Source of the DNA: a virus
Lineage: Duplodnaviria; Caudoviricetes
Length of the DNA: 64,000 nt
Strand: one strand, 5' to 3'
Virus record (IMG/VR): IMGVR_UViG_2851870198_000001
Location: 1 to 64,000 of that record
In this document: positions 1 to 64,000 of the stretch, piece by piece
Layout of the letters: the number at the start of each line of letters is the position of its first letter
Numbering within the stretch: position 1 is the first letter of the stretch
Notes under the pieces: model-generated
The model's input: only the letters and a program-made list of their open reading frames with translations
What the model was told of the DNA's origin: nothing
Database searches by the model: none
Made by a program: the position numbers and the translations under genes

Positions 1-2
1 CG

Positions 3-410
3 GAGACCCCCACCCCGGCCGCACAGCAGGAGGCCCCCGCGCAGCCGCAGTCCGCTGCCCCCGCCGCTCAGCCGCAGCGCGCCGCGACGCCCCGCACCAT
101 GACCAGCACTGAGCGGGCCCGCCACCGGCTGGAGCGCGAAGTGGAGTTCCAGGCTCAGATGCTCGGCATGCCGACGCTGGAGTTCGTAGCGGATCTCCTG
201 CCCGCGAACGCCACGAGCGTGGAAGACATCCCCGGCAACTTCAAACTGCAGACCTTCATCATCGAGAACCGCCCCGCTGTGATCGCGGCCCTCATCGCTG
301 CGAACATGCACCGCCAAGCGGAGGAGTACACCGCGCTCGGGCAGCGCGCACCCGCCCCCAACATCGAGCGCATCATCAGCAGCGCGCTGAGCGCTCAGTC
401 GAGCCTCTGA
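3..410 (+). CDS. 3' part of a hypothetical protein; frame is open to the window edge
   Basis: The frame of ORF 99..410 has no stop back to base 3 (ETPTPAAQQEAPAQPQ...). High GC3. Followed by a hairpin and the repeat array. Confidence 0.6.
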   Translation, partial: ETPTPAAQQEAPAQPQSAAPAAQPQRAATPRTMTSTERARHRLEREVEFQAQMLGMPTLEFVADLLPANATSVEDIPGNFKLQTFIIENRPAVIAALIAANMHRQAEEYTALGQRAPAPNIERIISSALSAQSSL

Positions 411-427
411 CGTGTTGTGACGTGCCC

Positions 428-455
428 GCGGGGGCGGAGCGTTCAGCCGCCCCGC
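428..455 (+). terminator. GC-rich hairpin, possible intrinsic terminator
   Basis: GCGGGGGCGG...CCGCCCCGC imperfect stem 18 bp after the stop at 410. Confidence 0.35.
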
Positions 456-477
456 CGGGGCCCCCGCCCGGACCTTG

Positions 478-497
478 ACGTCACGTCACGTCACGTC
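478..497. repeat. (ACGTC)4 tandem pentamer
   Basis: Read directly; lies just upstream of the 9-mer array. Confidence 0.85.
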
Positions 498-531
498 GCC
501 CGTGCAGGGGATGCGCCGCACCACGCCCCGA

Positions 532-1060
532 GGCGCACCCGCCGGGTTCGCCCCGCCGGGTTCGCCTTCGATCGAGGGTGCGCCTTCGGGGTTCGCCTCC
601 CGGGGGTTCGCCTTCGAGGGTGCGCCTTGGAGGGTTCGCCTCCCGGGGGGTTCGCCTTCCAGGGTTCGCCCCCGAGGGGTTCGCCCTGGGGTTCGCCTCC
701 GCGGAGGGTTCGCCTCGCGGGGATGCGCCCTGGGGACTCGCCTCGCACCCGTACCCGAAGGGCGAACCCCTGCACTCGCGTTCCCCCGGGGAACACCCGA
801 CCCGAACAACCGCAGCCTAGGCGCACCCACATGTGACCTGCAGAAATACGCGAGCCCGGGCAAGGCGAACCCGAACCCGTACGCCCGCAAGGCGAACCCC
901 GAAGGCGCACCCGCGAAGGCGCACCCCGCCCAAGGCGCACCCCCTGAGAGGCGAACCCGCGCAGGCGCACCCCGCAGGGCGAATCCTGGGAGCAGGGCGA
1001 ACCCCTGTGAGGCGAACCCCCTCAACAGAAGACCTCCCGAGGGCGAACCCTGGGAGGTCT
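532..1060. repeat. Two-armed array of 9-bp GGGT(T/G)CGCC repeats (iteron/origin- or centromere-like)
   Basis: Twelve forward copies at 544,558,576,589,604,618,632,648,662,677,689,706. Reverse copies GGCG(A/C)ACCC at 532,761,820,864,891,904,918,934,950,964,978(variant),996,1011,1042. Period about 14-16 bp. No credible ORF. Confidence 0.85.
780..794. promoter_or_regulatory. parS-like palindrome GTTCCCC-C-GGGGAAC between the arms of the array
   Basis: Same palindrome as the cluster around parB. Confidence 0.65.
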
Positions 1061-1089
1061 CTCAGCCATGCGCGCCGTGCGGCTCGGCC

Positions 1090-1680
1090 TCAGCCGCCGT
1101 TGGTTTTCCGCGCCGCGCGCCTCGCCGCCTTGCGCCTGCGGGCCTCCTCTGCGGCCCGCTCCTTGTCTGCCGCCCGCTCCTCCTCCACCAGTTCGAGGAA
1201 GCGCACTGGGTGCTCGTCAGCCAGCCGGCGCCGAGCCCGGCCCCGCGGGTTGGGGTCCGGCAGGAAGTACCCCTTGCGCGCGGCTTCCCCGGCCAGCACC
1301 TGGTGCAAGAACAGCGCCTCCCTCTCCGCCCGGGAGCGGAAGGTGCCGATGCGCTTGAGGTACGCCGACCGGCTCTCGCCCTCGGGGGCGTACAGGTACT
1401 TGTCCGGCTCCCGGATCAGGTCCGGCAGGATGCGCTGACCCTTGCGCGCCAGCTCCGGTGAGCGGATCGCGCGCGCCTGCAGCTCGTAGTCCTCGCCGCG
1501 CGATCCGGCGGAGCGGGCGCCGGCCGCCACGAACGCCGCCAGCGCCTCGGCGAACTCCGGGCCACTCATCGAGCGGTACAGCTCGATCTGTTTGGCGACG
1601 TCGGCAGGATCGGGCTCAGCAGATCGCGGCGGCCGTGGCTCGTCACCGGCAGGTGCGGGTGTGTGCTGCGATGCCGCCAT
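1090..1680 (-). CDS. Hypothetical protein (196 aa)
   Basis: Natural composition and high GC3; converges on the repeat array. Confidence 0.7.
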   Translation of the reverse strand: MAASQHTPAPAGDEPRPPRSAEPDPADVAKQIELYRSMSGPEFAEALAAFVAAGARSAGSRGEDYELQARAIRSPELARKGQRILPDLIREPDKYLYAPEGESRSAYLKRIGTFRSRAEREALFLHQVLAGEAARKGYFLPDPNPRGRARRRLADEHPVRFLELVEEERAADKERAAEEARRRKAARRAARKTNGG

Positions 1681-1965
1681 GCAGGCTGGCCCTCCAGGGT
1701 CGCGTACGTCCGGTCAGTGCCAGACGGAAGACTGCTGAGCAAAGCGAGGTGACCGCGCCCCCCGTGTGCCGGATCGTCCCGGGAGCGACCAGTCCCCGGC
1801 CCCTGGGCCCTCGCGGGCGCAGTGGGCTTGGCGCTTCCCCCGCGGCCGCTCCCGGCCCCACCAGAATGGGCCCGGAACCGCGAGGTGCTGCCTGCGACGG
1901 TGGGCGGCGGCCACCTCTGTGCGGATGATACCTGCGCGCCTCGAACGAGCCGCACAGCCAGGGCG

Positions 1966-2286
1966 CTATCCGGTCGGACGTGCCTTGCTGCTCGTCGCGG
2001 CCTCTACCGCGGGAGCGACCTTGGACGGCTTCCAGACCAGGTCATAGGTCGTCTGCGAGGCAGCGACGACGGCCACGATCGTGCTGAGCGTGGGTACGCC
2101 ATGCCCGAACGCGTCCAGGCCGCCGGTGGACGCCACGGTGGCGATGCCGCCCAGCACCGCGGCCACGACAGCCACGACTCGCTTGTAGCGCGCGGACCAC
2201 TTGGGCTTCTGGACGACCGCCGTCAGCGGCGGGAGGAACGAGCCGACCGCGCTACCGGCGACGATGGATTCGAGGGTGCTGCTCAT
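1966..2286 (-). CDS. Putative holin (actinophage type)
   Basis: 106 aa with 2-3 hydrophobic helices and a polar C-terminus; at the end of the tail operon; GGGAAGG RBS. Confidence 0.65.
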   Translation of the reverse strand: MSSTLESIVAGSAVGSFLPPLTAVVQKPKWSARYKRVVAVVAAVLGGIATVASTGGLDAFGHGVPTLSTIVAVVAASQTTYDLVWKPSKVAPAVEAATSSKARPTG

Positions 2287-2357
2287 GAGGCCTTCCCTTC
2301 AGCGGAACGGGTGGGAACGCCTCGGACCATGACGCCGGGCGGCCGCTTGCGTCCCGG

Positions 2358-2783
2358 TCAGCGTCCGTGGTCCGCCAGGTCGTCGGCGATCTCCGCAGGG
2401 GCGTCCGGCGCAGGAGCCTTGTGCATGGTGAGCAGCTCGCGCAGGTGCTGGATGTACTCCACGGCGGCCGCCTTCCAGCGCCGCCACTGCCGCTGTTCCT
2501 CCTGCAGATGCTCGACCTTGCGCTCCAACTCCTGCTGCTTCGCTTCCAGGTTGGTGACTCGGGACATTGTCTGTTCGTTCACGTGCCGCTGCTGCTCCAG
2601 CAGCGTCGTGAACCCCTCGGTGACCGTCTTCATGGAGGAGACGAACGTCTGCCCCTCGGCGATCTCAGCGTCGCTCTTGGTCTTCTTGCTGTGCTGCCGG
2701 TACACCATCCAGCCGCCCCCGAGCACGCCGAGCATGCCGAAGAAGGGGGTGAGGACAGGCGCCAGAGAGGTGAGCCACTCCAT
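2358..2783 (-). CDS. N-terminally anchored coiled-coil membrane protein (lysis-cassette type), 141 aa
   Basis: Start reassigned to ATG 2783 (GAGGAG RBS): MEWLTSLAPVLTPFFGMLGVLGGGWMVY, then heptad-rich QQELERKVEHLQEEQ. Confidence 0.7.
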   Translation of the reverse strand: MEWLTSLAPVLTPFFGMLGVLGGGWMVYRQHSKKTKSDAEIAEGQTFVSSMKTVTEGFTTLLEQQRHVNEQTMSRVTNLEAKQQELERKVEHLQEEQRQWRRWKAAAVEYIQHLRELLTMHKAPAPDAPAEIADDLADHGR

Positions 2784-2893
2784 GGTGCGCCTCCTCGGTC
2801 GACGGTGGTCAGTGGGGTGCGCGGGAGCCGGAACCACCGAGGTATGGAGGTTCACGGCTCCCCGCAGCCCGAACGCTGCACGACGGCCGGTGC

Positions 2894-3274
2894 TTACGTC
2901 TGCGGCTGTGCCACCTCGGGGCTGACTCCGGAGACAGCGTTCCAGCCCAGGCGGATCGCGCCGAGGATCTGATCGTCGGTGATCGCCGCGGCCAGGCTCA
3001 CGGCGTCCGTAGCCCCTCCTGCAGCTGCGGCGGCCGCGGCCATGAGGATCGGCGGGGAGGCGACGATGCCGACCATCATCTGCGCGGCCTGCGCCTCGGT
3101 CGGGCTGAGCACGGTCTTGGACAGGTTCCAGCGCATCGGGTAGCCGGGCGTGTCCGGCGACTCGGCGAAGACCTCCTGTGCGACCACAGCGATGGCCATG
3201 CGGACGCGGGGAAGTAAAGACGGCTCGCAGGCCAGGGCGCAGATGTCGGCCAGTGGCAGGGGCAGAGCGGCCAC
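2894..3274 (-). CDS. Hypothetical protein after the tail fibre (possible fibre chaperone); contains a TTA codon
   Basis: GAGGAG RBS; in-frame TTA at 3215-3217. Confidence 0.65.
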   Translation of the reverse strand: MAALPLPLADICALACEPSLLPRVRMAIAVVAQEVFAESPDTPGYPMRWNLSKTVLSPTEAQAAQMMVGIVASPPILMAAAAAAAGGATDAVSLAAAITDDQILGAIRLGWNAVSGVSPEVAQPQT

Positions 3275-3286
3275 GGTGGAGTCTCC

Positions 3287-6200
3287 TCACTTGGTGTAGG
3301 TGACGCGCAACTTGGGCGCATTGGTCTGGCCGTAGCCGCGCGCGCGGCCGTAGTAGGTCAGGCCGGAGGTGTTTGGGTCCAGGGCGATGCCGCGCCACCG
3401 CGAGGAGTCGAAGACGCTGGTGATGTCCACCCACTTGCCGGCGTTCTTCGCCCAGGCGATCGTGCGGTACTCGGCGTCACAGGAGAACGTCGACGGGCGT
3501 GAGGCGTGGTTGTGCGCCTTGATCACGGCGCGGCCGCCGTCGTTGTTGTACCAGTGGTCGAAGTACAGATAGACCTCCGCTTTGCGGATGGTCGCCCCGG
3601 ACAGGTCGGTGGCCAGGGTGGGCGAGAAGCCGATGAGGCTGGCCTGCATGCCGTTGGTGGAGCTGTAGTAGCCCTGGTAGCAGGAGTTGCCGAAGTAGGA
3701 GTTGTACGAGCCGCGGTTGCTGTACGACCCGGACCAGGTCGCCGCGTAGGTCTTGGTGTACTGCACGATCGGCGGGGCGGAGGAGCCGCCGCCAGTGTTG
3801 TGCACGCCCGTCGGCGGGAGCTCGGGGCCGATGTCCTCGATCAGGAAGAAGTTCCGTCGGCCAGAGGCGAGCAGGCCGAGCTCGAACGTCTGCCCCGCGG
3901 ACCCCTCGCGGTTGACGAACGACAGCAGGAACCGGTGGTAGCCCTCGCCGATGACGCTGGCGGGGGCGACGAACTCGAGTTCCACCGTCCAGTAGTCGCC
4001 GGGCGAGGGGTGGATGACCATGTGGTGCAGCATCGGCGAGTTGATCGTCGGCGACGATGATCCGCCGTCCCGCAGGATGATCTGAGCCCAGCCGTTGTAG
4101 GCGGTGTCGTAGTCCGCCACGGCCTGGAACTTGAACCGGTACATGCGGCCGGCCTCGATCGTCGCCGGGAGCTCGAAATAGCCGATCTCGGTGCCCGTCG
4201 AGGTGACGGTCGACGTCGGGTAGCCGTAGGAGATGATGCCGCGCGGCCGTTGGTCGAGGATGGTGGTGAGCTCGTCGCCACCAAGGGTCAGGCCCTCGGC
4301 GACCGCGAGGGACTGGAACCCGGCCTTGCCCTCCTGGTCGATGGTGGCGACCGGCACCCCGGCCGCCGAGAGCGTCAGGTAGTTGGGGCGGCCGGTCATC
4401 AGTGCTACGGCTTCTTCCCCGGCCGCGTCGAAGAGCTGGAGGCCTTGCGGGCTGAGCTCCGCCCGGCCGCCCGCTGTGGCGGACGCCATCACGATGCGGC
4501 ACGCGGCGTTGTCGAAGCGCACGGTGCCCGCGCTGCTGTTGTTGGTGGCCACGGCGACCCGCACCTGAGCGGTGTTCGCCGGGGCGGCGAGAGCCGGGAT
4601 GCCGCTGAGCGTGGTCCAAGCGCCGAGGGTGGTGCCGTTTGTGGCTGTGGTGAGCTCGGCGTTGCCCAGGACCGTGCCGGACGAGTCCTGCCACTGCGCG
4701 TACAGCCACAGCGACGTGCCCACCCAGTCCGCCGACGCCAGGTAGTCGATGCTCAGCCACACCTTCGTGCCGGGCATGGCCGGCTGCACGGCCAGCGTCA
4801 GGCCCCTTGACGTCGCGGACGCCGCCGCGGCGTTCACCTGCAGCGCCTTCGCAGTGCCGTTGCCGGGCGTCACGATCGACCAGTTGACCTGCCCGGCGAC
4901 CCTCTGCGCGGACACGTCCCCCTCGAACGAGGGGTCCGCGATTATGTTGCCGTCCGTGCCCACGCCCAGCTGGGCCGGGCCCACCCCGCCGGCGATCAGC
5001 TTCGAGGCGGTCACCGCCCCGTCCGCGATGTTCACCGAGTTCACCACGCCCGTCTCGACAGCCTCGATGGTGACCATGTCGACCTCGGCCGTGCCGGTGC
5101 CGAACTGGTAGTTCAGGAACATCACCGGGGAGATGTAGCGGGCGGAGGCGTGCAGCACGCCGGGGTTCGTGGGCTGCGGCCGCGCGATGGTGGTGCCGGT
5201 CGTCCCGGCCGGGGCGTAGCCCTTGAGATAGCCGGTCACACGCTGCCAGCCGCCGCCGGCGGTCAGCGGCATGCTCGCCGCGCCGACGTAGTGCGCTGAG
5301 TTGGTGGACGCGGCGCCGTTGATGTTCACCAGCGTGCTGCGGTCCGCGGCGATACCGACGACGCCGAGGTAGAAGCGCTGTTGAGCGGTGTCGGCGCCGG
5401 CTTCGGTCTGCCGCACGGTGGCGGAGATCCGGTAGGTGATGTTCGGGTCGTAGGGGATGAGGAAGTCCGGCCGCCACAGGCCGGATACTGCCCCGACGGC
5501 GCGCATCACGGTCCCGCCGGACTGGGCGTCGGCGACGCTGACGGTGGTCAGGTTCGTTGCCTCGGCCGCCGTGGCGACGGAGCTGCCTCCGGTCTTCCAC
5601 AGCGCGGCGTTCTCCCCAGCGTCGTAGAACCGCTGCCCGAGCATGCCAGTGAGCCCGACAGTGAGCCGGTCGGCGGTCAGCGACCCGGCTTTGATGTGGG
5701 TGGCCTCGATGACACCGGCGGCGATCTTCGTGGCCGTCACGGAGTTCACGGCGAGCTTGTCAGTGGTCACCGCCAGGGCGTCCAGCTTGGCGGTGGTGAT
5801 GGCCAGAGACGCGATCTTCTCGGCGGTCACGGCCAGGGCGTCGAGCTTGGCGGTGGTGACTGCCCCGGCGAGGATCTTCGCTGCGGTGACCGCTTCGTCC
5901 GCCAGGGCTGTGGTGTTCACGGCGCCGAGGGCGATCTTCGCGGCCGTCACCGCGTCCTCGGCGAGCTTGATCTCGCTGATGATCCCGTTGATGAGGTCCT
6001 GTTCGACGGCCTGTCGCGGGGTGCCCGCCACGGCCTGCGACGGCGTCCCGGTCAGTCCTGCGGTGGTGAGGGCGACCAGGCGCACCCAGCGCTCGCCGTA
6101 GCCCTCCAGAGCGATCGTCGTGGTTCCGCCGGTGACGTCGGCCATGGTCGCGGCCAGTGTGATGGAGTCCGGGGTGAAGTCGGCGGCCGTGCCGACGTGT

Positions 6201-6544
6201 ACCTGGATCGCGGAGAAGTCGGTGGGCGGCGTGTAGGAGTCGTCCCACTGCCCGTCCCATGTGACGACCAGCCCGGCAAGGACGCCCGTGACGAGCGGCA
6301 CGGTGGGGGTGGGCGGTGGCACGGCGGCCGCCGGCTCGGGGACCAGGGCGATACCGCCGTCGGGCTGCACGCCCACTGTCCCGGCGAGTTCGCCGTCCTC
6401 GGTGTAGATGTCGAGGGTGCCGCCCTCGATGGACGTGAAAGCCGCCTTGGAGGTGCGTTCAAGCGCCTGGAGCCGCCGCTCGTAGTCCGCCAGCAGGGCC
6501 GCGAAACGCTGGGCGTCGGACTGGGTGTCCAGGAAGTTGACCAT
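3287..6544 (-). CDS. Tail fibre / receptor-binding minor tail protein (1085 aa)
   Basis: Actinophage-type N-terminus (ERRLQALERT...IEGGTL), FN3-like segment, ~10-aa VTAAKI/VTTAKL repeats, carbohydrate-binding-like modules (NIIADPSFE), C-terminal PKLRVTYTK. Confidence 0.8.
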   Translation of the reverse strand: MVNFLDTQSDAQRFAALLADYERRLQALERTSKAAFTSIEGGTLDIYTEDGELAGTVGVQPDGGIALVPEPAAAVPPPTPTVPLVTGVLAGLVVTWDGQWDDSYTPPTDFSAIQVHVGTAADFTPDSITLAATMADVTGGTTTIALEGYGERWVRLVALTTAGLTGTPSQAVAGTPRQAVEQDLINGIISEIKLAEDAVTAAKIALGAVNTTALADEAVTAAKILAGAVTTAKLDALAVTAEKIASLAITTAKLDALAVTTDKLAVNSVTATKIAAGVIEATHIKAGSLTADRLTVGLTGMLGQRFYDAGENAALWKTGGSSVATAAEATNLTTVSVADAQSGGTVMRAVGAVSGLWRPDFLIPYDPNITYRISATVRQTEAGADTAQQRFYLGVVGIAADRSTLVNINGAASTNSAHYVGAASMPLTAGGGWQRVTGYLKGYAPAGTTGTTIARPQPTNPGVLHASARYISPVMFLNYQFGTGTAEVDMVTIEAVETGVVNSVNIADGAVTASKLIAGGVGPAQLGVGTDGNIIADPSFEGDVSAQRVAGQVNWSIVTPGNGTAKALQVNAAAASATSRGLTLAVQPAMPGTKVWLSIDYLASADWVGTSLWLYAQWQDSSGTVLGNAELTTATNGTTLGAWTTLSGIPALAAPANTAQVRVAVATNNSSAGTVRFDNAACRIVMASATAGGRAELSPQGLQLFDAAGEEAVALMTGRPNYLTLSAAGVPVATIDQEGKAGFQSLAVAEGLTLGGDELTTILDQRPRGIISYGYPTSTVTSTGTEIGYFELPATIEAGRMYRFKFQAVADYDTAYNGWAQIILRDGGSSSPTINSPMLHHMVIHPSPGDYWTVELEFVAPASVIGEGYHRFLLSFVNREGSAGQTFELGLLASGRRNFFLIEDIGPELPPTGVHNTGGGSSAPPIVQYTKTYAATWSGSYSNRGSYNSYFGNSCYQGYYSSTNGMQASLIGFSPTLATDLSGATIRKAEVYLYFDHWYNNDGGRAVIKAHNHASRPSTFSCDAEYRTIAWAKNAGKWVDITSVFDSSRWRGIALDPNTSGLTYYGRARGYGQTNAPKLRVTYTK

Positions 6545-6570
6545 GGCGGGCGATGGTCGCCCTCGCCCGG

Positions 6571-6586
6571 GTTAGTGTCGCGGGCT
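6571..6586 (-). promoter_or_regulatory. Late-promoter element AGSSCGNGACRYWARS (leaderless tail-fibre transcript)
   Basis: 27 bp upstream of the ATG; -10-like GACCAT; no SD. One of 12 copies. Confidence 0.6.
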
Positions 6587-6588
6587 GG

Positions 6589-7803
6589 TCACTGCTGGAA
6601 GTTGTCAGTGCGCTTCAGGGAGAGGGTGATCCGCCCGTCGGCGCTGATCTCGTCTGCCATGATGCGGTGCCAGATGTCGAGGTCGCCGACCCACGGCACA
6701 TGCACCTGCACGCGGATGTCGTCTCCAAGCTGCCAGGACCCGAAGCGGGCGTTGGGGTGGTCGATGATCTGGATGGCGGGGATTTGCAGCTCGCCCGAGC
6801 GGCCGGCCAGCGCCCTCATGCCGCGGCCGCGCAGCGCCGAGCTTGAGGCGTAGCGCTTCTCCGTCACCGTCACGACGCGCCGCAGGCGGGCGCCGACGCG
6901 GGAGCCGTGGTTGTGGACGTGGGCGCGTTTCATCTTCCGGCCTTCACCCCGGCCCAGGACCATCGCCTCGTTGGCGAAGTCCTCGCCCATGCCCTCTGGC
7001 TTGGCGATGGCGATGATGTTCTCCCCCTGGGCGAAGCGCAGGGTGTTGCGCTTGCGGCCCAGGCGGGGGGTGCCCAGGCGCAGCCGGTGCGTGATCTCGT
7101 TGCTGGAGGAGTTTGCCCACGCGTGGGTCTCCATCCAGTCGAATCCGTACTGGTTGACCAGCGTGGTGAGGGTCTGTCCGCAGTCGGGGGCGTCCCACCA
7201 TGCGAGTTCCCAAGGGTCGCTGCCGTCGGCCGCGCCGAGGAGCTCGCCCTTGTTGTGGGTGTCCACGATCAGGCCGAGGTCCCCGCGGGGCTGGCTCTGC
7301 ACGTGCGCCCAGATGTGCCGGAACATGGCGAAGACGTCGACCCTGGGGCCGCCGTACGGCTTCGGCGGCGGCGGGACCTTCTCCTTGCCCTTCTTGCCGT
7401 CCACCCAGCCGTCATGGTTCTTGTCCTTGCCGGCGTACGGGTCTTTCGGGGTGATCTTCCGGCCGGAGATGACGTAGCCCTCGTACGGGATACCGTGCGG
7501 GTAGGAGGAGAAACCCTCGCAGTTGACCGTGGCCTGCTGCCCGTCGAACGACGTCTTGGTGACGAGCCCGCCCCAGCGGATCACCCCGTCGATCTCCAGG
7601 TACAGCTTGGTGCCCCAGTCCCGCAGGATCGGGTCGCCGGTCGGGCCGATCATCCGCGCGTACTCGGGTTCGATTTTGCCGACCATCGAGCCCGGAGCGG
7701 ACAACTCCCGCTTCGGGTTCGAGGACAGGGCGAGCGGCACCTGCCAGTCGAGGATGGCGTCGGTGAGGGCGTCCTGGGCGATGAACCTCCAGCCAGCGGG
7801 CAT
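6589..7803 (-). CDS. Minor tail protein (Tal/hub, Gp37-like)
   Basis: Position downstream of Dit; motifs IRWGGLV, RFAQGENI, FGSWQLGDDIRV typical of actinophage hub proteins. Confidence 0.75.
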   Translation of the reverse strand: MPAGWRFIAQDALTDAILDWQVPLALSSNPKRELSAPGSMVGKIEPEYARMIGPTGDPILRDWGTKLYLEIDGVIRWGGLVTKTSFDGQQATVNCEGFSSYPHGIPYEGYVISGRKITPKDPYAGKDKNHDGWVDGKKGKEKVPPPPKPYGGPRVDVFAMFRHIWAHVQSQPRGDLGLIVDTHNKGELLGAADGSDPWELAWWDAPDCGQTLTTLVNQYGFDWMETHAWANSSSNEITHRLRLGTPRLGRKRNTLRFAQGENIIAIAKPEGMGEDFANEAMVLGRGEGRKMKRAHVHNHGSRVGARLRRVVTVTEKRYASSSALRGRGMRALAGRSGELQIPAIQIIDHPNARFGSWQLGDDIRVQVHVPWVGDLDIWHRIMADEISADGRITLSLKRTDNFQQ

Positions 7804-7806
7804 CCG

Positions 7807-8778
7807 TCACAGCTCCTCAGAGTCCGGCTTCTCCACGAACTCCACGTCGGCGATGATCGACGTGCCCCCGTCGACGTGCAGGTCGCCCGTCTCCGCCCTG
7901 GACATGTACGTCTGGAGAGACAGCCGTTGCGTGGTGCCCCGCATCGCCGAGGGGACCGCGTAGTTGTCGGCCAGGACGATCGTGGAGCGGCGTGTGCCGG
8001 TGCCCTGGTCGTCGTCGATGACGGTGTCCTGCCCGAGCAGCGACCCGAACTTGGTCTGCATGTGCGCGAACACGTTGTCGCGCGTCATGCGCAGCCCCGC
8101 GAGCGTGATCATGATTTTCACGCGGGTTGCCCACTCGGGAACGTCGATGTCCCAGTTGGCGATGCCAGGCCAGTTCCGCCACTGGTTGTCCTGGTAGGCC
8201 AGGGTCGAGGGGGTGTCGGGGAACATCGTGTACAGGACCCGGTCGCGGCGGGAGATGACCATGCTCCGCAGGTCCTTGATCATCGACTGCGTGACGGAGG
8301 ACGTGCCAGGCGGAAGCGTGACGCGCGCCAGAGTGATCGCCGAGTCGTTCGGACGGACCTGCCTCACGTCGGTGGTCGTGCTGGGCACGCCGGGGATCAC
8401 CCGCGTGAAGATGTACGGGCCCACCGTCGGATCGGACGGCAGCGGCCACGTCTCACCGTACGAGTACGGGTTTTCCACCCGCGCCACGATCAGGTCCGTA
8501 CGGGCCGAGGAGCCGGTGCCTGCAATGTTCACCGTGTCCGCGCTGGGCAGCCGGCCCGCGTACGCCTGGTACGTCGCCCCAGTGGCCCGGTTGAGGATGG
8601 CGCACGCACCCGGCCGCACCTGCACCTGGGCAGCAGGCGAGGACAGTGCCCGCACCGCCAGGTCCGCGGAGCCGATGACGCCCTGGCCGCCGCCGAACGC
8701 GGCGTAGGCCAGGAGCCGAGCGACCTCAGACGAGTGCTCTGCCTGCCCCTCGGTGAACCACGGCACGGTGTCCCACAT
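7807..8778 (-). CDS. Minor tail / baseplate protein (323 aa)
   Basis: Start reassigned to ATG 8778 (GAGGAG RBS): MWDTVPWFTEG. Motifs RTDLIVARVENP and ITLARVTLP...IKDLR. Confidence 0.75.
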   Translation of the reverse strand: MWDTVPWFTEGQAEHSSEVARLLAYAAFGGGQGVIGSADLAVRALSSPAAQVQVRPGACAILNRATGATYQAYAGRLPSADTVNIAGTGSSARTDLIVARVENPYSYGETWPLPSDPTVGPYIFTRVIPGVPSTTTDVRQVRPNDSAITLARVTLPPGTSSVTQSMIKDLRSMVISRRDRVLYTMFPDTPSTLAYQDNQWRNWPGIANWDIDVPEWATRVKIMITLAGLRMTRDNVFAHMQTKFGSLLGQDTVIDDDQGTGTRRSTIVLADNYAVPSAMRGTTQRLSLQTYMSRAETGDLHVDGGTSIIADVEFVEKPDSEEL

Positions 8779-8855
8779 GATGCTCTCCTCCGCTGCTGCT
8801 CTCTGGAGCGCGGAGGATCGCGGGCCGGTCCGGCTTGTGTCGCGTCCTGGCCCGC

Positions 8856-9794
8856 CTACATGTACGCCCATGCGTCACGCCACGCGACGGTCATGTACGA
8901 GGTGGCGGTCACGTCCGTGCCGCGCAGCACAAAGTCCTGCCGGCCGGGCGGGATCAGCAGGTCTTCCAGGAGCGGCGAGCCGCGCGTGATCAGACCGGCC
9001 ACGCTGGCGCTTCCCCGCTTCACGGTGCGCACCCACGGCCGTGGGTCGATGACGACCCGCTCGCCCGCCTTGAGGGACAGGTTCAGTTTCAGCTTCCAGC
9101 GGCCCACCAGCTCGCACGTCGGCTGCGCGATCGGCCCGACGATGGTGATGACCGGCCAGGAGGGGCGGTTACCGGCGACGACGATCTCGCCGGGCGTCCG
9201 CACGGCGCCCTCGCCGACCATCATCAGCGGCGCCGTGAGGGGGCCCTTGATGCCGCGGTGCGGAGGCGGCGCCATGTCCACGCGGATGCTCTGCTCGACC
9301 TCGGAGAAGCTGCCGGTGTGGGAGGCCGTGAACGATGCGACCAGCGGCGTGTAGCCCTGCCTCGTCAACTTGGACGCTGCCTTCTCGCACTTGCGGGGCC
9401 GCCCGTACCAGCGTCGTTCGCGGCCGCCCTGCATGGTCGACAGCACCGCGGGTGTGGCCGTGAGGTCGCGGACGGCCCGGGCGTCCCAGGCCTGTTTGAT
9501 CCGCGACACCGCGTCGAGGTTCGCGCCGTGCCGCTCCCTGAGGGCGGGGCTGGCGTCCACGGTGTCGACGCCGATCTCGAAGGTGAGGGTCGCGCCGGTG
9601 CTGAAGTCCTGCCCGTGGCGCAGCCCGTCCTCGCGCGGCAGGGGGGTGTCGCCGTCGGTGATGTCCTGGTCTTTGATTTCGACGTCATCGAGCAGGTAGT
9701 ACCGCGACTTCCACGTGCCGAAGATGAAGCTGGCGCCGGGGTGGACGCCGTTCGCGCTGTACGACAGCCGCCACTCGCCCTCATTCAGAGGCAT
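8856..9794 (-). CDS. Distal tail protein (Dit-like)
   Basis: Directly after the tape measure gene; motifs AGNRPSWPVITIVGP, VVIDPRPW, VAWRDAW. Confidence 0.75.
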   Translation of the reverse strand: MPLNEGEWRLSYSANGVHPGASFIFGTWKSRYYLLDDVEIKDQDITDGDTPLPREDGLRHGQDFSTGATLTFEIGVDTVDASPALRERHGANLDAVSRIKQAWDARAVRDLTATPAVLSTMQGGRERRWYGRPRKCEKAASKLTRQGYTPLVASFTASHTGSFSEVEQSIRVDMAPPPHRGIKGPLTAPLMMVGEGAVRTPGEIVVAGNRPSWPVITIVGPIAQPTCELVGRWKLKLNLSLKAGERVVIDPRPWVRTVKRGSASVAGLITRGSPLLEDLLIPPGRQDFVLRGTDVTATSYMTVAWRDAWAYM

Positions 9795-12700
9795 AGGCAC
9801 CTCCCAGTCGGATCCGGCGCAGCTCGAACATGGCGTCGCCCAGGGCCTGGCTGGGCGACATCGGTGCGCTCGTCATGGTCAGGTTCAGGTCGCCGCCGAC
9901 CAGGGCGCCGGCGGCCCGCCCGACGGCGGTGCGGGGCGTGGTCGCAGCGCGGGCGTTCGATGTGGAGCGGGCGAGGTTCACGGCGCCGTTGGCGAAGGCC
10001 TGCACGCCCTGGCCGGGGTAGACGACCATGCCGCCGAAGATGCGGGCGACCTCGTCCAGGATCGCCTTGGACCGCTTCCGCTTGGCTTTGGCCAAAGGCA
10101 GGTAAGCCTCGCCCTGAGTCTCCGGCTCATTCCATATGCGTATTTCGCCCGGTTTGCCGATTTGGGCGATGTGCCGCTCGGCGCCCGCGGCGAACGCCCG
10201 GATGCGGCTGGCGGCCGCGCGGATCCCGCCCTCGGCGTAGTGGACGATCCCGCCGTCGGCGTGCGTACGGACCACCGACGGCTTGCCCGACTCGTTGTAC
10301 TGCACGGTGACGTGGATGGTCTTGCCGGTCAGGCCGTTGATAGCCCGCTGGATGGTCTGCACGTTGCCGAGCGGCGTCTCGGTCGGCGCGGTGATCCGCA
10401 CCTTCTTGCCGTCCGTGCCGTCCACGGTCTTGATCTTGTAGCCGAGGTCTTCCAGCGCCTTCTGCGCCACCGCGGTAGGCGCCGTGACCGTGATCGACTT
10501 CTTGTCCTTCATCCCGGCGACCTGCTGCTGGATGCCCTTGAGCTCGCCGGTCGCCTTCTGGATGATCGCCTGGACCGTGACGTTCTTCTTGTCCGGCGTG
10601 TTGGCGATGTCCGTCATCAGCGCTTGCAGGTTCGCGCGGGGCCCCGACGTCGGCGCGGTCACGAACACGTTCTTGCTGTTCGGGATGCGCTGGACGCTAT
10701 ACCCGAGCGCCTGCAACTCGGTGATGGCGCCGCGGGTGGGCGCCTTCACCAGGACACTCACCCCCGGCGCCAACTCGTTCAGCTTCGTCCGCATCTCCAC
10801 CACAGCCGCAGTGCCCTCCCGCAGCCCGTCCGTGGTGACCACCATGGCGAGCTCATCGGGAACCAGACCCATCTGGTTCGCCAGTGCCTCCGCCTGGTCC
10901 TTCGGAATGTTCAGGGCCTCAGCCAACGCGATGGCCTTCTCACGTGCGTCCGAGGCAGCGTCACGGCTGACGTTCATCGCCTCAGTCATGGACATCAGGT
11001 CGTTGTCCGCGGCCTCACGCGCGCTCGTGGACACCTGCAGCATGCCGTCCCGCAGCTCCTGCAGTTGCTGGTTGAGCATCTGGCCGTTCTTCGTGGACGT
11101 GTCGACAAGCTTGTCCGCACCGACGAGGGACTTGCCCCAGCCCTCGGTCTTGTCGATGTTCCCGCCCATGGTGTCGTCGATCGTGAGCATCGTCTGGTTG
11201 AGGCGGGCGGTCGCCTCGTGAACCGACATCGTGTTGCCCTTGAGGGCATCCAGCGCCGTACGGAGCGCCTGCACTCGCTCGTCGGACGTCTTCGCCTTGT
11301 CGTTGAAGGCCTGCACGGCGCCCTGGAGCTGCCGGTACGAACCCGAACCGGTGTCGCCGGTCTCCTTGATCGCTTCGGCCAGCTCCTTGTGCCGCTTCTG
11401 CCCCTCCTCCAGCTCACCCGAAACGGTCCCCAGAGCGTCCTTGGCACGCATCGCTGCCATGCCCTGATCGGTCATCGTCTGCACGAGCTGCCCACCGATA
11501 ATGGCCGTGCCGCGGCCGGCGTCGGCCGTCGCCTGCAGCTGCTGCTCCAAATCCTTGAGGCTGGTGCCCTGACCGAGGTAGGCGTCGGTGAGCTTGCCGA
11601 GCTTGATCCCGGCGTCCGCCATGACGTCGACCAGCATTCCCTTGCCGTCGGCGAGCTCGGTGTCCTGCAGCAGCATCGCGGCCTGCGCGCGCACGTTGGC
11701 GTCGATGACGCCGTTGGAGTCGGCCAGGGCGTCCGCGAGGGACTTCACCCGGTCCTTGTGCGCTTGCGCGGCGCGCGCGGCCTTCTCCTGGCTGCTGGCG
11801 AGCAGACCGAGCCCGATCGTCACACCGGTGATCGCCAGACCGAGCGGCCCGCCAAGGGCAGCGGTCATACCGCCGAGGACGCGCACCGCGGCGCCGTTCG
11901 CCGCCGTCAGGCCTCGCAGCGTGCCCCGCAGCCGGCCGCCCTGCGCGGCGGCGCCGGAGTAGGCCGCGCCGATCCGCTGCCAGCCGGTGGCCTGTGGGCC
12001 CAGCACGCCCGGGCCGAGCTGCCCGCGGAGCTGGGCGCCCATGCCGAGCATGTGGCCCCCGGCCGCGCCGATCGCGACGCCGAAGCGCTGCACGATACTC
12101 GTGATGCCGCTGATCACCTTGAGTGCGAGCAGCGTGCCCAGAAGCGTCGCCAGGACCGTGTTGACGAACGGAACCTTGTCCGTGAGCCAGTTGAAGGCGT
12201 TCAGCAGTCCAGAGAAGGCGACCAGCAGGACACCGAGCCCGCTGCCCGCGGCCGCCAGGTTCCCAATCGCGGTCGCCAGATTGGATATGAGGCTGATCAG
12301 CGCTGGGCCGATGTTGTGGCCGATGCCGTCGAAGAATGCGCCGAGCGCGGGCATCAACTCGGTGCGTATCTGCCGGATCAGGTCACGGATTCCGGAGTCG
12401 GTCGAGGCCCGGCCCAGGCCGCGCACGAAATCACCGACGAGCCGGTTCAGCTCGTGGAACGTGGGCGCAGCGTCGTTGAACCAGTCCTCCATGACCTTCC
12501 GGCCCGGCTTGGAGTTGGCCCACCGGTTGAACCGGATCATCGTGCCCTCGAAGCCGTCCAGGAGGTGGTTCCCGACGTCCATGCCAGCCTTGCCGACACC
12601 GCCGAAGCCCTTGAACATGCTGCGCATGGAGCGGCCCAACTGGGCGGCTTTGTCCCCGGCGTGGTCGAGGAACCGGGCGAGCGATCCCGTCTCCCGGCCG

Positions 12701-14943
12701 GCCTGCGCCGAGGCCCGCATCCACTGCGTCATCCGCTCGGTGCCCGCACCGACTCGTTCCACGAACGGCCCGGACGCCACCAGGAAGTCGAGGCTGGCCC
12801 GGCCCAGGTTGGCGAGTGAGTCGGTCAGGTGGCCCACGACGACACGGTTGGTGCCCGCGATCGTGGAGAAGTCACGGCGGAAGATGCCGCTGCGCATGAA
12901 CTCGGCGCCGCGGTGGGCGAGGTCGCCCATCTGCGCAGCCGAGTCGCCGAGCGCGCTCTTCAACATCGGCAGGACGGTGTTGGCGAGCGGCTTGATGTCG
13001 GCCGTGACCTTGCTGAAGAACCGCTCACTGACGGAGGCCTTCACCTCGTCCCAGGCGCTGGAGAGAGAGCCCACCGCGGCGACGGCCTTCTTCGCCGACG
13101 GGGCCAATGCCTCCATCGCCTGCGCCGTCTTCTTCTGCTGCTCCTCGGTGACCTTGCCGTCCGTCGCGAGCATCTGCTGCGACTTGAGGGTCTCCTTGAG
13201 CGCCTGCCCGAACCCGCTGAACGCGAGCTTCGTGCCCAGCGCGGCGCTGCCCGCCGCGACGATCAGACCGGGGATCGCGCCGAGGACACCCACCGCGGGG
13301 GCGGCCGCAGACACGAGAGCGGTCAGCCCGGCGCCGTACTGCACCAGCGCCGCCACGGCGGGCTGCACCACAGACAGGAGCGCACCGAACAGGACCATGC
13401 GGAAGCGACGGCGCCCGCCGCGGCCGCCGAGGGACGGCATCACCGGCACGTTGATCGGCATGGCGTCGGCCACGGCCTGGCCGGCGGCGAGCACGCGGCG
13501 GATCCCGCGGGAGAGGAAGTTGCCGTTGTCGTCGTCCGTGCGCATGCGGGCGCGGATGACGGTGGTGGCGGCGCGGGAGGCCCGGCCGACGACCGTCGCC
13601 ACGCCGCGCGTCAGGTCCGCCACCGCGCGGGCGGCGGGCTGCACGGCGACGCGGACCGCGGTGCGGGTGTCCCGGGCCGCGGTCGCGGTGACCCGGCGCA
13701 GGTCCCGCACCAGGCCGACGGCCGCCGTACGGGCCGGTTCGGTCGCCACCCGTACGCGCGCCATGAGGTCGCGGGCGTGCGGGGAGATCGTGTTGCGGAT
13801 GCTGCGGCCGAAGGAGGTGATGGCGTTGCGCGAGGAGTCGGCGGCCAGGCGCACACCGACGGTGAACTGGTCGCGGTAGCGGACGGCCATGTCACGGACG
13901 GACCGGGCGAACGCCACGGCGGACCGGCGGGACATGTCCGTGCCGACCCGCACGCGCACGGCGAGGTCCCGCATCGGGCCGAGGATCAGGCTCTCGATCC
14001 AGCCGGGCCCGCCGAGACGACCACCGAACGCCATGCGCAGCGCGTCCGCGGCCTCCTCGCCGAGCCGGCGCATCTCCCGGCCTATGGCCCGGAAGTCCGT
14101 GGACGCCAGGCGCAGCCCGCCGATACGGACGCGGGCGACCAGGTCCCGGCTGTACGTGGCGAGGAAGTGCCGGGCCTCGCTGGCGAAGCTGCGGACCGCG
14201 TCGCTGGTCTTGGCGACGCCGAGCCGGACCCGGGCGACCAGCGCACGCGTGGGCGCGGCCTTACCACCGAGCATCGTCCAGAACGCGCGGGAGAACGCCC
14301 GCCCAGTGTCCCGGCCGGCGGTGACCGCGATGCGGCCCATCTCCCGAACGAACGTGGTCAGCCCGCCCCGGGTCGGCGCGAGCGCATCGCGGGTGACCAC
14401 GCGGAGCTGCCGCATCGCCACCCGGATCACGGACGTCAGGGAGCGGCCGAACCGGCGCTCCGAATCCCGGGACGGGGCGACGTTCACCCGGGCCGTGGAC
14501 GCCTCGGGGTCACGCGCCACTCGGGAGAGCAGGCCCCGCAGCGAACCGCGGAGCCTGCCGACCAGCCGGCCCAGACCGCCGCCACCGCTGCCGCTGCTGC
14601 GGGTGCGGCCGTTGCCGTCGTCGTCACCCAGGCGCACGGGCAGGTTCACCGCGGCGCCCTGGGCGACCTCGTCCGTCACCGTGGACACGTCACGCCGAAG
14701 CTGCCGCGTGTCCTCGTCCACCTTGACGCGGACCTTCGCGGTGACGCCCTTGGACGCCTTCTCGGCCGCCTTCTTGACCTGCGACCGCAGCTTCTTGACG
14801 CTCTTGTCGTCAATCTTGACGGCGATCTTCGCGGCCACGCCCTCGGCAGCCGCCTCCACCTTGGTGCGGAGCTCCCGGGCGAAGCCCTCAAGGGAGGCGA
14901 CGACGGTGACCTCAAGCCGTCCGGCCTGCATCCCCTCAGCCAC
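9781..14943 (-). CDS. Tape measure protein (1720 aa)
   Basis: AGRLEVTVVA N-terminus; Ala/Gly-rich helical and hydrophobic stretches; C-terminal HADGG...EPETQGEAYLPL; follows the chaperones. Confidence 0.9.
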   Translation of the reverse strand: MAEGMQAGRLEVTVVASLEGFARELRTKVEAAAEGVAAKIAVKIDDKSVKKLRSQVKKAAEKASKGVTAKVRVKVDEDTRQLRRDVSTVTDEVAQGAAVNLPVRLGDDDGNGRTRSSGSGGGGLGRLVGRLRGSLRGLLSRVARDPEASTARVNVAPSRDSERRFGRSLTSVIRVAMRQLRVVTRDALAPTRGGLTTFVREMGRIAVTAGRDTGRAFSRAFWTMLGGKAAPTRALVARVRLGVAKTSDAVRSFASEARHFLATYSRDLVARVRIGGLRLASTDFRAIGREMRRLGEEAADALRMAFGGRLGGPGWIESLILGPMRDLAVRVRVGTDMSRRSAVAFARSVRDMAVRYRDQFTVGVRLAADSSRNAITSFGRSIRNTISPHARDLMARVRVATEPARTAAVGLVRDLRRVTATAARDTRTAVRVAVQPAARAVADLTRGVATVVGRASRAATTVIRARMRTDDDNGNFLSRGIRRVLAAGQAVADAMPINVPVMPSLGGRGGRRRFRMVLFGALLSVVQPAVAALVQYGAGLTALVSAAAPAVGVLGAIPGLIVAAGSAALGTKLAFSGFGQALKETLKSQQMLATDGKVTEEQQKKTAQAMEALAPSAKKAVAAVGSLSSAWDEVKASVSERFFSKVTADIKPLANTVLPMLKSALGDSAAQMGDLAHRGAEFMRSGIFRRDFSTIAGTNRVVVGHLTDSLANLGRASLDFLVASGPFVERVGAGTERMTQWMRASAQAGRETGSLARFLDHAGDKAAQLGRSMRSMFKGFGGVGKAGMDVGNHLLDGFEGTMIRFNRWANSKPGRKVMEDWFNDAAPTFHELNRLVGDFVRGLGRASTDSGIRDLIRQIRTELMPALGAFFDGIGHNIGPALISLISNLATAIGNLAAAGSGLGVLLVAFSGLLNAFNWLTDKVPFVNTVLATLLGTLLALKVISGITSIVQRFGVAIGAAGGHMLGMGAQLRGQLGPGVLGPQATGWQRIGAAYSGAAAQGGRLRGTLRGLTAANGAAVRVLGGMTAALGGPLGLAITGVTIGLGLLASSQEKAARAAQAHKDRVKSLADALADSNGVIDANVRAQAAMLLQDTELADGKGMLVDVMADAGIKLGKLTDAYLGQGTSLKDLEQQLQATADAGRGTAIIGGQLVQTMTDQGMAAMRAKDALGTVSGELEEGQKRHKELAEAIKETGDTGSGSYRQLQGAVQAFNDKAKTSDERVQALRTALDALKGNTMSVHEATARLNQTMLTIDDTMGGNIDKTEGWGKSLVGADKLVDTSTKNGQMLNQQLQELRDGMLQVSTSAREAADNDLMSMTEAMNVSRDAASDAREKAIALAEALNIPKDQAEALANQMGLVPDELAMVVTTDGLREGTAAVVEMRTKLNELAPGVSVLVKAPTRGAITELQALGYSVQRIPNSKNVFVTAPTSGPRANLQALMTDIANTPDKKNVTVQAIIQKATGELKGIQQQVAGMKDKKSITVTAPTAVAQKALEDLGYKIKTVDGTDGKKVRITAPTETPLGNVQTIQRAINGLTGKTIHVTVQYNESGKPSVVRTHADGGIVHYAEGGIRAAASRIRAFAAGAERHIAQIGKPGEIRIWNEPETQGEAYLPLAKAKRKRSKAILDEVARIFGGMVVYPGQGVQAFANGAVNLARSTSNARAATTPRTAVGRAAGALVGGDLNLTMTSAPMSPSQALGDAMFELRRIRLGGAYASE

Positions 14944-15361
14944 TGACGTGCACCATTCCTCTCCGGGCTGCGGCCGCCAGCATCTTGCGGTGACCTGACA
15001 TGGGCGGCTGCGCGCGCGGGCTGTTCCCCTGGGGAACAGGTGCGGCGTCGGTGACGGCGTCCGGCCTGGGCACGGTCAGCGGTTCACGGCGACGCCGGTC
15101 CGCGGCGAGGATCGACACCTCTTCGATGAGCTGCGCCAGAAGCTCATTGGTCACGGTCCAGCCGCCGGCGGGGGCGGAGGTGACGCGAGAGCCTTCGGGC
15201 AGCCGGTCGATGAGGGCGATCAGCCGGCGGAGTCCGATGAATCCGGGCTCTCCTGGTCGGCGCCAGACGCCTCGGGCGTCGAGCTGGTGGTATCGGGAGA
15301 GGTCGGACTCGACGTCTCCGAATCGCTCCCGGAGGAGACGCCCAGCCCGAAGAGCTTTCCC
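14936..15361 (-). CDS. Tail assembly chaperone gpT-like extension, reached by -1 frameshift
   Basis: The -1 frame from the slippery site is open into ORF 14936..15154: GKALRAGRLLRERFGDVESDLSRYHQLDARGVW...LIALIDRLPEGSR...WTVTNELLAQ. Confidence 0.8.
   Translation of the reverse strand, partial: GKALRAGRLLRERFGDVESDLSRYHQLDARGVWRRPGEPGFIGLRRLIALIDRLPEGSRVTSAPAGGWTVTNELLAQLIEEVSILAADRRRREPLTVPRPDAVTDAAPVPQGNSPRAQPPMSGHRKMLAAAARRGMVHVSG
15021..15039. promoter_or_regulatory. parS-like palindrome CTGTTCCCC-T-GGGGAACAG inside the chaperone CDS
   Basis: Read directly; encodes PVPQGN on the minus strand. Confidence 0.65.
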
Positions 15362-15774
15362 AGGTCGACCCCGTACACGGCGACGAGCGCCTTCGTCAGG
15401 CGTACGTACTCGCCGATGGACGGCCGGTGCGCCTTGAAGTCCTCGAACTCGTCCTCGCCGAGGAGCTCGCGGTAGATGTCCTTCACCGCAGCGATGAACT
15501 TCCGCGGCAGGCTCGCGTGCCGGAACAGAAGGTCGATGACCTCGCTGGTGCCCACCTCGCCGGAGGAGTTGACGACCTCGCCGAGCAGGCCCATCAGGTC
15601 GAGCTCGTCAGACAGCAGCGGATCGAGTGCGTCCGCCGGGATCTCCGCCGGGAAGAGCAGGGACCAGTCCTTGCGCATCTTCACGGCGATGCCGTGGGGG
15701 AACTGGACCTCGCGCCGCTCGGCGGAGATGTCGATGGCGTAAGTCGGGTCGGCCTTGGTGGTCTTGGCGGTCAT
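15220..15774 (-). CDS. Tail assembly chaperone gpG-like (184 aa)
   Basis: Between tail tube and tape measure genes; contains G-GGA-AAG followed by a Ser-rich tail. Confidence 0.8.
   Translation of the reverse strand: MTAKTTKADPTYAIDISAERREVQFPHGIAVKMRKDWSLLFPAEIPADALDPLLSDELDLMGLLGEVVNSSGEVGTSEVIDLLFRHASLPRKFIAAVKDIYRELLGEDEFEDFKAHRPSIGEYVRLTKALVAVYGVDLGKLFGLGVSSGSDSETSSPTSPDTTSSTPEASGADQESPDSSDSAG
15355..15361 (-). other. -1 programmed ribosomal frameshift heptamer GGGAAAG
   Basis: Same heptamer as the lambda G/GT slippery site, in the correct phase (ctG GGA AAG). Confidence 0.85.
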
Positions 15775-15829
15775 GGGTCGGGTCCTCCCGGTGGGTGTCG
15801 AAGCACGCGGAAGGTAGGAAGGCCCGACG

Positions 15830-15845
15830 GCTTACGTCTCGGCCT
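15830..15845 (-). promoter_or_regulatory. Late-promoter element upstream of the chaperone-tape measure operon
   Basis: AGGCCGAGACGTAAGC, 13-nt spacer, then -10 TACCTT. Confidence 0.6.
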
Positions 15846-15856
15846 GGCAGCGCGGG

Positions 15857-15966
15857 TGTTCCACCAGGGAACAGTGACGCGCGGCCGTCACGACTTGGCG
15901 GGTGTTCCCCCGGGGAACAGCGGGCGCGGGCGGTCCGCGAGTCGGCGTGGTGTTCCCCCGGGGAAC
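15857..15966. promoter_or_regulatory. Three parS-like palindromes upstream of parB (15857-15873 degenerate, 15903-15919, 15951-15966)
   Basis: TGTTCCCC-C-GGGGAAC(A), spaced 46-48 bp apart. Confidence 0.7.
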
Positions 15967-16065
15967 GGCTCGTCCGGGTGGACTTCGGTATGTGCCAGCA
16001 GACCCCCCAGGGCTGGCCGCTAGCCTCTATCCCGTCTGTATCTCGAACCGATCGGAAGGACACCT

Positions 16066-17478
16066 GTGGCTGGACAATTGAAGCGGGCCAAGAGGAAGCC
16101 CGGGGCCCCGGCTTCCCCGGCGCCTCAGCAGCCGGACGCCGGGCCCAAGTTCTTCGAGCTCGGCAGCGAGGCCGACGGCGACGCCCTCAAGCTCAAGACG
16201 TCGGACATCTCGGCGAACCCGTTCAACGACCGCGACCTGGGCGACGTGTCCGACCTCGCCAGCAGCATCGAAATGGATGGCCTGCTGCAGGACATCGTCG
16301 TAATGCACACCTCCGTCTTCGCCGAGCACTACCCGGACGCCGCCAGCGGCATCACGACCAAGTACGTGATCGCCTTCGGTGAGCGCCGGTGGCGTGCACA
16401 CCAGCACATCGGCAAGGAAGAGATCTCCGCGGTCCTCCGCAACGACGTCGCGCCGAAGATCCGCCGCGTGCTGTTCGTGGAGAACTTCCACCGCAAGCAG
16501 CTCAGCCCGATCGAGGAGGCCCGCCGCTTCCAGGCCCTGCATGAGGACGGGATGAGCTACCGCCAGATCGCGGAGGAGCTCAGCCTCGGCGGCCCCAACC
16601 ACGTCTCCCGCCGCCTGGAGCTGCTCCGACTGCCGACCGCGCTGCAGAACATCGTCGGCACCGAGGACGGGCCCGGCGTCACCCTGGCCCGGAGCATCCT
16701 CGCCCAGCTCGCCGAGCCCGATGAGCAGATCCGCGCGTGGGAGCTCATCCGCGACGAGAACCTGACCCTCGGGCAGGCCGTCGACCGCATCCGCAACGCC
16801 GACGCTGTTCCCCCGGGGAACACCCCGGCCGAGGAGACTGGCCCGGCGCCTGTTCCCCAGGGGAACACCTCCGGCGACAGCGAGGACACCGCACCTGTTC
16901 CCCAGGGGAACACCGACGTGCCCGCTCCGCGCACCACGGGCGACGCCCCCAAGCCCGCGGCCGCGAAGCCGAAGACACCCGCCGGCGCGCAGACCCTCGC
17001 CGCCGACCGGGACACCGCCGAACGCAACAACGCCTCCGCCGACCGCGACCAGGCGTGCCGTCAGCTCATCACCAACGGCAGCAAACTCACCCCCGACCAG
17101 CACGCCGCGCTGATGGGCCGCACGCTCCTCGCACCCATGCAGCAGGGCCCGGCCCGCACGCGCGCGCACCGCTGGCTGCGGGACGCCGGAGTCGCCGTGT
17201 TCAACATCAGCGACACCGACTCGTACTTCGAGGCCGTCCTGTCCTCCGGCCAGACCGAGCTCGTCAACCGCGTCGCCGTCGCTACCGCCGTCGCCGCCGG
17301 AGAAGTCCGCGCCCGGGACGGCCGCCGGCAGTGGGACAAGAGCGACGCCGAGCACGTACGGCTGCTCATCGAAACCACCGGCTACGTGCCCGAAACCGCG
17401 TGGGAACGGGCGCAGCTCGACAAGTACGGCGTCCCGCTTCCCGAGGCCGGCGAACCCGACCCCGAGCCCATCCACTGA
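16066..17478 (+). CDS. parB: ParB/RepB/Spo0J family partition protein
   Basis: ANPFNDR, LASSIEMDGLLQDI, CTP-binding box GERRWRA, ENFHRKQLSPIEEA, HTH SYRQIAEELS...VSRRLELLRLP. Confidence 0.9.
   Translation: MAGQLKRAKRKPGAPASPAPQQPDAGPKFFELGSEADGDALKLKTSDISANPFNDRDLGDVSDLASSIEMDGLLQDIVVMHTSVFAEHYPDAASGITTKYVIAFGERRWRAHQHIGKEEISAVLRNDVAPKIRRVLFVENFHRKQLSPIEEARRFQALHEDGMSYRQIAEELSLGGPNHVSRRLELLRLPTALQNIVGTEDGPGVTLARSILAQLAEPDEQIRAWELIRDENLTLGQAVDRIRNADAVPPGNTPAEETGPAPVPQGNTSGDSEDTAPVPQGNTDVPAPRTTGDAPKPAAAKPKTPAGAQTLAADRDTAERNNASADRDQACRQLITNGSKLTPDQHAALMGRTLLAPMQQGPARTRAHRWLRDAGVAVFNISDTDSYFEAVLSSGQTELVNRVAVATAVAAGEVRARDGRRQWDKSDAEHVRLLIETTGYVPETAWERAQLDKYGVPLPEAGEPDPEPIH
16806..16912. repeat. 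Three parS-like palindromes inside parB at exact 45-bp spacing (16806, 16851, 16896)
   Basis: TGTTCCCC(C/A)GGGGAACA, encoding VPPGNT/VPQGNT in the linker. Confidence 0.85.
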
Positions 17479-17492
17479 CGGGAGAACCCCGC

Positions 17493-18416
17493 ATGTCCCT
17501 CAAGACACTGCCCCGCCGCGAACTGCGGCCCGGCGGCCGTAACTGGCCGCTACTGCTCGCCGCGTTCATCATCACCGGCGGCAGCGCGAAGACCAGCACC
17601 ATCATGATGCTCGGGACCACCCTGGCCCTGCGCGGATACAAGGTGCGGATCTTCGACTTCGACCACCAGCGCAGCGCCAGTCACATCGCCTGCGCCATGG
17701 ACGAACTCCCCGCCGGCCACGGCACCATCTGGGAGCTCATGCACGGCGCGTCCCTGGAAGAGTGCAGCGTTCCCGCCCGTTACCTCGTCGCCCCGGCTGA
17801 TCCGGAGTCCGGCGCCGAAGCGGAGTACGAGGAGATCGACAACCTGCACATCGTGCCCGGCAGCCGCGACGTGAAGAACTTCGACACCGAGTCGGCTCAG
17901 GACGGCATGATGCTCACCTGGTTCCGGGAGCTGTGCGACTCCTACGAGGGCGATGACGACGTGTGGCTGCTGGACCTGCCCGCGTCGCTGTCCAAGCTCG
18001 TGGTCTCAGCGCTCATCCCGTTCCAGGCCGAGGACGAGATCGTGCCGCCGGTCCTGGTCACCTCCAAGGAGGAGACGGACCTCAAGGCCACGTTCGAGGA
18101 ACTCGCCGAGATGAGGCGGCAGCAGAACGCTCGCTCCCGCACCCGCAAGACCGAGCCGACCATCAAGCACATCCTGATGTGCGGCACCCCCACCCCCGGC
18201 CGCCCCGACACCGAGGGCGACCTGACGGTGGAGTCCATGGAACGCACCTACGGCGAGCACTTCGACCTGCATAAGGTCCGCTGGAGCACGGTCATCCGCC
18301 AGCAGCACCGTCGCCAGGCGCCCGTACACGCCTACGGCAACAAGAACGCCGCGCCCATCGAGGACTACAACAAGATCGCCACCGCGCTCGGGTTCAACGA
18401 CCTCAACCCGGCGTAG
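17493..18416 (+). CDS. parA: ParA family ATPase with atypical Walker A (307 aa)
   Basis: ATG 17493 with GGAG RBS; motifs TGGSAKTST, KVRIFDFDHQRSAS, NLHIVPGS, WLLDLPASL, C-terminal IEDYNKIA. Confidence 0.85.
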   Translation: MSLKTLPRRELRPGGRNWPLLLAAFIITGGSAKTSTIMMLGTTLALRGYKVRIFDFDHQRSASHIACAMDELPAGHGTIWELMHGASLEECSVPARYLVAPADPESGAEAEYEEIDNLHIVPGSRDVKNFDTESAQDGMMLTWFRELCDSYEGDDDVWLLDLPASLSKLVVSALIPFQAEDEIVPPVLVTSKEETDLKATFEELAEMRRQQNARSRTRKTEPTIKHILMCGTPTPGRPDTEGDLTVESMERTYGEHFDLHKVRWSTVIRQQHRRQAPVHAYGNKNAAPIEDYNKIATALGFNDLNPA

Positions 18417-18418
18417 CC

Positions 18419-18434
18419 GTTCCCCTGGGGAACA
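18419..18434. promoter_or_regulatory. parS-like palindrome immediately after the parA stop
   Basis: GTTCCCC-T-GGGGAACA. Confidence 0.65.
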
Positions 18435-18437
18435 CCG

Positions 18438-18490
18438 AAGGCCCGTACTGATCGCGAGAGGCGACATCTCCCGCGCCCGGTACGGGCCTT
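18438..18490. terminator. Bidirectional terminator-like stem between converging parA and tail tube genes
   Basis: AAGGCCCGTAC...GTACGGGCCTT, perfect 11-bp arms. Confidence 0.6.
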
Positions 18491-18507
18491 GGCCGTGCAG
18501 CACCAGA

Positions 18508-19098
18508 TTACGGCGTCGGGGCGAAGCTCGGGTCGTCCGTCACCAGGTACCAGGCGTCGCTGTCGTCGCCGCCCTGCACCGCCAGGCGCAGCGGCAGCAC
18601 GGCCTCCTTCGCCTTGGTCAGGTCGGTCTGCACGCCCTCCATCTGCATGGCGCGCGGCACGATGTACCGGTAGTGCTTGCCGCCGTCGATCACCTCGATC
18701 ACCGCGGCGATCTCAGTGCGGCCGCCCACCCTCGGCGGCGCGAACCGGTAGTGCGTCGCACCGATCCCGCCCTCCGGGGTGATCTCGGTGATCTCGCCGC
18801 CACCGAACACCGCGCGGAAGTTCTGCGCGTTCCACTGCTGGAGGTCGACCTCGATCGTGGCCGCGTCACCGGTCTGGAACGTTCGAGACGGGTAGTCGGT
18901 CTGGGCGGACTTCACCGTCTCGAAGCTGGGCTCTTCGTTGAACTTGAGGGAGTCCTCGGTGGTCAGACCCACCGAGTACCAGCCCGCGCCCATGGCCACG
19001 GTGGCATCCGCAGGGGCGGCCGTGCCGACAGGCGCCAGCCATACGCGGGTACGGGACGGGACAACGATCTGGGTTGCGTTCGTGGTTTCGCCAGCCAT
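18508..19098 (-). CDS. Major tail (tube) protein
   Basis: Motifs VWLAPVGTAAP, GWYSVGLTTEDSL, VKSAQ, YRYIVPRA; position after the terminator gene. Confidence 0.85.
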   Translation of the reverse strand: MAGETTNATQIVVPSRTRVWLAPVGTAAPADATVAMGAGWYSVGLTTEDSLKFNEEPSFETVKSAQTDYPSRTFQTGDAATIEVDLQQWNAQNFRAVFGGGEITEITPEGGIGATHYRFAPPRVGGRTEIAAVIEVIDGGKHYRYIVPRAMQMEGVQTDLTKAKEAVLPLRLAVQGGDDSDAWYLVTDDPSFAPTP

Positions 19099-19155
19099 GG
19101 CGGTGCTCTCCTCGGGCCGGGGTCGTAGGCCGGCTCACGATGGAGAGCAGCACCC

Positions 19156-19171
19156 CTTAGCGTCCCGGGCT
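19156..19171 (-). promoter_or_regulatory. Late-promoter element upstream of the tail tube gene
   Basis: AGCCCGGGACGCTAAG, 13-nt spacer, then CATCGT. Confidence 0.6.
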
Positions 19172-19212
19172 CCGCCCTGCGGGCGGCACCTGCGGCAGCG
19201 CGCGGGTGCCGC

Positions 19213-19656
19213 TCACGAGCTCTCCTGAGCGGGGTGGATCGTGACGAGCAGCCCGAGAATCCACCGCGGCTGACCGGTGGCGAGAGGCGACTCAATGAGC
19301 ATGCCGGACGGCTTCACGTCCGAGACGACAGGCCGGCCCGGCGCCGTGGGCTGCTCGGGAAGCTCCCTCGCGGCGAGCGCGCACACCAGCAGCGCCCGCC
19401 GCAGCGCGGCCGGGCCCGGCCAGCCACTCGGATCGCCGCACAGCTCCAGCGACACATCCGGCTGGGTGAGCCACGTCAGGTCACGCAGGTCACCGCTCGG
19501 ACCAGCCGCGACCCGCAGGTGCGGCCACGGCGCCTCCACCGCCCCGGAGACGCGCCCGGGCCCACCGAGCACCTCCGCGACCTTCGGGTGCTCGGACAGC
19601 CACCGCAGCACCTCGGCGACCGGGTCGGCATCGGCAAGCGCATACGGGTCCGTCAT
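19213..19656 (-). CDS. Tail terminator / completion protein
   Basis: 147 aa directly upstream of the tail tube gene; alpha/beta pattern (APWPHLRV...QPRW). Confidence 0.65.
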   Translation of the reverse strand: MTDPYALADADPVAEVLRWLSEHPKVAEVLGGPGRVSGAVEAPWPHLRVAAGPSGDLRDLTWLTQPDVSLELCGDPSGWPGPAALRRALLVCALAARELPEQPTAPGRPVVSDVKPSGMLIESPLATGQPRWILGLLVTIHPAQESS

Positions 19657-19913
19657 CAGACGCGGGAGACGTAGCCGTTACGGCGGAGCTGGCGGGCGTA
19701 GTCCGGCGAAACGAGCGCCGTATCCCCCGGCCGGAAGTCAGCGCGGCCAATCCGCAGGTGATGCGCCAGCGTCACCTTCTCCGGCGTCTGCCCGGGCCGC
19801 ATCGGCGGGCCGACCACGACCGGCTCCGGCTTCGCGGCCGTCTCCGGCTCGGCTGGCTTAGCGTCCGCCTCAGCGGCCGCGACGGGGGTGGTGGTCTTCC
19901 TGGTGTTCGTCAT
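19656..19913 (-). CDS. Small hypothetical virion-associated protein (85 aa)
   Basis: ATG 19913 lies 27 bp below a promoter element; its stop overlaps the next start; C-terminal PGDTALVSPDYARQLRRNGY. Confidence 0.65.
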   Translation of the reverse strand: MTNTRKTTTPVAAAEADAKPAEPETAAKPEPVVVGPPMRPGQTPEKVTLAHHLRIGRADFRPGDTALVSPDYARQLRRNGYVSRV

Positions 19914-19957
19914 GAGGTGGAAGGGTGCCCGCACGCGCGGCTAGTGTCGCGCCCTCC

Positions 19958-19994
19958 CACGTCGGGGTGTTCCCCCGGGGAACACCCCGACGTG
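19958..19994. promoter_or_regulatory. 37-bp extended palindrome containing the parS-like core
   Basis: CACGTCGGGGTGTTCCCC-C-GGGGAACACCCCGACGTG; could also terminate the small upstream gene. Confidence 0.75.
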
Positions 19995-20001
19995 TCACGG
20001 G

Positions 20002-20166
20002 TCAGCGCGTCTGGATGAACCAGACGGCGACGGACGCGAGAGCCAAGCCGATGCCGTACGCGAAGCCCCGGACGGCCTCCTTCGTGACCATGTGCGTCCA
20101 TCGGCGCCAGGGCGGCGGTGGCGGCTGGTGGAGCGGCTTGGGCGGATGGTGCCTACACTCCGACAT
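20002..20166 (-). CDS. 54-aa membrane peptide absent from the ORF track
   Basis: GGGAGGAA RBS; MSECRHHPPKPLHQPPPPPWRRWTHMVTKEAVRGFAYGIGLALASVAVWFIQTR with one C-terminal TM helix. Confidence 0.55.
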   Translation of the reverse strand: MSECRHHPPKPLHQPPPPPWRRWTHMVTKEAVRGFAYGIGLALASVAVWFIQTR

Positions 20167-20656
20167 GGAGCTTCCTCCCTGCTAGGTGGGACTGCTTCAC
20201 AGGCAGGAGCCACTCGGCTGAACGCTTGGACGGCTGGGCCGGGTTGGCTCCTGCTTGCCTCGGCAGCGTAGGCCCTTATGGCGAGGGCCTAATTCGGTTC
20301 CAGAGTCAGTCGAACCTCCCGAGCCTCCGAAGCCCGGTCGCGTGAGCGCCCCGCCATGGCCTTGACCTGCATCGCCCTGAGTTGGCCTCAAGTTGGCACA
20401 GGTCAGGCCCAAGTTCGCGGCCGCTGGCAGGGAACCCCTTCGACCAGCACAAACAGAAGACGAGCCTGTTATGCGCATACCGTTGCAGCAGGCGGAGCGC
20501 TGTATGGCAGCCAGCCGCCTTCTCGGCAACGGTTGCTCAGGTGCCTTCCGGGTACACGTGCAACGCCCCTGCGGCACCCGGCAGACTGGGTCCGCACGGA
20601 CGGAAAGACATACGCACCGTGACCCGCTAATGCGCTCACGAGCTTCCGGCGGCGGG

Positions 20657-20672
20657 TGTTCCCCTGGGGAAC
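20657..20672. promoter_or_regulatory. parS-like palindrome just after the neck-gene stop
   Basis: TGTTCCCC-T-GGGGAAC. Confidence 0.65.
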
Positions 20673-20677
20673 GCCTC

Positions 20678-21211
20678 TCAGCGGGCTGCTGCGACCGCCG
20701 CGGCGGCGCGCGCCATGTAGAACACGCCCTTCGCTTCCAGGTTCCCCGGGTAGATCGTGCCGACCTCCGCCGGGACCACCCCGGGTCCCTGCGCAACCAC
20801 GGACACCGTCACCGTCGACCCCGACACCACCGGCGGCAGGGTGCGGATGTTCTTCGAGATCCCGTCCGGGATCGTGTCCGCCCGGCACGCGCAGTACTTG
20901 AGGTTCGCCACCGCGCGCGAGCTCTCGTCCTTCGGCATCAGCATGTACGTCTTCGGGCCGAGACCCCGGTGATCGCGGTCCCACTTCATGCTGTTCAGCT
21001 CGAACCGCAGATTGCCCGGCACCTCCTGGCCGTTCATCTGGATGTGCGTGTGCCGCATCTTGTCGTCGGCGACGGTCACCCACCGCTTCGTCGGCGGCGC
21101 GAACACCTTCGCCTCACGCTCCACCCGCCGCGCGATCTCGTGCACCTTCGGCGCGATCATCACCGCCAGGCGCTGCTCCAGCCCTGGCGCCACATGGAAC
21201 TTGGCCCCCAT
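20678..21211 (-). CDS. Neck/tail-completion protein (HK97 gp10-like position) with a MuF-like insertion (177 aa)
   Basis: Start ATG 21211; EREAKVFAP...AEVGT...FYMARA frame enclosing KRWVTVADDKMRHTH...CACR. Confidence 0.55.
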   Translation of the reverse strand: MGAKFHVAPGLEQRLAVMIAPKVHEIARRVEREAKVFAPPTKRWVTVADDKMRHTHIQMNGQEVPGNLRFELNSMKWDRDHRGLGPKTYMLMPKDESSRAVANLKYCACRADTIPDGISKNIRTLPPVVSGSTVTVSVVAQGPGVVPAEVGTIYPGNLEAKGVFYMARAAAAVAAAR

Positions 21212-21540
21212 CAGGGCACCTCCGGAGGGTTCAGGGTGGCGGTCACCGCGATGTAGTCCGCGGCCGAGTGCCCGGGCACCTTCCGCAGCAGCGCGCTCAC
21301 CACGGTCCACGTGCGGATGCCGTCGCCGATCACGTCGCCTTCCCGCACCCTCCACGCCGCCGGGTCCACCCGCAGCGTCCATGACTCGTCAGCCTGCTCG
21401 GTGGCCGCGCCCGGCCACGTCCCACGCGGAGCAGGCCGGGCATCCGGCGGCGGGGGCACGGGCACGCCGTGCGCGTCCCTTCCCCACGGGTGATCGAGCA
21501 CGTACACCGTCAGCTCCCGGTCCGGGAGGAGCACCGCCAC
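21211..21540 (-). CDS. Head-closure (stopper)-like protein
   Basis: 109 aa, beta-rich, DAHGVP and VREGDVI motifs; synteny after the adaptor. Confidence 0.55.
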   Translation of the reverse strand: MAVLLPDRELTVYVLDHPWGRDAHGVPVPPPPDARPAPRGTWPGAATEQADESWTLRVDPAAWRVREGDVIGDGIRTWTVVSALLRKVPGHSAADYIAVTATLNPPEVP

Positions 21541-21558
21541 GTCACGCCCCTTTCCTGC

Positions 21559-22434
21559 TCACCAGCGGGTGAAGCGGCGGCGGCCGCCGTACGGCCACGG
21601 CGACGCGGCCGCCGTGGGCAGCGGTCGCCACAGCCGACGCCGGTAGGTGTGCAGCGAGTCCAGCGTGGGCAGTGCGCCCGCCTGTCCCGCCGCCGGGGCA
21701 GCCTCATAGCTGATCGACTGGCCCTCGGCGGACACCGACGACACCCGGCGGCCGCCGCCTGCCATCTCCTCGCCGCCCGGCCCGCTGCGGATGCGTTCCG
21801 CGGCGTGCGCGATCACGTAGTGCACGATCGACGTCTCAGCGGCCGCGTCCAGACCGATCAGCAGCCGCACCGTGTACGCGTCGTCGTCGCCCAGCTCGTA
21901 GCTGACGACCTTCACGGCGTCATCGACGTCCGGCACCGGCCACGCCCGCGGATCGGTCAACGCGTGGAACGGCGTCGGCGCCACCTGCCGCAGCGTCTTC
22001 GGCACCGGCACCAGCGGCCGCTGCAGATAGGCCGCCACCTCCCCCTGCGCCTTCTCCAGCGCGGTGCGGAACGTCTCCCGCTGCGCGGCGTTCAAGGGCA
22101 GCGGCACGTGCAGTTCGTCGGCGAGCTGCTCCGGTGAGGCGACCAGCCCGGTGCCGAACGGCATATCGAGCCGCACCGTGCGGTCCGTGACCGGGGCCGC
22201 CCCCTCGCGGGGGGTGAAGGTGACGGTGCACCAGTACCGGCCGTCAGCCAGATCGCCGGGGATCGTGAACTCGTACCGGTCCTCACCGATACGCACAGCC
22301 GGCCCCGCGGTCGCCACCGCGGTGCCGTCACGTTCGGGAGTCGAGTACAGGTCGATCCGGGTGACCTGCCCGCCGTCCGGGCCGGGATCGCACTGCGCCC
22401 CAGCCCACACAGGCCGGTAAGGGAACACCGTCAC
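21559..22434 (-). CDS. Head-tail adaptor with an N-terminal beta-sandwich domain
   Basis: ASPEQLADEL...ALEKAQGEVAAYLQRPL and VSSVSAEGQSISY are adaptor-type motifs. Confidence 0.65.
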   Translation of the reverse strand: MTVFPYRPVWAGAQCDPGPDGGQVTRIDLYSTPERDGTAVATAGPAVRIGEDRYEFTIPGDLADGRYWCTVTFTPREGAAPVTDRTVRLDMPFGTGLVASPEQLADELHVPLPLNAAQRETFRTALEKAQGEVAAYLQRPLVPVPKTLRQVAPTPFHALTDPRAWPVPDVDDAVKVVSYELGDDDAYTVRLLIGLDAAAETSIVHYVIAHAAERIRSGPGGEEMAGGGRRVSSVSAEGQSISYEAAPAAGQAGALPTLDSLHTYRRRLWRPLPTAAASPWPYGGRRRFTRW

Positions 22435-22445
22435 GTCTTCACCTC

Positions 22446-22895
22446 CTACTCGCCGCGCTGCTCACGCAGCCGGGCCAGGATCCGGTCGGCGTCCTCACGC
22501 TTGAGGTCCGCCCCGGCCGGGACCAGCAGGCGGGACGTGGGCGTGCGGTAGGTGCCCATGCCGACGTGCTCCACCAGGCGCACGCGGGAGCGGACCATGT
22601 AGCCGTACGGGGGCAGCGACTCGAACAGCCCGTCGAGGTCGGCCGGCGCCTCGCCGGTCGCCTCATCCACGATGCGGTCCCCCAGCTGCGCCGGGACCAG
22701 GCCCTCGGGCCCGACCGGGGTGTCCGGCGCCTTCGGCGGCTCCGGTACGTCCGGGGGTTCCAGCGGCGCCACGTCCGGCGTCTTCGTCTCCACCGTGCCG
22801 TCGGGCACGGCCTTGTCCTCGGCAGGCTCGGTGGTCTCGCCGGGTTCGGCGGCCGCCTTGTCCTCGGCCGTCTTGCGGGTGCGGGTCGTTGCCAC
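22446..22895 (-). CDS. Hypothetical protein with Pro/Glu-rich N-terminus (149 aa)
   Basis: GTG 22895 with GGAGG RBS; promoter element at 22950-22965. Confidence 0.65.
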   Translation of the reverse strand: MATTRTRKTAEDKAAAEPGETTEPAEDKAVPDGTVETKTPDVAPLEPPDVPEPPKAPDTPVGPEGLVPAQLGDRIVDEATGEAPADLDGLFESLPPYGYMVRSRVRLVEHVGMGTYRTPTSRLLVPAGADLKREDADRILARLREQRGE

Positions 22896-22954
22896 AGCTT
22901 CCTCCAGATGCGCGGGGCTTGAGGGCACACACCCTGACGTCCGGCCCACGCTTA

Positions 22955-22996
22955 CGTCGCGCTGTGCTCACCCGACGCGGACAGCACAGCGCGACG
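22955..22996 (-). terminator. Hairpin after the IPT/TIG gene, overlapping the next promoter element
   Basis: CGTCGCGCTGTGCT-14nt-AGCACAGCGCGACG, perfect 14-bp stem. Confidence 0.6.
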
Positions 22997-23006
22997 CCCG
23001 CGCGGC

Positions 23007-23486
23007 TCAGGAGTAGGTGAAGCCGTTCGTCTGCGTCACCGTCCCCGCCTCATCGCCGACGACGACGCTCACCGCGCCCGCCGCCCCGGCCGGAGTGGTC
23101 ACCTCCAGCCGCCCCGAGGTGAGGACCTTGAGGTTCGTGCCCGCCGTCGCACCGAACTTCACGTCGGCGACGCCGTCGAGGTTCGTGCCGGTGATCGTGA
23201 CCACCGTGCCCCCGGCCGCCGGGCCCGTCGACGGGACGATGGAGGCGATGGTCGCCGGAGGGAACAGCGCGTCGATCTGCGACTGCCGCACCCGCGTGCC
23301 GGCCCGGAACAGCAGCGTCTTGATGGAGCCCTCCGGGGCGCCGTCACGGGTCTCGCGCATGCTGCCCTTGTCGAAGGTGCTGGTCGAGTAGATGTCCTGC
23401 GTGACGATCCGCTCCGGGTCCGGGGCCGCGGACGACGGGAAACCGGCCTTGGTGATGCGGGCGCCAGCGGAGTTGTACAGGCCCAT
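23007..23486 (-). CDS. IPT/TIG (Ig-like) domain protein, probable virion decoration
   Basis: ATG 23486 with AAAGGGG RBS; IASIVPSTGPAAGGTVVTITGTNL...VKFG...VTTPAG...FTYS. Confidence 0.8.
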   Translation of the reverse strand: MGLYNSAGARITKAGFPSSAAPDPERIVTQDIYSTSTFDKGSMRETRDGAPEGSIKTLLFRAGTRVRQSQIDALFPPATIASIVPSTGPAAGGTVVTITGTNLDGVADVKFGATAGTNLKVLTSGRLEVTTPAGAAGAVSVVVGDEAGTVTQTNGFTYS

Positions 23487-23562
23487 GAGGAGCCCCTTTC
23501 TCAGGTGTCGAGTCCCGGCAGGGTGCCCGACTGGGCCCGCTACGGTCGCCCACTGCACCGCG

Positions 23563-24810
23563 TCACAGGATGCGCAGGTCGTCCCACCCGTCGGGGCCGA
23601 CGGAGAACACCATCAGGCCCTGCTGGGACACCTCACCGGAGCGCACCGAGTACCAGTCGGACCCGGAATCGAGGGTGGGCGCCTGGATGTGCAGCCGCCC
23701 GTTGCCGAGCTGCTGCGCACGGAAGTGGTGGTAGTGCCCGGTGACGAGGATCTGCGCGTCGGCGATCGGCTGCCGACCGAACGTCTGCGCCCGCCACCAG
23801 TCCCCGGCCTTCTCCGGGCGGGAGTACTGATGCCCATGGGCCAGGCCCACGACGGTCCCGGCGATGTCGAGGCTCACGGTGTCCCGCCAGCGTTCCGGCA
23901 CCACGAACGACACGTGCCCATACGCGGACTCGTTGCGGGCGTAGGCGTCCGCGACCTGGCTCATGACCTCGATGCCCCAGTCGTCCGCCGGCGGGCCGAC
24001 CGCGTCCTTCCCGCGCCGCACACGGGCGTGGTTGGAGCCGCACGTCGCCGCGACCACCCGTCCGAACCGCCCGGCGAGCCGGTCAAGGCCCTCGAACGTC
24101 AGACGCCTGTGCACGCGGATCATCTCCGTCAACGTCAAATCGTTCGTGAAAGCCTGCTGCGTCGTGTTCTCGAACCCCTCGATGCAGTCCCCGCCATCCA
24201 GCCAGTACGCGGCGGTCGGGGCCCGGCCCACGGCCTTGAGGTCCCGTATGTGGTCGTCCAGCCGGTCGAAGCGGTCAGCGATACGGGCGATCAGCTCCGG
24301 AGTGCCGCCGTCCCGGCCGACCTTGCCCGCCTGGGCGTCGGCGTAGACCACGACCAGGGCCCGCTCGACCGCGCCCACCGCGGGACGGGGCTTGCGCCGT
24401 CTGCGCATCGCATCCCGCACGAGGGTGTCGATGTCCTCGGCGGACTTCCACGCCGGAGTGGCGGGCTCGATCAGGAACCTGCAGCGCCACACGGGCCGGG
24501 TGACGGCGTCTTCGCCCTGGGCGTCGCGGTGCCACGCGGCGGGGTCGTGTCGGGCTTCCACCAGCCGCACACGGAAGTGGTCAGGCACGGCAAGGCCGAG
24601 CTCTTCCACGCGCGCCCGCCAGTCGGCTTCGTCCTGCCCGGGCGCTTCGGCGGCCGGCGCGGTGACGAGCATCGCCCCACCCGGCTCGTAGCGCACGCCC
24701 GGCTCCCAGCCCTTCGGCGCGGCGGCCGCGGGCCGGGTCGTCTCCGGCGGCGTCGACTGCGCGGCCGCGGCCGGGGCCAGCAGCGCGTCCAGTCGGTCAT
24801 CAAGGCTCAT
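23563..24810 (-). CDS. Calcineurin-like metallophosphoesterase (actinophage Mre11-like family)
   Basis: ADAQAGK, GGDCIEG, GSNH, LAHGH, TGHYHH motifs; ATGA overlap with the upstream gene. Confidence 0.8.
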   Translation of the reverse strand: MSLDDRLDALLAPAAAAQSTPPETTRPAAAAPKGWEPGVRYEPGGAMLVTAPAAEAPGQDEADWRARVEELGLAVPDHFRVRLVEARHDPAAWHRDAQGEDAVTRPVWRCRFLIEPATPAWKSAEDIDTLVRDAMRRRRKPRPAVGAVERALVVVYADAQAGKVGRDGGTPELIARIADRFDRLDDHIRDLKAVGRAPTAAYWLDGGDCIEGFENTTQQAFTNDLTLTEMIRVHRRLTFEGLDRLAGRFGRVVAATCGSNHARVRRGKDAVGPPADDWGIEVMSQVADAYARNESAYGHVSFVVPERWRDTVSLDIAGTVVGLAHGHQYSRPEKAGDWWRAQTFGRQPIADAQILVTGHYHHFRAQQLGNGRLHIQAPTLDSGSDWYSVRSGEVSQQGLMVFSVGPDGWDDLRIL

Positions 24811-25076
24811 CGGGGGCACCGGCATCCGTTCGAGGCACCGCGGCGCCGGTGGCGTGCCACGGACGGCGCCTGCACGGGGTAGCCGCTGCCGGTGAGGACG
24901 TCAGCGATCCGTACGGAGGTCACCGTCGGCGTGGTCAGCAACTCGTTCAGCTTGGCCGCTGTGGGGGTGTCGAGAGAGGCCAGGATCGCGCCGACCGTGC
25001 AGCGCATGCCGCGGGGCGGTTCGGGCTCTTCCATGAGCTGGGTCAGGGCCGTGCTCAGGCCGGTGGTGTCTGCCAC
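24807..25076 (-). CDS. Small Cys/His (Zn-binding) HTH-like protein coupled to the phosphoesterase
   Basis: CTVGAIL...RIADVL...SVARHRRR...CRC. Confidence 0.65.
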   Translation of the reverse strand: MADTTGLSTALTQLMEEPEPPRGMRCTVGAILASLDTPTAAKLNELLTTPTVTSVRIADVLTGSGYPVQAPSVARHRRRGASNGCRCPR

Positions 25077-25150
25077 GGCAGTCCTCGCTCTCTGCGTGTG
25101 GGTGCGGGGCCGGGCCGCCTGGTCCGGCCCCGCAGGAGGTCACCGCCAGA

Positions 25151-25174
25151 GGGGCCCGACTAGTGCCGGGCCCC
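25151..25174 (-). terminator. Terminator hairpin after the major capsid gene
   Basis: GGGGCCCG-8nt-CGGGCCCC just past the TAA. Confidence 0.6.
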
Positions 25175-25180
25175 GCCGGA

Positions 25181-26485
25181 TTACACCGGGTCGGTCCACG
25201 TGCCGATGACGAAACTTTCGGGTCGGGAGATCTCGAGAGCCAGCCGCTCGTCGGCACGGAACGTGAGGACGCCCCGCTCGAAGTTGTCGCTGTTCTCCGA
25301 GGAGACCGTGACGGAAACGTTCTCGCGGTCGTAGATCTGCGCGCCCATCCCGAAGGAGCCGAGGACGTACTTCTCGTCGGGCATCGCCGTGGTCTCCACG
25401 ACGTTGATGCGCCACACCTTCTTCTGCGCGCCGACGGCGACCTGCAGCGCGACGCGGAACGCGCCGGTGTCGTCGGTCTCGACCTCGACCTGCTCCCACA
25501 TCGTCGGGGAGAGGACGACGCCGGTCGGCTCGTACTCGGCGAGCAGCGCCTTGGTCATGGCGCGCCGCATCTGGATCGAGAACTTGTCGGTGTTCTGGCC
25601 GGTGTACTGCTGCACGCCCGGGGTGTTGAACAGACCGGTGATGGACTGACCGTCGTTGCCGACGGAGTGCAGCAGGTCGTAGTCCTCCGCGAACTTGATG
25701 CCCTCGATGAGGCGCGAGTTGATGAACTGCTTCAGTCGCGGCTCGTCGGAGAGGATGTTCTTGTGGCCGTCGAGCATGTGGGCGATCTCGGCGACCGGGA
25801 AGGACACCGGCTGCAGGGTGAGCTTCGAGCGGGGCGCCTTGCCGAAGACGTCGCTGTCGGCTCCGGTCGGCGACGAGACACCGTCGGCGGCGCGACGCTC
25901 CGGTACCTGGGCGGCGTTGTTGACCCAGCCGGTCTCACGGATGCCCTGGAGGATCGCGTTCTTCGTGGTGGCCTTCGGGAACAGGTCCCGGATGTGCCAC
26001 TTGCGGCGCTGCGCGTCGGTGATGCCGAGGTCCTGGACGCCACCGAGGGACGGGTGGGTCTGGGTGCCGGCCGACAGGGAAAAGATCGACTTGCCCTCGA
26101 TCTCGGCCCGGATGAACGGGCGGTCCTTGAACTGAGCGGCCGCGGCCGCCTGGTAGGCGTCGGACGCGACGAACATGTCACCGAGGGTCTTGATCTCGGT
26201 GCCGGTGCCGGAGCCGGAGCCGCCGTAGTACTGGCCGGCCGCGGACTTGCCCTCGGGGGCGTCCAGGTACTGGCCGAGCTCCTGGGCGCCGGAGGCGGCC
26301 TCGATGAGGCTCTTGATCTCCTGAGCGTCCTTGACGGCCTTGACGTACGCGTTGCGCTGCTCGGTGGAGACGACGAACGCGCCGTTCTCCTCCTTGAAGG
26401 TGCCTGCGATCCGCTCGGCTTCGGCGGACTTCTCGTTGAGCTGCTGCTTGAGGTTGCGGAGCAGGCTCTTGTCGGTGGGGGCCAT
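25181..26485 (-). CDS. HK97-fold major capsid protein (434 aa)
   Basis: ATG 26485 with AGGAG RBS; helical delta domain, IRDLFP, AAQVPE, EDYDLL, ITGLFN, FERGVLTFRADERLALEISRPESF. Confidence 0.92.
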   Translation of the reverse strand: MAPTDKSLLRNLKQQLNEKSAEAERIAGTFKEENGAFVVSTEQRNAYVKAVKDAQEIKSLIEAASGAQELGQYLDAPEGKSAAGQYYGGSGSGTGTEIKTLGDMFVASDAYQAAAAAQFKDRPFIRAEIEGKSIFSLSAGTQTHPSLGGVQDLGITDAQRRKWHIRDLFPKATTKNAILQGIRETGWVNNAAQVPERRAADGVSSPTGADSDVFGKAPRSKLTLQPVSFPVAEIAHMLDGHKNILSDEPRLKQFINSRLIEGIKFAEDYDLLHSVGNDGQSITGLFNTPGVQQYTGQNTDKFSIQMRRAMTKALLAEYEPTGVVLSPTMWEQVEVETDDTGAFRVALQVAVGAQKKVWRINVVETTAMPDEKYVLGSFGMGAQIYDRENVSVTVSSENSDNFERGVLTFRADERLALEISRPESFVIGTWTDPV

Positions 26486-26588
26486 TTCGGTTGCACTCTC
26501 CTGTGCTGGATGGGCGATTGCGTGCGTCGCTCGCCCGGCCAGCACCGGGACGCCTCGAACGCGGAGGCGATGGAAGAGCACATGCGTG

Positions 26589-26604
26589 GTTAGCGTCTCG
26601 GGCT
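26589..26604 (-). promoter_or_regulatory. Late-promoter element upstream of the major capsid gene
   Basis: AGCCCGAGACGCTAAC matches the consensus. Confidence 0.55.
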
Positions 26605-26652
26605 CCCGTCTCGCGCGGAACGCGGAGCTGAGAGCCCGAGGTTGAGGAGGGA

Positions 26653-28710
26653 TCAGAGAGCGAGGCCTGCGAGGGCTGCCTTCACCTCGGCGGGGTCGAG
26701 AGTCACCTCGTCGACCTCTTCGTCGGCCGGGGTGTTCCCCGGGGGAACAGCCGCCGGCTCGGTGTCGGCGTAGGGGATCTCGTCGTCGCCCACGGCCGCG
26801 GCCGTGTCCTCGGGGTAGTCGTCGTAGTCGACCTCGTTCTCGGGGGTGTCCTCGTCGTCGTCCCAGCCGTCGGTGACCGTGTACTCGCCCAGCCAGTCGT
26901 CCCCGCCGTCGGGCGCCTTGTCCATGGGCAGGCCCTTCTTCGTCAGGGCTCGCAGCAGCTTGTCGACGGTGGGCTTGAGGCCTTCCAGGTGCTCGGGCGT
27001 GGCGTCGGACACCTCGATCAGGGTGGCGGCGTCGTCCAGGGCGCGGCCGGTCGGCTGGATGTAGCGGGCGTGCACGGCCTCATCGACGCCCACGGGCCGT
27101 TCCACACCGGTGATGGGCGTGGCGACGGTGGTGAGCTTGACGGGCACGGGCACGCCGAGCGCCACGTCCCGGCCCGACGTGGTGTACGGGATGGAGTAGG
27201 ACTGCTCCCCGTCGTCGTAGCGGGTCACGATGACCCGGTCCGGGTAGGTCGCCTCGACACTCACGTAGCACTCGGCCGGCCCGGTGGGCCCGCTCGGGTA
27301 GTCGCCTTCCTTGCCGGAGGAGAACAGGGCGCGCGCGGCCTTGGCGAGTTCGTCGCGGATCTGCTCGAACGAGTAGGGCATGGGGCTGGTCATGATGCGC
27401 TCCGGGAGGTGAACGGGCTGAGCGGACTTGGCTTCGAGGACGACGCGCGCCGCCGACTTGGTCTCTGCGGCGTGGGTGGCGGGCTTGCCGCGGTTCTTGT
27501 CCCAGCCGCCGGAGGCCTTCGCCTCCACCACGATCCGGGCCGCGGACTTCCCTTCCAGCGGCGGGGCCGGGTCGCGCGTCGGACGGCCGGCGGGCTCACG
27601 CTGCGGCCGCGGGGCCGGGGCGCGCGCGGGTTCCTCCGTCGGGGTGTCGCCGAGCGGGATCTCGAACTCGTCCTCCCCGCGCACGACGTGCACGCTCGAG
27701 AAAGTCACTGGCGTGGACGGCACCGGCGGGATGTCGGGCAGGCTGTAGCCGAGGGTGATGTGCGGGGTGAACCCGTGATCGTCCCGGACCGCTTCCGAGT
27801 AGACGGACGTGGCCAAGGCCTGCGTGACGTACTGCCGCAGCTCGGCCAGGCCGGGCACGTCCACGGGTACCCAGGTGGGTTCGCCGTCCCCGCTGTCGGG
27901 GAAGCGGCCGATACCGCCGATGCTGCCTGTCAGCGGCCCGCTGTCGGCGACGGCCGGGGTGACGATGTCCCGCAGGTCGTCCGGGTGCCCGCCGAGCTCC
28001 CCCACGCTGCCGAGGTAGGCGAGCGTGATGTGCAGGTGCTCGGCCGCCGTGCCGTCGGGGTGCGCGATCTTCTCGGCGACGTCGCGGGGCACCTGCAACG
28101 CGACCATCACCCCGTCGCCGACTTGCTGCTCCGCCGCTTTCAGCTCGACAGCCGACCAGGTCGCTTTGAGCTCCATGGGCCGGCCCTGCTGCGTGCTGGC
28201 CGCCTTGACCTCGATGCTTCGTGTCATCGGGTGCGCGCCGTGCAGGACGGGGCTGATCTCGTACAGGTCCAGGTCGTTGATGATGCGTACGCCGTCGTGC
28301 CGCTTGGACGCGCCGCCCGGGGGGACCTTGAAGCCGATGGAGAACTGCGCCTCGCCGTTCTCGTGCCACTGCATCACCTGCTCGTAGGCGTCGCGGCCGC
28401 GGGTGGTGCGCAGGTTGTACTGGACGGTGGCGACCAGCGCACCGGCGGCCGCGGGCCACACCGCGCCGCCCGGGATGGACGCGAAGCGGGGGTCGCCCGG
28501 CATCCATTCCTCGACGGACAGGACGCTGCCGACCGGTTCCTTCCAGTCGTGGTGCCAGACCGGTTTCACGCGGCGCGAGTTGAGGGTGCGGGTGAACGCT
28601 CCGGGGAGGATCAGGTCTTCGACGTCGTCAACCACGCCGGTCACGGCGTAGATGGCGCGGACGATGCCCTTCTTCCCGCGGCGGCGGACGGTGGGCGGCG
28701 AACTCGGCAC
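26653..28710 (-). CDS. HK97-family prohead protease fused to a 2H phosphoesterase (2'-5' RNA ligase/Acb1-like) and an acidic tail
   Basis: Protease motifs DLILPGAF, WHHDWKEPVG, FSIGF, LYEISPVLHGA; 2H motifs HITLAYLG (28021-28032) and FTPHITLGY (27751-27762). Confidence 0.88.
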   Translation of the reverse strand: MPSSPPTVRRRGKKGIVRAIYAVTGVVDDVEDLILPGAFTRTLNSRRVKPVWHHDWKEPVGSVLSVEEWMPGDPRFASIPGGAVWPAAAGALVATVQYNLRTTRGRDAYEQVMQWHENGEAQFSIGFKVPPGGASKRHDGVRIINDLDLYEISPVLHGAHPMTRSIEVKAASTQQGRPMELKATWSAVELKAAEQQVGDGVMVALQVPRDVAEKIAHPDGTAAEHLHITLAYLGSVGELGGHPDDLRDIVTPAVADSGPLTGSIGGIGRFPDSGDGEPTWVPVDVPGLAELRQYVTQALATSVYSEAVRDDHGFTPHITLGYSLPDIPPVPSTPVTFSSVHVVRGEDEFEIPLGDTPTEEPARAPAPRPQREPAGRPTRDPAPPLEGKSAARIVVEAKASGGWDKNRGKPATHAAETKSAARVVLEAKSAQPVHLPERIMTSPMPYSFEQIRDELAKAARALFSSGKEGDYPSGPTGPAECYVSVEATYPDRVIVTRYDDGEQSYSIPYTTSGRDVALGVPVPVKLTTVATPITGVERPVGVDEAVHARYIQPTGRALDDAATLIEVSDATPEHLEGLKPTVDKLLRALTKKGLPMDKAPDGGDDWLGEYTVTDGWDDDEDTPENEVDYDDYPEDTAAAVGDDEIPYADTEPAAVPPGNTPADEEVDEVTLDPAEVKAALAGLAL
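26733..26749. promoter_or_regulatory. parS-like palindrome inside the protease CDS tail
   Basis: TGTTCCCC-G-GGGGAACA (VPPGNT on the minus strand). Confidence 0.6.
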
Positions 28711-28767
28711 GGCGGGTTCCTCCAGGGGCGGGCGGTGCGGGGAGTGGCACCGTGCCCCTGCCGGAGG

Positions 28768-28783
28768 GTTAGCGTCCTGCCGT
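28768..28783 (-). promoter_or_regulatory. Late-promoter element upstream of the protease gene
   Basis: ACGGCAGGACGCTAAC, 13-nt spacer, then CACGGT. Confidence 0.55.
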
Positions 28784-28808
28784 GCTGCCCGTCACAGGCC
28801 GCAGGGGA

Positions 28809-29441
28809 CTACTCCCACGGCTTGCCCTTCTTCCCGCCGCCCGGGCGCTCCTCGTCCTCTTCCTCGTCGTCGGGGTCCTCCTCGTCGGGGTCGGCGCCGT
28901 CGGCCGGGTCGCTGTCCTCCTCGGCATCCGGGTCCTCGTCCTCGGGGAACTCGTCCGCGGCCGCCGGGTCGGACGGAACGACCTCGTCGGCGGTGCCGTA
29001 GTCCAGCTCAAGGCCGCCGCCGTCGCCCGCGGCCGGATCGCCCGCGGCGGGGTCCCCCGCTGCCGGATCCCCGGCGCCGGGCTGTCCGCCCGTGCCGCCG
29101 GTCTGCGCCATACCGGCGTCGTCCACGTCGATCGCCCACGCGTCCGGGTCGGCGTACCGCCACACCTGGCCCGTCTCGTCGCGGACCCAGCCCGTGAGCG
29201 TCCCGTCCACGGCCTTGTCCAGCCACGCCTCCTGTCCGGCGTCCCCGGCGAACGACGCGAAGGCCTGCGCCGGGTCGGTCTCGTCGCCTTCGTCGTAGGC
29301 GTCACCGGCCCACGGGCGGGCGTCGTCCTGGTGCGGCGGCTGGAGCTCCGGCGGCTGGCCGGCGCCCTGGCCCTGGTCCTGGTACGGCGCGGCCGGGTCG
29401 TCGGACTGGGGCAGCGCCTTCACGGAGAATCTGTAGTCCAC
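28809..29441 (-). CDS. Very acidic hypothetical head-module protein (210 aa)
   Basis: GTG 29441 lies 26 bp below a promoter element (29467-29482); Trp-rich core, GDPAA repeats, Asp/Glu tail. Confidence 0.65.
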   Translation of the reverse strand: MDYRFSVKALPQSDDPAAPYQDQGQGAGQPPELQPPHQDDARPWAGDAYDEGDETDPAQAFASFAGDAGQEAWLDKAVDGTLTGWVRDETGQVWRYADPDAWAIDVDDAGMAQTGGTGGQPGAGDPAAGDPAAGDPAAGDGGGLELDYGTADEVVPSDPAAADEFPEDEDPDAEEDSDPADGADPDEEDPDDEEEDEERPGGGKKGKPWE

Positions 29442-29524
29442 GGGCCGCAGCGTCGGGTCCGCGGCCGCTTGCGTCTCGGCCTGATCCCCTGCCGCGGCCG
29501 CCGCCGGGTCGTTACTCTCAACGC

Positions 29525-29767
29525 ATGACTGTCTTGACGGTGTCCGTGGATGACGGCCTGGCGGCCGCGGTCCAGGAAGAGGCCCGGCGGCACGCGCTGC
29601 CGGTCGACGACTACGTGGCGGCGGTGCTGCGAGCCGCGCAGGCGCCGGGCGGCGGTGACCGCGATGAGCGGGCTCTGGAGCTGGCGCGTGCCTCCTTCGC
29701 ACGGTGGGACGCCGACGGCCGACCGCAGGACGACGCGATGAGCATGGCGGAGGTCTTCGGCCGGTGA
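29525..29767 (+). CDS. Putative RHH/CopG-type antitoxin
   Basis: MTVLTVSVDDGLAAAVQEEARR strand-helix-helix pattern; C-terminal MSMAEVFG; GTGA overlap with the next gene. Confidence 0.6.
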   Translation: MTVLTVSVDDGLAAAVQEEARRHALPVDDYVAAVLRAAQAPGGGDRDERALELARASFARWDADGRPQDDAMSMAEVFGR

Positions 29768-30012
29768 CAGCCGTCCCCGCACGGTTCGCGGCCCACGTCG
29801 GCCAGACGATCCGTGACCTTCCTGCCGTCGACCGGGAAGAGCTGCACGAGGCGATCGTCCGCGCGTGCGAAGACCCGTGGTCGTGGCCTCAGGCCGACAA
29901 GTACGAGATGGACGAGGCGGTGCGCGTCATCACAACGCGCGCCGCCATCGTCCACTACGTGATCATCCCGGGCGCTGAGCCTCACCTGTGGGTGTTCGCC
30001 ATCACCGTCTGA
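29764..30012 (+). CDS. Putative RelE/ParE-fold toxin (82 aa)
   Basis: IRDLPAVDREELHEAIVRACEDPW followed by three beta strands (IVHYVI...LWVFAI). Confidence 0.55.
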   Translation: MTAVPARFAAHVGQTIRDLPAVDREELHEAIVRACEDPWSWPQADKYEMDEAVRVITTRAAIVHYVIIPGAEPHLWVFAITV

Positions 30013-30235
30013 CCTCGGCGACAGACGTCTCACGCCGCAGCAGCGCCAGCACCGCCGCACTGTCCTTCGGGTCGAGGTCCCGCCGCGGCCCGAGGGGGCC
30101 GAGCAGCACCGGCGAACCGGCGAGCTGCTCGACCATCGCCCTCACGCGGCGGGAACCGGCGACCGGCGCCCCGCCCGGGCCCGGAATCCGAACCTTGTAG
30201 GCGGAACCGTCCTCCAGCGTTCCCGTCACCATCAT
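30002..30235 (-). CDS. Small hypothetical protein directly downstream of the giant gene
   Basis: AAGGAG RBS overlapping the stop of the giant gene; 77 aa. Confidence 0.65.
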   Translation of the reverse strand: MMVTGTLEDGSAYKVRIPGPGGAPVAGSRRVRAMVEQLAGSPVLLGPLGPRRDLDPKDSAAVLALLRRETSVAEVRR

Positions 30236-30247
30236 GTGTCGTGCTCC

Positions 30248-33200
30248 TTATCGGGTGGCGAGCAGTCCCATGAGGAACGCCCGCAGGTCGTCATCCCGGT
30301 ACCAGTCGCCGGAGAACATCGCCGCGAGCCCGCGGGCCACGATCTCGTCCTCCACCACCTGGTCCCCGCCGAACAGCCGCTCCAGCAGCACGTCGACCGA
30401 GGAGCGCCGCGCCCCGGGCCGGCCGGTGTGCGTCCGGACGAACCCGAAGGTCTCCTGAGCGGCCTGCAGATCCGGGTAGTGCTGCTGCAGGTGAGCCAGC
30501 AGGGCGTGCGCCGCGGTGCTGCGGCCGCCGTCGCCGAGGTCGGCGACCGTGGCCGTGCCACTGTCCACGTCGTAGCCGCCTGCGTCTCCGCTCACCGCGG
30601 TCAGGAACACGGCCGACCGGTCGGCCAGCCAGTCCCGCGGGACGTACCGGGAGGCGTCCACCAGCGCCCGCGACGCTTCCGCATCGCTGCCAGTGCTCAG
30701 GGTCAGCCGGTCACGACCGGCCGGGCCCATCTCCCGCACCTCGGCGAGCGCGTCACGGACCGCTTCCGGCAGCGCCGCACGGTACGCGTCGTGAAGCCGG
30801 GCGGCTTCCTGCCGCGCGTGCTGCGCCTCCAGTCGGGCCGCGTCGATCTCCGGACCCAGGTCCGGCGTCCCGCCGGCAGCCGCCGCCTGGAGGTCCCGCA
30901 GCCGGGCATCCGCCCGTGCCGCATACCGGCGGGCGTGCCGCACCGTGCCGTGCGGGTCGTCGCCGAGCTCCGGCGCGGCCGCCGCGAGACGGGCGATGAC
31001 CTCGCCGTCCACGTCGCTGCCGGCCGCCCGCACCGCGGCGAGGTGCCGCAGTGCCTGCGCGCCCGGGCCACGGTCGGCCGCCCGGTCCGCAGTCCACCGC
31101 ATGCCGTCCTGCACCGCAGGCATCTGCCCGGCGGCCAGCGCCGTCCGGGACGCCCGCCGGTACCAGCGGGCACGCCGCGACACCTGACCGAACCGGCCCG
31201 GGACGGGCAGCAGCCTGCCCCAGTGCGCCATGCGTTCCGCCAGCGACAGCCCGTCCGCAGGACGCGGAAGGGACCGCTGCAGGCGGCGCAGGCGGCGCGT
31301 CTCCGGCCACGACCGCACGCGGCGGGCCAGGCCCTTCACGAACCGGCCCACAGCCCGCGCCGCGCTCATCGCCGCGGCGGCGAGGCCCTTGAGGAACGCG
31401 GCCACCAGCTCCACCACCCGACGGCCGATCTGCACAAGCGCCGCCAGGATTCCCGGCATCTGCGAGTCAGGCAGGTGCCCGGCGATCCGGCGGGCGGCCG
31501 CATCCCGAGAGTCCGCCATCTGCCCGGCCAGACGCGCCACGATCTGAGCGCGCCGTTCCGGAGTGAGCGGGCCGTCGTCCAGATCATGCAGAGCGCCCGT
31601 GACCGCGTCGCTGACGTGGCTGCTCACCTCGTCCGCGACCCGGCCCGCCGCCGGACCGTCGCCCTCGTTGAGGCTCGGCTCGGTCCTGTTGCGAAGCGAC
31701 TCCGGGATGAGCCGCAGCAGCTCCGCCGCGCGCTTCGCGGTGTCCTCAGGGGTTTCCCCGTCCAGCGGCTCCAGGTCGTCCAGGGTGCGCACCGCGGCCC
31801 GCACCGCGGCGGTACGGGCTTGCGCCGCCGCGCGCCGCATCCCGGCCAGGAGCCGGGTCCGGTCGTCCCCGGTGACCCCGGCAAGGTCGACCTCGGCCGT
31901 GAGGTCCCGCCGCAGGTTCTGCAGCGCGTCCCTCAGCGCCTCGGTGGTGACCTTCTCGGCGATCTGCTGCCGCAGGGCGTGGATGCTGCCCGGGATGGTG
32001 GTGCCCTCGATGGCGCTGTCCACGACGGCGCGGGCCACCGCGTCGGCATAGTCGTTCTGCACCGTGTCCCAGTTCGGGGCCGGGTTCGGGTTCCGCGAAC
32101 CGTCCGTGCCCGCGGCCGGGGTCGGCGTAGGTGCCTGCGGCTCCACGTCCGGCTCGGGCAGCTGGTACAGCGCGTCGCCGGAGGCGAGGGTCCGCTTGGA
32201 GCGGATCCCGTCGCCGTCCTCGACGGTCAGCACCCGCATCCCGCCGGCGGCCTCCTGGATGTGCACGACGCGGTACGCCGCCATCTCGTCCGGGTTGTCC
32301 TCGCTGGGCAGGGCGATGATGTCGCCCTCGCCCACCGAGCCGACCGTGCCGGGCTCCGGCCGCCCCTCCGACACGCCCGCATCCGGAGTGCCAGCCCGTC
32401 GGCTGAACTCGGCAGGCTCAGTGCCGTTCTTCAGGTGGGCGAGCACGTCTCGGATCGCGTCCGGCTTCAGGCCGTATATGCCCTTCAGCATGGACTCGAA
32501 CATCCAGTCAGGCGTGCCGAGATTGGTCGTCTGGCTGCGGGCGTACGTGGCCTTGGCCTGTTCCCACGCCTCCCGCGAGATTCCGTCGATGTAGTTGATC
32601 TGCGGGTTGAGGGGGTTCGGTGCCCGCCTCTTTCCGCCGATCACCACGTCTTCGGGAGCCGTGTCCGAGGTGGTCCCGGCGGCTTCCCCGGACGGACTGG
32701 CCGCCCGGTCCAGGTGGTCAGCGGCCCGCTTGGCGGCGCGGCCCTCCGGCGTGGCCGGGTCGGCACCCTCGCGCAGGTCGTCGGCCAGGGCCGATGCTTG
32801 CTGCGGGGTGACCGGCAGGTCCTGCCCGATTCGGGCCGCGGCCTGCTCGGCGTCCGGGTCGCTGGTCGCCGAGGCGCTGCGGTCCGTGGCGGCGTCCCGC
32901 TCCTCCGGGGAGAGCTGCGGGTCGACCGTCGGCCCGGTCACCGGCTCCACGTGCGGCTTCGGCTCGTGGGAGGTGATCGGCTCGGCGGGCTTCGGAGTGT
33001 CCTCCGGCGCGAGGTCGGGGGCGCCGCCCTGGGCGTCGAGCGCGCGGTCGACGGGCGTGCCGTTGGGCACGGCCTGCCAGTCCGTTTCACCGGTGTCGGG
33101 GTCGTCCGAGCCGATGAGGGTGGTCTCCTCGTCCCGCTCGATGCCGGTGATCTTCGTGGGGTGGCCGTCGCGGACCATCACGTCGCCCTCCCGCAGGTCC

Positions 33201-36200
33201 CCGGCGGTAACCCGCTCCACGCGGGCCACCTTCGGCTGCTGGTCGGAGGAGTCTGCGGTGCCGCCCAGGACCCGCAGGCCCGTGACCGGCATGGGGGTCA
33301 TGCCGTCGGGGGTGGCGACGGTCGCGGTGTCGCCGTCGACCTCTTCCACGGTGCCGAGCATGTTGCCGTCCCGGTCGCCGACCACGTGGCCGACGTCGAC
33401 CCGGTGCCCGTCGGGCGTCCACCCGGCGGGCCGGGCGGCGCCGCCGTCGGTGACGTTCAGCGAGCTCGGCGCCTGGACGTCGTCGGTGCGGTCATCCCCG
33501 AAGCGGACCTGCACCGTGGCGGCGTTCGCGCCGACCACCACGCCGTCGTTGCCGCGGGAGTCGGTGACGAGGGAGCCGGGGAACAGGCCGTTGCCGCTGG
33601 CGTCCGTGGCTACCCGGCCGGAGATCCGGCCGGTGAGGACGTCGGAGTCGGCGCCGGTGCGCGGGGATCCTTCTGTGACGGTCGTGTCGTCGCCGTCGCG
33701 GGTGGCGCGGGCCGCGGCCGCGTCCGGGCTCACCCACACGGGGCTGCCCGCACCGTCGGGGGTGTCGGAGATCAGGATGCGGTGCTTGTCCTGCATCTTG
33801 CGGCCCTGGGTCGTCTGGATCTCCCTGGGCCCGTCCACGACGTATCCGGCCAGGGTCCGGGTGGTGCCGCGCTTGGTGGTGCCATCGACGCGGACCAGGT
33901 CGCCCATGCCGAGGTCGGATACCCGCACCCACTCGGCGGGCCGGCCACCGACCGGCTCCGGCGGGGCAGGCGGCTCGTCCGTGCCGGTGTCCGCGGCGGG
34001 TGCCTCACTCTGCTGCGGACGGGACGCCGGGGCCCCGCCCGTACCCGTGCCGGTGCGCTCGCCCGACTGCGGGCCGCTGCCCGTGCTGCGGCTGCCCGCC
34101 GCCGTGGGGGAGGCGTCCGTACCGCGGGCGGGAGCGTCACCGCTGCGGGAAGCCGCACCGCCCTGCGACGGTGCAGCCGCGCCGCCCGTGACCGGAGTGT
34201 CCTCCGACCGGGCCGGAGCCTGACCGGACGGGGCCTCGCGGTCCTGGGACGTAGCCGAACCGCCAGCCCGGGCGTCCCGCTGCCCGGGCTCCGGGGAACC
34301 AGCGTCAGGCGCCGAGCTGCTGCCCGGGGCCCGGTCGAGGCCGTTGGGGTGGTCGAGGCGAGAGGTCTCGCCGAGCTGCCGCCCGTAGGTGTGCTCATCC
34401 AGCGGCAGGCGGACATCGCCCGCAGCCATCAGCCGGCGCACGTTCTCATCGGCGGGGATGAGGAACGTCGAGCCGCCGACGCCGTACTGGCTGCGCGGGC
34501 TCGGGGACAGGGCAATGCGCCGCGCATTTGTCCGCTTGCCGTTCTGGGTGATCGTCGCCCGGGCGGGCTTGCCCACGACGTAGCCGATCTGGTCACCCGT
34601 CGCCCCGGGGTACAGGCCAGTGATGCGGCCCGACAGGCGGACGATGTCGCCCGGCTGGAGCTCGCCGACCGGCACGCTCACCGCGCGGCTCTCGCCGCCG
34701 TCGGCCTTGAGCTGGTCGAGGAACTGCTTGGCGGCACGATCCTGCCGGTGCTGATGGTGGGTCGCCCGCGGGTCCTCGGGTCGCAGGGAGTTGAGCGCAT
34801 CACCCAACATCCGGGCGAGCGAACCAGGGCCGACCATGTGGCCCTTGCCCTGCTCACTCTCGGGCTCCTTGTAGTGCGTGGAGTCGAGCCACAACAGCTC
34901 ATCGTGGGCGTGGGCCAGGTCGTCCGCCACGTTGCCACTGGGGGACTCGCCCCGCCCGAGCTGGGCGAGGTGAGCGCGCAGCCCCCGGTAGCGGCGCATG
35001 TCGTCGGCGTTGTCCTCCAACGACGGGTAGCCGCGGAACTCATCGTCGGGGTTGAACGCGAGGCCGTTGTCGTACAGAGCGATGCCCCGGGCCAGCCGTT
35101 CCGGCACGACGCTCAGGTCGGGCTCCCCTCGCTCCTTGTCCCGCAGTACGAGGTTGGCGATGGCCGCCTCACGGGTGGAGAAGTTGATCCCTCGGCTGTC
35201 CCACGGCTCCTGACTCCACCAGACCTCTTCCGGGTTGTCGGCGTTGACGAAACGGTGCGGTGCGAACAGACGCCCGATGAAACGGCCGTTGCGCCACACC
35301 TGCTCTCCCTGGTCGGCCTGGAGTGCAGGGGTGGGTGCGGTGCCTTCCTCGGCGAGCTCCCGCATCCGCTCCGGCGACCCGAAGAGCACACGCTCACCCT
35401 CCGCGCTGATGATCTCCTTCTCGCCCGTCGCGTACTGCTCCCGCATCTCGTCCGTGCTGGGCACGCGCGGGATGTCGCCCTGCGGCGCCGCCGGACCCGC
35501 GCCCACGCCATCCGTACGGCCGCCCGTGCTGGTGCCGTCAGGGGCGTTCGCCGTGGCGCGGGAACGCGCCACGTAGTCCTCGGTCGGCATGTCGACGTCG
35601 TCGGCCCGGGCCAGGAGACTGCCGGTGCCGTCGGCAGGCACCTGGACGGTCATCTCGTGGCGCGGCGTCACCCGCTGGGCGTCGGGGTTGTCGTCCCACG
35701 GAGTGGAGCCAAGGCGGAGTTGCCAGACCCGTTCCTTCTGCCCGTCACGGGTGCGGGTGACCCGTTTCGGCGTACCACGCAGGTAGCCGCTGTACTCGGT
35801 GTCGTTGATGTCCCACGACGGCCGCTTGCCCATGACGCGGACGACGTCGCCCGGACGCAGGTCCCGGATCGGCGTCGCGGTGCCCGCAGAACCGGACTCC
35901 TCAAGCGCCTGGAGAGCCTTCCACGCGGCCCGCGCCTTGCTGATCTGGTGGTGTGAGGCCCGCGGGTTGTCCGGCCGGATGGTGTTCAGCAGGTTCCGCA
36001 GGTTCGCCGCGTCCGCGCCGGGCTTCCAGAACTCGTCACGGTTGGGCTTGTAGCGGCCCGTCACCCAGTCGAGTTCGTCGATCGCCTGCGAGATGTCGTC
36101 GGCGACGTTCCCGCTGGCCGGACGCCCCGCGCGCAGGTCTTCCAGCAGCCCGCTGAGCGCCCGCCAACGCTCGCTCTCCTCCGGGGTGAGGTCCAGCCGG

Positions 36201-39200
36201 CCGGGCGCCTCCTTCGGCATGCTCACCACGCTGCCAATGAACGGTGTCGATGGCGCGAGCCGGTCGACGGGCAGCTCCCCGTGCTCCTGCGCCAGGCGCA
36301 CGAGCTCAGCGACAGCCCCCTCCCTCTCCTGGAAGTCCGGGTGAGGGTCCCGGGTGAACTTGCTGTAGGGCGCCCATGAGCCGCCGGTCGTGTGGATGGC
36401 GTGGCCGATCAGACGGCCGCCCATCCACACCTCGTCATAGCTTCCGGCCGGGCCGAGGTCGTCCACGGCGACCGCCTGGCGGGCGAGGTCACGCATCCGG
36501 TCGGCCGAGCCGAACCGGCGCGCGGCCGCCGCACGGTCGAGAGTCCGGCCAGCGTCGTTGTCCTGGCCGCTGCCGTCACCGCTGCGCGAGGCACCACCGT
36601 CCGGACCGTCGTCGGGCGCGTCGCTGTCGATGTCGGGCATGTGCGGGACGCGCGGCCGCGGCAGGTCCGGGCCGCCGCCTGCACCCTCGGGGCGGGGCCG
36701 GTCGTTGCCGGAGCGGTTCCGCCGCCTGCGACGGTCGTCGTCCTCCCGACCCTCCTGGTCGCCGTCCCCCTGGCGGCCACTGTCCTGGCCACTGTCGTCG
36801 TCGCCAGGACGCTGCGGGGCGTCGCCGCCGTTCGGAGGCTCACCACCCCCGCCGCTGCCGCCTTCGCGTCCCTCACGCTCCCGCTTCGGCGCCCGCTGGT
36901 CGTCGTTGTCCTCCCGCCGGCCGTCGCGACGGTCCCGCTCGTCCGTCTGCGCCGGACGGTCATCGTCCTGCTCACCGCGGCCCGTCGCAGCGTCGTGAGC
37001 GGCCACCAACCCGGCCTTGGCGAGCTCCTGGCCGTGCCACGTCCGCCGCTGACCGTCACTGGTCTCGGAGTGGTACAGCAAGACCTTCTCGCGGTCGTTC
37101 TCGATCCGGCCGATCTCTACACCGTCAACGCTGACAGTCCACTCCGCCTCACGGTCGAACTTGTCCTTCGCGATCGGGGTGAGCTCGGCGCGGGCCGCGA
37201 GAGCACTGACACGGTCAGGGCCACCGAGCTCGTACGTCTCGTCATCGACCGGCACCTCCCACTGGGTGAAGGTGTCCGTACGAGCCCGGCTCCGCGCCTT
37301 CTTGCGAACCGCCGGCTCCGGGTCCTCCACGATCACAACCCACTGATCAGGCTTCACATGGGTCTGCCCATGGTCGGAGTCCAGCGTCACCGACCGGACG
37401 TCGCCCTCACGGCCTCCGCGGTGCGTGTGAATGACGTAAGACGGCGGCTCAAGGCCGTTGAACGTGTCGTCGCCCGGCTGGCGGGACTGCGCTGCGTGGA
37501 AGATGTCTCCCTGGCGAAGGTCAGACCCCCGCGCCCACCGCATGCCCTTGGGCAGCTCCGCCTCGCCGACCTTGACCACACCGGATCCGGCCTGGGCGTC
37601 AGCGAAGGGAGCCGGCGGCGCGCCGAGCGTCGTCCGTCGGCCGTTGTCCCAGTACTGCCCGTGCCAGCGTCCGCTGTCTTCCCGCCTGGCCCATCCGGCG
37701 AACGCCGACCAGTAGGCGTCAGCGTCCGACTTGGCGGCGTGAAGGGGCCGCATGGCCTCGGGGTACGCGCCGCGCACGCCGAGCGCCACCTGGTCGGGAT
37801 TGTCACCGCCGACCACGTTGACGATGAAGTCCTCTGCCTGCTGCTCGGAAAGACCGTGCTCCGCCGCTCCAGCGCGGGCCCGCGCGATCTGCTCACGTAC
37901 GGCCGTCCGGATCTTCCCGGTGCGGTCCTTGAACATCTCCCCGGCCAGCTCGCGGGCCTTCTCCCGGCCCTTCTCGGTGGCGATGTGGTCGACCAGCACC
38001 CGACGGAGGTCCAGGCGCAGTTCCTCACCCGTCTGCTGCACAGAAGAACGCAGATCCGCAGCCAGGCCAGCGAGGTACTGACGGGCCTCCGGCGGCGCCT
38101 CTGCAAGGTTGCGCCGGGTGTTCTCGTCGTACTGCGCCAGCGGATCAACGGCAACAGCCGTGCGGAGCCACAGCCGCACTCTCTCAGGGTCCACCGACCC
38201 CAGCCAGTCCGGGCTGTGGTGGGCGAGCACGCGGTCGAGGTACGCGTTGCGCACCCCTGCCGGCTGCGGCTCCGCCCACACACCCGCCCAGCGCTTGATG
38301 CCGTCCGCCCGGCCGGTCGTATCACCGGGGAAGCCCAGCATCGGACTGTCGTTCGCCTCGGCGACCGCCAGAGCAGCCGCCTCCGCCGGGTTCGAGACAG
38401 CGGTGGCCGTGCCGGTGACCTCACCGTCTGAGGGCTGGAACCATCCGAGAGACCCGTGAACGTCGTGGTGCGCGCCAACCCACCCGCGAGAGGCGGGCCC
38501 ACCGGACGTCTGGAGAGAACCGATCCGCTCACCGTCGAGGTAGACGGCGCGACGAGTCTCGCTCATGTCGGCCCGGTCCGGGAGCGAAGAGTGGGGGACG
38601 ACGGTAGGTTCGCCGAGTTCAAGGGGCTTGCCGTCGAACTCCCCGGCCCTCTCCCGGGTCCCCTCCGCGGCCGCCGAGGGCACCGCGGGCGCGTTCTGAC
38701 CGCCGCTGCGAGCGACCCTGTCCTCCGGGACGGCCACGATGTTGTGCTGCCTGAACAGCACCGAGGGGTTGAGCTCGTCACCCCACAACGCGATGCCATC
38801 GGAGTCGAACCGCACAGGCTCGCTGCCGCGGACCACGACCTCCTTGTACATCTGGCGGCCACGGGTGCCGTGCTCCAGGAGGTCTCGGACACGGAACCGG
38901 TCACCCGGGCGCATCTCGATCGACATGGGGTCCTCGACGGCCGTCCAGCCCTCCGGCACCCGCTTACGCCTCGCGCGCTGCTCCCCCTCGTGCTCTTCCA
39001 GGCGCCGCGCCAGATCCGAGGTGTCCTCGCGTCCCGGGTTGCCCTCCGGCAGCCGCTCCACCAGGTCGCCGAGGCCCACGATGGCGTGCTCTCCGAACGT
39101 GCCCTTCTCGGACTTCGGTCGCTTGGCGGAGACGTCGAAGGTGACACGGCCGTCGTAGACCCTGACGCCCGTCACCTTGCCGACTATGCGGCCCGGACCA

Positions 39201-42200
39201 CGGCCAAAGATGTCGTCCTGGTCGACGGACACCCAGTCACCCTCACGGATCTCCGACGCTGGCACCATGTCACCGCCGTAGCGGGACGCCGCGGCCGGAG
39301 CATCGGCGCCGTCGCCCGCAGCAGTGGGGGCGGGTGCCCCCGAACGCCCGGCATCACCGCGGTGCCCGTACGGGACCCACTCCGGATTGTCGTAGTTGCC
39401 GACGACGTCCGGCTCACCGGGCGGCGGCATGGTCTGCCAGTTGAGCCACGCCCGCCGAGCCTGCGCACGGACCTTGTCCGCCGCCCTGTTGAGAACGGCC
39501 TGCTCCCGGCGGCCTTCCGGCGTCGAGGTGTCGACATCGTCCGCGGCCGCGGTGAACGCCGCGGCGATGCGCTCCATCTGCTGGTAGTTCAGGCCTCTGC
39601 TCCAGCCCTGCGCGGCCTGGCTCAGCTCAGAGTCGGAAGACTTCTCCCAGCCCTTGATCAGCTTGAAGAACTGCTCACGCTGCGCGTCGCTGAACTCGGA
39701 GTACTGGATCTCATCCCGGCCTTCCTCCGGGCGCAGGTGCCGCCAAGAGGTGTCCTGCAACGGGAGCCGCATGTGGGAGTCGCCGAGGCCGCCGTCAATC
39801 TGCTGGGCGGCTTCCCGCGGCCCATGCAGCGGGTCGGACGCAGACTCGGCCGTGCTTCCCTGGGCGGTTCCGCCGCGAGCGTCCTGCCCCAGCCACACGG
39901 AACCGCGGCGGCGCACCCAGCCGACCACATTGCCGTCCTCGTCCAGCACCTGGCCGTGGCCCTCGTCCAGGTTCAGGTTGGCCAGACGAGACCCGTAGAA
40001 GAGCTGCAGGCCTTCGGGAGACTGCGCCGCCTCCGAATCCCGCTGCCTCTTCTCCTGGCGTGCTGCTTCCTTCGCAGTGGGGGCGTCATGCTCGGCCGTA
40101 CGCGCCTCCCCGGGCATCGACAACTGCCGGGGCTCGTACGTCCGCGGAGCTCCACCGCCGTCCAGCACGATGACCTTGTCGCCGTCGGAGACGATGACGC
40201 GGCCCTCACCATTCGGAGTGACGACCCAGTCGTCCACACCCCACTGGCGGCCCGCTGCAGTCTCCGGAGCATCCGCCGAGGGGGACGGCGCCGGGTCCGG
40301 AGCCGTGTCCGCGGAGGGCGCCGGGGTGGTGCTGACGGGCTCGTAGCGGCCCTCGGCGAGAGCGCGGTCGAGCTCTTCATCCGAGGCGACCGGGAGCTGC
40401 GGCCGGCCCTGCCCGTTCAGGCGAAGCACCTGGGCCGGGCCGATCCACTGCTCGCGGTCCTGGCCGTCGACCTCGTAGCGGACGTACATGCCGGGGGCGT
40501 CGATCCGGTCGACGGTGCCGACGTTCGGGGTGCCGTCCTCCTCTTGGAAGTCGATCCGGTCGCCGACGTTGAACTCGTCCAGCACCCAGTCCCGGCGGTA
40601 GTCGCCGTTCGGCGGGAGCGTCGGGTCGTCCTCGCGGGTTGCCTGGAACACCCAGCCCAGCGAACCGGCGTCCAGGACGTCGGTGGCGCGAGTCAGGGCG
40701 ACGTACGCGACGCGCAGCGCCTCATCGTCGGGGATGGTCTCCCACTTGATGTTGCCGTGCTCGTTGTACTCCGGGCCGCGGAAGTCGTCTGCGATCCGGA
40801 CCCGCTCGGACTCCAGGCCCTTCGACTTGTGAGCCGTCGTCACGAGAACGTCGTGTTCCCGCTTCTCATCGACCAGGCGGCCGCCCTCGCTGTCCTCCTG
40901 CGGGTACAACTTCGCCAGGTGAGCGTCGATCTTCTGCTGCGCCTCCTCCAGGCTCAGCTTGTTGTCGACCTTGTGGACACCGCTGCGCCCCGAGCGCTCG
41001 TTCTTCCACGGCACATCCCGCTTGCCGGGCTCGTAGAAGTAGCGGCGGGTCGCCGGGTCGTACAGCAGCTTGCCGACGCCGTTGTTCTTCCCGTCGCCGA
41101 GCCACCGCTTGAGCTGGTCGACCTTCGGGTCGTTCCAGTCGAGATTGACCCACACGCGGCCGCCGACGTTCTCCGTCTCCGCCCGCTGCGCGCCGGACTC
41201 CAGCAGCTTGTCGATGTCGTCGGCGTGCTTCTCCAGCAGGTCGAACAGGCTCTTGAGCTGCTGCAGGTCCGGGTCGCCCTTCACGGCCTCCAGGATGTCG
41301 TCGAAGGCCATGCCGTTGAACCGGGCGAGCTCGGCATGGTCGGTGCGCTCCCCGTTGGCGAGCGCCCGGGCGGCCTGCACGAACTCCTGCAGATCCTTCA
41401 CGCCGCCGGACACGGCAACCCTGCGGCCGGCGCTGAGCGCTTCCACCGCCGCGAGCGCGACACCGGCGTTCGTACGGGCGATGACCATGGTCTCGTCGCC
41501 CGGCTTGATCGTGTCCAGGCGGGACTGCTTGCGGTCGAAGCCCTTGAGTCGCATCCGCGTGCCCAGCAGCCGCAGGAACCGGTTACCGGCGTCGGCGACG
41601 GCCGGCCCGAACCTGAACGACTGGGTGAGAGTCGCCCGCGCGTCCACTGGGAGCTTGCCCAGCGCGTCAGCGGCGCCCCGGAAGCCGTAAATGGCCTGGT
41701 TGGAGTCACCGACCGCGACGACCTGCACGCCCTGGGCCAGGGCGCCGCGGACCACGCCCTCCATGACCGGGTTGACGTCCTGCGCCTCGTCCCAGAACAG
41801 GGTGTCGGCGTCGAGTTTGTACCCGCCCAGGGCCCACATCTTGACGATGTAGTCGAAGTCCATCGTCAGGTCCTCGTCCGGGTCCCCGCGGGTGGGGTCG
41901 GTGAGGTTGTCCCACATGCGGTCAGCGAGCGGCTTCACCGCGTTGAACAGGTCGCGCCGCTCCTGCGCGCTCTTGGCGCCGGTGATGTGCTTCGGCAGCA
42001 TCTCCGCGTCGGCGGACTTGGCCCACTCGCGAATCATCCGCTCGGCGACCGTGGCCGCACCGCCCGGGGAGAGGTCCCGGTTCCCCGCCTTCACCGTGTC
42101 GTACCAGCGCATCCGGTCGGCGATCTGCTGCGCGGACAGCTTCTTGAAGCCGTTCCGCCGGTTCGACGGCAGCCGGTTGTTCAGCCGCTTGTCCGCCACC

Positions 42201-45200
42201 TTCGCCGCGTACGCGTTCGCGGTCGACGCGGTGAGGTTCTTCGCGTACTCGCCGCGAGCCTGAGCCTCACGGGCTTCCGCAGCCACCGACCGGTTGAAGG
42301 CCAGATACACGATCTTCTTGCCCGGCATGCGGTGGCTGAGCATCTTGAGCGTGGACGACTTGCCCGTGCCCGCGAGCGCCATCACCGCCATGTTCAGGCC
42401 GCGGCGGGCAGCGCCCTCGATGATGATGTTCTGCTCTTCGGTCGGCGGGTACGACTCGCGCGCCGAGGCCTCGGCGGAGATCCGCGCCCACTCCTCATCG
42501 GAGTAGCCGTGCTCCTTCGCCGCGGGCAGGTCTTCCACCCGCTCGACCAGGCCGACGGCCTCCGCGTCGTTCAGCCCGTACCCGGACAGGCGGTCGCGGA
42601 TAACGTCACCGCGGTCCCGCTCCTTCACCTTCCCGTCGTCGTCGTACTCCGGGGTCGGCTTCCAGCGGCGCCGCTCGGCGTCTTCGAGCTCGAACTTCCG
42701 CTTCTCCAGCCGGAAGCGGTAGGCCAGATCCACCGAGTCGGTCGCATCGCGCAGCGCCTCGATCCGGTCGTGGAGGTCATCGACCTCGTCCGCGATCTCC
42801 TCGTCGGTCATGTCGGCCGGCGACGTGCCCGCCACGGGGCGACTGTCCGACGGCGCGGACCGCGGCCGCTCCGCACGCTCAGGGACAGGCGAGGGGGCGG
42901 CCGGGGCCGGCTGGGGGTCCGGGGCGGCGACGGGACGCTCCTCGTTGCCCGCCGAGGTGGCAGGCGGATCGTCCTGGAACTCGCCGTCGCGGGTGCGGCC
43001 GACCACGTCGATGTACTCGACTTCCCGCTCGTCCCCGTTGCGCCCCCGCAGGATGGCCGAGTCGGGACCGGCCGAGCGGAGGAACTCGCCGCGCTGCTCG
43101 GCATTGAAGGCGCTGCGGTTCCAGAAGTGCACGGTGTCGCCGGGCTGGAAGTCGCCGCCCTCCCACGCCCGACCAGCCGACGGCGCAGCCGCCGGGCGGG
43201 TGTCGGGCTCGCTGGGCTGCGAGGTCTGGGAAGCGTCAGCCTCCGGGGCCGGGGCCGGGGCCGGGGACAGGCCGAGGCTCTCGCGGAGCGCAGCGTCGGC
43301 CTGCTGCTCGGCACGGTCGCGCTGCTCGTCCTCGCGACGGCGCTTCTCCACCGTCACCGCGTGCCGGGCAAGGTAGTCGTCCACCACCCGCATGAAGCGG
43401 GCCAGCGGCTCGGCGTCGACATCCGAGGGCAGCTCGTCGCGGAGACGCTGGGCGTGCTCGTGGGCCTCGGCGAGGCCGCCGGTGGCGTCATCGAAGTCGC
43501 CGGCCTCCTGGGCGGCGATGGCGTCGAACACCGCCGTACGCAGTGCCCGGGCGCTGCCAGGCTCCTCGCCGCGGCCGTAGGCGGCTTCCACAGCCCGGGT
43601 GATCTCACCCTGGGCCGCCTCGACACCCGCGAGGGCCTGCCGCCATTCACGGTCGTTGGCGAACGGGCGCACCGCGGGCTGCTGCCGTTCGCGGTTCCGC
43701 GGGGCCCGCTCGCGGGCCGGGGACGGCTGCGCGGCCGCGGGAGTCTCCTCCGGCTGCGGCTGGGCAGCCTGGCTGTTGTCCGCGGACTCGCCGGTGCTGG
43801 AGGCCTCACGCTCCGGGGCCTGCGCCGGCTGCTCGGGAGCAGCAGACTCGTCGGTCTGCGTCTCCGGCGCCTCAGACGCTTCGCTTTCGTCGTCCTCCGG
43901 CTCCTGGGGAGCAGTGGACTCGTCGGTCTCCGGCGCCTCGGGTGCTTCCGGCGCTTCGGTCTGCGGCGGCTCCGACGGGCGGGTGTCGCTGTCGGTGGCC
44001 GTCTCCGGGGCGTCCGTGCTGGTGTCCTCGGCCGTCGGCTCCGCGGTGCTCGCGGTCCCGACGTCACCCGCCGGGTTCTGGCCCTGCTTGCGGGCCTTGC
44101 GCCGGGTGCGGCGCTTCTGCTCGCGCTGCAGGCCGGCGTGACGCAGGATGTCCGCCTCGCTGGCCTCTTCGCGGGCTATCAGCCCGCCCAGCCGCTCGAC
44201 CTCCGACGTCAGCTCGGACTCGTTCATGGTGAGCGCGTCCGGCTGCGAGGGGGCGTTCGTCTGCCGCTGCTGGAACCGGGCCTCGAACTCCGCCCGCTTC
44301 GCAGCGAGCTTCTTGTCCCGCTCCGCGTCCCGGGCCTCGGTCGTCGGCCAGATGAAACGCACCTGGCCCTTGTCGTCCTGCGTGATCGACGGCGGGGCCG
44401 GGGTCTTCGGCGTCAGGTCGAGGTCCCGGGCGGAGACCTGCGCGAGAACGTCCTCTTCCTCCTCGCCGACCAGGGCGCGCATCTCCGCGTCGAGGGCGTC
44501 GATGGACGCCTTCTGCTGGGCGGCCGCGGCCTCCGTGCTCTGCGGCTGCGCCTTGAGACGCATCACCTCGTTGAGGATCTCGAGCTGGCGGTTGGCCTTC
44601 TCGAACTCCTCAGCGAGCTCGAAGGGCTTGCCCACGCGGACGGACGCCTGCTCGGCCGCCCGCCGCTTGTCGCTGAGCATGTCCTCCTGCCGGCGGACCT
44701 GCGCCTCCAGGTTGGCGATGGAGTCCTCGACGCGCTGCAACGGGATCCGCGGCGGCTTGCCGTCCACGTCGACCAGCTGGTGCGCCTCGTAGGTGCGGGC
44801 GCTGCCGGGGACGGCGGGGAGCTCCAGGCGCACGCCGTTGTCGTAGCGGCTGGCGTAGGAGTTCCAGGCCCGCGAGAACTTGGCGGCGATGTCGAGTCCG
44901 CCGACCTGGCCGATGATCTTCGGCGGCTCGTCGGGGTCGTACGCGCGGCGCCGGCCGTCCGCCTCGACCGCCCGCAGGGCCGCGGACAGTGCCTTGCGTG
45001 CCTCCTCGCGGCCCTCGGTCCCCGCGAAGTCGGTGCGGCCGATGCGGGCGTTGAAGTCCTCACCGCGGGTCGGCTTCCGCTTGGCGATGGCGTCCTGGAG
45101 GGTCGCCACGAGCTTCGTCGTCTGCTCCTCGGCGAGCTCCGCATCGCGGATGGCCCGCTGGAAGCCCTCCTGAGAACGCTGGTGGGCGTTGTACCGGGAC

Positions 45201-48200
45201 CGCAGCCGCTTCACGATCGGGCGGAGCTGCGCCTGAGCGATCAGGTGCGGGTCACCCGCGACCAGGGCGCTCGCCTCGTCGGCGTCGAACTTGACCTCGC
45301 CGATGTCCTCCACGACACGCTCGTTGAGCGAGCCGCGCATGAGCTGCCGGATGAACCGCGCCTTGCGGGCGATGGCCTCCCAGAACTTGGCGTCGGTGGA
45401 CCGCTCGGTGGCGTACTGGAAGATCGCGACCTCGGCGTTGGCGTTGCCCTGCCGGATGACACGCCCGTTGCGCTGCTCGACGTCGGCCGGCCGCCACGGA
45501 GCATCCACGTGGTGCAGCGCCGTCGCGCGGAGCTGCACGTTCGTGCCGGTGCCCATCTTGGCCGTGGAGCCGAGGAGCACGGACACCTTGCCGGTACGGG
45601 CCTCGTGGAACAGGCGCGCCTTGGCGGCGTCGTCCTTCGCCTCGTGGATGAACCGGATCTTCTCCGAGGGGATACCGCGCGCGATGAGGAGCTGCTTGAG
45701 CTCGTCATAGGTGGAGAAGTCGGTGTAGCCCTCGCCGTCCTCGCCCGTCGGGTCGGCGGCGTCCTCACCGTCGCCGGCCTTCTTCTTCCGCTTCTTCGTC
45801 TTGCCCGGGTCCTTCGGCGTGCCGAGGTCGAGGAAGACGATCTGCAGGCCGCCCTTCTCAGGATGCGGCGTGGGGTCGGTCTTGCTGGTCGGGTACTCGG
45901 CGTCCTTGGTCTGCTCGTGAATCCGGACGATGTTGTCCGCGACCGTCGGGAGCTTGTTGCCGCCGCCCATCTCGGGGTCGATGAGCCGCGGGTCGAGCGC
46001 GGCCATACGGCCGTCACCGAGGAGCTTGAGGTGGTTGTCCTCCTTCGGGTCGACGCGCCCGCCCGCCAGGCGGGCGGCGCGCGCCTTGATCTCCTCCTCG
46101 TAGGCTTCCTGCGCCTCCGACATCGGCATCGTGATCGTGACGGCCTTGCCGCCGGCGATGTCCGGGACGGGCAGGTCGAGGTCTTCGCTGGTCTTGACGT
46201 CGGCGAAGGCCCGCCACATCCGCAGGAGCTCCGGCACGTTCTGGAACGCCGCCAGGCGCACCTTCTCCGTGTAGGAGCCGTCCGCGCCGCGCTCCACGGC
46301 GCTGACCATCTGCCCGAACGTGGACGCGAAGTCGTCGAAGTCCATCAGGCCGAGCTGCTCAAGCAGGTCGGGGCGCAGGTAGCGCATCATCGTGTGGACT
46401 TCTGCGATGGAGTTGGCGACCGGCGTCGCCGTCGCGAACGTCACCACACGGCCGGTGGTGGACCGCTCGCGCAGCCACTCCAGCTTCATTTCCAGGTCGG
46501 AGGCCCGGTTCGAACCGTCAATGGCCGCGATGGACGACGGCGTGTCGAGGTTCTTGTACATGTGGGCTTCGTCTACGACGACGTAGTCGATGCCCATGTC
46601 CTCGAAGTGGAGGCCAGCGGCGTCCTTCATCCCGCTGAGCTTCTTGTCCAGCTTCTCCCGCAGGGTCTTGAGCTGGGTCTCCATCCGCTTGACCAGGCGG
46701 GTGTCGTTGTCCTCCCCGTCGATGGCCTTCTGCGCCTCGATCTTGGCTTCCAGGCGTTCCAGGCGGCGCCGGATGTAGGTCTCCTGCACCTCCGGACGCA
46801 TCTGGATCGACTCGAACGCGGTCTGCGTCATGATGATCGCGTCGTAGTCGCCGGCCGCAGCCCGGGCGATGAACTCGCGCCGGCCCTTGCCCGCAAGGTC
46901 GTCGCTGCTCGCGGTGAGGATCCGGTTGTTCGCCACGGACTCGGGGAAGATCTCCGCGAACTCCTGACGGAACTGATCCAGCATGTGGCCGGGCACGACG
47001 AGCGCGGCCTTCTTGACCAGGCCCAGGCGCCGGAGCTCCATGACGCCCATCGCCATCTCGGCGGTCTTACCGGCGCCGACCTCGTGGGCCAGGAGCACCG
47101 ACGGCTCATTGACCATCCGGGCGACGGCGGCGTGCTGGTGGGGGTGCGGCTTGAACCACTCGACCAGGCCCGGGATGGTGCGGCGCTGCCCGTCGTAGGA
47201 GCGGGGCGCCATCGAGTTGAACTGGTCGTTGTAGAGCCGCTTGTACTTCTCGGCGCGGTCCGGGTCGGCCCACAGCCAGTCTGTGAACGCCTCCTTGAGG
47301 AGTTCCGCCTTGGTCTTGGCGTCCTCGGTGGCCTTCGGGTCGAAAATCGAACCGTCGCGGGTCTTGACCGTGACGACGATCTTGCGGTTGGTGAGGATTG
47401 CCTCGGCGAGCTTGATCGCGTCGTAGCCGGGGGCGCTCCATGTGTCGCGGGTGCGGAAGGCGACGGCCTTCTTCACGGAGTCCGGGGCGTCGACCGCCCA
47501 CAGGGATCCGCCCTGCCAGGACACCTTGATCTGGTCGGTGCCGAGGGTTTCCCGAAGGAACTGCTGGACGGGTTCGTGCCCGAGCCAGGAGGCGCCCATC
47601 GGCGCGGCGATCTCACCGGTGGACAGGTCCGGCGGGATGACCCGCTCAAGGTGCTCGACGTTGATGTCGAAGGCGGGGTTCTCCGCCGCGGCCTCGCGGG
47701 CGGCGGTCAGCTTCTCGCGGACGTTGCCCGACAGGTAGTCGGCCGCCATGACGAGCTTGCCGTCCGGCGCCTGGAACGCCAGCGGGTACTCCACGCCGGT
47801 GTCCGGGTCGACCGACCGGGCGGCGAGGAGCTGGGCGACGGCGTCCTCGGCGTCGGTGTCCATGACCCGGGCCAGGCCGTCAGCGGTCAGCTGACCCTCG
47901 CGCTCCATGACGATCGCGAGGGCGTCCTGCGGGCTGTCCGCGAACTCGGCGATCTCCCGGTAGGTGCCCTGCCGCTTGGTGAAGATCGCGGCCCGCGTCG
48001 TCTTCTTGGTGATGTCGTCGTACTCGTCCAGCGGCGAGATGTTCGCCATCGTCGGGTCCTTGGTGAACAGACCCGCCCGCTGCGCCTTCTTGCGGTACTT
48101 CTTCTTGACCGTCTCCCCGGTCTCGGGGTCGGTGGCGGTGCGCTCGGCCCACGTGTACCGGTTGATCGCGCCGTACTTGTCGAAGTACGCCTGGTACTGC

Positions 48201-51200
48201 TCGTTCAGCTCGGCCCGCAGACGCTCGATCAGCGAGTCGTCGGCGTCCTTGCGGGACTCCTCCGCCAGCAGCGACTGGAAGGTGTCCCGGATCGCCAGCA
48301 GCCGGCGTCCCTCGTCCGCCTGCGTCTTCGGCACGGGGAAGGGGTGCACCATGCCGTCGCGGACCTGCGTGAACGTTCCGTCAGGCTCGGCCTGCACGTG
48401 CCCGTCCACACGGTCCGAGCCTGGCGGCAGCAGCGTGACCTTCTTCCGGTCCGCCGGGGCGGCCTGGTAGCCCAGGCCGGCGTCCTTCGCCGCGGCGACC
48501 GTCCGCTTGAGCGTCCGCGCGAGGTTGGCGATGGTGTCGCCGTCGCCGTCCACGCGGAGCTCGTTATCACGGTGCAGGCCGTGCCCGACGGCGAGCTTCC
48601 CGAGGACCTGCTCGGGGTGGTCGTGGAAGTAGGAGTTGTAGAAGACCGGCTGTGCACCCTCGGTCTCCGGGTCCGCCTGCCCGGGCAGACCGAAGCGGGG
48701 CAGGGAGTGCACCCACATCGGCGGGTCGTCCTTGCCACGCTCCGACGGCCGCTTGATCTCGCCCTTGCGGTTGCGGCCCGAATTGAACGCCTTGTCCTTG
48801 TCGCGGCGCCGGAAGATCAGCAGGTCGGTCATCACGCTCGTACCGGCGGTGCGCTGGTGCGCGCCGGACGGCAGACGGATCGCGCCGACGAGCTCGGCCT
48901 TCTCCGCCATCTCCATACGGGCGGCCTCGGCCTTCCCGCCGTGACCGTCCATCGTCAGAGCCGAGGTGACCACGGCGACCAGGCCGCCGCCGCGGGTCAG
49001 GTCCAGGCTCTTGAGGATGAAGTGGTTGTGGATCGAGTGGCCGCCCTTGTTGTGCACCAGGTCAGGCACCTTGTACCGGCCGAACGGCACGTTGCCGATC
49101 GCCATGTCGAAGGTGCCGTTCGGGGCACGGGTCTCACCGAACGACTCGTGACGGATCTCCGAGTGCGGGTAGAGCGCACCCGCGATACGGGCGGTGATCG
49201 GGTCGACCTCGACGCCGGTCATCTGCGCACCGTCGGGGGCGTAGCCGATGAAGTTGCCGATGCCCGAGCCGGGCTCCAGCACCTCACCGTTCTCGAACCC
49301 GAGGTCACGGACCGCGGCCCACACCTGCTGGACGATCTGCGGGTCGGTGTAGTGGGCGTTCAGCGTGTTCGAGCGGGCGTCTTCCCACTCGGCATCGGTG
49401 AGGAGCTCCCGCAGCCGCTCCGCGAGCGGCGCGAACTGGGCGTCGGGGCGGGGCTTGAAGATCTGCGGGACGGCACCCCACCCGGAGTAGCGGGCGAGCT
49501 CGGCCTGTTCGTCCGCGGTCGGCGGGCGGTCCTCGTCCTGCAGCCGGTGCAGGATCTCGATGGCCGCGATGTTGGCCTTGGCGCGGTTCAGCGGGGAGGA
49601 CGGGGCGAGCGTCGCCCCGTCGGCCGGCGGCTCGAACGCCGGGACGGCGCCGTTGCGGACCCTCTGCAGCCACTTGGCGGCCGTGCTGGAGGGCGTCGGG
49701 GCCGCCGGCCCCGTGTCGTCGTCCCCTACAGAGGCGGCAACGCCACCGGCGGCATGTCCTTCATCTCCGTCCCCGGCTCCTTCTCCACGCCGTACACCAT
49801 CTCGTGCAGCACCCGCTCGCGAGCCCGCATCCGCACCGACTTCAGCTCGTGCGCCCGCTCCACCACGTCCGTCCCCTCCCGAAGGGGCGGCGCCCACTCG
49901 TCCGTCAGCGCCTCGATTTCCTCGAGAATCTCCTCCGACCGCTGCCGGGCGAACTCCTCCAGCTCCGCGTTGCTGGCCATCGCCGCCACCTCGCTGGGCC
50001 GGTACGTTTTCCAGAACGTCCGGACGAGATCCTCGTACACCGCTGTTCCTCTCGTTGTGGTCGGCCAGGGCCTTGCGTGCGGCGCTGACGTTGTCGCGCG
50101 CCAGCCGCATCAGCTTCTGGACATACATGTTGTCGCGGCCCTCAAGACCGCGGGTCGCGCGCTGGATGGCATCCAGCGCCCGCTGGAACTCCTCGATCGC
50201 CTCGGACGGGGTCGACTCGCCCCGCTCGAAACGCTCCGCTGCCTCGGCAGAACCGTAGGCGAGCTCCCGGGCGGCCTCATCACCGTGCAGCCGCCCCAGG
50301 TCGTTGATGACGGGCAGGAGCGTGTTCTGCGCCTCCTGCAGCGCCTCGTTGATCTGCTGCTGCAGGGCGGTCTCCGCCGCCATCTTCGCGAGGTCGCGCT
50401 CCTCGGCGCGGGCCGCACGGTCGGCTTCCTCCCGGGCCGCCTGCGCCTTCTCCTCGTCCCGCTCGTGTACCAGGCCCGCGATGGCCGCCTCACGGGACAG
50501 GAACGTCCGCTCGGAGCTGTAGCGGGTGCCGTGGCCGAGCCGGTTCCACTTCCACATACCCCGGCCGCCCTGAAGGGTGGCGTTGTCCGAGCTGTCGCCG
50601 TCGATGGTGACGGGGATGTGGCCCCAGTCGTTGACCGATCCGAGCGCGACGCGGGACAACTGCGCCGAGTACGTCTCGGCGTCGCGGCGTTCGGCCTCCT
50701 CGATGATCTTCCCGCCCTCGACCTCATGGCGGTCGCTCTCTGCGGCGTCGTCGGTCTTCACGGCGGCCCGGACCGCAGCGTCGTAGGCGGCGTCAAGGTC
50801 TTCGCGCGGGACCGTGGACCAGTCCCGGCGCTCCGGCTGGGCCTGCGGCGTCTGCTGCTGCGGGCGCTCCTCCGGTGCAGCCGGGGCCGGGGCGGCTCCC
50901 TGGGCGGGGGCGTTGCCGCTCTGCTGCTGGGTGTCCCGCTCCGCCTGCCGCTTGCGGTACTCCTGCGCCCAGTACGTGTCTTCACGCCCGGCGTCGATCT
51001 CGTACTGGCCGCGGATGTCGTCCATCAGCAGGCCGAAGTCGCGCTTCCATCCGCTGATGCGGGAGGGGTGGCGCTTGTACAGCTCCGGGTCCCACCAGTC
51101 GATCGGCTGACCCGGGCGGCCGGGCTCTTCGAGCTCCGCGCCGAGCCGCATCGCGAACCGGTCGGCGTCGTCCAGCGTCTTGAACTGGCCGCCGGCACCC

Positions 51201-53320
51201 CCGGCGTAGCCGAGCGAGCGGCCGTCGTAGGCGCGGACCACCTCGAAGTCGCTGGGGCCCATCTGGATGACCGCGAACCCGCGGTGATCCGACATGGTGA
51301 TCTTCCAGCCCTCACGGCCGGCGTACGCGCGCAGGCGGTCCCGGGTGCGGTCATCGAGCGCCGGGTCGCCACCGTTCTTCCAGTAGTCCCGCAGCTGACC
51401 GGTGGTGCTCGGCTTCTTGAAGCCGTCGCCGTTGTCGTCGTTGCTGGACGGTCCGACGTGGCCGACACCGATGTTGGCCGCGGGCACGCCCGTGGTCTGG
51501 GCGAGCTGCTGGGCGGCCTGCACGAGCGGGTTCGGCCGCTCGGCCGGAGCCGCAGCTGGAGCAGCCGGGGCGGTGGGGGTGGCGGGGGTGCGCTTCTCGG
51601 CGGCGCCCTGCTTCTTCTTCGCGGCCTTCTCGGCGAACGCCTTCTTCGCGTCCTCGCCGGCCTGCCGCACCATCTTCTGGCCCTCGGGGGACTCAAGGCG
51701 CTGGTGGTAGCCGGGGCTGTCCCAGTCGAACGGCGTGCCGTCGATCTGTGCGACTTCCAGGCGGTTGGCGAACTCCATCGCCTCGCCCTTGCGTTCCGAC
51801 ATGGCCAGGCGGGCGCCGCTGCCGGAGACGATGACGGCATAGCCGGTCTTGGGCTTGCCGCCCTTCTCCACGGTCATCTTCGCGACGACGAACGTACCCC
51901 GGCGGGAGAGCTGCGGCTTGTCCAACTTGGCGAACAGGCCGGCGGTTTCCTTCTGGTGGCGCTGCTGTGCGGCCTTGTCGCTGGTGGCCGGCTCCAGGTT
52001 GCCGGTCTGCCAGTGCTGCTGCAGCGTGTTCAGGTTGGCGAACCGCTTGCCGCCCTTGTTTCGGGCCTTGGGTGTGGCTGCGGCGGGCTGGCCCGACGTG
52101 GACTCGGGCTTCATGCGGTAGGAGGTGCTGGCGGTGCCGTCCGAGCGCCACGCGCGCGGGACGAGCGGCTGATCCTTCCTCCGCTTCTTCGACGGCTTCG
52201 GGATCGGCTTCTTGCCGTGCGCCTGGAACCGGCGGTACGCGAGGTTCAGCGCGTCGGCGAGGTTCTGGGCGTAGCGGGTGACGTCTTCCTTGCCGTCCTG
52301 CTCGGCGAGCTCGGCCAGGCGCTCGGCGTCGTCTGCGAACCACGAGAGCCGGTCGAACTCCGTCGGGTCGGCCTGATCGGTCGGGCTGTCGGCGAGGTCG
52401 AACGGCTCCCCGCCACCGAGGTAGTCGGCCAGCTCGTTGTAGACGTCGTCTGCCTCGCTGTTGCCCCACTCGCCGGGCCAGGCGTTTTCCAGGTCCTCGA
52501 AGTAGTCGTTCGACAGGTCACGCAGGGCGCGGCGGGCGTGGTTGCTGTCCCAGAACTGCAGGTAGTGCTTGTTCACCTCGGGGCCGTCGGCGCGCAGCGC
52601 GTCACCGTTGCCCATGACGTGCCGACGGCGGCGGCTCTCCGGGCCGGCGCCCCCGTTGTCCGTCGTGATGGGCAGCAGATCGGGGAAGTCACGCAGCGGG
52701 TGGTTGCCGCGGTCCTGCGCGGAGCGGCCGGGGTCCTCGTCGCTGTCGTCCGGGCGGGACATGACGCGGCCCTGCGGGACCATCGGCTCGTCATCGTCGT
52801 CTTCGGGGTCGTCCGGGTCGGCGCCGAGGTCCACCCCGTCGACGTCGTCCCCGATCGGGTTGCCCTCGTCGTCCTGGTCGTGCGGGTCGTCGGGGGTCTG
52901 GCCGTTGTCACCGGGGTCGGTCGCCGGGTGTTCGTCGGTGTCGGGGTCGTCGTCCTTGTCGGGGGCGTGCTCGCCGTAGCCCAGGCCGCGGTTCTGGTCG
53001 CCGTAGCGCCGCTCGTCCTCGTCGCGGACCTTGCGCTTGCTCTTGGTCGGCGCCGAGCCGTCGGGGCGCGCGACCATGGTGAGCCGGGAGGCGTGGATGG
53101 TGGACCGCTTGCGCGTGGCCACGTTCTCCACCAGCACGTTCCGGCCGCCGAGGGAGCGCAGGACACGCGCCATGCCGCCGCCCCAGAGCCGCGCGATGCC
53201 GCCGGTCTCGATGAACCGGCCCTTGCTGTCGCGGGGGTGCAGGTCCGGGTTCCAGGGGCGGCGCAGCCTCTTGGTTTCGAGGCTGGCGATGATGAGGTCT
53301 GCGGCGCTCGTGATCGGCAT
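30248..53320 (-). CDS. Giant DarB-like polyvalent protein (~7,690 aa): N6-adenine MTase, SNF2 helicase, UvrD-like helicase, repeats, degenerate zincin
   Basis: MTase EPGSGIGNF (~49260) and GNVPF (~49085). SNF2 AHEVGAGKT (~47075), DEAH (46562-46573), QRNGRVIRQGN (~45460). SF1 ALAGTGKS (~42365), DEAQD, GDSNQAIYGFRGA, QSFRFG, TAHKSKGLE, YVALTRA (~40695). ATG 53320 preferred over 53332 from promoter spacing. Confidence 0.9.
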   Translation of the reverse strand: MPITSAADLIIASLETKRLRRPWNPDLHPRDSKGRFIETGGIARLWGGGMARVLRSLGGRNVLVENVATRKRSTIHASRLTMVARPDGSAPTKSKRKVRDEDERRYGDQNRGLGYGEHAPDKDDDPDTDEHPATDPGDNGQTPDDPHDQDDEGNPIGDDVDGVDLGADPDDPEDDDDEPMVPQGRVMSRPDDSDEDPGRSAQDRGNHPLRDFPDLLPITTDNGGAGPESRRRRHVMGNGDALRADGPEVNKHYLQFWDSNHARRALRDLSNDYFEDLENAWPGEWGNSEADDVYNELADYLGGGEPFDLADSPTDQADPTEFDRLSWFADDAERLAELAEQDGKEDVTRYAQNLADALNLAYRRFQAHGKKPIPKPSKKRRKDQPLVPRAWRSDGTASTSYRMKPESTSGQPAAATPKARNKGGKRFANLNTLQQHWQTGNLEPATSDKAAQQRHQKETAGLFAKLDKPQLSRRGTFVVAKMTVEKGGKPKTGYAVIVSGSGARLAMSERKGEAMEFANRLEVAQIDGTPFDWDSPGYHQRLESPEGQKMVRQAGEDAKKAFAEKAAKKKQGAAEKRTPATPTAPAAPAAAPAERPNPLVQAAQQLAQTTGVPAANIGVGHVGPSSNDDNGDGFKKPSTTGQLRDYWKNGGDPALDDRTRDRLRAYAGREGWKITMSDHRGFAVIQMGPSDFEVVRAYDGRSLGYAGGAGGQFKTLDDADRFAMRLGAELEEPGRPGQPIDWWDPELYKRHPSRISGWKRDFGLLMDDIRGQYEIDAGREDTYWAQEYRKRQAERDTQQQSGNAPAQGAAPAPAAPEERPQQQTPQAQPERRDWSTVPREDLDAAYDAAVRAAVKTDDAAESDRHEVEGGKIIEEAERRDAETYSAQLSRVALGSVNDWGHIPVTIDGDSSDNATLQGGRGMWKWNRLGHGTRYSSERTFLSREAAIAGLVHERDEEKAQAAREEADRAARAEERDLAKMAAETALQQQINEALQEAQNTLLPVINDLGRLHGDEAARELAYGSAEAAERFERGESTPSEAIEEFQRALDAIQRATRGLEGRDNMYVQKLMRLARDNVSAARKALADHNERNSGVRGSRPDVLENVPAQRGGGDGQQRGAGGVRPAAVGGDSRGNRGADGRVGAAPSGGDGRGGAGARAEVGADAGSRAGAARDGVRRGEGAGDGDEGHAAGGVAASVGDDDTGPAAPTPSSTAAKWLQRVRNGAVPAFEPPADGATLAPSSPLNRAKANIAAIEILHRLQDEDRPPTADEQAELARYSGWGAVPQIFKPRPDAQFAPLAERLRELLTDAEWEDARSNTLNAHYTDPQIVQQVWAAVRDLGFENGEVLEPGSGIGNFIGYAPDGAQMTGVEVDPITARIAGALYPHSEIRHESFGETRAPNGTFDMAIGNVPFGRYKVPDLVHNKGGHSIHNHFILKSLDLTRGGGLVAVVTSALTMDGHGGKAEAARMEMAEKAELVGAIRLPSGAHQRTAGTSVMTDLLIFRRRDKDKAFNSGRNRKGEIKRPSERGKDDPPMWVHSLPRFGLPGQADPETEGAQPVFYNSYFHDHPEQVLGKLAVGHGLHRDNELRVDGDGDTIANLARTLKRTVAAAKDAGLGYQAAPADRKKVTLLPPGSDRVDGHVQAEPDGTFTQVRDGMVHPFPVPKTQADEGRRLLAIRDTFQSLLAEESRKDADDSLIERLRAELNEQYQAYFDKYGAINRYTWAERTATDPETGETVKKKYRKKAQRAGLFTKDPTMANISPLDEYDDITKKTTRAAIFTKRQGTYREIAEFADSPQDALAIVMEREGQLTADGLARVMDTDAEDAVAQLLAARSVDPDTGVEYPLAFQAPDGKLVMAADYLSGNVREKLTAAREAAAENPAFDINVEHLERVIPPDLSTGEIAAPMGASWLGHEPVQQFLRETLGTDQIKVSWQGGSLWAVDAPDSVKKAVAFRTRDTWSAPGYDAIKLAEAILTNRKIVVTVKTRDGSIFDPKATEDAKTKAELLKEAFTDWLWADPDRAEKYKRLYNDQFNSMAPRSYDGQRRTIPGLVEWFKPHPHQHAAVARMVNEPSVLLAHEVGAGKTAEMAMGVMELRRLGLVKKAALVVPGHMLDQFRQEFAEIFPESVANNRILTASSDDLAGKGRREFIARAAAGDYDAIIMTQTAFESIQMRPEVQETYIRRRLERLEAKIEAQKAIDGEDNDTRLVKRMETQLKTLREKLDKKLSGMKDAAGLHFEDMGIDYVVVDEAHMYKNLDTPSSIAAIDGSNRASDLEMKLEWLRERSTTGRVVTFATATPVANSIAEVHTMMRYLRPDLLEQLGLMDFDDFASTFGQMVSAVERGADGSYTEKVRLAAFQNVPELLRMWRAFADVKTSEDLDLPVPDIAGGKAVTITMPMSEAQEAYEEEIKARAARLAGGRVDPKEDNHLKLLGDGRMAALDPRLIDPEMGGGNKLPTVADNIVRIHEQTKDAEYPTSKTDPTPHPEKGGLQIVFLDLGTPKDPGKTKKRKKKAGDGEDAADPTGEDGEGYTDFSTYDELKQLLIARGIPSEKIRFIHEAKDDAAKARLFHEARTGKVSVLLGSTAKMGTGTNVQLRATALHHVDAPWRPADVEQRNGRVIRQGNANAEVAIFQYATERSTDAKFWEAIARKARFIRQLMRGSLNERVVEDIGEVKFDADEASALVAGDPHLIAQAQLRPIVKRLRSRYNAHQRSQEGFQRAIRDAELAEEQTTKLVATLQDAIAKRKPTRGEDFNARIGRTDFAGTEGREEARKALSAALRAVEADGRRRAYDPDEPPKIIGQVGGLDIAAKFSRAWNSYASRYDNGVRLELPAVPGSARTYEAHQLVDVDGKPPRIPLQRVEDSIANLEAQVRRQEDMLSDKRRAAEQASVRVGKPFELAEEFEKANRQLEILNEVMRLKAQPQSTEAAAAQQKASIDALDAEMRALVGEEEEDVLAQVSARDLDLTPKTPAPPSITQDDKGQVRFIWPTTEARDAERDKKLAAKRAEFEARFQQRQTNAPSQPDALTMNESELTSEVERLGGLIAREEASEADILRHAGLQREQKRRTRRKARKQGQNPAGDVGTASTAEPTAEDTSTDAPETATDSDTRPSEPPQTEAPEAPEAPETDESTAPQEPEDDESEASEAPETQTDESAAPEQPAQAPEREASSTGESADNSQAAQPQPEETPAAAQPSPARERAPRNRERQQPAVRPFANDREWRQALAGVEAAQGEITRAVEAAYGRGEEPGSARALRTAVFDAIAAQEAGDFDDATGGLAEAHEHAQRLRDELPSDVDAEPLARFMRVVDDYLARHAVTVEKRRREDEQRDRAEQQADAALRESLGLSPAPAPAPEADASQTSQPSEPDTRPAAAPSAGRAWEGGDFQPGDTVHFWNRSAFNAEQRGEFLRSAGPDSAILRGRNGDEREVEYIDVVGRTRDGEFQDDPPATSAGNEERPVAAPDPQPAPAAPSPVPERAERPRSAPSDSRPVAGTSPADMTDEEIADEVDDLHDRIEALRDATDSVDLAYRFRLEKRKFELEDAERRRWKPTPEYDDDGKVKERDRGDVIRDRLSGYGLNDAEAVGLVERVEDLPAAKEHGYSDEEWARISAEASARESYPPTEEQNIIIEGAARRGLNMAVMALAGTGKSSTLKMLSHRMPGKKIVYLAFNRSVAAEAREAQARGEYAKNLTASTANAYAAKVADKRLNNRLPSNRRNGFKKLSAQQIADRMRWYDTVKAGNRDLSPGGAATVAERMIREWAKSADAEMLPKHITGAKSAQERRDLFNAVKPLADRMWDNLTDPTRGDPDEDLTMDFDYIVKMWALGGYKLDADTLFWDEAQDVNPVMEGVVRGALAQGVQVVAVGDSNQAIYGFRGAADALGKLPVDARATLTQSFRFGPAVADAGNRFLRLLGTRMRLKGFDRKQSRLDTIKPGDETMVIARTNAGVALAAVEALSAGRRVAVSGGVKDLQEFVQAARALANGERTDHAELARFNGMAFDDILEAVKGDPDLQQLKSLFDLLEKHADDIDKLLESGAQRAETENVGGRVWVNLDWNDPKVDQLKRWLGDGKNNGVGKLLYDPATRRYFYEPGKRDVPWKNERSGRSGVHKVDNKLSLEEAQQKIDAHLAKLYPQEDSEGGRLVDEKREHDVLVTTAHKSKGLESERVRIADDFRGPEYNEHGNIKWETIPDDEALRVAYVALTRATDVLDAGSLGWVFQATREDDPTLPPNGDYRRDWVLDEFNVGDRIDFQEEDGTPNVGTVDRIDAPGMYVRYEVDGQDREQWIGPAQVLRLNGQGRPQLPVASDEELDRALAEGRYEPVSTTPAPSADTAPDPAPSPSADAPETAAGRQWGVDDWVVTPNGEGRVIVSDGDKVIVLDGGGAPRTYEPRQLSMPGEARTAEHDAPTAKEAARQEKRQRDSEAAQSPEGLQLFYGSRLANLNLDEGHGQVLDEDGNVVGWVRRRGSVWLGQDARGGTAQGSTAESASDPLHGPREAAQQIDGGLGDSHMRLPLQDTSWRHLRPEEGRDEIQYSEFSDAQREQFFKLIKGWEKSSDSELSQAAQGWSRGLNYQQMERIAAAFTAAADDVDTSTPEGRREQAVLNRAADKVRAQARRAWLNWQTMPPPGEPDVVGNYDNPEWVPYGHRGDAGRSGAPAPTAAGDGADAPAAASRYGGDMVPASEIREGDWVSVDQDDIFGRGPGRIVGKVTGVRVYDGRVTFDVSAKRPKSEKGTFGEHAIVGLGDLVERLPEGNPGREDTSDLARRLEEHEGEQRARRKRVPEGWTAVEDPMSIEMRPGDRFRVRDLLEHGTRGRQMYKEVVVRGSEPVRFDSDGIALWGDELNPSVLFRQHNIVAVPEDRVARSGGQNAPAVPSAAAEGTRERAGEFDGKPLELGEPTVVPHSSLPDRADMSETRRAVYLDGERIGSLQTSGGPASRGWVGAHHDVHGSLGWFQPSDGEVTGTATAVSNPAEAAALAVAEANDSPMLGFPGDTTGRADGIKRWAGVWAEPQPAGVRNAYLDRVLAHHSPDWLGSVDPERVRLWLRTAVAVDPLAQYDENTRRNLAEAPPEARQYLAGLAADLRSSVQQTGEELRLDLRRVLVDHIATEKGREKARELAGEMFKDRTGKIRTAVREQIARARAGAAEHGLSEQQAEDFIVNVVGGDNPDQVALGVRGAYPEAMRPLHAAKSDADAYWSAFAGWARREDSGRWHGQYWDNGRRTTLGAPPAPFADAQAGSGVVKVGEAELPKGMRWARGSDLRQGDIFHAAQSRQPGDDTFNGLEPPSYVIHTHRGGREGDVRSVTLDSDHGQTHVKPDQWVVIVEDPEPAVRKKARSRARTDTFTQWEVPVDDETYELGGPDRVSALAARAELTPIAKDKFDREAEWTVSVDGVEIGRIENDREKVLLYHSETSDGQRRTWHGQELAKAGLVAAHDAATGRGEQDDDRPAQTDERDRRDGRREDNDDQRAPKREREGREGGSGGGGEPPNGGDAPQRPGDDDSGQDSGRQGDGDQEGREDDDRRRRRNRSGNDRPRPEGAGGGPDLPRPRVPHMPDIDSDAPDDGPDGGASRSGDGSGQDNDAGRTLDRAAAARRFGSADRMRDLARQAVAVDDLGPAGSYDEVWMGGRLIGHAIHTTGGSWAPYSKFTRDPHPDFQEREGAVAELVRLAQEHGELPVDRLAPSTPFIGSVVSMPKEAPGRLDLTPEESERWRALSGLLEDLRAGRPASGNVADDISQAIDELDWVTGRYKPNRDEFWKPGADAANLRNLLNTIRPDNPRASHHQISKARAAWKALQALEESGSAGTATPIRDLRPGDVVRVMGKRPSWDINDTEYSGYLRGTPKRVTRTRDGQKERVWQLRLGSTPWDDNPDAQRVTPRHEMTVQVPADGTGSLLARADDVDMPTEDYVARSRATANAPDGTSTGGRTDGVGAGPAAPQGDIPRVPSTDEMREQYATGEKEIISAEGERVLFGSPERMRELAEEGTAPTPALQADQGEQVWRNGRFIGRLFAPHRFVNADNPEEVWWSQEPWDSRGINFSTREAAIANLVLRDKERGEPDLSVVPERLARGIALYDNGLAFNPDDEFRGYPSLEDNADDMRRYRGLRAHLAQLGRGESPSGNVADDLAHAHDELLWLDSTHYKEPESEQGKGHMVGPGSLARMLGDALNSLRPEDPRATHHQHRQDRAAKQFLDQLKADGGESRAVSVPVGELQPGDIVRLSGRITGLYPGATGDQIGYVVGKPARATITQNGKRTNARRIALSPSPRSQYGVGGSTFLIPADENVRRLMAAGDVRLPLDEHTYGRQLGETSRLDHPNGLDRAPGSSSAPDAGSPEPGQRDARAGGSATSQDREAPSGQAPARSEDTPVTGGAAAPSQGGAASRSGDAPARGTDASPTAAGSRSTGSGPQSGERTGTGTGGAPASRPQQSEAPAADTGTDEPPAPPEPVGGRPAEWVRVSDLGMGDLVRVDGTTKRGTTRTLAGYVVDGPREIQTTQGRKMQDKHRILISDTPDGAGSPVWVSPDAAAARATRDGDDTTVTEGSPRTGADSDVLTGRISGRVATDASGNGLFPGSLVTDSRGNDGVVVGANAATVQVRFGDDRTDDVQAPSSLNVTDGGAARPAGWTPDGHRVDVGHVVGDRDGNMLGTVEEVDGDTATVATPDGMTPMPVTGLRVLGGTADSSDQQPKVARVERVTAGDLREGDVMVRDGHPTKITGIERDEETTLIGSDDPDTGETDWQAVPNGTPVDRALDAQGGAPDLAPEDTPKPAEPITSHEPKPHVEPVTGPTVDPQLSPEERDAATDRSASATSDPDAEQAAARIGQDLPVTPQQASALADDLREGADPATPEGRAAKRAADHLDRAASPSGEAAGTTSDTAPEDVVIGGKRRAPNPLNPQINYIDGISREAWEQAKATYARSQTTNLGTPDWMFESMLKGIYGLKPDAIRDVLAHLKNGTEPAEFSRRAGTPDAGVSEGRPEPGTVGSVGEGDIIALPSEDNPDEMAAYRVVHIQEAAGGMRVLTVEDGDGIRSKRTLASGDALYQLPEPDVEPQAPTPTPAAGTDGSRNPNPAPNWDTVQNDYADAVARAVVDSAIEGTTIPGSIHALRQQIAEKVTTEALRDALQNLRRDLTAEVDLAGVTGDDRTRLLAGMRRAAAQARTAAVRAAVRTLDDLEPLDGETPEDTAKRAAELLRLIPESLRNRTEPSLNEGDGPAAGRVADEVSSHVSDAVTGALHDLDDGPLTPERRAQIVARLAGQMADSRDAAARRIAGHLPDSQMPGILAALVQIGRRVVELVAAFLKGLAAAAMSAARAVGRFVKGLARRVRSWPETRRLRRLQRSLPRPADGLSLAERMAHWGRLLPVPGRFGQVSRRARWYRRASRTALAAGQMPAVQDGMRWTADRAADRGPGAQALRHLAAVRAAGSDVDGEVIARLAAAAPELGDDPHGTVRHARRYAARADARLRDLQAAAAGGTPDLGPEIDAARLEAQHARQEAARLHDAYRAALPEAVRDALAEVREMGPAGRDRLTLSTGSDAEASRALVDASRYVPRDWLADRSAVFLTAVSGDAGGYDVDSGTATVADLGDGGRSTAAHALLAHLQQHYPDLQAAQETFGFVRTHTGRPGARRSSVDVLLERLFGGDQVVEDEIVARGLAAMFSGDWYRDDDLRAFLMGLLATR
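49726..50040 (-). CDS. Nested out-of-frame gene inside the giant CDS (104 aa; TnpV-like C-terminal motif)
   Basis: GAGAGGA RBS before the GTG; GC3 bias switches to this frame; helical protein ending RARERVLHEMVY; the host frame here is a G/R/A-rich shadow. Confidence 0.7.
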   Translation of the reverse strand: MYEDLVRTFWKTYRPSEVAAMASNAELEEFARQRSEEILEEIEALTDEWAPPLREGTDVVERAHELKSVRMRARERVLHEMVYGVEKEPGTEMKDMPPVALPPL

Positions 53321-53346
53321 GCGGCGGAACATGCATGCCGGGAGTG

Positions 53347-53362
53347 GTTAACGTCGCGGCCT
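53347..53362 (-). promoter_or_regulatory. Late-promoter element upstream of the giant gene
   Basis: AGGCCGCGACGTTAAC, 13-nt spacer, CATGTT, 7 nt, ATG 53320 (leaderless geometry). Confidence 0.6.
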
Positions 53363-53394
53363 CGGATTTCCGGCGGTGAGGGACTGGGGCCGGG

Positions 53395-53613
53395 CTACAT
53401 GGTTTCGGTGAGTATGTGGATCAGGAACCACACGGAGAAGCCGCTCCAGCCGACGGTGAAGAGGGCTCTGCCCGCTTTCGAGGTGCGGATCCGGAACAGG
53501 GTGCGGACGTTCTCCGACAGGGTGTCGCCGTCCTTGCGGTTCATCAGCGCCCACGTCTCAGCGAGCGCGAAGAGGGAGGTCCATCCGGCCCAGATAAGCC
53601 AGCTGTTGGTCAT
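53395..53613 (-). CDS. Small membrane protein (72 aa)
   Basis: ATG 53613 with AGGAG RBS; two Trp-rich TM helices around GDTLSE. Confidence 0.7.
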   Translation of the reverse strand: MTNSWLIWAGWTSLFALAETWALMNRKDGDTLSENVRTLFRIRTSKAGRALFTVGWSGFSVWFLIHILTETM

Positions 53614-53656
53614 GGCCGTGCTCCTGACTGCGTGAAGGGGAAGGGGGCGGGGTGCG

Positions 53657-56125
53657 TCACTGGTCACCGCCCTGCTCGCGGGTGCGGTAGCGCAGCCGGC
53701 AGCGGCAGTTGATGGTGAGGTGGATGGGGGCGAGCTGATCGCCGGGGAACCGCATCGGGTAGCCGTCGACCTGGTACGGCTCGGCGACGGGCAGGGTGGT
53801 GCCGTCCACGGCTTCGTGGGCGGGCCGTACGCGGTCGTCGCGGCGGGTGACCCAGGTGCGGATGATGCCCGGGCCGATCGCCGCGGCGGTGGCCTCCGCG
53901 GAGCCGTTGACGGTGGCGACGGCCGCTGTCTCCGCGGCGTCGGTGATCTTCGTGGCGGCCATGTCGCGGAACGCGGTCCGCGCGAGCGCGACCAGGTCGT
54001 CAATGTCCTCGGTGACGTCCTGCCCTTGTGTGAGCAGGGTGGTGATCGTGTCGAGGAAGGCGCGGGCGATGTTCTCGGCGGCCGCCACGGCGTCCAGGAC
54101 CGCGGCCGTGATGCGGGGCGATGCCTCCGCCGGCAGGGGCACGCCGAAGGCGTCCGCGGTGCGCTGGGCGGTGGTGGCCGCGATCCGGGTGAGGGACCGG
54201 GCGAGCGCGCTGGTGACTTCCTCCAGCCACCGGTCGGTGCCGACGATGCGGTCGACGTCCAGCGGAGTGGTGCCGCCGCGGCTGTCCTGGGGGCTCTGCG
54301 GCCGCCAGAACCGGGTGCCCTTGCGGGCCTTGGGGGAGCGCAGGCGGGCGGTGATGACGCCCTCCTGCCGGTCGAACAGGGACTCCAGCGCCAGGGCTAC
54401 GGCGTCGCGGGCGCGGTCGAAGTCGGTGTCGGTGACCTCGAACTCCGGCCCGACGTGCGGGCTCTGGTGGGGGAGTGCCTTGGTCTGCAGGGTGCGGGCG
54501 TCCTCGACGGCGGCCGCGGCCGCGCCCGGCTCCGTCTCGGGCATCTCGCGGGCGTCGGCGACGGCGGCGGCCGCTTCACCCGGCGCCGAGGGGACGGCGT
54601 CCGCGCGGGCCTCGGCGACCGCGCCGGCCGCCGCGCCCCGTTCGGCGCCCATGGCGTCGGCAGGCGCTTCGCCGCCCTCGGCGCGGGCCTGCGCGACCGC
54701 TTCCGCCGCGGCGCCCTCCCCGGGTCCGGCCCCGGGGTCGAGCGGCGCGTTCGGATCGCCGCCGGCCCCGGGCATGGGACCGCCCATGCCCATGCCCATG
54801 CCGCCTTGGTCGCCCTGGATGCCGAGCGCGGCCGCGTCCTGCGGGCGCAGCGGAACGGGCGCCTTCTGCGGGGAGATCCACAGGGCGCGGGAGTGCGCGT
54901 TGTTGTAGGCGGGCAGGCCCGCGCGGCGCCGGTACTCGTCAATGGAGATCAGGCCCGCCTCGAACTCCTCGCGGGCCTCCTGGCGGCGCTTGCGGCGCGG
55001 CAGCTCCAGGGCCTGCACGGTGGACGTGTCGTAGCGGATGGACAGGTCGGCGCCGCCGAGGTCACCGGCGAACGCGTCAGCGATCAGCGACAGGTGGCCG
55101 AGCTCGGTGTGAATCCAGAACCCGTACTCTTCCTGCTCCGCGTTGTCGAAGGTGCGCCCGGAGGCGTTGCCGGTGACCGACTCGGGAACACCGAACGCGC
55201 CGAGAATCTCGATCTTCGCGTTCTGCGCGGCGTGCTCGTAGGCCATCTCACGCGGGCGGGTGGCGAGGTCGACGTACGTCATGCCGCCCTGCCCGGCGCC
55301 GACGACGGACACGTGCCCGGCGTACTCGGAGCCGGGCAGGAACCGTGCCTCCAGCCGGTCCATGTCCGCGTCGGTGAGCGAGCTGGTGTCGACGGCCACG
55401 ATCCCGCCCGGGCGCGCGTCGTTCTTGATGAACGCCACGTTGTACATGCGCGACAGGTGGTCGAGCTCGATGCTGATGCCGGCCGCTTCCAGCGGGGTCT
55501 GCCCGGAGAACGGATCGGTCGGGTGCGGCTCACGGATCCAGCGCACGCGTTCGGGTTCGAGCTCACGGACGTGCCCGTACAGGGTCGTGAACTCGAAGTG
55601 CTTGATGTACTCGCCCTTGTCGTCCGGCACGGGGATGACCCGGTCCGGGGGCAGCAGGTCGAGGCGGGTGATGGTGCCGCGGTTGGAGCGCGTGACCTCC
55701 AAGAACGCGCCGCGCTTGGACAGCAGGATCTGCGCGGACAGCCGCCGCCGAAGCTGCGCGCCGGACTCCAGCGGGTTCGCCTTCGGGCCGTTCAGCAGCC
55801 GCAGCAGCGGATGGTCGTCTATGACCTCCTCGAACTCGCCGTCTTCGGTGAGGCCGCGCCCGATCTGCAGGGGGAGCCGGGCGGCGTGCTTGCCCATGGT
55901 GTCGATGGCCTTGTAGACCCAGATGACACGCTCGTATCCCTCGGTGACGACACGGCCGATGTCCCAGCCGTCCGCGCGGCCTTCGGTGCCCCAGATGTTG
56001 GTGGTACCGGCGTAGGCGGTGGACGTGTACCCGCCCGTCCACGTGATCGTTTTCGACTCGTCCGGTTGGGGGCCCGGCGTCTGCAGCATGTTGCGCAGCG
56101 CGGGGAACCAGCGGCGTCGCGCCAT
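53657..56125 (-). CDS. HK97-type portal protein fused to a C-terminal MuF (gpF-like) domain
   Basis: Portal motifs WVYKAIDTM, DHPLLRLLN, LLPPDRV, GQTPLEAA, EILGAFGVP; MuF motif RTWVTRRDDRVRPAHEAVDG...INCRC. Confidence 0.92.
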   Translation of the reverse strand: MARRRWFPALRNMLQTPGPQPDESKTITWTGGYTSTAYAGTTNIWGTEGRADGWDIGRVVTEGYERVIWVYKAIDTMGKHAARLPLQIGRGLTEDGEFEEVIDDHPLLRLLNGPKANPLESGAQLRRRLSAQILLSKRGAFLEVTRSNRGTITRLDLLPPDRVIPVPDDKGEYIKHFEFTTLYGHVRELEPERVRWIREPHPTDPFSGQTPLEAAGISIELDHLSRMYNVAFIKNDARPGGIVAVDTSSLTDADMDRLEARFLPGSEYAGHVSVVGAGQGGMTYVDLATRPREMAYEHAAQNAKIEILGAFGVPESVTGNASGRTFDNAEQEEYGFWIHTELGHLSLIADAFAGDLGGADLSIRYDTSTVQALELPRRKRRQEAREEFEAGLISIDEYRRRAGLPAYNNAHSRALWISPQKAPVPLRPQDAAALGIQGDQGGMGMGMGGPMPGAGGDPNAPLDPGAGPGEGAAAEAVAQARAEGGEAPADAMGAERGAAAGAVAEARADAVPSAPGEAAAAVADAREMPETEPGAAAAAVEDARTLQTKALPHQSPHVGPEFEVTDTDFDRARDAVALALESLFDRQEGVITARLRSPKARKGTRFWRPQSPQDSRGGTTPLDVDRIVGTDRWLEEVTSALARSLTRIAATTAQRTADAFGVPLPAEASPRITAAVLDAVAAAENIARAFLDTITTLLTQGQDVTEDIDDLVALARTAFRDMAATKITDAAETAAVATVNGSAEATAAAIGPGIIRTWVTRRDDRVRPAHEAVDGTTLPVAEPYQVDGYPMRFPGDQLAPIHLTINCRCRLRYRTREQGGDQ

Positions 56126-56126
56126 G

Positions 56127-56483
56127 TCACTCCTCCCCGCCGCTCAGCCACATGGCGACGGCCAGCAGGGAGCCGAACAGCACCGCCCAGGGGGTGATCC
56201 AGTACGCGCCCACGGTGGTCAGAGTCAGACCGAGCGTCAGCGTCACGTGCCCGGCGGCCCGGGAGCGGGGGGTGGCCGGCTCGTCGCGGAGGATGCTGCC
56301 GCCCGCGGTCGCGGTGACCAGGCCGATCAGGAGCAGCGCGACGGGCGGGAACGCTAGGTAGAGGGCTCCCAGCAGGCCGACCGTTCCGGCGGCGAACAGG
56401 AGCAGGCCTGTCACGTCGCGGGCGAGGCGTCGCCACGGCGCCGGATGGCTTGGGGGCGGTGGTGACTGCGTTGGAGGATTCAC
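56127..56483 (-). CDS. Membrane protein (~4 TM) upstream of portal
   Basis: Hydrophobic helices; promoter element 56510-56525 and -10 TACGGT 7 nt before the GTG. Confidence 0.7.
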   Translation of the reverse strand: MNPPTQSPPPPSHPAPWRRLARDVTGLLLFAAGTVGLLGALYLAFPPVALLLIGLVTATAGGSILRDEPATPRSRAAGHVTLTLGLTLTTVGAYWITPWAVLFGSLLAVAMWLSGGEE

Positions 56484-56540
56484 GCGGCGGACCGTAGGAA
56501 GGCCCGCGGGTTTGCGTCGCGGGCTACCCGGCGGCCGCGA

Positions 56541-56744
56541 TCACCAGGGCAGCCAGTCGCCCGAACCGCTCCCGGGGCTGCCGGGGCGGGACTCACCGGC
56601 GATGACGATGCAGGCGATGCCGAGCCAGGTGGCGACGGCCACGAGGATGCCGACCGTGGTGGCGACCTGGTCGTCACCGGTGTGTGCGTAGGTGAGGCAG
56701 CCGGACAGGCCGCCGAGGAGCAGGCCGAGGAGGAAGACGCGCAC
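56541..56744 (-). CDS. Small membrane protein (67 aa)
   Basis: GTG 56744 with AGGA RBS; two hydrophobic helices. Confidence 0.5.
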   Translation of the reverse strand: MRVFLLGLLLGGLSGCLTYAHTGDDQVATTVGILVAVATWLGIACIVIAGESRPGSPGSGSGDWLPW

Positions 56745-56754
56745 GGCGGGGGTC

Positions 56755-57198
56755 CTATCGGGCGGGGCGGGAGACGCCCGCGACGTAGGCGCTGATGCCG
56801 CGCCGCTGAATGTGGCCGCCGGGCACGAGCTTGGCGTTCGGCGGCGGGGTGGGGATCTTCCGCTTGGCGCGCACCGTCTGGTCGCCGCCGATGAGGTGCC
56901 GGTTGTCGACCAGGGCCTCGCAGTCGCGTCCGGCGACGTCCTCGTAGGGGCGGCGGCAGGCCCGGCAGTACACCTCAAGCGCATCGACGCGGATACCGCC
57001 CGCGGCAGTGAAGGAGCCGCGGAAGTCGGCTTGCTTCGCGACCCGGTCCTCGACCTTGATCTCCGCGGCGACGATCCACACGTGGGCGAGGGAATCGGTG
57101 GGCGCGGGGGCGGGAGGGGGCGGCGGGCTGTCGATCTGCTCGAAGAGATCAGCGAAGGGGGCGATCTCCAGTTGGTCCCGCACTACCGCTGTCGTCAC
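56755..57198 (-). CDS. Hypothetical protein with CxxC...C...H (possible Zn site)
   Basis: YCRACRRPYEDV...C...HLIGG; good codon bias. Confidence 0.65.
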   Translation of the reverse strand: MTTAVVRDQLEIAPFADLFEQIDSPPPPPAPAPTDSLAHVWIVAAEIKVEDRVAKQADFRGSFTAAGGIRVDALEVYCRACRRPYEDVAGRDCEALVDNRHLIGGDQTVRAKRKIPTPPPNAKLVPGGHIQRRGISAYVAGVSRPAR

Positions 57199-57302
57199 GT
57201 GGAAGTCCTCCGGTATCTCAGTGGCCCCCCAGCGTCAACGTCTCGCTGTCGTATGGACGGAGTGACCGCCCGTGGCGTTACACCTGGGCATGAGGAGGAA
57301 CG

Positions 57303-57332
57303 CAGGAACCCCCGCCGTGGCGGGGGTTCCTG
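57303..57332 (-). terminator. Intrinsic terminator closing the radical SAM-NUDIX operon
   Basis: CAGGAACCCCCGCC-GT-GGCGGGGGTTCCTG perfect stem 17 bp after the NUDIX stop. Confidence 0.75.
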
Positions 57333-57348
57333 GGCCAGGGAGGGACTT

Positions 57349-57780
57349 CTACCAGCCGTGCACGGAGAACGGTTCGCCCTTGAGGTAGTGGGCGATGCCC
57401 AGTGCGTTGTACGGGACGGTGTTGTCGGGGAGTTGGTCACTGGGGTGCCAGGACAGGCCCGCGCACTTGTGGGGCTCCATGTTGCGTGGCTCGCCCTCCC
57501 AGTGCCGGGCCGCGAAGAACCAGCCGATGCGGGGCTCCCCCTCCGGGTTGCGGAAGTGCATGACGTGCACGACCCGTAGGGCCTCCCGCGCGACGATGAT
57601 GCCGGTCTCTTCCAGGCCCTCGCGGATCACGGCCTCGAACACGTCCTCGCCGTCATCGAGTTTCCCGGAGGGGAGGTTCAGCATTCCGTCGGCGTAGCCG
57701 GTGCCCTGCCGTTCGGCAAGGCACACAGCTCCGTCCCGCTCCAGGATGAGCATGACGTCGATCACGGGCTGTTGGGGCAC
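57349..57780 (-). CDS. NUDIX hydrolase
   Basis: Nudix box GKLDDGEDVFEAVIREGLEETGI; GEPRNMEPHKC. Confidence 0.92.
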   Translation of the reverse strand: MPQQPVIDVMLILERDGAVCLAERQGTGYADGMLNLPSGKLDDGEDVFEAVIREGLEETGIIVAREALRVVHVMHFRNPEGEPRIGWFFAARHWEGEPRNMEPHKCAGLSWHPSDQLPDNTVPYNALGIAHYLKGEPFSVHGW

Positions 57781-57835
57781 TGTGCTTCGTCCTCCGACCG
57801 GTGGGGCGCTTGCCGGTAGGGGACTCTAGCGGCGC

Positions 57836-58450
57836 TCAGCCTGCGAGCAGCCCCATCTCTTCAACGCGTTTCACGGTCCACTGGACACGCTCCGCCGCGG
57901 TGAGGCCGAGCGGCATTTCCAGGATCGGCAGGTTCGGGACCCTGCTGAGGGTGTCGCGGATCGCGTCGTCCGCTGGGTCCTGCAGCGCGAGGACTTTCTC
58001 CCGCATGCGGTCGCCGCCGGCCTTCTGGTCGTACCGGTCGGAGCAGTACACGACCGCGTCGTACGCGTGAGGCATCCAGGCCCGGCAGAAGGCATCGGCC
58101 GCGCCCAGCACGGTCGCGGTCGCCGGTTCGGTGAGGTCCAGGACCAGGCTGGCGAGTGCCAGAACGTTCGCCGGGGTCTTGTCGGTGATGAGGACCTGGT
58201 GGTGGCGGGCGGCGCGCAGGGGCACCGTGAAGTGCTGCGCGAAGAGGTCGACCTCTGCCACGAGATCGAAGGTCCCTTGGTTGTGGAGGACGATGTCCTC
58301 CATGAACGGGCTGGTGCGGGCCGGCTCCCCGGTGCAGGCGGCGTTGATGCCCTGCTCACGCAGGTGCGCGGTCAGCGCGTGGACGAACGTCGTCTTGCCG
58401 GCCGCTTGGGTGCCTTCGACGGCGATAACGCGGCAGTCGCGGATGGGCAC
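57836..58450 (-). CDS. P-loop nucleoside/nucleotide kinase (dTMP kinase / NadR-Ttd14-like)
   Basis: IAVEGTQAAGKTT, GEPAR, LITDKT, YDAVVY. Confidence 0.75.
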   Translation of the reverse strand: MPIRDCRVIAVEGTQAAGKTTFVHALTAHLREQGINAACTGEPARTSPFMEDIVLHNQGTFDLVAEVDLFAQHFTVPLRAARHHQVLITDKTPANVLALASLVLDLTEPATATVLGAADAFCRAWMPHAYDAVVYCSDRYDQKAGGDRMREKVLALQDPADDAIRDTLSRVPNLPILEMPLGLTAAERVQWTVKRVEEMGLLAG

Positions 58451-59232
58451 GAGTCCTCCAGGAGTGCGGTGAAGGTGGGAGTTTCCAGCCAGCCCCAGGC
58501 GCCTTTGGCGCCGTCGGCGATGGCTCGGTTGACGTTCAGGCCGGGGTTCGGCCGGTGGGCGAGTCCGGCGGTGAGGGCGGCGACGTAGGCCGTCGAGAGG
58601 GAGTGGCGGAGGTTCAGCACGCTGACGCGTTCACGGCCTTCGGGCTCGCCGCCCTCGATCCAACGACGGTGCCAGGCAGGCATGGACGCCTTGCGTAGCT
58701 CGGGCTGGGTGACGTCCAGGCCGAGCTCCGTGCAGACGTCCACCAGGCGGCGGGAGGCGCCGGTGAGCAGGTGGCCGGCGTCGTACCGGGTGTCCACGTA
58801 GTGGCTGGCGTTCGGGTCGGCGTCGCGGCGCTGCCGCCACTGCTCGCGGGCCTGTTGCAGGGCGGGGACGGCGTCCGTGGGGGCGTTGGCCTCCAGCACG
58901 GACAAGTCCGCGCAGAACTGGTGCCCGGTGATGATGGTGGCCGTGTCCGCGGCCGCGGTGACCGTGTCCGCGGCGTGCCGGATCATGGCGTCCATCTCCC
59001 CGGGCTCCTCGACGTAGACACTGGTCCACTCGTACGGCACGTCTGTGAGGTCGGCCGTGCCACCGGCGGGCAGGTCGAGCCAGGCGACGCTGTAGCAGAA
59101 GGGCCGCTGACCGTTCTTGATCCTGTAGTTCTTCGTCCACTCGACATCGACGGACGCGATGCGCACCGTCCCGGAGCGCAACGGCGGGGGCGCCAAGGGG
59201 CGGGCGCTGGTCAAGCTGCTCTTGATGATCAT
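58372..59232 (-). CDS. DEDD/DnaQ-like 3'-5' exonuclease-fold protein
   Basis: ExoI-like ASVDVEW; ExoII-like ITGHQFCADLSVL; YVDTRYD; RLVDVCTELGL. Confidence 0.6.
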   Translation of the reverse strand: MIIKSSLTSARPLAPPPLRSGTVRIASVDVEWTKNYRIKNGQRPFCYSVAWLDLPAGGTADLTDVPYEWTSVYVEEPGEMDAMIRHAADTVTAAADTATIITGHQFCADLSVLEANAPTDAVPALQQAREQWRQRRDADPNASHYVDTRYDAGHLLTGASRRLVDVCTELGLDVTQPELRKASMPAWHRRWIEGGEPEGRERVSVLNLRHSLSTAYVAALTAGLAHRPNPGLNVNRAIADGAKGAWGWLETPTFTALLEDSCPSATAALSPSKAPKRPARRRSSTR

Positions 59233-59290
59233 GGGGTGTTCCTGCCGTAGGACGGGGCCGCGCGCCCGGTGCGCGCGGCCCCGTCGGACG

Positions 59291-60079
59291 CTACTCGTTG
59301 CGCGTGGCCGCCACGCCGCCCAGGAGAGAAGGCGCTGCCTCCCACGCGGCTTCGGACAGCGCGTCGAAGATGCTCAGCGGTCCCTCCCAGTGGAGCCGGC
59401 CCGTGTGCTTGCCCCCGAGGAGCGCCGTGGTGAGCGCTGAGGACAGGACGCTTCCGGCCAGGGCGTCCGGGGAGAACGCCGCGGCCCGTTCCTCCGCGAG
59501 GGCCTCACAGGCTTCCTGCGCGCTGGCCTGCTGCTGCTCGCCGGCGAACGACTTGAGCGGGTTCAGGCCGTGCGCGCTGGCGGTGTCGCTGATGAGTCCG
59601 GCCGGGCCCAGGTCGTGGCTGGTGTCCACACACAGGGCGATTCCCCGCTCCCGGGTGGTGCGGTCCTTCCAGGCGTCGGCGATGGCGGTCACGCCCGGGT
59701 AGCGCGGCTCGCCTTCGGCGCGGGGGAGCTGCTGGAGGACGTGCAGGTCGTCGGCACCGTTGTGCCAGGCGAGGACCTGCGACTTGCGGCGGGCCTGGAC
59801 GAGGAGGACGTCGAGCTGCCGGACGATCGCCGCCGTCTCGCCCATGGCCTGCGGTAAGAGGACCCGGTACCCGAAGTTCATGAGCGGGGCGGAGACGGGA
59901 ACGGACTGGGTGCGGTGGATCTTCATGAGCACCGCGGCGGCGCCCATGAGGATCGGTTCATCCCCGGCCTCACCCCACAGCAGAGAGATACCGGTCAGCC
60001 ACGTCGCCGGTTTCTGTACGGGCCGGGTGACCGACCCGAACGGCGTTTCGGGCCAGCCGAGGTTGGTGCGTTCCAGCAC
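59291..60079 (-). CDS. Degenerate exonuclease-fold paralogue; contains a TTA codon
   Basis: LAWHNGADDLHVL and CVDTSHDLG parallel the motifs of the neighbour; no ExoI acidic pair; TTA at 59855-59857. Confidence 0.5.
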   Translation of the reverse strand: MLERTNLGWPETPFGSVTRPVQKPATWLTGISLLWGEAGDEPILMGAAAVLMKIHRTQSVPVSAPLMNFGYRVLLPQAMGETAAIVRQLDVLLVQARRKSQVLAWHNGADDLHVLQQLPRAEGEPRYPGVTAIADAWKDRTTRERGIALCVDTSHDLGPAGLISDTASAHGLNPLKSFAGEQQQASAQEACEALAEERAAAFSPDALAGSVLSSALTTALLGGKHTGRLHWEGPLSIFDALSEAAWEAAPSLLGGVAATRNE

Positions 60080-60080
60080 G

Positions 60081-61058
60081 TCACACCCCCTGGGTGACGG
60101 CGTGGATTGAGCGGCCGACGTACTTGGAGATGTGGTTCTCCTTGAAGCGGTACCGCTCCCAGATGGCGCTGATGGGCTCCTCCAGGACGTTGCCCAGGTT
60201 CTCCCACAGGTCCGGCGCGTCGTAGACCGGCCACGCGCGGGCGATGCCGTTCGGCTCCACGACGATCATGTGCCCCTCGTTCTCGGGGGTCCACGCCGTC
60301 AGCCGCAGTGCCGGGGACCACTGCATCTCAGCGCGCTGCTCCTTGAGCCGCGCGAACGTGGTCTCGGCTTCCTCGGTGGTGATGAACTCGTGGTCGGCGA
60401 GGTTCAGCGCGTTGCCCTTGCGCAGGGGCAGGATCAGCTTGACCTTCGTGGCGTCCAGGACGTCGGCGATCTGCACGGTGTACGGCAGCACCGACAGGGT
60501 GGAGCGGTAGACCACGGCCGACAAGGCGAGGGGGATGCCGGCCTCTTGCAGCACCCGCACGCCGGCCATCGTCTTGTCGTAGTCGCCACGGACGCGTTTG
60601 AAAGCGGCGCGGGGTCCCTCGAACCCGACATTGGCGTATGCGATCTTGTCGGCGATGTTCTTCGCGTGGTCGAGGGCGTGTGTGGCGTTCGTGGGCACGG
60701 CCACGATGTGGTGCCCGTGGAAGATGTCCACGACCTCGCTGAAGTCTTTCCGCATCAGCGGCTCACCGCCGGACAGGAAGACCCGGCTGACGCCGGAGAG
60801 GTTCTGGCGGATGGTGTCGAGCTGGTCGAGGGTGGGGTCCGGCATCTGCAGGGTTTCGGAGCAGAACGAGCAGTCGAAGTCACAGCGCTTGGTGACCTGC
60901 ACGATCACTGACAGCGGCGCGGTGAGCGAGTCCGCGATGGCCTTGATGCTGAGGTCTGCCGGGGCGTCGAAGTGCTGGCCGTTGAAGGCGTATCCGACGC
61001 CTCCGCCGAGTTCCTGCCGGTTCTGCCTGGGGATATCGGGCATTCCGAGGTCGGTCAC
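60081..61058 (-). CDS. Radical SAM enzyme without SPASM cysteines (325 aa)
   Basis: GTG 61058 with GGAGG RBS; CDFDCSFC, FLSGGEPL, PTNA, RVRGDYDKTMAGVRVL. Confidence 0.9.
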   Translation of the reverse strand: MTDLGMPDIPRQNRQELGGGVGYAFNGQHFDAPADLSIKAIADSLTAPLSVIVQVTKRCDFDCSFCSETLQMPDPTLDQLDTIRQNLSGVSRVFLSGGEPLMRKDFSEVVDIFHGHHIVAVPTNATHALDHAKNIADKIAYANVGFEGPRAAFKRVRGDYDKTMAGVRVLQEAGIPLALSAVVYRSTLSVLPYTVQIADVLDATKVKLILPLRKGNALNLADHEFITTEEAETTFARLKEQRAEMQWSPALRLTAWTPENEGHMIVVEPNGIARAWPVYDAPDLWENLGNVLEEPISAIWERYRFKENHISKYVGRSIHAVTQGV

Positions 61059-61213
61059 GGTTCCTCCGTGTTCAGTTGGATGGAGCAGAACGGCCCGGCG
61101 CGGGGCGATGACCTGCCGTGGGGGAACACGGATCGGGCAGTTCGTTCCCGCGCCGGGAGTTGTGCCTGTCCGGCGGCTCGGCCAGGGGACATCCGGGCCG
61201 CCGGACAGGGGCT

Positions 61214-61903
61214 TTATGCGGTGCGCTCCAACTCCCACAGCAGTTGGTCCAGGCCGACGGCCCGGAAGGAGCCGAGTCGGCGCACCATTTGGGAGGCGAG
61301 GATGGTCGGCAGGAGTTTGTGGCCGTACGGGATCGGCCCGTCGGGGCGCTGCACGACCTGCACGCCGTGTTCGCCGTAGCCGTAGCCGACGCCGTTCACC
61401 CCGTACATGGGCGCGCTCTGCGCGAGGAACACCATCGGGTCGGGTGTGAGGTGCGGGCACAGGTCGGCGGCGGGGCGTGCGTGCTGGGCACACACCGGCG
61501 GCTGGTTCGTGAGGATCACCGGCTGCGCGGGGTCCACGGTGTCCGGGCCGGCGAGGAAGATGAACCCGAGCGGAGTCCGGGCGGGCTCGGCGCAGACCTG
61601 GCAGCGCAGCGCTTGCATGCAGCCGCGTTGCCGCAGGGGGTGCATCATCCGCCACTGCGGCCGGCCCGTCGGCCGTCCCTGGTCATCGACCGGGCCGAGC
61701 CCGCAGCGCGCCCACAGCACGCCGCGCAGGTCACGGTCGCGGGGGTCTTCGTCGGCGTAGCGCAGCCGGTAGCGGTCCGGCCCGATCGTGGTCAGCATCA
61801 GGTTGTCGGGGGCGGCTTCCTCGCCCTCGCGCTGGATGACGAACGGGACGATGCGGGAGTCGGGGAGCACGGTGGTCTTTCTCGTGGTGCGGTTGGTGGT
61901 CAC
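61214..61903 (-). CDS. Streptomyces-type hypothetical protein with Cys motifs (229 aa)
   Basis: GTGA overlap start; MHPLRQRGCMQALRCQVC, PPVCAQHA...CPHL. Confidence 0.7.
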   Translation of the reverse strand: MTTNRTTRKTTVLPDSRIVPFVIQREGEEAAPDNLMLTTIGPDRYRLRYADEDPRDRDLRGVLWARCGLGPVDDQGRPTGRPQWRMMHPLRQRGCMQALRCQVCAEPARTPLGFIFLAGPDTVDPAQPVILTNQPPVCAQHARPAADLCPHLTPDPMVFLAQSAPMYGVNGVGYGYGEHGVQVVQRPDGPIPYGHKLLPTILASQMVRRLGSFRAVGLDQLLWELERTA

Positions 61904-62325
61904 GCGGCCTCCTTGAGGCAGCGGATGGCGGCAAGCCGGTCGTGGAGTTCGTTGACGGTCCACCCCAGCCGGCGCAGGTGCGCTATCTCCGCCTGGCGGC
62001 CGTGAGGCAGGGGATCGGTGTGCAGGGCGCGGGCGCGCAGGACGAGCTGCGCCGCGGCGGTGTCCCGCTCGGCCTCGCCCGCCACGGCGATGGTGACCAG
62101 CCGGGCGAGGTGCTCGCGGAGCCGGTCGGCGAGCTGGGCGGTCTCTCCTTCGGCCGGGGGGACGTCGTCCAGGACGGCGGCCACGTCGTCCAGCAGGGCG
62201 CCACCGTCGAACGCGGTCCAGCCGCGAAGCCGGTCCAGCACGGTGGTGAGCTGCCCGCTGTCCAGGGGCGGCGTCCACGGGCGGACGGGACGCGTGAAGC
62301 GGGGGACGGTGTTGCGGGCGGTCAT
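61900..62325 (-). CDS. DUF6415-like small helical protein (141 aa)
   Basis: ATGA overlap start; LADRLREHLARLV...HLRRLGWTVNELHDRL; usual neighbour of XRE/ATPase cassettes. Confidence 0.6.
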   Translation of the reverse strand: MTARNTVPRFTRPVRPWTPPLDSGQLTTVLDRLRGWTAFDGGALLDDVAAVLDDVPPAEGETAQLADRLREHLARLVTIAVAGEAERDTAAAQLVLRARALHTDPLPHGRQAEIAHLRRLGWTVNELHDRLAAIRCLKEAA

Positions 62326-62894
62326 GGCCTGCCGTCCACGGCGAGGGTGCACCAGGTGGTGGTGCCGTTCTGCTCTGTTCCCCATGTGCCGCCGTGAGCA
62401 GCGGCGAGGCAGTTGACGAGGAAGAGGCCGCGACCGCGCTCGGCGTCGTCGGGGGCGTTGCGCGCGACCGGCTGGCCGGGTGTCTCACCGTGGACGGCCA
62501 GGCGCAGGACGCCGTCCCGCACCGTCACGGTCATGGTGATCTGATTACCGTCACCGTGCTGGATGGCGTTGGTGACGAGTTCGGAGACGATGAGCGTGGC
62601 GTCGTCCACGAGGGCCTCAAGGCCGCAGTAGCGCAGCCGGGCCGCGGTCAACTTCCGGGCCATCCCCACCCGGCGCGCGTCCCGTTCGGGGATCTCGCCC
62701 CCGGCGCGGGGCGGACAGACCTCGAAGCACACGCTCATCCGGTCGTCGTCCCGCCGCAGGGGCTCGGGAAGGCCGTGGTCGGGGAGTAACCGGTCCGCCG
62801 CAGGCGCTGTCAGGGGAAGAGCAGCGGCTTCTAAGGCGCTTCGACGGGTGCGCCCCGGGGCCGGGAAGTGGGCAGTCGTCATGGTCGGCTCCAT
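62322..62894 (-). CDS. HATPase_c ATP-binding protein (RsbW/anti-sigma-like); two TTA codons
   Basis: LIVSELVTNAIQHG, AERGRGLFLV, WG...TTTWCTL; TTA at 62832-62834 and 62787-62789. Confidence 0.85.
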   Translation of the reverse strand: MEPTMTTAHFPAPGRTRRSALEAAALPLTAPAADRLLPDHGLPEPLRRDDDRMSVCFEVCPPRAGGEIPERDARRVGMARKLTAARLRYCGLEALVDDATLIVSELVTNAIQHGDGNQITMTVTVRDGVLRLAVHGETPGQPVARNAPDDAERGRGLFLVNCLAAAHGGTWGTEQNGTTTWCTLAVDGRP

Positions 62895-62933
62895 GTCGAA
62901 ATGGCGTGTGACGACATGGTGGCTAACCGTGAA

Positions 62934-62969
62934 GGCCCCAACTATCAGTACTTGTTGATAGTTGGGGCC
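62934..62969. promoter_or_regulatory. AT-rich 14-bp inverted repeat (operator or terminator)
   Basis: GGCCCCAACTATCA-8nt-TGATAGTTGGGGCC between the XRE and ATPase genes. Confidence 0.65.
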
Positions 62970-62988
62970 AAGGCTTCACCCGGCGTGA

Positions 62989-63999
62989 CTAGTGGGCGGG
63001 TGCGGGGCCCAGCCACGACCCGTAGGACAGGAAGCTGTCTGGGAGGCGGCGGTGAGCGGCCTCCAGCCCGGCGTACGTCTCCCGCACGGTCGGGTGGTAC
63101 TTCGCCTGCTGCGGGGCGGCCTTGCGCGCCTTGAGCAGGTTCTCGAAGGAGGCGTCGATGTTGCCCGTCCACAGCAGGGAGCGGGCGACCTCTGCGTAGT
63201 GGTGGCTGGTCCGGGAGTTGGGCCACGAGTCCGGGATGTACGTGGTGCGGGCGGCCTCCACGGACTCGCCGTACTGGTCCAGCTCGGCGAGGACGGAGAC
63301 GCGGTGGACGCCCACGTTGGTCGGACCGAAGGCGAGCCAGTGGACCTTCATCGCTTCGCCGGTCTCGCTCGCGATCTGCTCGGCTTCACCGAGGTGGACG
63401 TGCGCTTCGTCCGCGTCGTGCGCCCGGCCGGCCAGCACCGCGGCGCCCAGGTGGAGCTGCCCGGTGACGACACGGCGTTCGCGGGTGGGCTCGGCCTGTT
63501 CCAGGGTGGTCAGGCCGAGACGCACCAGGCGGGTGCCGGTGCGGTACTTGCCCTCACGCAGGTAGGTCAGGGCGCGCAGGTACTGGTACATGCCGCCCAG
63601 GACGGCGTCTGACCCACGCTGGGCGGCCCAGTCGAGGCGGGCCAGCGCGAGCTGGGCGAGGTCGGGATAGCCCAGCTTCGCCGCGACGTCGTAGGCCGTC
63701 CGGTAGAAGCTCGCCAGTGTCAGCCAGCCCTCCCGGGTCTGAGCGGTGTGCGCGGCCGTCGTGCCTTCCTCGATGAGACTCGAGACTCGCGACGCGGCGC
63801 TCTTGATGTTCCCCGCCCGTACATCCGCGCAGAGCCGTTCCGCTTCGCGGTGCAGTTCCTCCGGTCGGCGGGCCTGGACGTCGGGGTCGGGGCCCAGGTC
63901 GTACACGTCGAGGGCTTCACGGATCGGCCTTATCAGCACGTCGAGTTGGTCGGCGCGCAACTCGTCGGCGTAGGGCTGACCCTGAATGGTCACCACTTC
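62989..63999 (-). CDS. XRE-family regulator, C-terminal helical/TPR-like part (HTH beyond the window edge)
   Basis: IQGQPY, IREALDVYDL, GQLHLGAAVLAGR, WLAFGPTNVGVHRV, APQQAKYHPTVRE are typical of Streptomyces XRE proteins; frame is open to the edge. Confidence 0.8.
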   Translation of the reverse strand, partial: EVVTIQGQPYADELRADQLDVLIRPIREALDVYDLGPDPDVQARRPEELHREAERLCADVRAGNIKSAASRVSSLIEEGTTAAHTAQTREGWLTLASFYRTAYDVAAKLGYPDLAQLALARLDWAAQRGSDAVLGGMYQYLRALTYLREGKYRTGTRLVRLGLTTLEQAEPTRERRVVTGQLHLGAAVLAGRAHDADEAHVHLGEAEQIASETGEAMKVHWLAFGPTNVGVHRVSVLAELDQYGESVEAARTTYIPDSWPNSRTSHHYAEVARSLLWTGNIDASFENLLKARKAAPQQAKYHPTVRETYAGLEAAHRRLPDSFLSYGSWLGPAPAH

Positions 64000-64000
64000 C

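Follow-up and report, generated by a model that had tools for sequence, protein, structure and literature searches.

Two groups of mobile-element genes are the closest described relatives of the locus analysed here. The TnpV family, first named in Tn4451/Tn4453, comprises helical proteins of ~100-120 aa encoded on mobile elements, features shared by the product of the small gene (B) described below. The function of TnpV is given as “postulated excision” in PMC3158075 and as “unknown, maybe transfer” in PMC12084326. Classical TnpV genes are described as free-standing whereas B is fully nested in another ORF. The second group, to which phage-defence research already pays much attention, is that of the giant “polyvalent” anti-restriction genes. 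According to the main text of PMC5512222 (Iyer et al. 2017), the dyad found in DarB of phage P1 combines an LPD36 domain, whose GxGU motif lies N-terminal to the methylase, an adenine methylase of the NPP(F) type and an SNF2 helicase; the gene studied here shares these three elements. A UvrD module, described in the same text for giant actinomycete polyvalent proteins, is also found in it. We found no published account of a methylase-helicase gene with a TnpV gene nested inside it: the words TnpV, overlapping and frameshift are absent from the main text of PMC5512222, although its supplements might list such neighbours.

The window analysed is a stretch of 64,000 nucleotides (positions 1 to 64,000 of IMG/VR record IMGVR_UViG_2851870198_000001). 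Its source element, a virus record of 125.9 kb, is related to Streptomyces plasmids on which phage portal genes are found. The features of interest are listed in Table 1. The protein encoded by the giant ORF matches the DarB-like antirestriction family phrog_10089 with E=0 and carries an N6-adenine methylase fused to a SNF2-type helicase, placing it in the DarB-like LPD36-methylase-SNF2 dyad. The LPD36 assignment is made by motif: the sequence SGWGA, found after a helical segment, fits GxGU and is invariant in alignment A4. The NVPFG motif of the methylase is equally invariant there, and Pfam Eco57I matches giant residues 1396-1482 with a score under its cut-off. The start of the conserved core (C) has 38% identity (BLASTP) to a stand-alone Arthrobacter SNF2-related protein, from residue 6 of that protein onwards. 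The N-terminal part (A) has no Pfam or PHROG match. Its first ~70 residues are conserved in 22 of the 28 rows of relatives, mainly loci of phage-plasmid type that have a portal gene in the vicinity. The neighbouring portal protein of the window is related to phrog_2662 (E 2.4e-81) and has matches to head-morphogenesis PHROGs at its residues 633-818. Vicinity to a portal gene is common to P1 darB and to the giant gene.

Table 1. Features of the giant gene, of the nested gene B and of their upstream neighbour (window coordinates).
Feature	Position	Strand	Remarks
Portal protein, MuF-like C-terminal part	53657..56125	-	directly upstream of giant gene
Giant ORF, polyvalent DarB-like protein	30248..53332	-	7694 aa; Pfam and PHROG domains
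N-terminal part A, giant residues 1 to ~1096	50045..53332	-	giant-frame GC3 >0.75 throughout
Shine-Dalgarno-like GAGAGGA	50047..50053	-	6 nt 5′ of the B GTG
Gene B (nested small gene)	49726..50040	-	104 aa + TAG stop, GTG start; +1 frame of giant ORF
Linker, giant residues ~1097-1240, dual-coded with B	49613..50044	-	G/A/R/D-rich, predicted disordered, stop-free
LPD36-like helical domain (GWGA motif) and N6-adenine methylase (NVPFG motif)	48554..49612	-	start of conserved core C
SNF2-type helicase module, giant residues 2065-2629	45446..47140	-	Pfam SNF2-rel_dom, ResIII, Helicase_C, all above cut-offs
UvrD-like superfamily I helicase module, giant residues ~3645-4219	40676..42400	-	Pfam AAA_19, UvrD_C, both slightly under Pfam cut-offs

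An initial annotation of this stretch had proposed a complete small gene hidden out of frame within the giant gene, and the ribosome binding site, start codon and ORF that it described are all present in the sequence. The translation of B, read with M at the GTG, is VYEDLVRTFWKTYRPSEV...RARERVLHEMVYG..., the same as given in that annotation. Both frames of this same-strand nested pair are open and B has its own start signals. Stops in the +1 frame at giant codons 1073 and 1201 bracket the gene. The Shine-Dalgarno-like site is unpaired in the centroid fold, and folding around the B start gave no significant RNA structure signal (z 0.16). No sigma-70-like promoter or intrinsic terminator was found within 49300-50800. 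The B protein is acidic (pI 4.75) and helical; its AF2 model (pLDDT 96.8) predicts a helical hairpin with an extended tail.

The two reading frames differ sharply in codon usage. GC3 over the B region is 0.93 in the B frame and 0.40 in the giant frame. The giant frame has a GC3 of 0.82-1.00 on both flanks and falls to 0.38-0.46 across giant residues ~1090-1170, where the +1 frame has 0.90-0.96. The frame-wise plot agrees with the loss of GC3 bias reported at first reading. This is the sole frame switch of its kind among the 7694 codons of the giant gene, whose overall GC3 is 0.90; its other flagged windows have a giant-frame GC3 of at least 0.72. The initial annotation had also argued that, the giant frame having no stop, both frames must be coding. 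This step does not hold at such a GC content: the giant frame over B stayed open in 47.5% of trials when synonymous codons of B were resampled, and the equivalent frame is open in 230 of 497 control windows of 105 codons taken from the same giant genes. Because of this null probability of 0.475, an open giant frame alone is little proof; what lifts the case above chance is the GC3 switch, together with the homologues and the comparison of loci. A lesson from the locus is that GC3 frame plots can expose real genes suppressed by longest-ORF annotation.

The segment of the giant protein encoded by the B bases has the properties of a flexible connection. The AF2 model of giant residues 1097-1215 has a pLDDT of about 28 (26-33) and lacks secondary structure, and 12% of the linker residues are hydrophobic. 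Giant-frame start codons are scarce here: from 10 codons after the B start to the core, the window has a single one, a GTG that forms codon 48 of the linker and falls within the overlap, none is found from the B stop to the core, and 12 of the 28 loci have none anywhere in the stretch. Judging from these codons, core C cannot begin translation by itself at this position.

Related loci were gathered with the 6-sequence alignment A2. Of the 31 related actinomycete loci, 28 have a giant frame that opens 1.3-4.0 kb upstream of B and stays open as far as the locus extends. Among the remaining three, L003 is open from -106, and L021 and L027 are chromosomal remnants in which the locus has decayed. 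All 30 full-length related loci feature an ATG or GTG preceded at 5-9 nt by a purine-rich site of the GGAGG or GAGAGGA type. Stops in the B frame are found just before B and at its end in every locus, and in most loci this frame is closed 42-78 nt 5′ of the B start. Nesting was also identified in 10 more distant Actinomycetota plasmids, in a 47%-GC genome and in an alphaproteobacterial plasmid. In short-leader plasmids the methylase-helicase ORF already begins 25-45 codons 5′ of B, where a giant-frame peptide is conserved (a basic patch followed by GQLS.E.LW). Surveying IMG/VR, we found a TnpV-like ORF at most 1.5 kb upstream of the LPD36-methylase module in 48 of 80 loci; of the 25 lower-GC positives, 16 match by construction because they had served as seeds, and 9 had not. 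In these 48 loci the ORF is in the +1 frame in every case and in neither of the other two frames, and each of the 48 has an open giant frame over the ORF. The position of B right before the LPD36-methylase, always in +1, is kept across phyla and across a GC range of 0.30-0.71. The same nested ORF, which the initial annotation had suggested looking for in other DarB-like genes, is widespread among them. It is not obligatory for the module, since the other 32 IMG/VR loci have no TnpV-like ORF and none was detected with B-family profiles in the first 50 kb of phage P1, a region that includes darB and ulx; this distinguishes darB from the giant gene described here. Ulx was considered as an equivalent of B and dropped, its gene lying downstream of darB and giving no profile match.

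Comparison of these loci reveals selection in both frames. The giant frame is stop-free in 29 of 29 distinct B sequences, for which the null probability averages 0.51 each and the product is 1e-10, and in all of 11 distant loci (GC 0.47-0.70; null P(open) 0.0017-0.43); kinship of the loci means that products of probabilities overstate independence. None of 109 T-ending B codons precedes an AA/AG/GA codon where 31 were expected, and in the distant loci none of 86 is followed by such a danger codon (25 expected). The pooled figure is 0 of 195, against 408 of 1909 (21%) in part C of the same genes, used as control. Avoidance of stops also holds at 47% and 57% GC. The dN/dS ratios were calculated by NG86 (Nei-Gojobori), a method not designed for overlapping frames, so that the omega values are only approximate. 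The B frame has an omega of 0.05-0.85, below that of the giant frame in 13 of 13 close pairs, and the giant-frame omega is >1 in 10 of these 13. The saturated pair formed by the window and L002 goes the other way (1.37 in the B frame versus 0.82 in the giant frame). Three pairs of the L002 clade have omega values of 0.46-0.85 in both frames, with a B dS well under that of the flanks, so the notion of an unconstrained linker may not apply everywhere. B is intact in all 29 distinct sequences, at protein identities down to 31% and beyond. The B frame is under purifying selection and selection acts against stops in the giant frame. The view of the initial annotation that both frames are maintained is supported on these comparative grounds, including the dN/dS comparison that it had proposed.

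B has 28 homologues at E<=1e-3 among 1.84 billion representatives, mostly of 85-124 aa. Its match to Pfam TnpV (PF14198), with residues 7-82 aligned to positions 31-111 of the 111 of the profile, scores 16.4 bits (E 0.0093) for a gathering cut-off of 27, and direct membership was not retained; 6 of 23 B-family members match PF14198, all sub-threshold. The connection is established at the profile level. Alignment of the B family (A1) by hhalign to an Arthrobacter family named “TnpV protein” by NCBI gives a probability of 99.25% and E 5.5e-20, and 5 of the 17 members of the latter match PF14198 (best E 1.3e-5). The A1 HMM also finds the TnpV of L045 at E 3.1e-9, a protein that scores 27.4 bits, above the Pfam cut-off; L045 had been reached through the one sub-threshold match of Pfam TnpV among 301 Actinomycetota genomes. 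The size of B and its location on a virus/phage-plasmid record are those of TnpV proteins. By profile homology B is a distant TnpV relative, which bears out the likeness first noticed in its C-terminal motif. The B-family alignments feature an N-terminal W..[TH][YF].P and a C-terminal [LV][FY].[LP].EP motif, both of which we take to resemble TnpV. Other searches with B gave little: tblastn against deposited phage genomes had no match at E<=1, PHROGs and NCBIfam nothing meaningful, PDB sequence profiles a best E of 0.61, Foldseek against PDB a best E of 3.9 and no informative fold match, and the VIA wide fold search a best Z of 5.7, within noise for helical models. When B proteins from the low-GC and alphaproteobacterial loci were used as tblastn queries against plasmids, nothing was returned beyond one match and a self match. 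Fused or longer forms of B account for 2 matches among 8000 scored candidates, and both look like frame-error contigs.

Several other explanations of the locus were weighed. That sequencing or assembly indels fake the frame switch, the gene being in truth continuous with B in frame, or split, can practically be dismissed. The metagenomic protein P0082, in which B is fused in frame to the LPD36-methylase, would speak for it, but this protein turns into out-of-frame text later in its methylase, so its contig probably has indels itself. In addition, the B-frame stops flank B in every locus, and the layout recurs in complete plasmids, in the Streptomyces pseudogriseolus contig L020, which derives from a culture-collection strain (dS 0.06-0.08 from the window), and in contigs from three further runs of two studies, which align to 49300-50500 with substitutions and zero gaps (X5 covers the entire segment with 30 substitutions, X3 has two contigs with 4 and 27 substitutions, and the pieces of X7 cover 21 of 30 depth bins). 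The layout of B is not an assembly artefact because this independent genome and the gap-free contigs share it, and the possibility, raised in the initial annotation, that resequencing would split the locus into ordinary genes has become most improbable. It is also most improbable that A, B and C are three ordinary genes and the 7694-aa ORF a longest-ORF artefact of 71% GC DNA. Chance alone leaves the frame open roughly every second time (see above), and PGAP, the annotation pipeline of NCBI, kept B and C apart in some plasmids. However, A has no stop codon, C has no start between the B stop and the conserved core, A and C are in one frame in 28 of 31 loci, and stop avoidance far exceeds chance, including in the genomes of lower GC. 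Where C is annotated separately, it has mostly been assigned a TTG or GTG start after B, yet a conserved C-frame peptide lies upstream of B. Programmed ribosomal frameshifting, by which B would be made only or mainly as a fusion (a truncated A-B product by +1, a B-C product by -1), is unlikely. Seen from B, the frame of C is always -1, also where annotation treats them as separate genes (7 of 7), and the layout would permit a fixed ratio of two products. Against this stand the Shine-Dalgarno sequence and start codon conserved at the B N-terminus in 30 of 30 loci, the closure of the B frame shortly before its start, the openness of the giant frame across the whole of B and in the region 5′ of B, for which a late shift gives no reason, and the RNA structure result at the B start; no canonical slippery heptamer was seen when the window sequence was read by eye.

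B might also be a decaying, unexpressed relic, the giant frame alone being of importance. Decay of the locus does occur, as seen in the two chromosomal remnants; but the integrity of B in all distinct sequences, an omega below 1 and under that of the giant frame in every close pair, and a codon usage that tracks the B frame and not the giant frame leave this with very little probability. A different matter is whether B, even if translated, acts alone, as an acidic DNA-mimic anti-defence factor or a DNA-binding accessory of excision or transfer, with nesting as genome economy. This reading is rather doubtful, but has points in its favour. The TnpV-like family is acidic (median pI 4.64 and 4.27), the model of B weakly resembles lambda GamS, with a Z of 5.3 that lies within the noise of helical models, and the plasmid pTH1 of Thermobifida carries a TnpV homologue without any methylase-helicase, as do, according to PMC3158075 and PMC12084326, Tn4451-like elements and mobilizable integrated elements (IMEs). 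The conserved +1 position before the LPD36-methylase across phyla and GC contents is hard to reconcile with economy alone, and the literature gives the link of TnpV to Xis as no more than a postulate. B is predicted to fold as a helical hairpin with an extended tail, unlike lambda Xis, which is a winged helix.

We consider with good confidence that the locus is a case of genuine dual coding, B being nested in +1 inside the giant ORF with both frames kept, and it is very probable, as read from the sequence, that both products are made. B would start at its own Shine-Dalgarno and GTG within the giant mRNA, yielding the 104-aa acidic helical protein, while the giant ORF would run for ~105 codons through this complete older gene, between A and the LPD36-methylase module. 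Read in the giant frame, the B bases would provide a stop-free, disordered G/A/R/D linker, unconstrained in sequence, that ties A to the core. The TnpV-family affiliation of B, its adapted codon usage and the purifying selection on it make it probable that B came first and that the giant ORF extends across a pre-existing TnpV gene. Of the initial proposal of a disordered linker overprinted with a small gene, the disorder and the nesting agree with the AF2 model and the stop avoidance, while the order of events, linker first, is not favoured. In the ancestor, TnpV may have lain at the extreme 5′ end of the methylase-helicase ORF, with the long part A joined later. A functional link of B to the LPD36-methylase module is likely because their nested juxtaposition is conserved. 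Our tentative choice, on which we would not insist, is that the giant protein has in B a small, acidic partner or chaperone. B would keep the giant protein inactive or delivery-competent until capsid packaging or export, and nesting would force joint inheritance and expression of the two genes. More speculatively still, the TnpV family might be a missed second subunit (chaperone, adaptor or gatekeeper) of DarB-type methylase-helicase effectors, made within the mRNA of the effector. B could then bind the nascent LPD36-methylase or the linker and silence the effector in the donor, and could be needed for its loading into capsids or type IV secretion channels; +1 nesting, which is retained in phages of 30% GC as well as in Streptomyces phage-plasmids of 71% GC, would make the pair inseparable and fix its ratio.

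Judged by the loci compared, the nested TnpV-like gene is an arrangement common to many phages and plasmids that is missed by standard annotation, as had been anticipated: PGAP annotated the giant CDS alone in 5 of the 6 Streptomyces plasmid relatives inspected, and the sixth has both genes, as separate ones. If the dual-coding reading is correct, annotation is wrong for hundreds of DarB-like genes, in which either the nested gene is left out or the large gene is given the wrong start. The TnpV family, whose function has been unknown since the 1990s, would gain a concrete context and a testable partner. The locus would also offer a clean natural example of a disordered linker that arose when an older gene was read out of its frame, and in which the selection against stops can be measured.

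Secretion chaperones, overlapping genes of phages and overlapping genes of bacteria offer points of comparison. VirE1, the partner of VirE2, and the class I type III chaperones are small, acidic and encoded beside a substrate that is delivered into another cell. B is likewise small and acidic but is encoded inside the giant gene; the parallel is an analogy only, no sequence or fold similarity to secretion chaperones having emerged from the PDB profile, Foldseek and VIA searches. To our knowledge, bacteria and phages have very few fully nested same-strand genes of ~100 codons whose conservation extends across phyla. The comS gene of Bacillus subtilis (46 aa) lies out of frame within the giant multidomain srfA and is missed by simple annotation. 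ComS is regulatory and lineage-restricted, whereas B belongs to a family of ~100-aa proteins conserved across phyla. In phage lambda, the larger gene Rz contains in its +1 frame, on the same strand, the complete gene Rz1, which has a start of its own. The Rz1 product is a lipoprotein for lysis, the host gene is small and the Rz and Rz1 products serve one process. B, by comparison, is probably older than its host, a giant effector gene whose reading of the overlap is a predicted disordered linker.

The window derives from a source record of 125,903 bases with a 95% completeness rating in IMG/VR, and its GC content is 71%. The initial annotation described a complete 104-aa ORF (hereafter B) lying out of frame inside the giant DarB-like gene, with its own RBS, GTG start and frame-specific GC3. 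The ORF listing and translation bear this out, and the translation of B is the sequence quoted there. The giant-frame translation over B is rich in G/R/A/D. Sliding GC3 values of the giant frame are 0.82–1.00 on either side of B; around residues ~1090–1170 they are 0.38–0.46, versus 0.90–0.96 in the +1 frame. This frame switch is the only one in all 7694 giant codons. A 5059-aa antisense ORF opposite the giant gene (38456–53635, + strand) was rejected as a gene, being a typical high-GC shadow ORF.

Features of the giant gene and its surroundings (nucleotide positions refer to the window, residues to the giant protein)
Feature	Position	Strand	Evidence and remarks
Giant ORF	30248..53332	-	ORF listing; 7694 aa
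B ORF	49726..50040	-	104 aa; GTG start; +1 frame inside giant ORF
Shine-Dalgarno-like GAGAGGA	6 nt 5' of the GTG of B	-	Sequence reading
phrog_10089 'DarB-like antirestriction'	residues ~1240 onward		PHROGs, E=0
Eco57I-type methylase	residues 1396-1482		Pfam
SNF2/ResIII/Helicase_C	residues 2065-2629		Pfam
AAA_19/UvrD_C	residues ~3645-4219		Pfam
Portal protein with MuF-like C-terminus	53657-56125	-	PHROGs; directly upstream of giant gene

A HMMER scan of 1.84 billion representatives with B returned 28 matches at E ≤ 1e-3, four of them at E ≤ 1e-10. The homologues are mostly 85–124 aa long; three long matches consist of many short matched stretches of low-complexity appearance. The alignment of 23 members (A1) has conserved motifs close to both ends, and the family is acidic (median pI 4.64). 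AlphaFold2 run on A1 predicts helices at residues 3–13, 15–20, 24–49 and 59–83 followed by an extended tail (pLDDT 96.8), and sequence-profile and fold searches of solved structures found no informative match. Pfam TnpV (PF14198) matches six of the 23 members, every one under the cut-off (16.4 bits for the window's B; cut-off 27). A1 aligns with an Arthrobacter family named 'TnpV protein' by NCBI (hhalign probability 99.25%, E 5.5e-20), of which 5/17 members match Pfam TnpV, also below threshold, and it recovers a TnpV that passes the Pfam cut-off (27.4 bits) at E 3e-9. Because of these profile links, the suspected TnpV resemblance stands despite the sub-threshold score: by sequence criteria B is a distant member of the TnpV superfamily, though outside Pfam's own threshold. 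For TnpV itself, passages of the literature give only a 'postulated excision' role (PMC3158075) or 'unknown function' (PMC12084326).

The same nesting was found in 28 of 31 related loci (6 Streptomyces plasmids, 12 IMG/VR contigs and 13 genome contigs), which extend to Kitasatospora, Actinacidiphila, a Kineosporiaceae MAG and Nocardia (B identity 31%). In these 28 the giant-equivalent frame, one base upstream of that of B, is open from 1.3–4.0 kb 5' of B and stays so for more than 6 kb 3', as far as the fetched DNA reaches. The exceptions are a Streptomyces plasmid (L003), where this frame opens at −106 and B is a gene apart from the large one in the PGAP annotation, and two decayed chromosomal copies. 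One of these, the Actinacidiphila soli contig (L021), has an intact B, a methylase cut after ~45 residues and a part A (the N-terminal part of the giant protein) that is set apart by stops; the other, the Streptomyces griseoflavus contig (L027), retains B residues 47–104 only. GC3 tracks B in all 31 loci (0.87–0.99 for B versus 0.36–0.48 for the giant frame in 30; 0.84 versus 0.68 in the partial L027). In each of the 30 full-length loci an ATG or GTG lies 2–6 codons ahead of the conserved Tyr, with a GGAGG-like site before it.

The initial annotation reasoned that, as the giant frame has no stop, both frames must be coding. The window by itself does not warrant that conclusion: the giant frame stays open in 47.5% of trials when the synonymous codons of B are resampled (mean over relatives, 51%), and the equivalent frame is open in 230/497 control windows of 105 codons from the methylase-helicase part of the same genes. 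Stops are rare there because codon position 1 of the giant frame is the GC-rich position 3 of B. The relatives were tested with 29 distinct B nucleotide sequences (the window and 30 loci, two duplicates merged, L027 excluded). None has a giant-frame stop, and the null probabilities multiply to 1e-10, the loci being related rather than independent trials, although B identities fall to ~30%. T-ending B codons precede a codon starting with AA, AG or GA in 0/109 cases, where 31 are expected from the 863/3031 B positions with such starts; in the control methylase-helicase part the count is 408/1909. The dN/dS ratio (omega) was computed in both frames for 14 pairs by the Nei-Gojobori method, an approximation where frames overlap. 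Omega of the B frame is 0.05–0.85 in the 13 close pairs and always below that of the giant frame, which exceeds 1 in 10 of them and is 0.57–0.85 in the three L002-clade pairs. The order is reversed in the saturated pair of the window and L002 (1.37 for B versus 0.82). The dS of B equals that of the flanks in the window's clade; in the L002 clade (L002, L012, L013, L016) it is 0.03–0.21 versus 0.17–0.86, a hint of extra constraint, whether through the sequence of the linker, through RNA structure or through recombination.

The arrangement extends beyond high-GC actinomycetes. A 47%-GC actinobacterial genome has a TnpV at Pfam threshold nested in +1, after an N-terminal part of 140 aa and before the LPD36-methylase (null probability of an open frame 0.0017, with codon usage from 173 codons only). 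An alphaproteobacterial plasmid of 57% GC has a 4953-aa gene that houses a TnpV-like ORF in +1 near residue 1821, just before the LPD36-methylase (null probability 0.016). Scanning IMG/VR with the LPD36-methylase alignment gave 386 relatives, of which the best 80 were used (11 were contigs already collected). Against 648 upstream ORF segments (86, 315 and 247 per frame), every match of the actinomycete profiles alone was in the +1 frame. One profile iteration found TnpV-like ORFs in 48 of the best 80 loci, all in +1 and all with the giant frame open across them: 23/24 high-GC loci and 25/56 others (GC 0.30–0.70), 16 of these 25 having served as seeds and nine not. The profile search found no TnpV-like ORF in the other 32 or in phage P1 darB. 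The sole high-GC locus without one (L068, 66% GC) has a giant frame open just 198 nt upstream. Six loci (L087, L113, L116, L119, L121, L126) carry the nested ORF, still in +1, 0.8–1.5 kb 5' of LPD36, apparently with a further domain in between. In a 444-aa ENA metagenome protein (P0082) B is joined in frame to the LPD36-methylase, with out-of-frame text further on; indels in its contig, not a natural fusion, are the probable cause.

The giant frame over B was proposed to encode a disordered linker, and composition and structure prediction agree. Over 28 loci the linker is 23% Gly and 86% G/S/P/R/D/E/A/Q/K/T, with 12% hydrophobic residues versus 27% over the opening 500 residues of the core (from LPD36-methylase on). 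AlphaFold2 models residues 1097–1215 without secondary structure (pLDDT 26–33) between folded flanks (residues 1000–1420, 20-sequence alignment). Its few conserved columns probably shadow the conserved motifs of B, as judged from side-by-side reading of both translations. In the window the giant frame has no ATG, GTG or TTG from the stop of B to the core, and 12/28 loci have no start codon at all from 10 codons past the start of B to the core, which therefore cannot start on its own. On an Arthrobacter plasmid, a stand-alone 1696-aa SNF2-related protein is encoded 89 nt 3' of a 'TnpV protein' gene and aligns from its residue 6 to giant residue ~1242 (38% identity, 1729 columns), so that TnpV followed by methylase-helicase is an old module.

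Eleven further Actinomycetota plasmid loci were examined, nine with a helicase gene downstream of B; of the other two, Thermobifida pTH1 carries a TnpV-like gene but no helicase, and one locus extends past the end of its record. In all nine and in L003 the large gene is in the −1 frame relative to B, including 7/7 loci annotated as separate genes. Its frame is open, with an ATG or GTG, from 70–373 nt 5' of B (1276 nt in Micromonospora) through the whole of B (null probability 0.003–0.43 in these lower-GC loci). The start codons annotated for the large gene 3' of B are chiefly TTG or GTG. Those at which PGAP begins the large SNF2/helicase gene after the TnpV gene (L003, L033, L038, L041–L044; PLSDB/RefSeq) are probably mis-annotated, because an open frame, an ATG/GTG and a conserved peptide precede the TnpV gene. 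Five short-leader loci (L033, L036, L037, L038, L044) share this N-terminal giant-frame peptide, a basic patch followed by GQLS.(E/D).LW, which is weakly present in L042 and L043; we take it to resemble the beta-clamp-binding motif QL[SD]LF. We conclude from these comparisons that the large ORF truly begins upstream of B in these plasmids too, and that the window's long part A is a later extension. The Actinacidiphila glaucinigra linear plasmid (L041) has, after its TnpV-like gene, an 8752-aa 'UvrD-helicase domain-containing protein', which exceeds the giant of the window.

Part A (the first 1097 residues) has no match in Pfam or PHROGs. Its first ~70 residues, with an HPRD..GRF-type motif (window ~53120–53332, − strand; also L002, L004, L008–L031), are conserved, this N-terminus being common to 22/28 relatives compared, and are followed in the relatives by a variable middle of 440–1320 aa. 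They may be a capsid-targeting signal. Only a short gap separates the giant gene from the portal gene, whose residues 633–818 match 'head morphogenesis' PHROGs and form the MuF-like part; the position after a portal-MuF gene is the usual site of genes for capsid-packaged effectors. In PLSDB plasmid relatives the giant gene adjoins a gene annotated 'phage portal protein', and the element thus looks like a phage-plasmid.

Comparative sequence evidence shows that one mRNA region carries two maintained readings. Ribosomes from the giant start would read the linker, and others would initiate at the SD and GTG of B. This SD is unpaired in the centroid fold; RNA structure at the start of B is nothing unusual (z 0.16), and a search of 49300–50800 showed neither an internal promoter nor a terminator motif. 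Fusions made by frameshifting we regard as very improbable. The purpose of nesting is probably not merely to fuse A to the core, because it persists where the leader has 25–45 codons; a coupling of B to the large protein is the likelier purpose. Our leading, though tentative, guess is by analogy with small acidic chaperones encoded beside their substrates: B, itself small and acidic, might chaperone or partner a protein that capsids or conjugation deliver. A role of its own for B, in anti-defence or transfer, is the less likely reading, though a good deal more plausible than frameshifted fusions.

We found no description in the literature, supplements being outside the search, of a TnpV nested in a methylase-helicase gene, and the words TnpV, overlapping and frameshift do not occur in the main text of the polyvalent-protein paper (PMC5512222). 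As described there, polyvalent proteins combine LPD36, which bears a GxGU motif, with an adenine methylase and an SNF2 helicase (Iyer et al. 2017), and the giant actinomycete ones carry an additional UvrD helicase; the domain set of the giant gene is exactly that of this class. The components are of known kinds, and it is their conserved nested architecture that appears to be new.

Follow-up and report, generated by a model that had tools for sequence, protein, structure and literature searches.

The Gilgamesh-like Streptomyces phage described here carries a cassette of five packed genes that encode a radical SAM enzyme (rSAM), two exonuclease-like proteins (exoA and exoB), a nucleotide kinase, and a NUDIX hydrolase. 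The product of the cassette is most likely a modified nucleotide, and the probable role is phage defence. Our preferred reading, held at a probability of roughly 45%, is that it is a previously undescribed nucleotide-modifying conflict or defence system, present here as prophage cargo. No description of this cassette was found in the literature, in keeping with the initial annotation, which had not recognized the combination, and PADLOC has no model for the exonuclease-like proteins. Across its relatives, the cassette is composed of four functions: a SPASM-less rSAM, one or two predicted DEDD proteins resembling PolB proofreading domains, a thymidylate-kinase-like NMP kinase, and an NTP pyrophosphohydrolase, which is NUDIX in actinomycetes and MazG elsewhere.

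The window is the whole 64,000-nucleotide stretch analysed (positions 1 to 64,000 of IMG/VR record IMGVR_UViG_2851870198_000001). The cassette occupies positions 57299-61058, and its features are as follows.

60081-61058, minus strand: rSAM, 325 aa; GTG start, where homologues begin MT.LG.P
59291-60079, minus strand: exoA, 262 aa; 1 nt past the rSAM stop
58372-59232, minus strand: exoB, 286 aa
57836-58450, minus strand: kinase, 204 aa; 79-nt overlap with the exoB tail
57349-57780, minus strand: NUDIX, 143 aa
57299-57336, minus strand: GC-rich hairpin, 12 nt past the NUDIX stop; 13-bp stem, 4-nt loop
61214-63996, minus strand: upstream context outside the core; a 229-aa protein (phrog_30088), a DUF6415 protein, a HATPase_c_2 anti-sigma-like ATPase, and an XRE/HTH regulator

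The initial annotation had described five co-oriented, tightly packed genes closed by a strong terminator and lying next to the head module. The five ORFs are confirmed, all on the minus strand. The hairpin has a perfect GC stem (dG -30.8 kcal/mol, z -4.38) whose stability was equalled by 0 of 200 shuffles; it has no U-tract, and a consensus terminator scan returned 0 sites and left it unmatched. It is probably the terminator that closes the operon. Proximity to the head module holds for the portal-MuF fusion at 53657-56125 (phrog_2662, E 2e-81) but not for the capsid and protease genes, which lie 25 kb beyond that fusion, past a 7694-aa ORF. Gilgamesh gp39-43 are the same five-gene block. The element that carries the cassette here, as moron cargo, is a Gilgamesh-like phage or plasmid-prophage of Streptomyces.

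The cassette is widespread and conserved as a unit. An HMM survey gathered 80 actinomycete genome loci, 12 of which were too short and were dropped, leaving 68 that could be judged. The exact order rSAM-exoA-exoB-kinase-NUDIX was found in 45 of the 68, one with an extra MazG. These 45 loci span many actinomycete genera; chance falls far short of explaining the arrangement. The order rSAM-exoA-kinase-NUDIX was found in another 11/68. The rSAM, the kinase, and at least one exonuclease-like gene are each present in 68/68 loci, and NUDIX or MazG in 62/68. In IMG/VR, 4/4 loci have all five genes. The co-occurrence that had been proposed is thus upheld, and cassette integrity counts toward the preferred reading.

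The cassette is not phage-specific; it is self-contained and horizontally mobile. Its flanks are variable and include transposase, TraG, relaxase, and Rep genes, and it occurs in plasmid-like and conjugative contexts. Its distribution is patchy: at E<=1e-60, the rSAM was found in 0/400 other sampled Actinomycetota and 6/400 other Streptomyces. Mobility and patchiness both count for the preferred reading.

One alternative is that a mobile element uses the cassette to hypermodify its own DNA against restriction, following the nucleotide-pool design of T4 and SPO1. The pyrophosphatase would clear the canonical dNTP, the rSAM would alter the dNMP, and the kinase would return it for phage or plasmid DNA. 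T4 gp56, gp42, and gp1 follow this three-enzyme logic. Carriage by Gilgamesh-like phages and by plasmid-like and conjugative elements suits such a role, as does the phage's investment in DNA modification through its DpdA-like and Mom-like genes. These genes make a pro-phage role conceivable, which counts against the preferred reading. Carriage by phages is nonetheless rare (1 phage, in two deposited records, among 50,697 phage records, and the IMG/VR loci above) against 109 cassette-bearing stretches in bacterial genomes, and many copies are chromosomal with phage genes absent within 7 kb. Moreover, no DNA polymerase was found among the 113 of 127 called phage proteins that were scanned against PHROGs, which means that the modification would reach host DNA as well. 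We regard self-DNA hypermodification as decidedly unlikely.

The rSAM is the most conserved cassette gene (58-97% identity across Actinomycetota) and matches Pfam Radical_SAM at 50.1 bits (cutoff 29.5). As the initial annotation had read it, the protein has CxxxCxxC and SGGEP (residues 96-100). It possesses exactly three cysteines, C59, C63, and C66, and therefore has no SPASM or auxiliary-cluster cysteines. Many Arg/Lys residues are invariant in the family, a point for the preferred reading. By sequence, a profile search of the PDB placed PqqE (7.5e-10) and SkfB (4.1e-9) first, and this nearness to peptide-modifying rather than nucleotide enzymes counts against the preferred reading. NCBIfam scores are far under their cutoffs (PqqE 55 vs 381), and MoaA models reach 40-50 bits (cutoffs 284-325). 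An AlphaFold2 model (pLDDT 81.6) matches SkfB (Z 22.2), SuiB (21.8), viperin (21.4), PqqE (19.9), anSME (19.0), BlsE (18.7), and MoaA (18.6).

A likeness to viperin had also been proposed, and it survives in part. Superposed on viperin 5vsl, the model gives an rmsd of 2.5 A over 236 residues, a match tied with those to SkfB and SuiB; it is one of the points for the preferred reading. Classification of the rSAM as a viperin by sequence was rejected. The pVip HMMs give 33.2 and 27.5 bits over the N-terminal core only, and PDB viperins (E ~1e-4, residues 33-119) rank below PqqE, SkfB, BlsE, and MoaA.

Since RiPP maturases (PqqE, SkfB, SuiB) are the best sequence and structure matches, the rSAM could be a maturase acting on a peptide or on an exonuclease-like protein of the cassette. 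At the N-terminus, its beta strands line up with the corresponding parts of SkfB and SuiB. The N-terminal extension of ~45 aa is, however, too short for a full recognition element, the three cysteines leave no room for a SPASM or twitch cluster, every partner is a nucleotide enzyme, and no conserved small ORF was seen in gene calling that covered ORFs of at least 60 aa. A maturase is highly improbable.

The wider rSAM family is repeatedly linked with nucleotide and sugar enzymes, which counts for the preferred reading. A sister subfamily adjoins bona fide Thymidylate_kin genes (1e-28 to 1e-32), AP_endonuc_2, HhH-GPD glycosylase, and helicase genes. Within the wider family, the rSAM is fused to AP_endonuc_2 (P0336) or to a PfkB kinase (P0402), and distant relatives have PfkB and sugar-isomerase fusions.

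The kinase is a P-loop, thymidylate-kinase-like protein with the motifs GTxAxGKTT, EPAR, and DKT. It scores slightly under the Pfam cutoffs for AAA_28 (26.2 bits) and Thymidylate_kin (22.9 bits), matches the phrog_761 thymidylate kinase at 2e-8, and has M. tuberculosis TMK as its best PDB profile match (E 1.6e-3). NUDIX is MutT-like (PF00293, 59.5 bits; cutoff 21.1) with an intact Nudix box, G39-x5-E45-x7-R53-E54-x2-E57-E58. Its PDB profile matches are MutT/NUDIX (1e-17), NUDX1, NUDT15, MutT, and CTP pyrophosphohydrolase, and its sequence assigns it to the MutT/NUDT15/NUDX1 type of NTP diphosphatase, a further point for the preferred reading.

Low-GC metagenome contigs carry a set made up of rSAM, exonuclease, kinase, and MazG genes. 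MazG (PF03819) takes the place of NUDIX (L081, 3.6e-5; L091, L093, and L094, 2e-8 to 6e-8), and in L092 it directly follows the rSAM gene. On contig L095, MazG and rSAM are fused in one protein (P0305), and an exoB-type gene comes next. MazG is a second kind of NTP pyrophosphohydrolase and a non-homologous replacement of NUDIX. This replacement and fusion count for the preferred reading; that the fusion comes from a single 2.3-kb metagenome contig counts against it, as does the fact that pairing kinase with pyrophosphatase within an operon fits other step orders too. The proposal of a nucleotide-centred system is strengthened by an obligatory kinase and by a NUDIX that is replaced by MazG, itself found fused to the rSAM.

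The initial annotation had also proposed an active and inactive pair of RNase H-like proteins, one with DxE and HxxxxD motifs and the other without DxE. ExoB keeps D29-x-E31 and H104-x4-D109. Across homologues ranging from Streptomyces to low-GC bacteria, D29, E31, H104, D109, D147, D151, and H210 remain unchanged. Every Pfam model falls short of its cutoff (RNase_H_2 15.1 vs 22). Its AlphaFold2 model (pLDDT 88.8) adopts a DEDD fold and aligns in VIA-align with PolB-family exonuclease domains (Z 14.3, rmsd 2.9, 186 residues; and 13.8), Klenow exo (11.6), WRN (10.9), the MrfB repair exonuclease (10.0), epsilon (9.4), and RNase T (8.5). Foldseek returned pol alpha (3e-4) and RNase T (7e-4). On this model, exoB is predicted to be a DEDD-type 3'-5' exonuclease-fold protein.

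ExoA lacks the DxE motif and is a paralogue of exoB (hhalign 99.5% probability, E 3.3e-23, 231 columns). By this homology it probably shares the RNase H-like DEDD fold, and it is predicted to be inactive. It has no match in Pfam, NCBIfam, PHROG, or PADLOC, and none in the PDB by sequence. It is the fastest-evolving cassette gene, with 25-35% identity outside Streptomyces. Frankia-type copies have only the catalytically dead type. This speaks against an editing nuclease being obligatory and against a universal need for exonuclease activity, and it also counts against the preferred reading.

The exonuclease-like proteins could instead hold a DNA or RNA 3' end while the rSAM alters the terminal nucleotide in the polymer, with the kinase and pyrophosphatase handling ends or freed nucleotides. 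Spore photoproduct lyase and RNA-modifying rSAMs act on polymers. Translational coupling of rSAM and exoA, the resemblance of dead exoA to a binding subunit, the exonuclease-like gene at every judgeable locus, the repair genes beside the sister subfamily, and the MrfB match are all consistent with end modification or repair. The kinase, though, is TMK-like rather than polynucleotide-kinase-like, MutT- and MazG-type pyrophosphatases act on free NTPs, the MazG-rSAM fusion better suits small-molecule channelling, and a patchy mobile distribution is unusual for repair. We consider end modification unlikely.

The neighbourhood bears on function. The defence neighbours count for the preferred reading, with clear defence islands on three metagenome contigs. 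L093 has on one side a complete CBASS (cyclase 2.5e-141, phospholipase 8.6e-96, E1-E2 1.3e-171, JAB 2.8e-55) and an MTase, and on the other Tiamat/NERD-helicase genes (NERD-helicase 1.2e-66; TmtA 1497 bits). L091 adjoins PDC-S02, while a DpdF/PsyrT-like helicase lies near L092, as does PDC-S13. In actinomycetes, Cas3 (twice), QatA, and DrmC occur in the flanks, and 6 of 150 flanking proteins scanned match PADLOC at E<=1e-8. This enrichment is modest at best, which counts against the preferred reading, as does the restriction of clear islands to the three metagenome contigs.

WhiJ-type regulator genes like those upstream in the phage recur beside the cassette in other actinomycetes. Flanking clusters at the 80 loci include HATPase_c_2 (18), XRE-DUF5753 (12), DUF397 (4), and Methyltransf_19 (21). 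Such neighbours would suit WhiJ-type regulated biosynthesis of a nucleoside or nucleotide metabolite, an antibiotic or signal, with the exonuclease-like proteins in resistance or accessory roles. BlsE, DesII, and AbmM, rSAMs of nucleoside and sugar antibiotics, are among the sequence and structure matches, and the PfkB and sugar-isomerase fusions fit as well. Against this, no transporter, glycosyltransferase, or tailoring gene is conserved in the flank clusters, low-GC bacteria have the same set inside defence islands, a phage carries it as well, and the cassette is too small and uniform for a typical gene cluster of this kind. Metabolite biosynthesis is quite improbable.

Under the preferred reading of a nucleotide-modifying defence system, the pyrophosphohydrolase, possibly with the active exonuclease acting on nucleic acid, would yield a (deoxy)nucleoside 5'-monophosphate. 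The rSAM would change that monophosphate by radical chemistry. Host kinases would not accept the product; the dedicated kinase would re-phosphorylate it and so bring it into the NTP/dNTP pool. There it would poison replication or transcription of the invader in the manner of viperin products. ExoA, inactive and coupled in translation to the rSAM, may be a nucleic-acid- or substrate-binding partner or a sensor, and exoB, acting on 3' ends, may supply substrate or remove the analogue. The suggestion that NUDIX and the exonuclease pair provide immunity or editing is pure conjecture, and the initial annotation is partly supported overall.

Among known systems, the SPASM/twitch maturases PqqE, SkfB, SuiB, and anSME come closest to the rSAM, which differs in having no auxiliary-cluster cysteines, precursor peptide, or full recognition domain. 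MoaA (GTP 3',8-cyclase) and BlsE/DesII-type enzymes have the barrel in common with it and act on nucleotides or nucleosides; second-cluster cysteines at the C-terminus are missing. ExoB resembles DEDD exonucleases (family B/A polymerase proofreading domains, RNase T, DnaQ) in predicted fold and keeps the Exo I DxE, an Exo II Asp, and a conserved His. Unlike proofreading domains, it is a standalone protein duplicated into a putative active/inactive pair. Its Exo III motif is represented by H210 but has no Asp at the usual position five residues later, and the protein has the extra invariant motifs WTKNY, DTRYD, and SRRLVDVC.

Phage hypermodification modules include the T4 dCTPase, dCMP hydroxymethylase, and dNMP kinase, and the Z-genome MazZ, DatZ, and PurZ. 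The cassette follows their logic by combining, in a single unit, an NTP pyrophosphohydrolase and an NMP kinase with an enzyme that modifies nucleotides. It differs in that its modifying enzyme is a radical SAM protein, not a thymidylate-synthase or PurA relative, and in being mostly bacterial and without a dedicated polymerase.

Prokaryotic viperins (pVips) resemble the rSAM in CX3CX2C, SGGEP, and predicted fold, and differ in that their HMMs reach its N-terminal core only; the cassette-bearing genome G001 has no pVip match at E<=1e-30. Like pVips, some cassette copies lie in defence islands. As in some pVips with adjacent nucleotide kinases and in vertebrate viperin with CMPK2, an rSAM is linked to an NMP-kinase-superfamily gene. 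The cassette adds the DEDD protein or proteins and an NTP pyrophosphatase. Viperin-kinase linkage is known, which also counts for the preferred reading, and one preprint gives a kinase with 12% of bacterial viperins (bioRxiv 10.1101/2023.09.13.557418), whereas the kinase is obligatory in the cassette.

The window spans positions 1 to 64,000 of a virus record of 125,903 bp (CheckV completeness 95%; GC ~0.70). The cassette within it is composed of five minus-strand genes, two of which are here named exoA and exoB, followed by a GC hairpin:

60081-61058, minus strand: radical SAM (rSAM) protein, 325 aa
59291-60079, minus strand: exoA, 262 aa, starting 1 base past the rSAM stop
58372-59232, minus strand: exoB, 286 aa
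57836-58450, minus strand: P-loop kinase, 204 aa, with a 79-nt overlap with the exoB tail
57349-57780, minus strand: NUDIX hydrolase, 143 aa
57299-57336, minus strand: GC hairpin, 13-bp perfect stem, 12 bases past the NUDIX stop

The hairpin has a dG of -30.8 kcal/mol and a z-score of -4.4, and 0 of 200 shuffles are as stable. It is without a U-tract, and a consensus scan of 56600-62000 called neither sigma-70-like promoters nor U-tract terminators, this hairpin included. The initial annotation described the five ORFs accurately.

The cassette rSAM and gp39 of Streptomyces phage Gilgamesh (129 kb) share 90% identity, and Gilgamesh gp39-gp43 are the same five-gene block. In both Gilgamesh and the window, the block is followed by a pair of small genes, then a fused portal-MuF gene, then a giant ORF. 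Of the 127 proteins called in the record, 113 were covered by a PHROG scan, which identified tail, capsid, terminase, and lysis proteins, ParA/ParB, and integrase-region regulators, together with SSB, Erf, RusA, a ligase, and a DnaC-like loader; no DNA polymerase was found among the 113. This content and the Gilgamesh-like gene order indicate a temperate, plasmid-like phage, in which the cassette lies between the portal and the regulatory region. The same scan identified a DpdA-like transglycosylase and a Mom-like protein, both encoded outside the window (G000 is the whole record and L084 a stretch of it):

L084:1660-2619, equal to G000 83660-84619: queuine-tRNA-ribosyltransferase/DpdA-like gene (phrog_1279, 4e-70)
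L084:3752-4255, equal to G000 85752-86255: gene for a Mom-like DNA modification protein (phrog_1384, 9e-36)

The presence of these two genes suggests that DNA modification in this phage takes routes that have nothing to do with the cassette.

A single ORF of 7694 aa (window 30248-53332, minus strand) follows immediately downstream of the portal-MuF fusion; its counterpart in Gilgamesh is gp48 (4624 aa). The sole Pfam signal of the window ORF is a SNF2/ResIII/Helicase_C helicase at approximately residues 2061-2629, and the ORF is reminiscent of the 'polyvalent proteins' that phages and conjugative elements encode (title of PMC5512222). In a 685-aa protein (window 26653-28710, minus strand), a match to head-maturation proteases (phrog_80) is joined to one to the RNA-ligase family at residues 184-356 (phrog_14859, phrog_2659), an unusual fusion for a head module. 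ParB-like and ParA-like partition genes are located among the tail genes (window 16066-18416, plus strand), and many Streptomyces contigs bearing exoA/exoB homologues are 125-131 kb in length. A tyrosine integrase is also found in Gilgamesh; despite it, Gilgamesh-like phages may persist as extrachromosomal plasmid-prophages.

The rSAM protein possesses the hallmarks of its superfamily: a CX3CX2C cluster motif (C59/C63/C66), a GGE motif (SGGEP, residues 96-100), and a PF04055 Radical_SAM match of 50.1 bits against a cutoff of 29.5. It has three cysteines in total, and its C-terminal half is without a conserved cysteine in 15 aligned homologues. The predicted model (pLDDT 81.6) has a partial TIM barrel that matches many rSAM structures, with SkfB (Z 22.2), SuiB (Z 21.8), and viperin (Z 21.4) all within 1 Z unit. 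Among these three, the viperin superposition has the lowest rmsd (5vsl; 2.5 A over 236 aligned residues, model 47-303 on chain 72-337) and includes the C-terminal part of viperin. PqqE, anSME, BlsE, and MoaA score lower (Z 20-18.6), and B. subtilis QueE lower still (11.7). By sequence, the nearest solved relatives are PqqE (7.5e-10), SkfB, BlsE, and MoaA. The closest of these, PqqE and SkfB, are peptide modifiers, which speaks against a conflict or defence role for the cassette; that the protein is a peptide or protein maturase is itself highly improbable.

Several families were considered for this enzyme and rejected. Viperin or pVip membership fails on sequence: PADLOC pVip models give 33.2 and 27.5 bits at model positions 2-105 of 257 and 5-88 of 262, and viperins in the PDB align by profile with rSAM residues 33-119 only, the cluster-binding N-terminal part, at E ~1e-4. 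A SPASM/twitch maturase is rejected because the auxiliary-cluster cysteines are absent in the C-terminal half. MoaA is rejected on its scores (TIGR02666, 40.6 vs 284; TIGR02668, 49.5 vs 325) and the absence of the C-terminal cysteines. QueE is rejected by an E of 0.002 to the QueE-like phrog_2076 and a Z of 11.7 vs 22 for the top structures; it is not within the best 25 of 48 NCBIfam matches. A QueE that feeds the DpdA-like gene of the phage is rejected on the NCBIfam, PHROG, and structure scores. Every NCBIfam match to the rSAM is far under its cutoff, and an ESM Atlas search returned only generic 'radical SAM protein' clusters. Together, the sequence and structure scores assign the rSAM to the viperin/MoaA/SPASM branch as a member without auxiliary clusters, outside the viperin family. 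Invariant Arg and Lys residues are abundant in the rSAM family, as might suit a phosphorylated substrate.

ExoA and exoB are paralogues (hhalign probability 99.5%, E 3.3e-23, 231 columns). An RNase H-like exonuclease fold had been proposed for both proteins, and for exoB it is borne out by structure prediction and VIA structural comparison, with which Foldseek agrees. The exoB model (pLDDT 88.8) is a DEDD 3'-5' exonuclease fold and is closest to family B polymerases: it matches the yeast pol alpha exonuclease domain with Z 14.3 (rmsd 2.9 A, 186 residues) and Pyrococcus (P. abyssi) PolB in editing mode with Z 13.8, followed by the Klenow exo domain (11.6), WRN (10.9), the epsilon subunit (9.4), and RNase T (8.5). 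In all, 58 chains have a Z of at least 8. Pfam finds a sub-threshold RNase_H_2 alone on exoB and nothing on exoA, and PDB sequence searches with both profiles gave no useful match. Across exoB-type proteins, from those of Streptomyces to those on 29% GC contigs, D29 and E31 (Exo I), H104 and D109 (Exo II), D147, D151, and H210 never vary; in Exo III, the canonical Asp after the His is absent.

None of 33 exoA sequences has an acidic residue at the aligned DxE positions. Given the hhalign probability, the homology of exoA to exoB is secure despite this absence, and its fold is predicted by that homology. An Arg pair is invariant in exoA, which also keeps the motif NLxWPxxPFG at its N terminus; it is the fastest-evolving of the five genes, with 25-35% identity where the rSAM keeps ~60%. 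A deep-branching variant (loci L078 and L081 and metagenome loci L103-L105) has only one exo gene, in which the N-terminal motif of exoA occurs together with the catalytic residues of exoB; from its sequence, this gene looks like the unduplicated ancestor. The Frankia-type cassette has the dead exo copy only; this form without an active exonuclease is a second point against a conflict or defence role. An active/inactive pair of stand-alone, proofreading-like proteins is unusual in itself. The cassette can also be read as a system that acts on nucleic-acid 3' ends, in modification or repair, though this is unlikely.

Thymidylate kinases are the nearest relatives of the cassette kinase. It has a P-loop and overall TMK similarity, yet it scores below the cutoffs of the models (PF02223, 22.9 vs 27; TIGR00041, 23.3 vs 83), so it is TMK-like and no orthologue; it is slightly under the Pfam AAA_28 cutoff as well. 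The NUDIX protein is MutT-like (PF00293, 59.5 vs a cutoff of 21.1), with invariant Nudix box residues G39, E45, R53, E54, E57, and E58. MutT equivalog models are under cutoff (40.7 vs 148), and the protein is of the same type as MutT, NUDT15, NUDX1, and CTP pyrophosphohydrolase. A MazG nucleotide pyrophosphohydrolase stands in where a cassette has no NUDIX, for example in L081 (PF03819, 3.6e-5).

A wider survey combined an exhaustive profile search (13,748 matches at E<=0.001) with a metagenome scan (33 loci). Three metagenome loci (L091, L093, and L094) carry a low-GC form composed of the rSAM, an exoB-type exonuclease, a P-loop kinase, and MazG (2e-8 to 6e-8). In L092, the rSAM is followed by MazG, and on one 2.3-kb contig (L095), the sole evidence for this arrangement, a MazG-rSAM fusion (P0305) precedes an exoB-type gene. 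Across the metagenome loci, an exoB-type gene is beside the rSAM in 14/33 and MazG is present in 9/33; many of the remaining loci are short contigs or members of a sister subfamily. These sister proteins, ~38% identical to the cassette rSAM, adjoin bona fide Thymidylate_kin proteins (1e-28 to 1e-32), AP_endonuc_2 TIM barrels, HhH-GPD glycosylases, and large helicases, and distant rSAM relatives are fused to AP_endonuc_2 or PfkB kinases. The kinase and NUDIX types, the MazG substitution, and the partners of the sister proteins all serve as evidence that the cassette works on nucleotides.

The sister neighbourhood is conserved in metagenome loci L106, L107, L109, L110, L111, L116, and L122. It also includes a 970-aa DEAD/HamB-like helicase and sometimes UvrD-PDDEXK, and it may be another undescribed DNA-directed system. 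The AP_endonuc_2-rSAM fusion P0336 has 25 cluster members. One 6.5-kb metagenome contig encodes three tandem distant rSAM relatives (L121:711-6141), each matching the family profile at E 5e-33.

At E<=0.001, homologue clusters number 869 for the rSAM, 821 for exoB, and 62 for exoA; the best 120 of the 869 rSAM clusters are all at least 60% identical, and all named exoA matches are from Streptomyces. A scan of prokaryotes with one genome per species confirmed 109 stretches, and 80 loci from among them were retained. Carriers include Streptomyces, Kitasatospora, Micromonospora, Amycolatopsis, Actinomadura, Frankia, Nocardia, Solirubrobacterales, and Dormibacteraeota. Genes in these high-GC sequences were called with an own GC3-based caller, and gene counts were made independently of frame by searching six-frame ORFs with HMMs built from the analysis's own alignments. 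Twelve loci were dropped because their sequence ended too soon past the rSAM, leaving 68, which retain two shorter loci with complete cassettes.

The proposed operon proved to be conserved across actinomycetes. The order rSAM-exoA-exoB-kinase-NUDIX on one strand is found in 45/68 loci (one with an extra MazG), and rSAM-exoA-kinase-NUDIX without exoB in 11/68, all but one from the Frankia group. The kinase and at least one exo-like gene are each present in 68/68, and NUDIX or MazG in 62/68. The flanks vary by locus and include transposases, TraG-like coupling proteins, a relaxase, Replic_Relax genes, and, very often, WhiJ-type regulator sets. Recurrent families across the 80 loci are PF04672 SAM methyltransferases (21), HATPase_c_2 (18), XRE-DUF5753 (12), and DUF397 (4). 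A small nucleoside metabolite under WhiJ-type control is an improbable explanation of the cassette. The WhiJ-type genes and PF04672 methyltransferases beside the cassette (flanks of L003-L082; window 61900-63996) may be its regulators or may simply be markers of the same variable regions.

At E<=1e-60, the rSAM was found in 0/400 other sampled Actinomycetota genomes and 6/400 other Streptomyces genomes. Among 50,697 phage records, only Gilgamesh (two deposits) matches the rSAM, and in IMG/VR four contigs carry it, each with all five genes; PLSDB plasmids gave no rSAM match at E<=1e-40. This patchy spread and the rarity in phages are the pattern of a mobile accessory module acquired by one phage lineage. 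Self-DNA hypermodification that serves the mobile element is rather improbable: the cassette is rare in phages, and no dedicated polymerase was found among the 113 scanned proteins of this one.

Some metagenome loci are located among defence genes. In L093, one side of the cassette encodes a complete CBASS (cyclase, 2.5e-141; patatin effector, 8.6e-96; E1-E2, 1.3e-171; JAB, 2.8e-55) and a DNA methyltransferase, and the other side the Tiamat protein TmtA (1497 bits) as well as a NERD-helicase (1.2e-66). The L091 contig, small and Rep3 plasmid-like, also encodes a resolvase and a PDC-S02/YhcG nuclease, L094 runs on into a HEPN gene, and near the L092 cassette are PDC-S13 and a DpdF/PsyrT-like helicase. 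The signal is weaker in actinomycetes, where 6/150 scanned flanking proteins (from 199 candidates within three genes) match PADLOC at E<=1e-8, namely Cas3 twice, QatA, DrmC, mad2, and an E1-E2-like protein; these are too few for a claim of island enrichment in actinomycetes. Searched with PADLOC-DB v2, the cassette genes themselves give weak pVip, PDC-S07 (NUDIX, 33.6 bits), and P-loop matches only, with none for exoA or exoB, so the cassette fits no anti-phage system of that database.

A conflict or defence role is tentatively the most likely reading of the cassette, with a probability of roughly 45%, because of its mobility, its patchiness, its carriage by a temperate phage in a block closed by a probable terminator, and the precedent of viperins with kinases. 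In addition to the points against it from the rSAM relatives and the Frankia form, the DNA-modification genes of the phage itself count against this role. It would be sensible to pair an obligatory NMP-type kinase with an NTP pyrophosphatase if the two act on different species. In the favoured scheme, the pyrophosphatase, or an exonuclease that releases 5'-monophosphates, would supply a monophosphate, the rSAM would alter it, and the dedicated kinase would bring the altered nucleotide back into the pool. T4 dCTPase, dCMP hydroxymethylase, and dNMP kinase follow the same three-step logic. It is unlikely that the cassette is a categorically new chemical antiviral immunity, in which a viperin-fold rSAM acts on a (deoxy)nucleoside monophosphate and proofreading confers immunity in trans. 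Its rSAM product would possibly be a DNA chain terminator or other polymerase poison, armed by the dedicated kinase, with a MutT- or MazG-type pyrophosphatase setting pool levels and the PolB-like exonuclease pair feeding the pathway in trans from degraded nucleic acid. Alternatively, the exonucleases could excise the analogue from host 3' ends, which would be self-immunity by stand-alone proofreading.

If a conflict or defence role is correct, the cassette would join viperin as an independent, second way of making antiviral or conflict nucleotides with a radical SAM enzyme, and one that spreads through Actinomycetota and low-GC bacteria via phages, plasmids, and islands. It would yield a new nucleotide analogue along with the kinase that activates it, and both would be of interest to enzymology and antiviral chemistry. 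A first function would also fall to many proteins annotated as 'radical SAM protein' or 'hypothetical protein' (869 rSAM and 821 exoB-type clusters at E<=0.001). Because the cassette measures just ~3.7 kb and Gilgamesh, which carries it, can be grown on S. lividans, the question is open to direct test.

By sequence, the cassette rSAM belongs to none of the viperin, MoaA, QueE, and SPASM families. Full-text searches found no description of the gene set in the literature, although a survey of nucleotide-centred conflict systems could mention parts of it; Burroughs et al. reportedly surveyed such systems in 2015 (NAR). MazG, a predicted nucleotide kinase, and other nucleotide-modifying domains are listed as predicted, unvalidated defence domains in PMC13092281; a radical SAM partner is not mentioned there, and a full-text search did not find the term 'radical SAM' in it. 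A neighbouring kinase, mostly CMPK2-related, accompanies 12% of bacterial viperins, according to the available part of a preprint (bioRxiv 10.1101/2023.09.13.557418). By analogy, the cassette appears most like this viperin-plus-kinase pair, with an added pyrophosphatase and stand-alone proofreading-type proteins, and it would be placed among the radical-SAM nucleotide-based conflict systems as an apparently undescribed variant.
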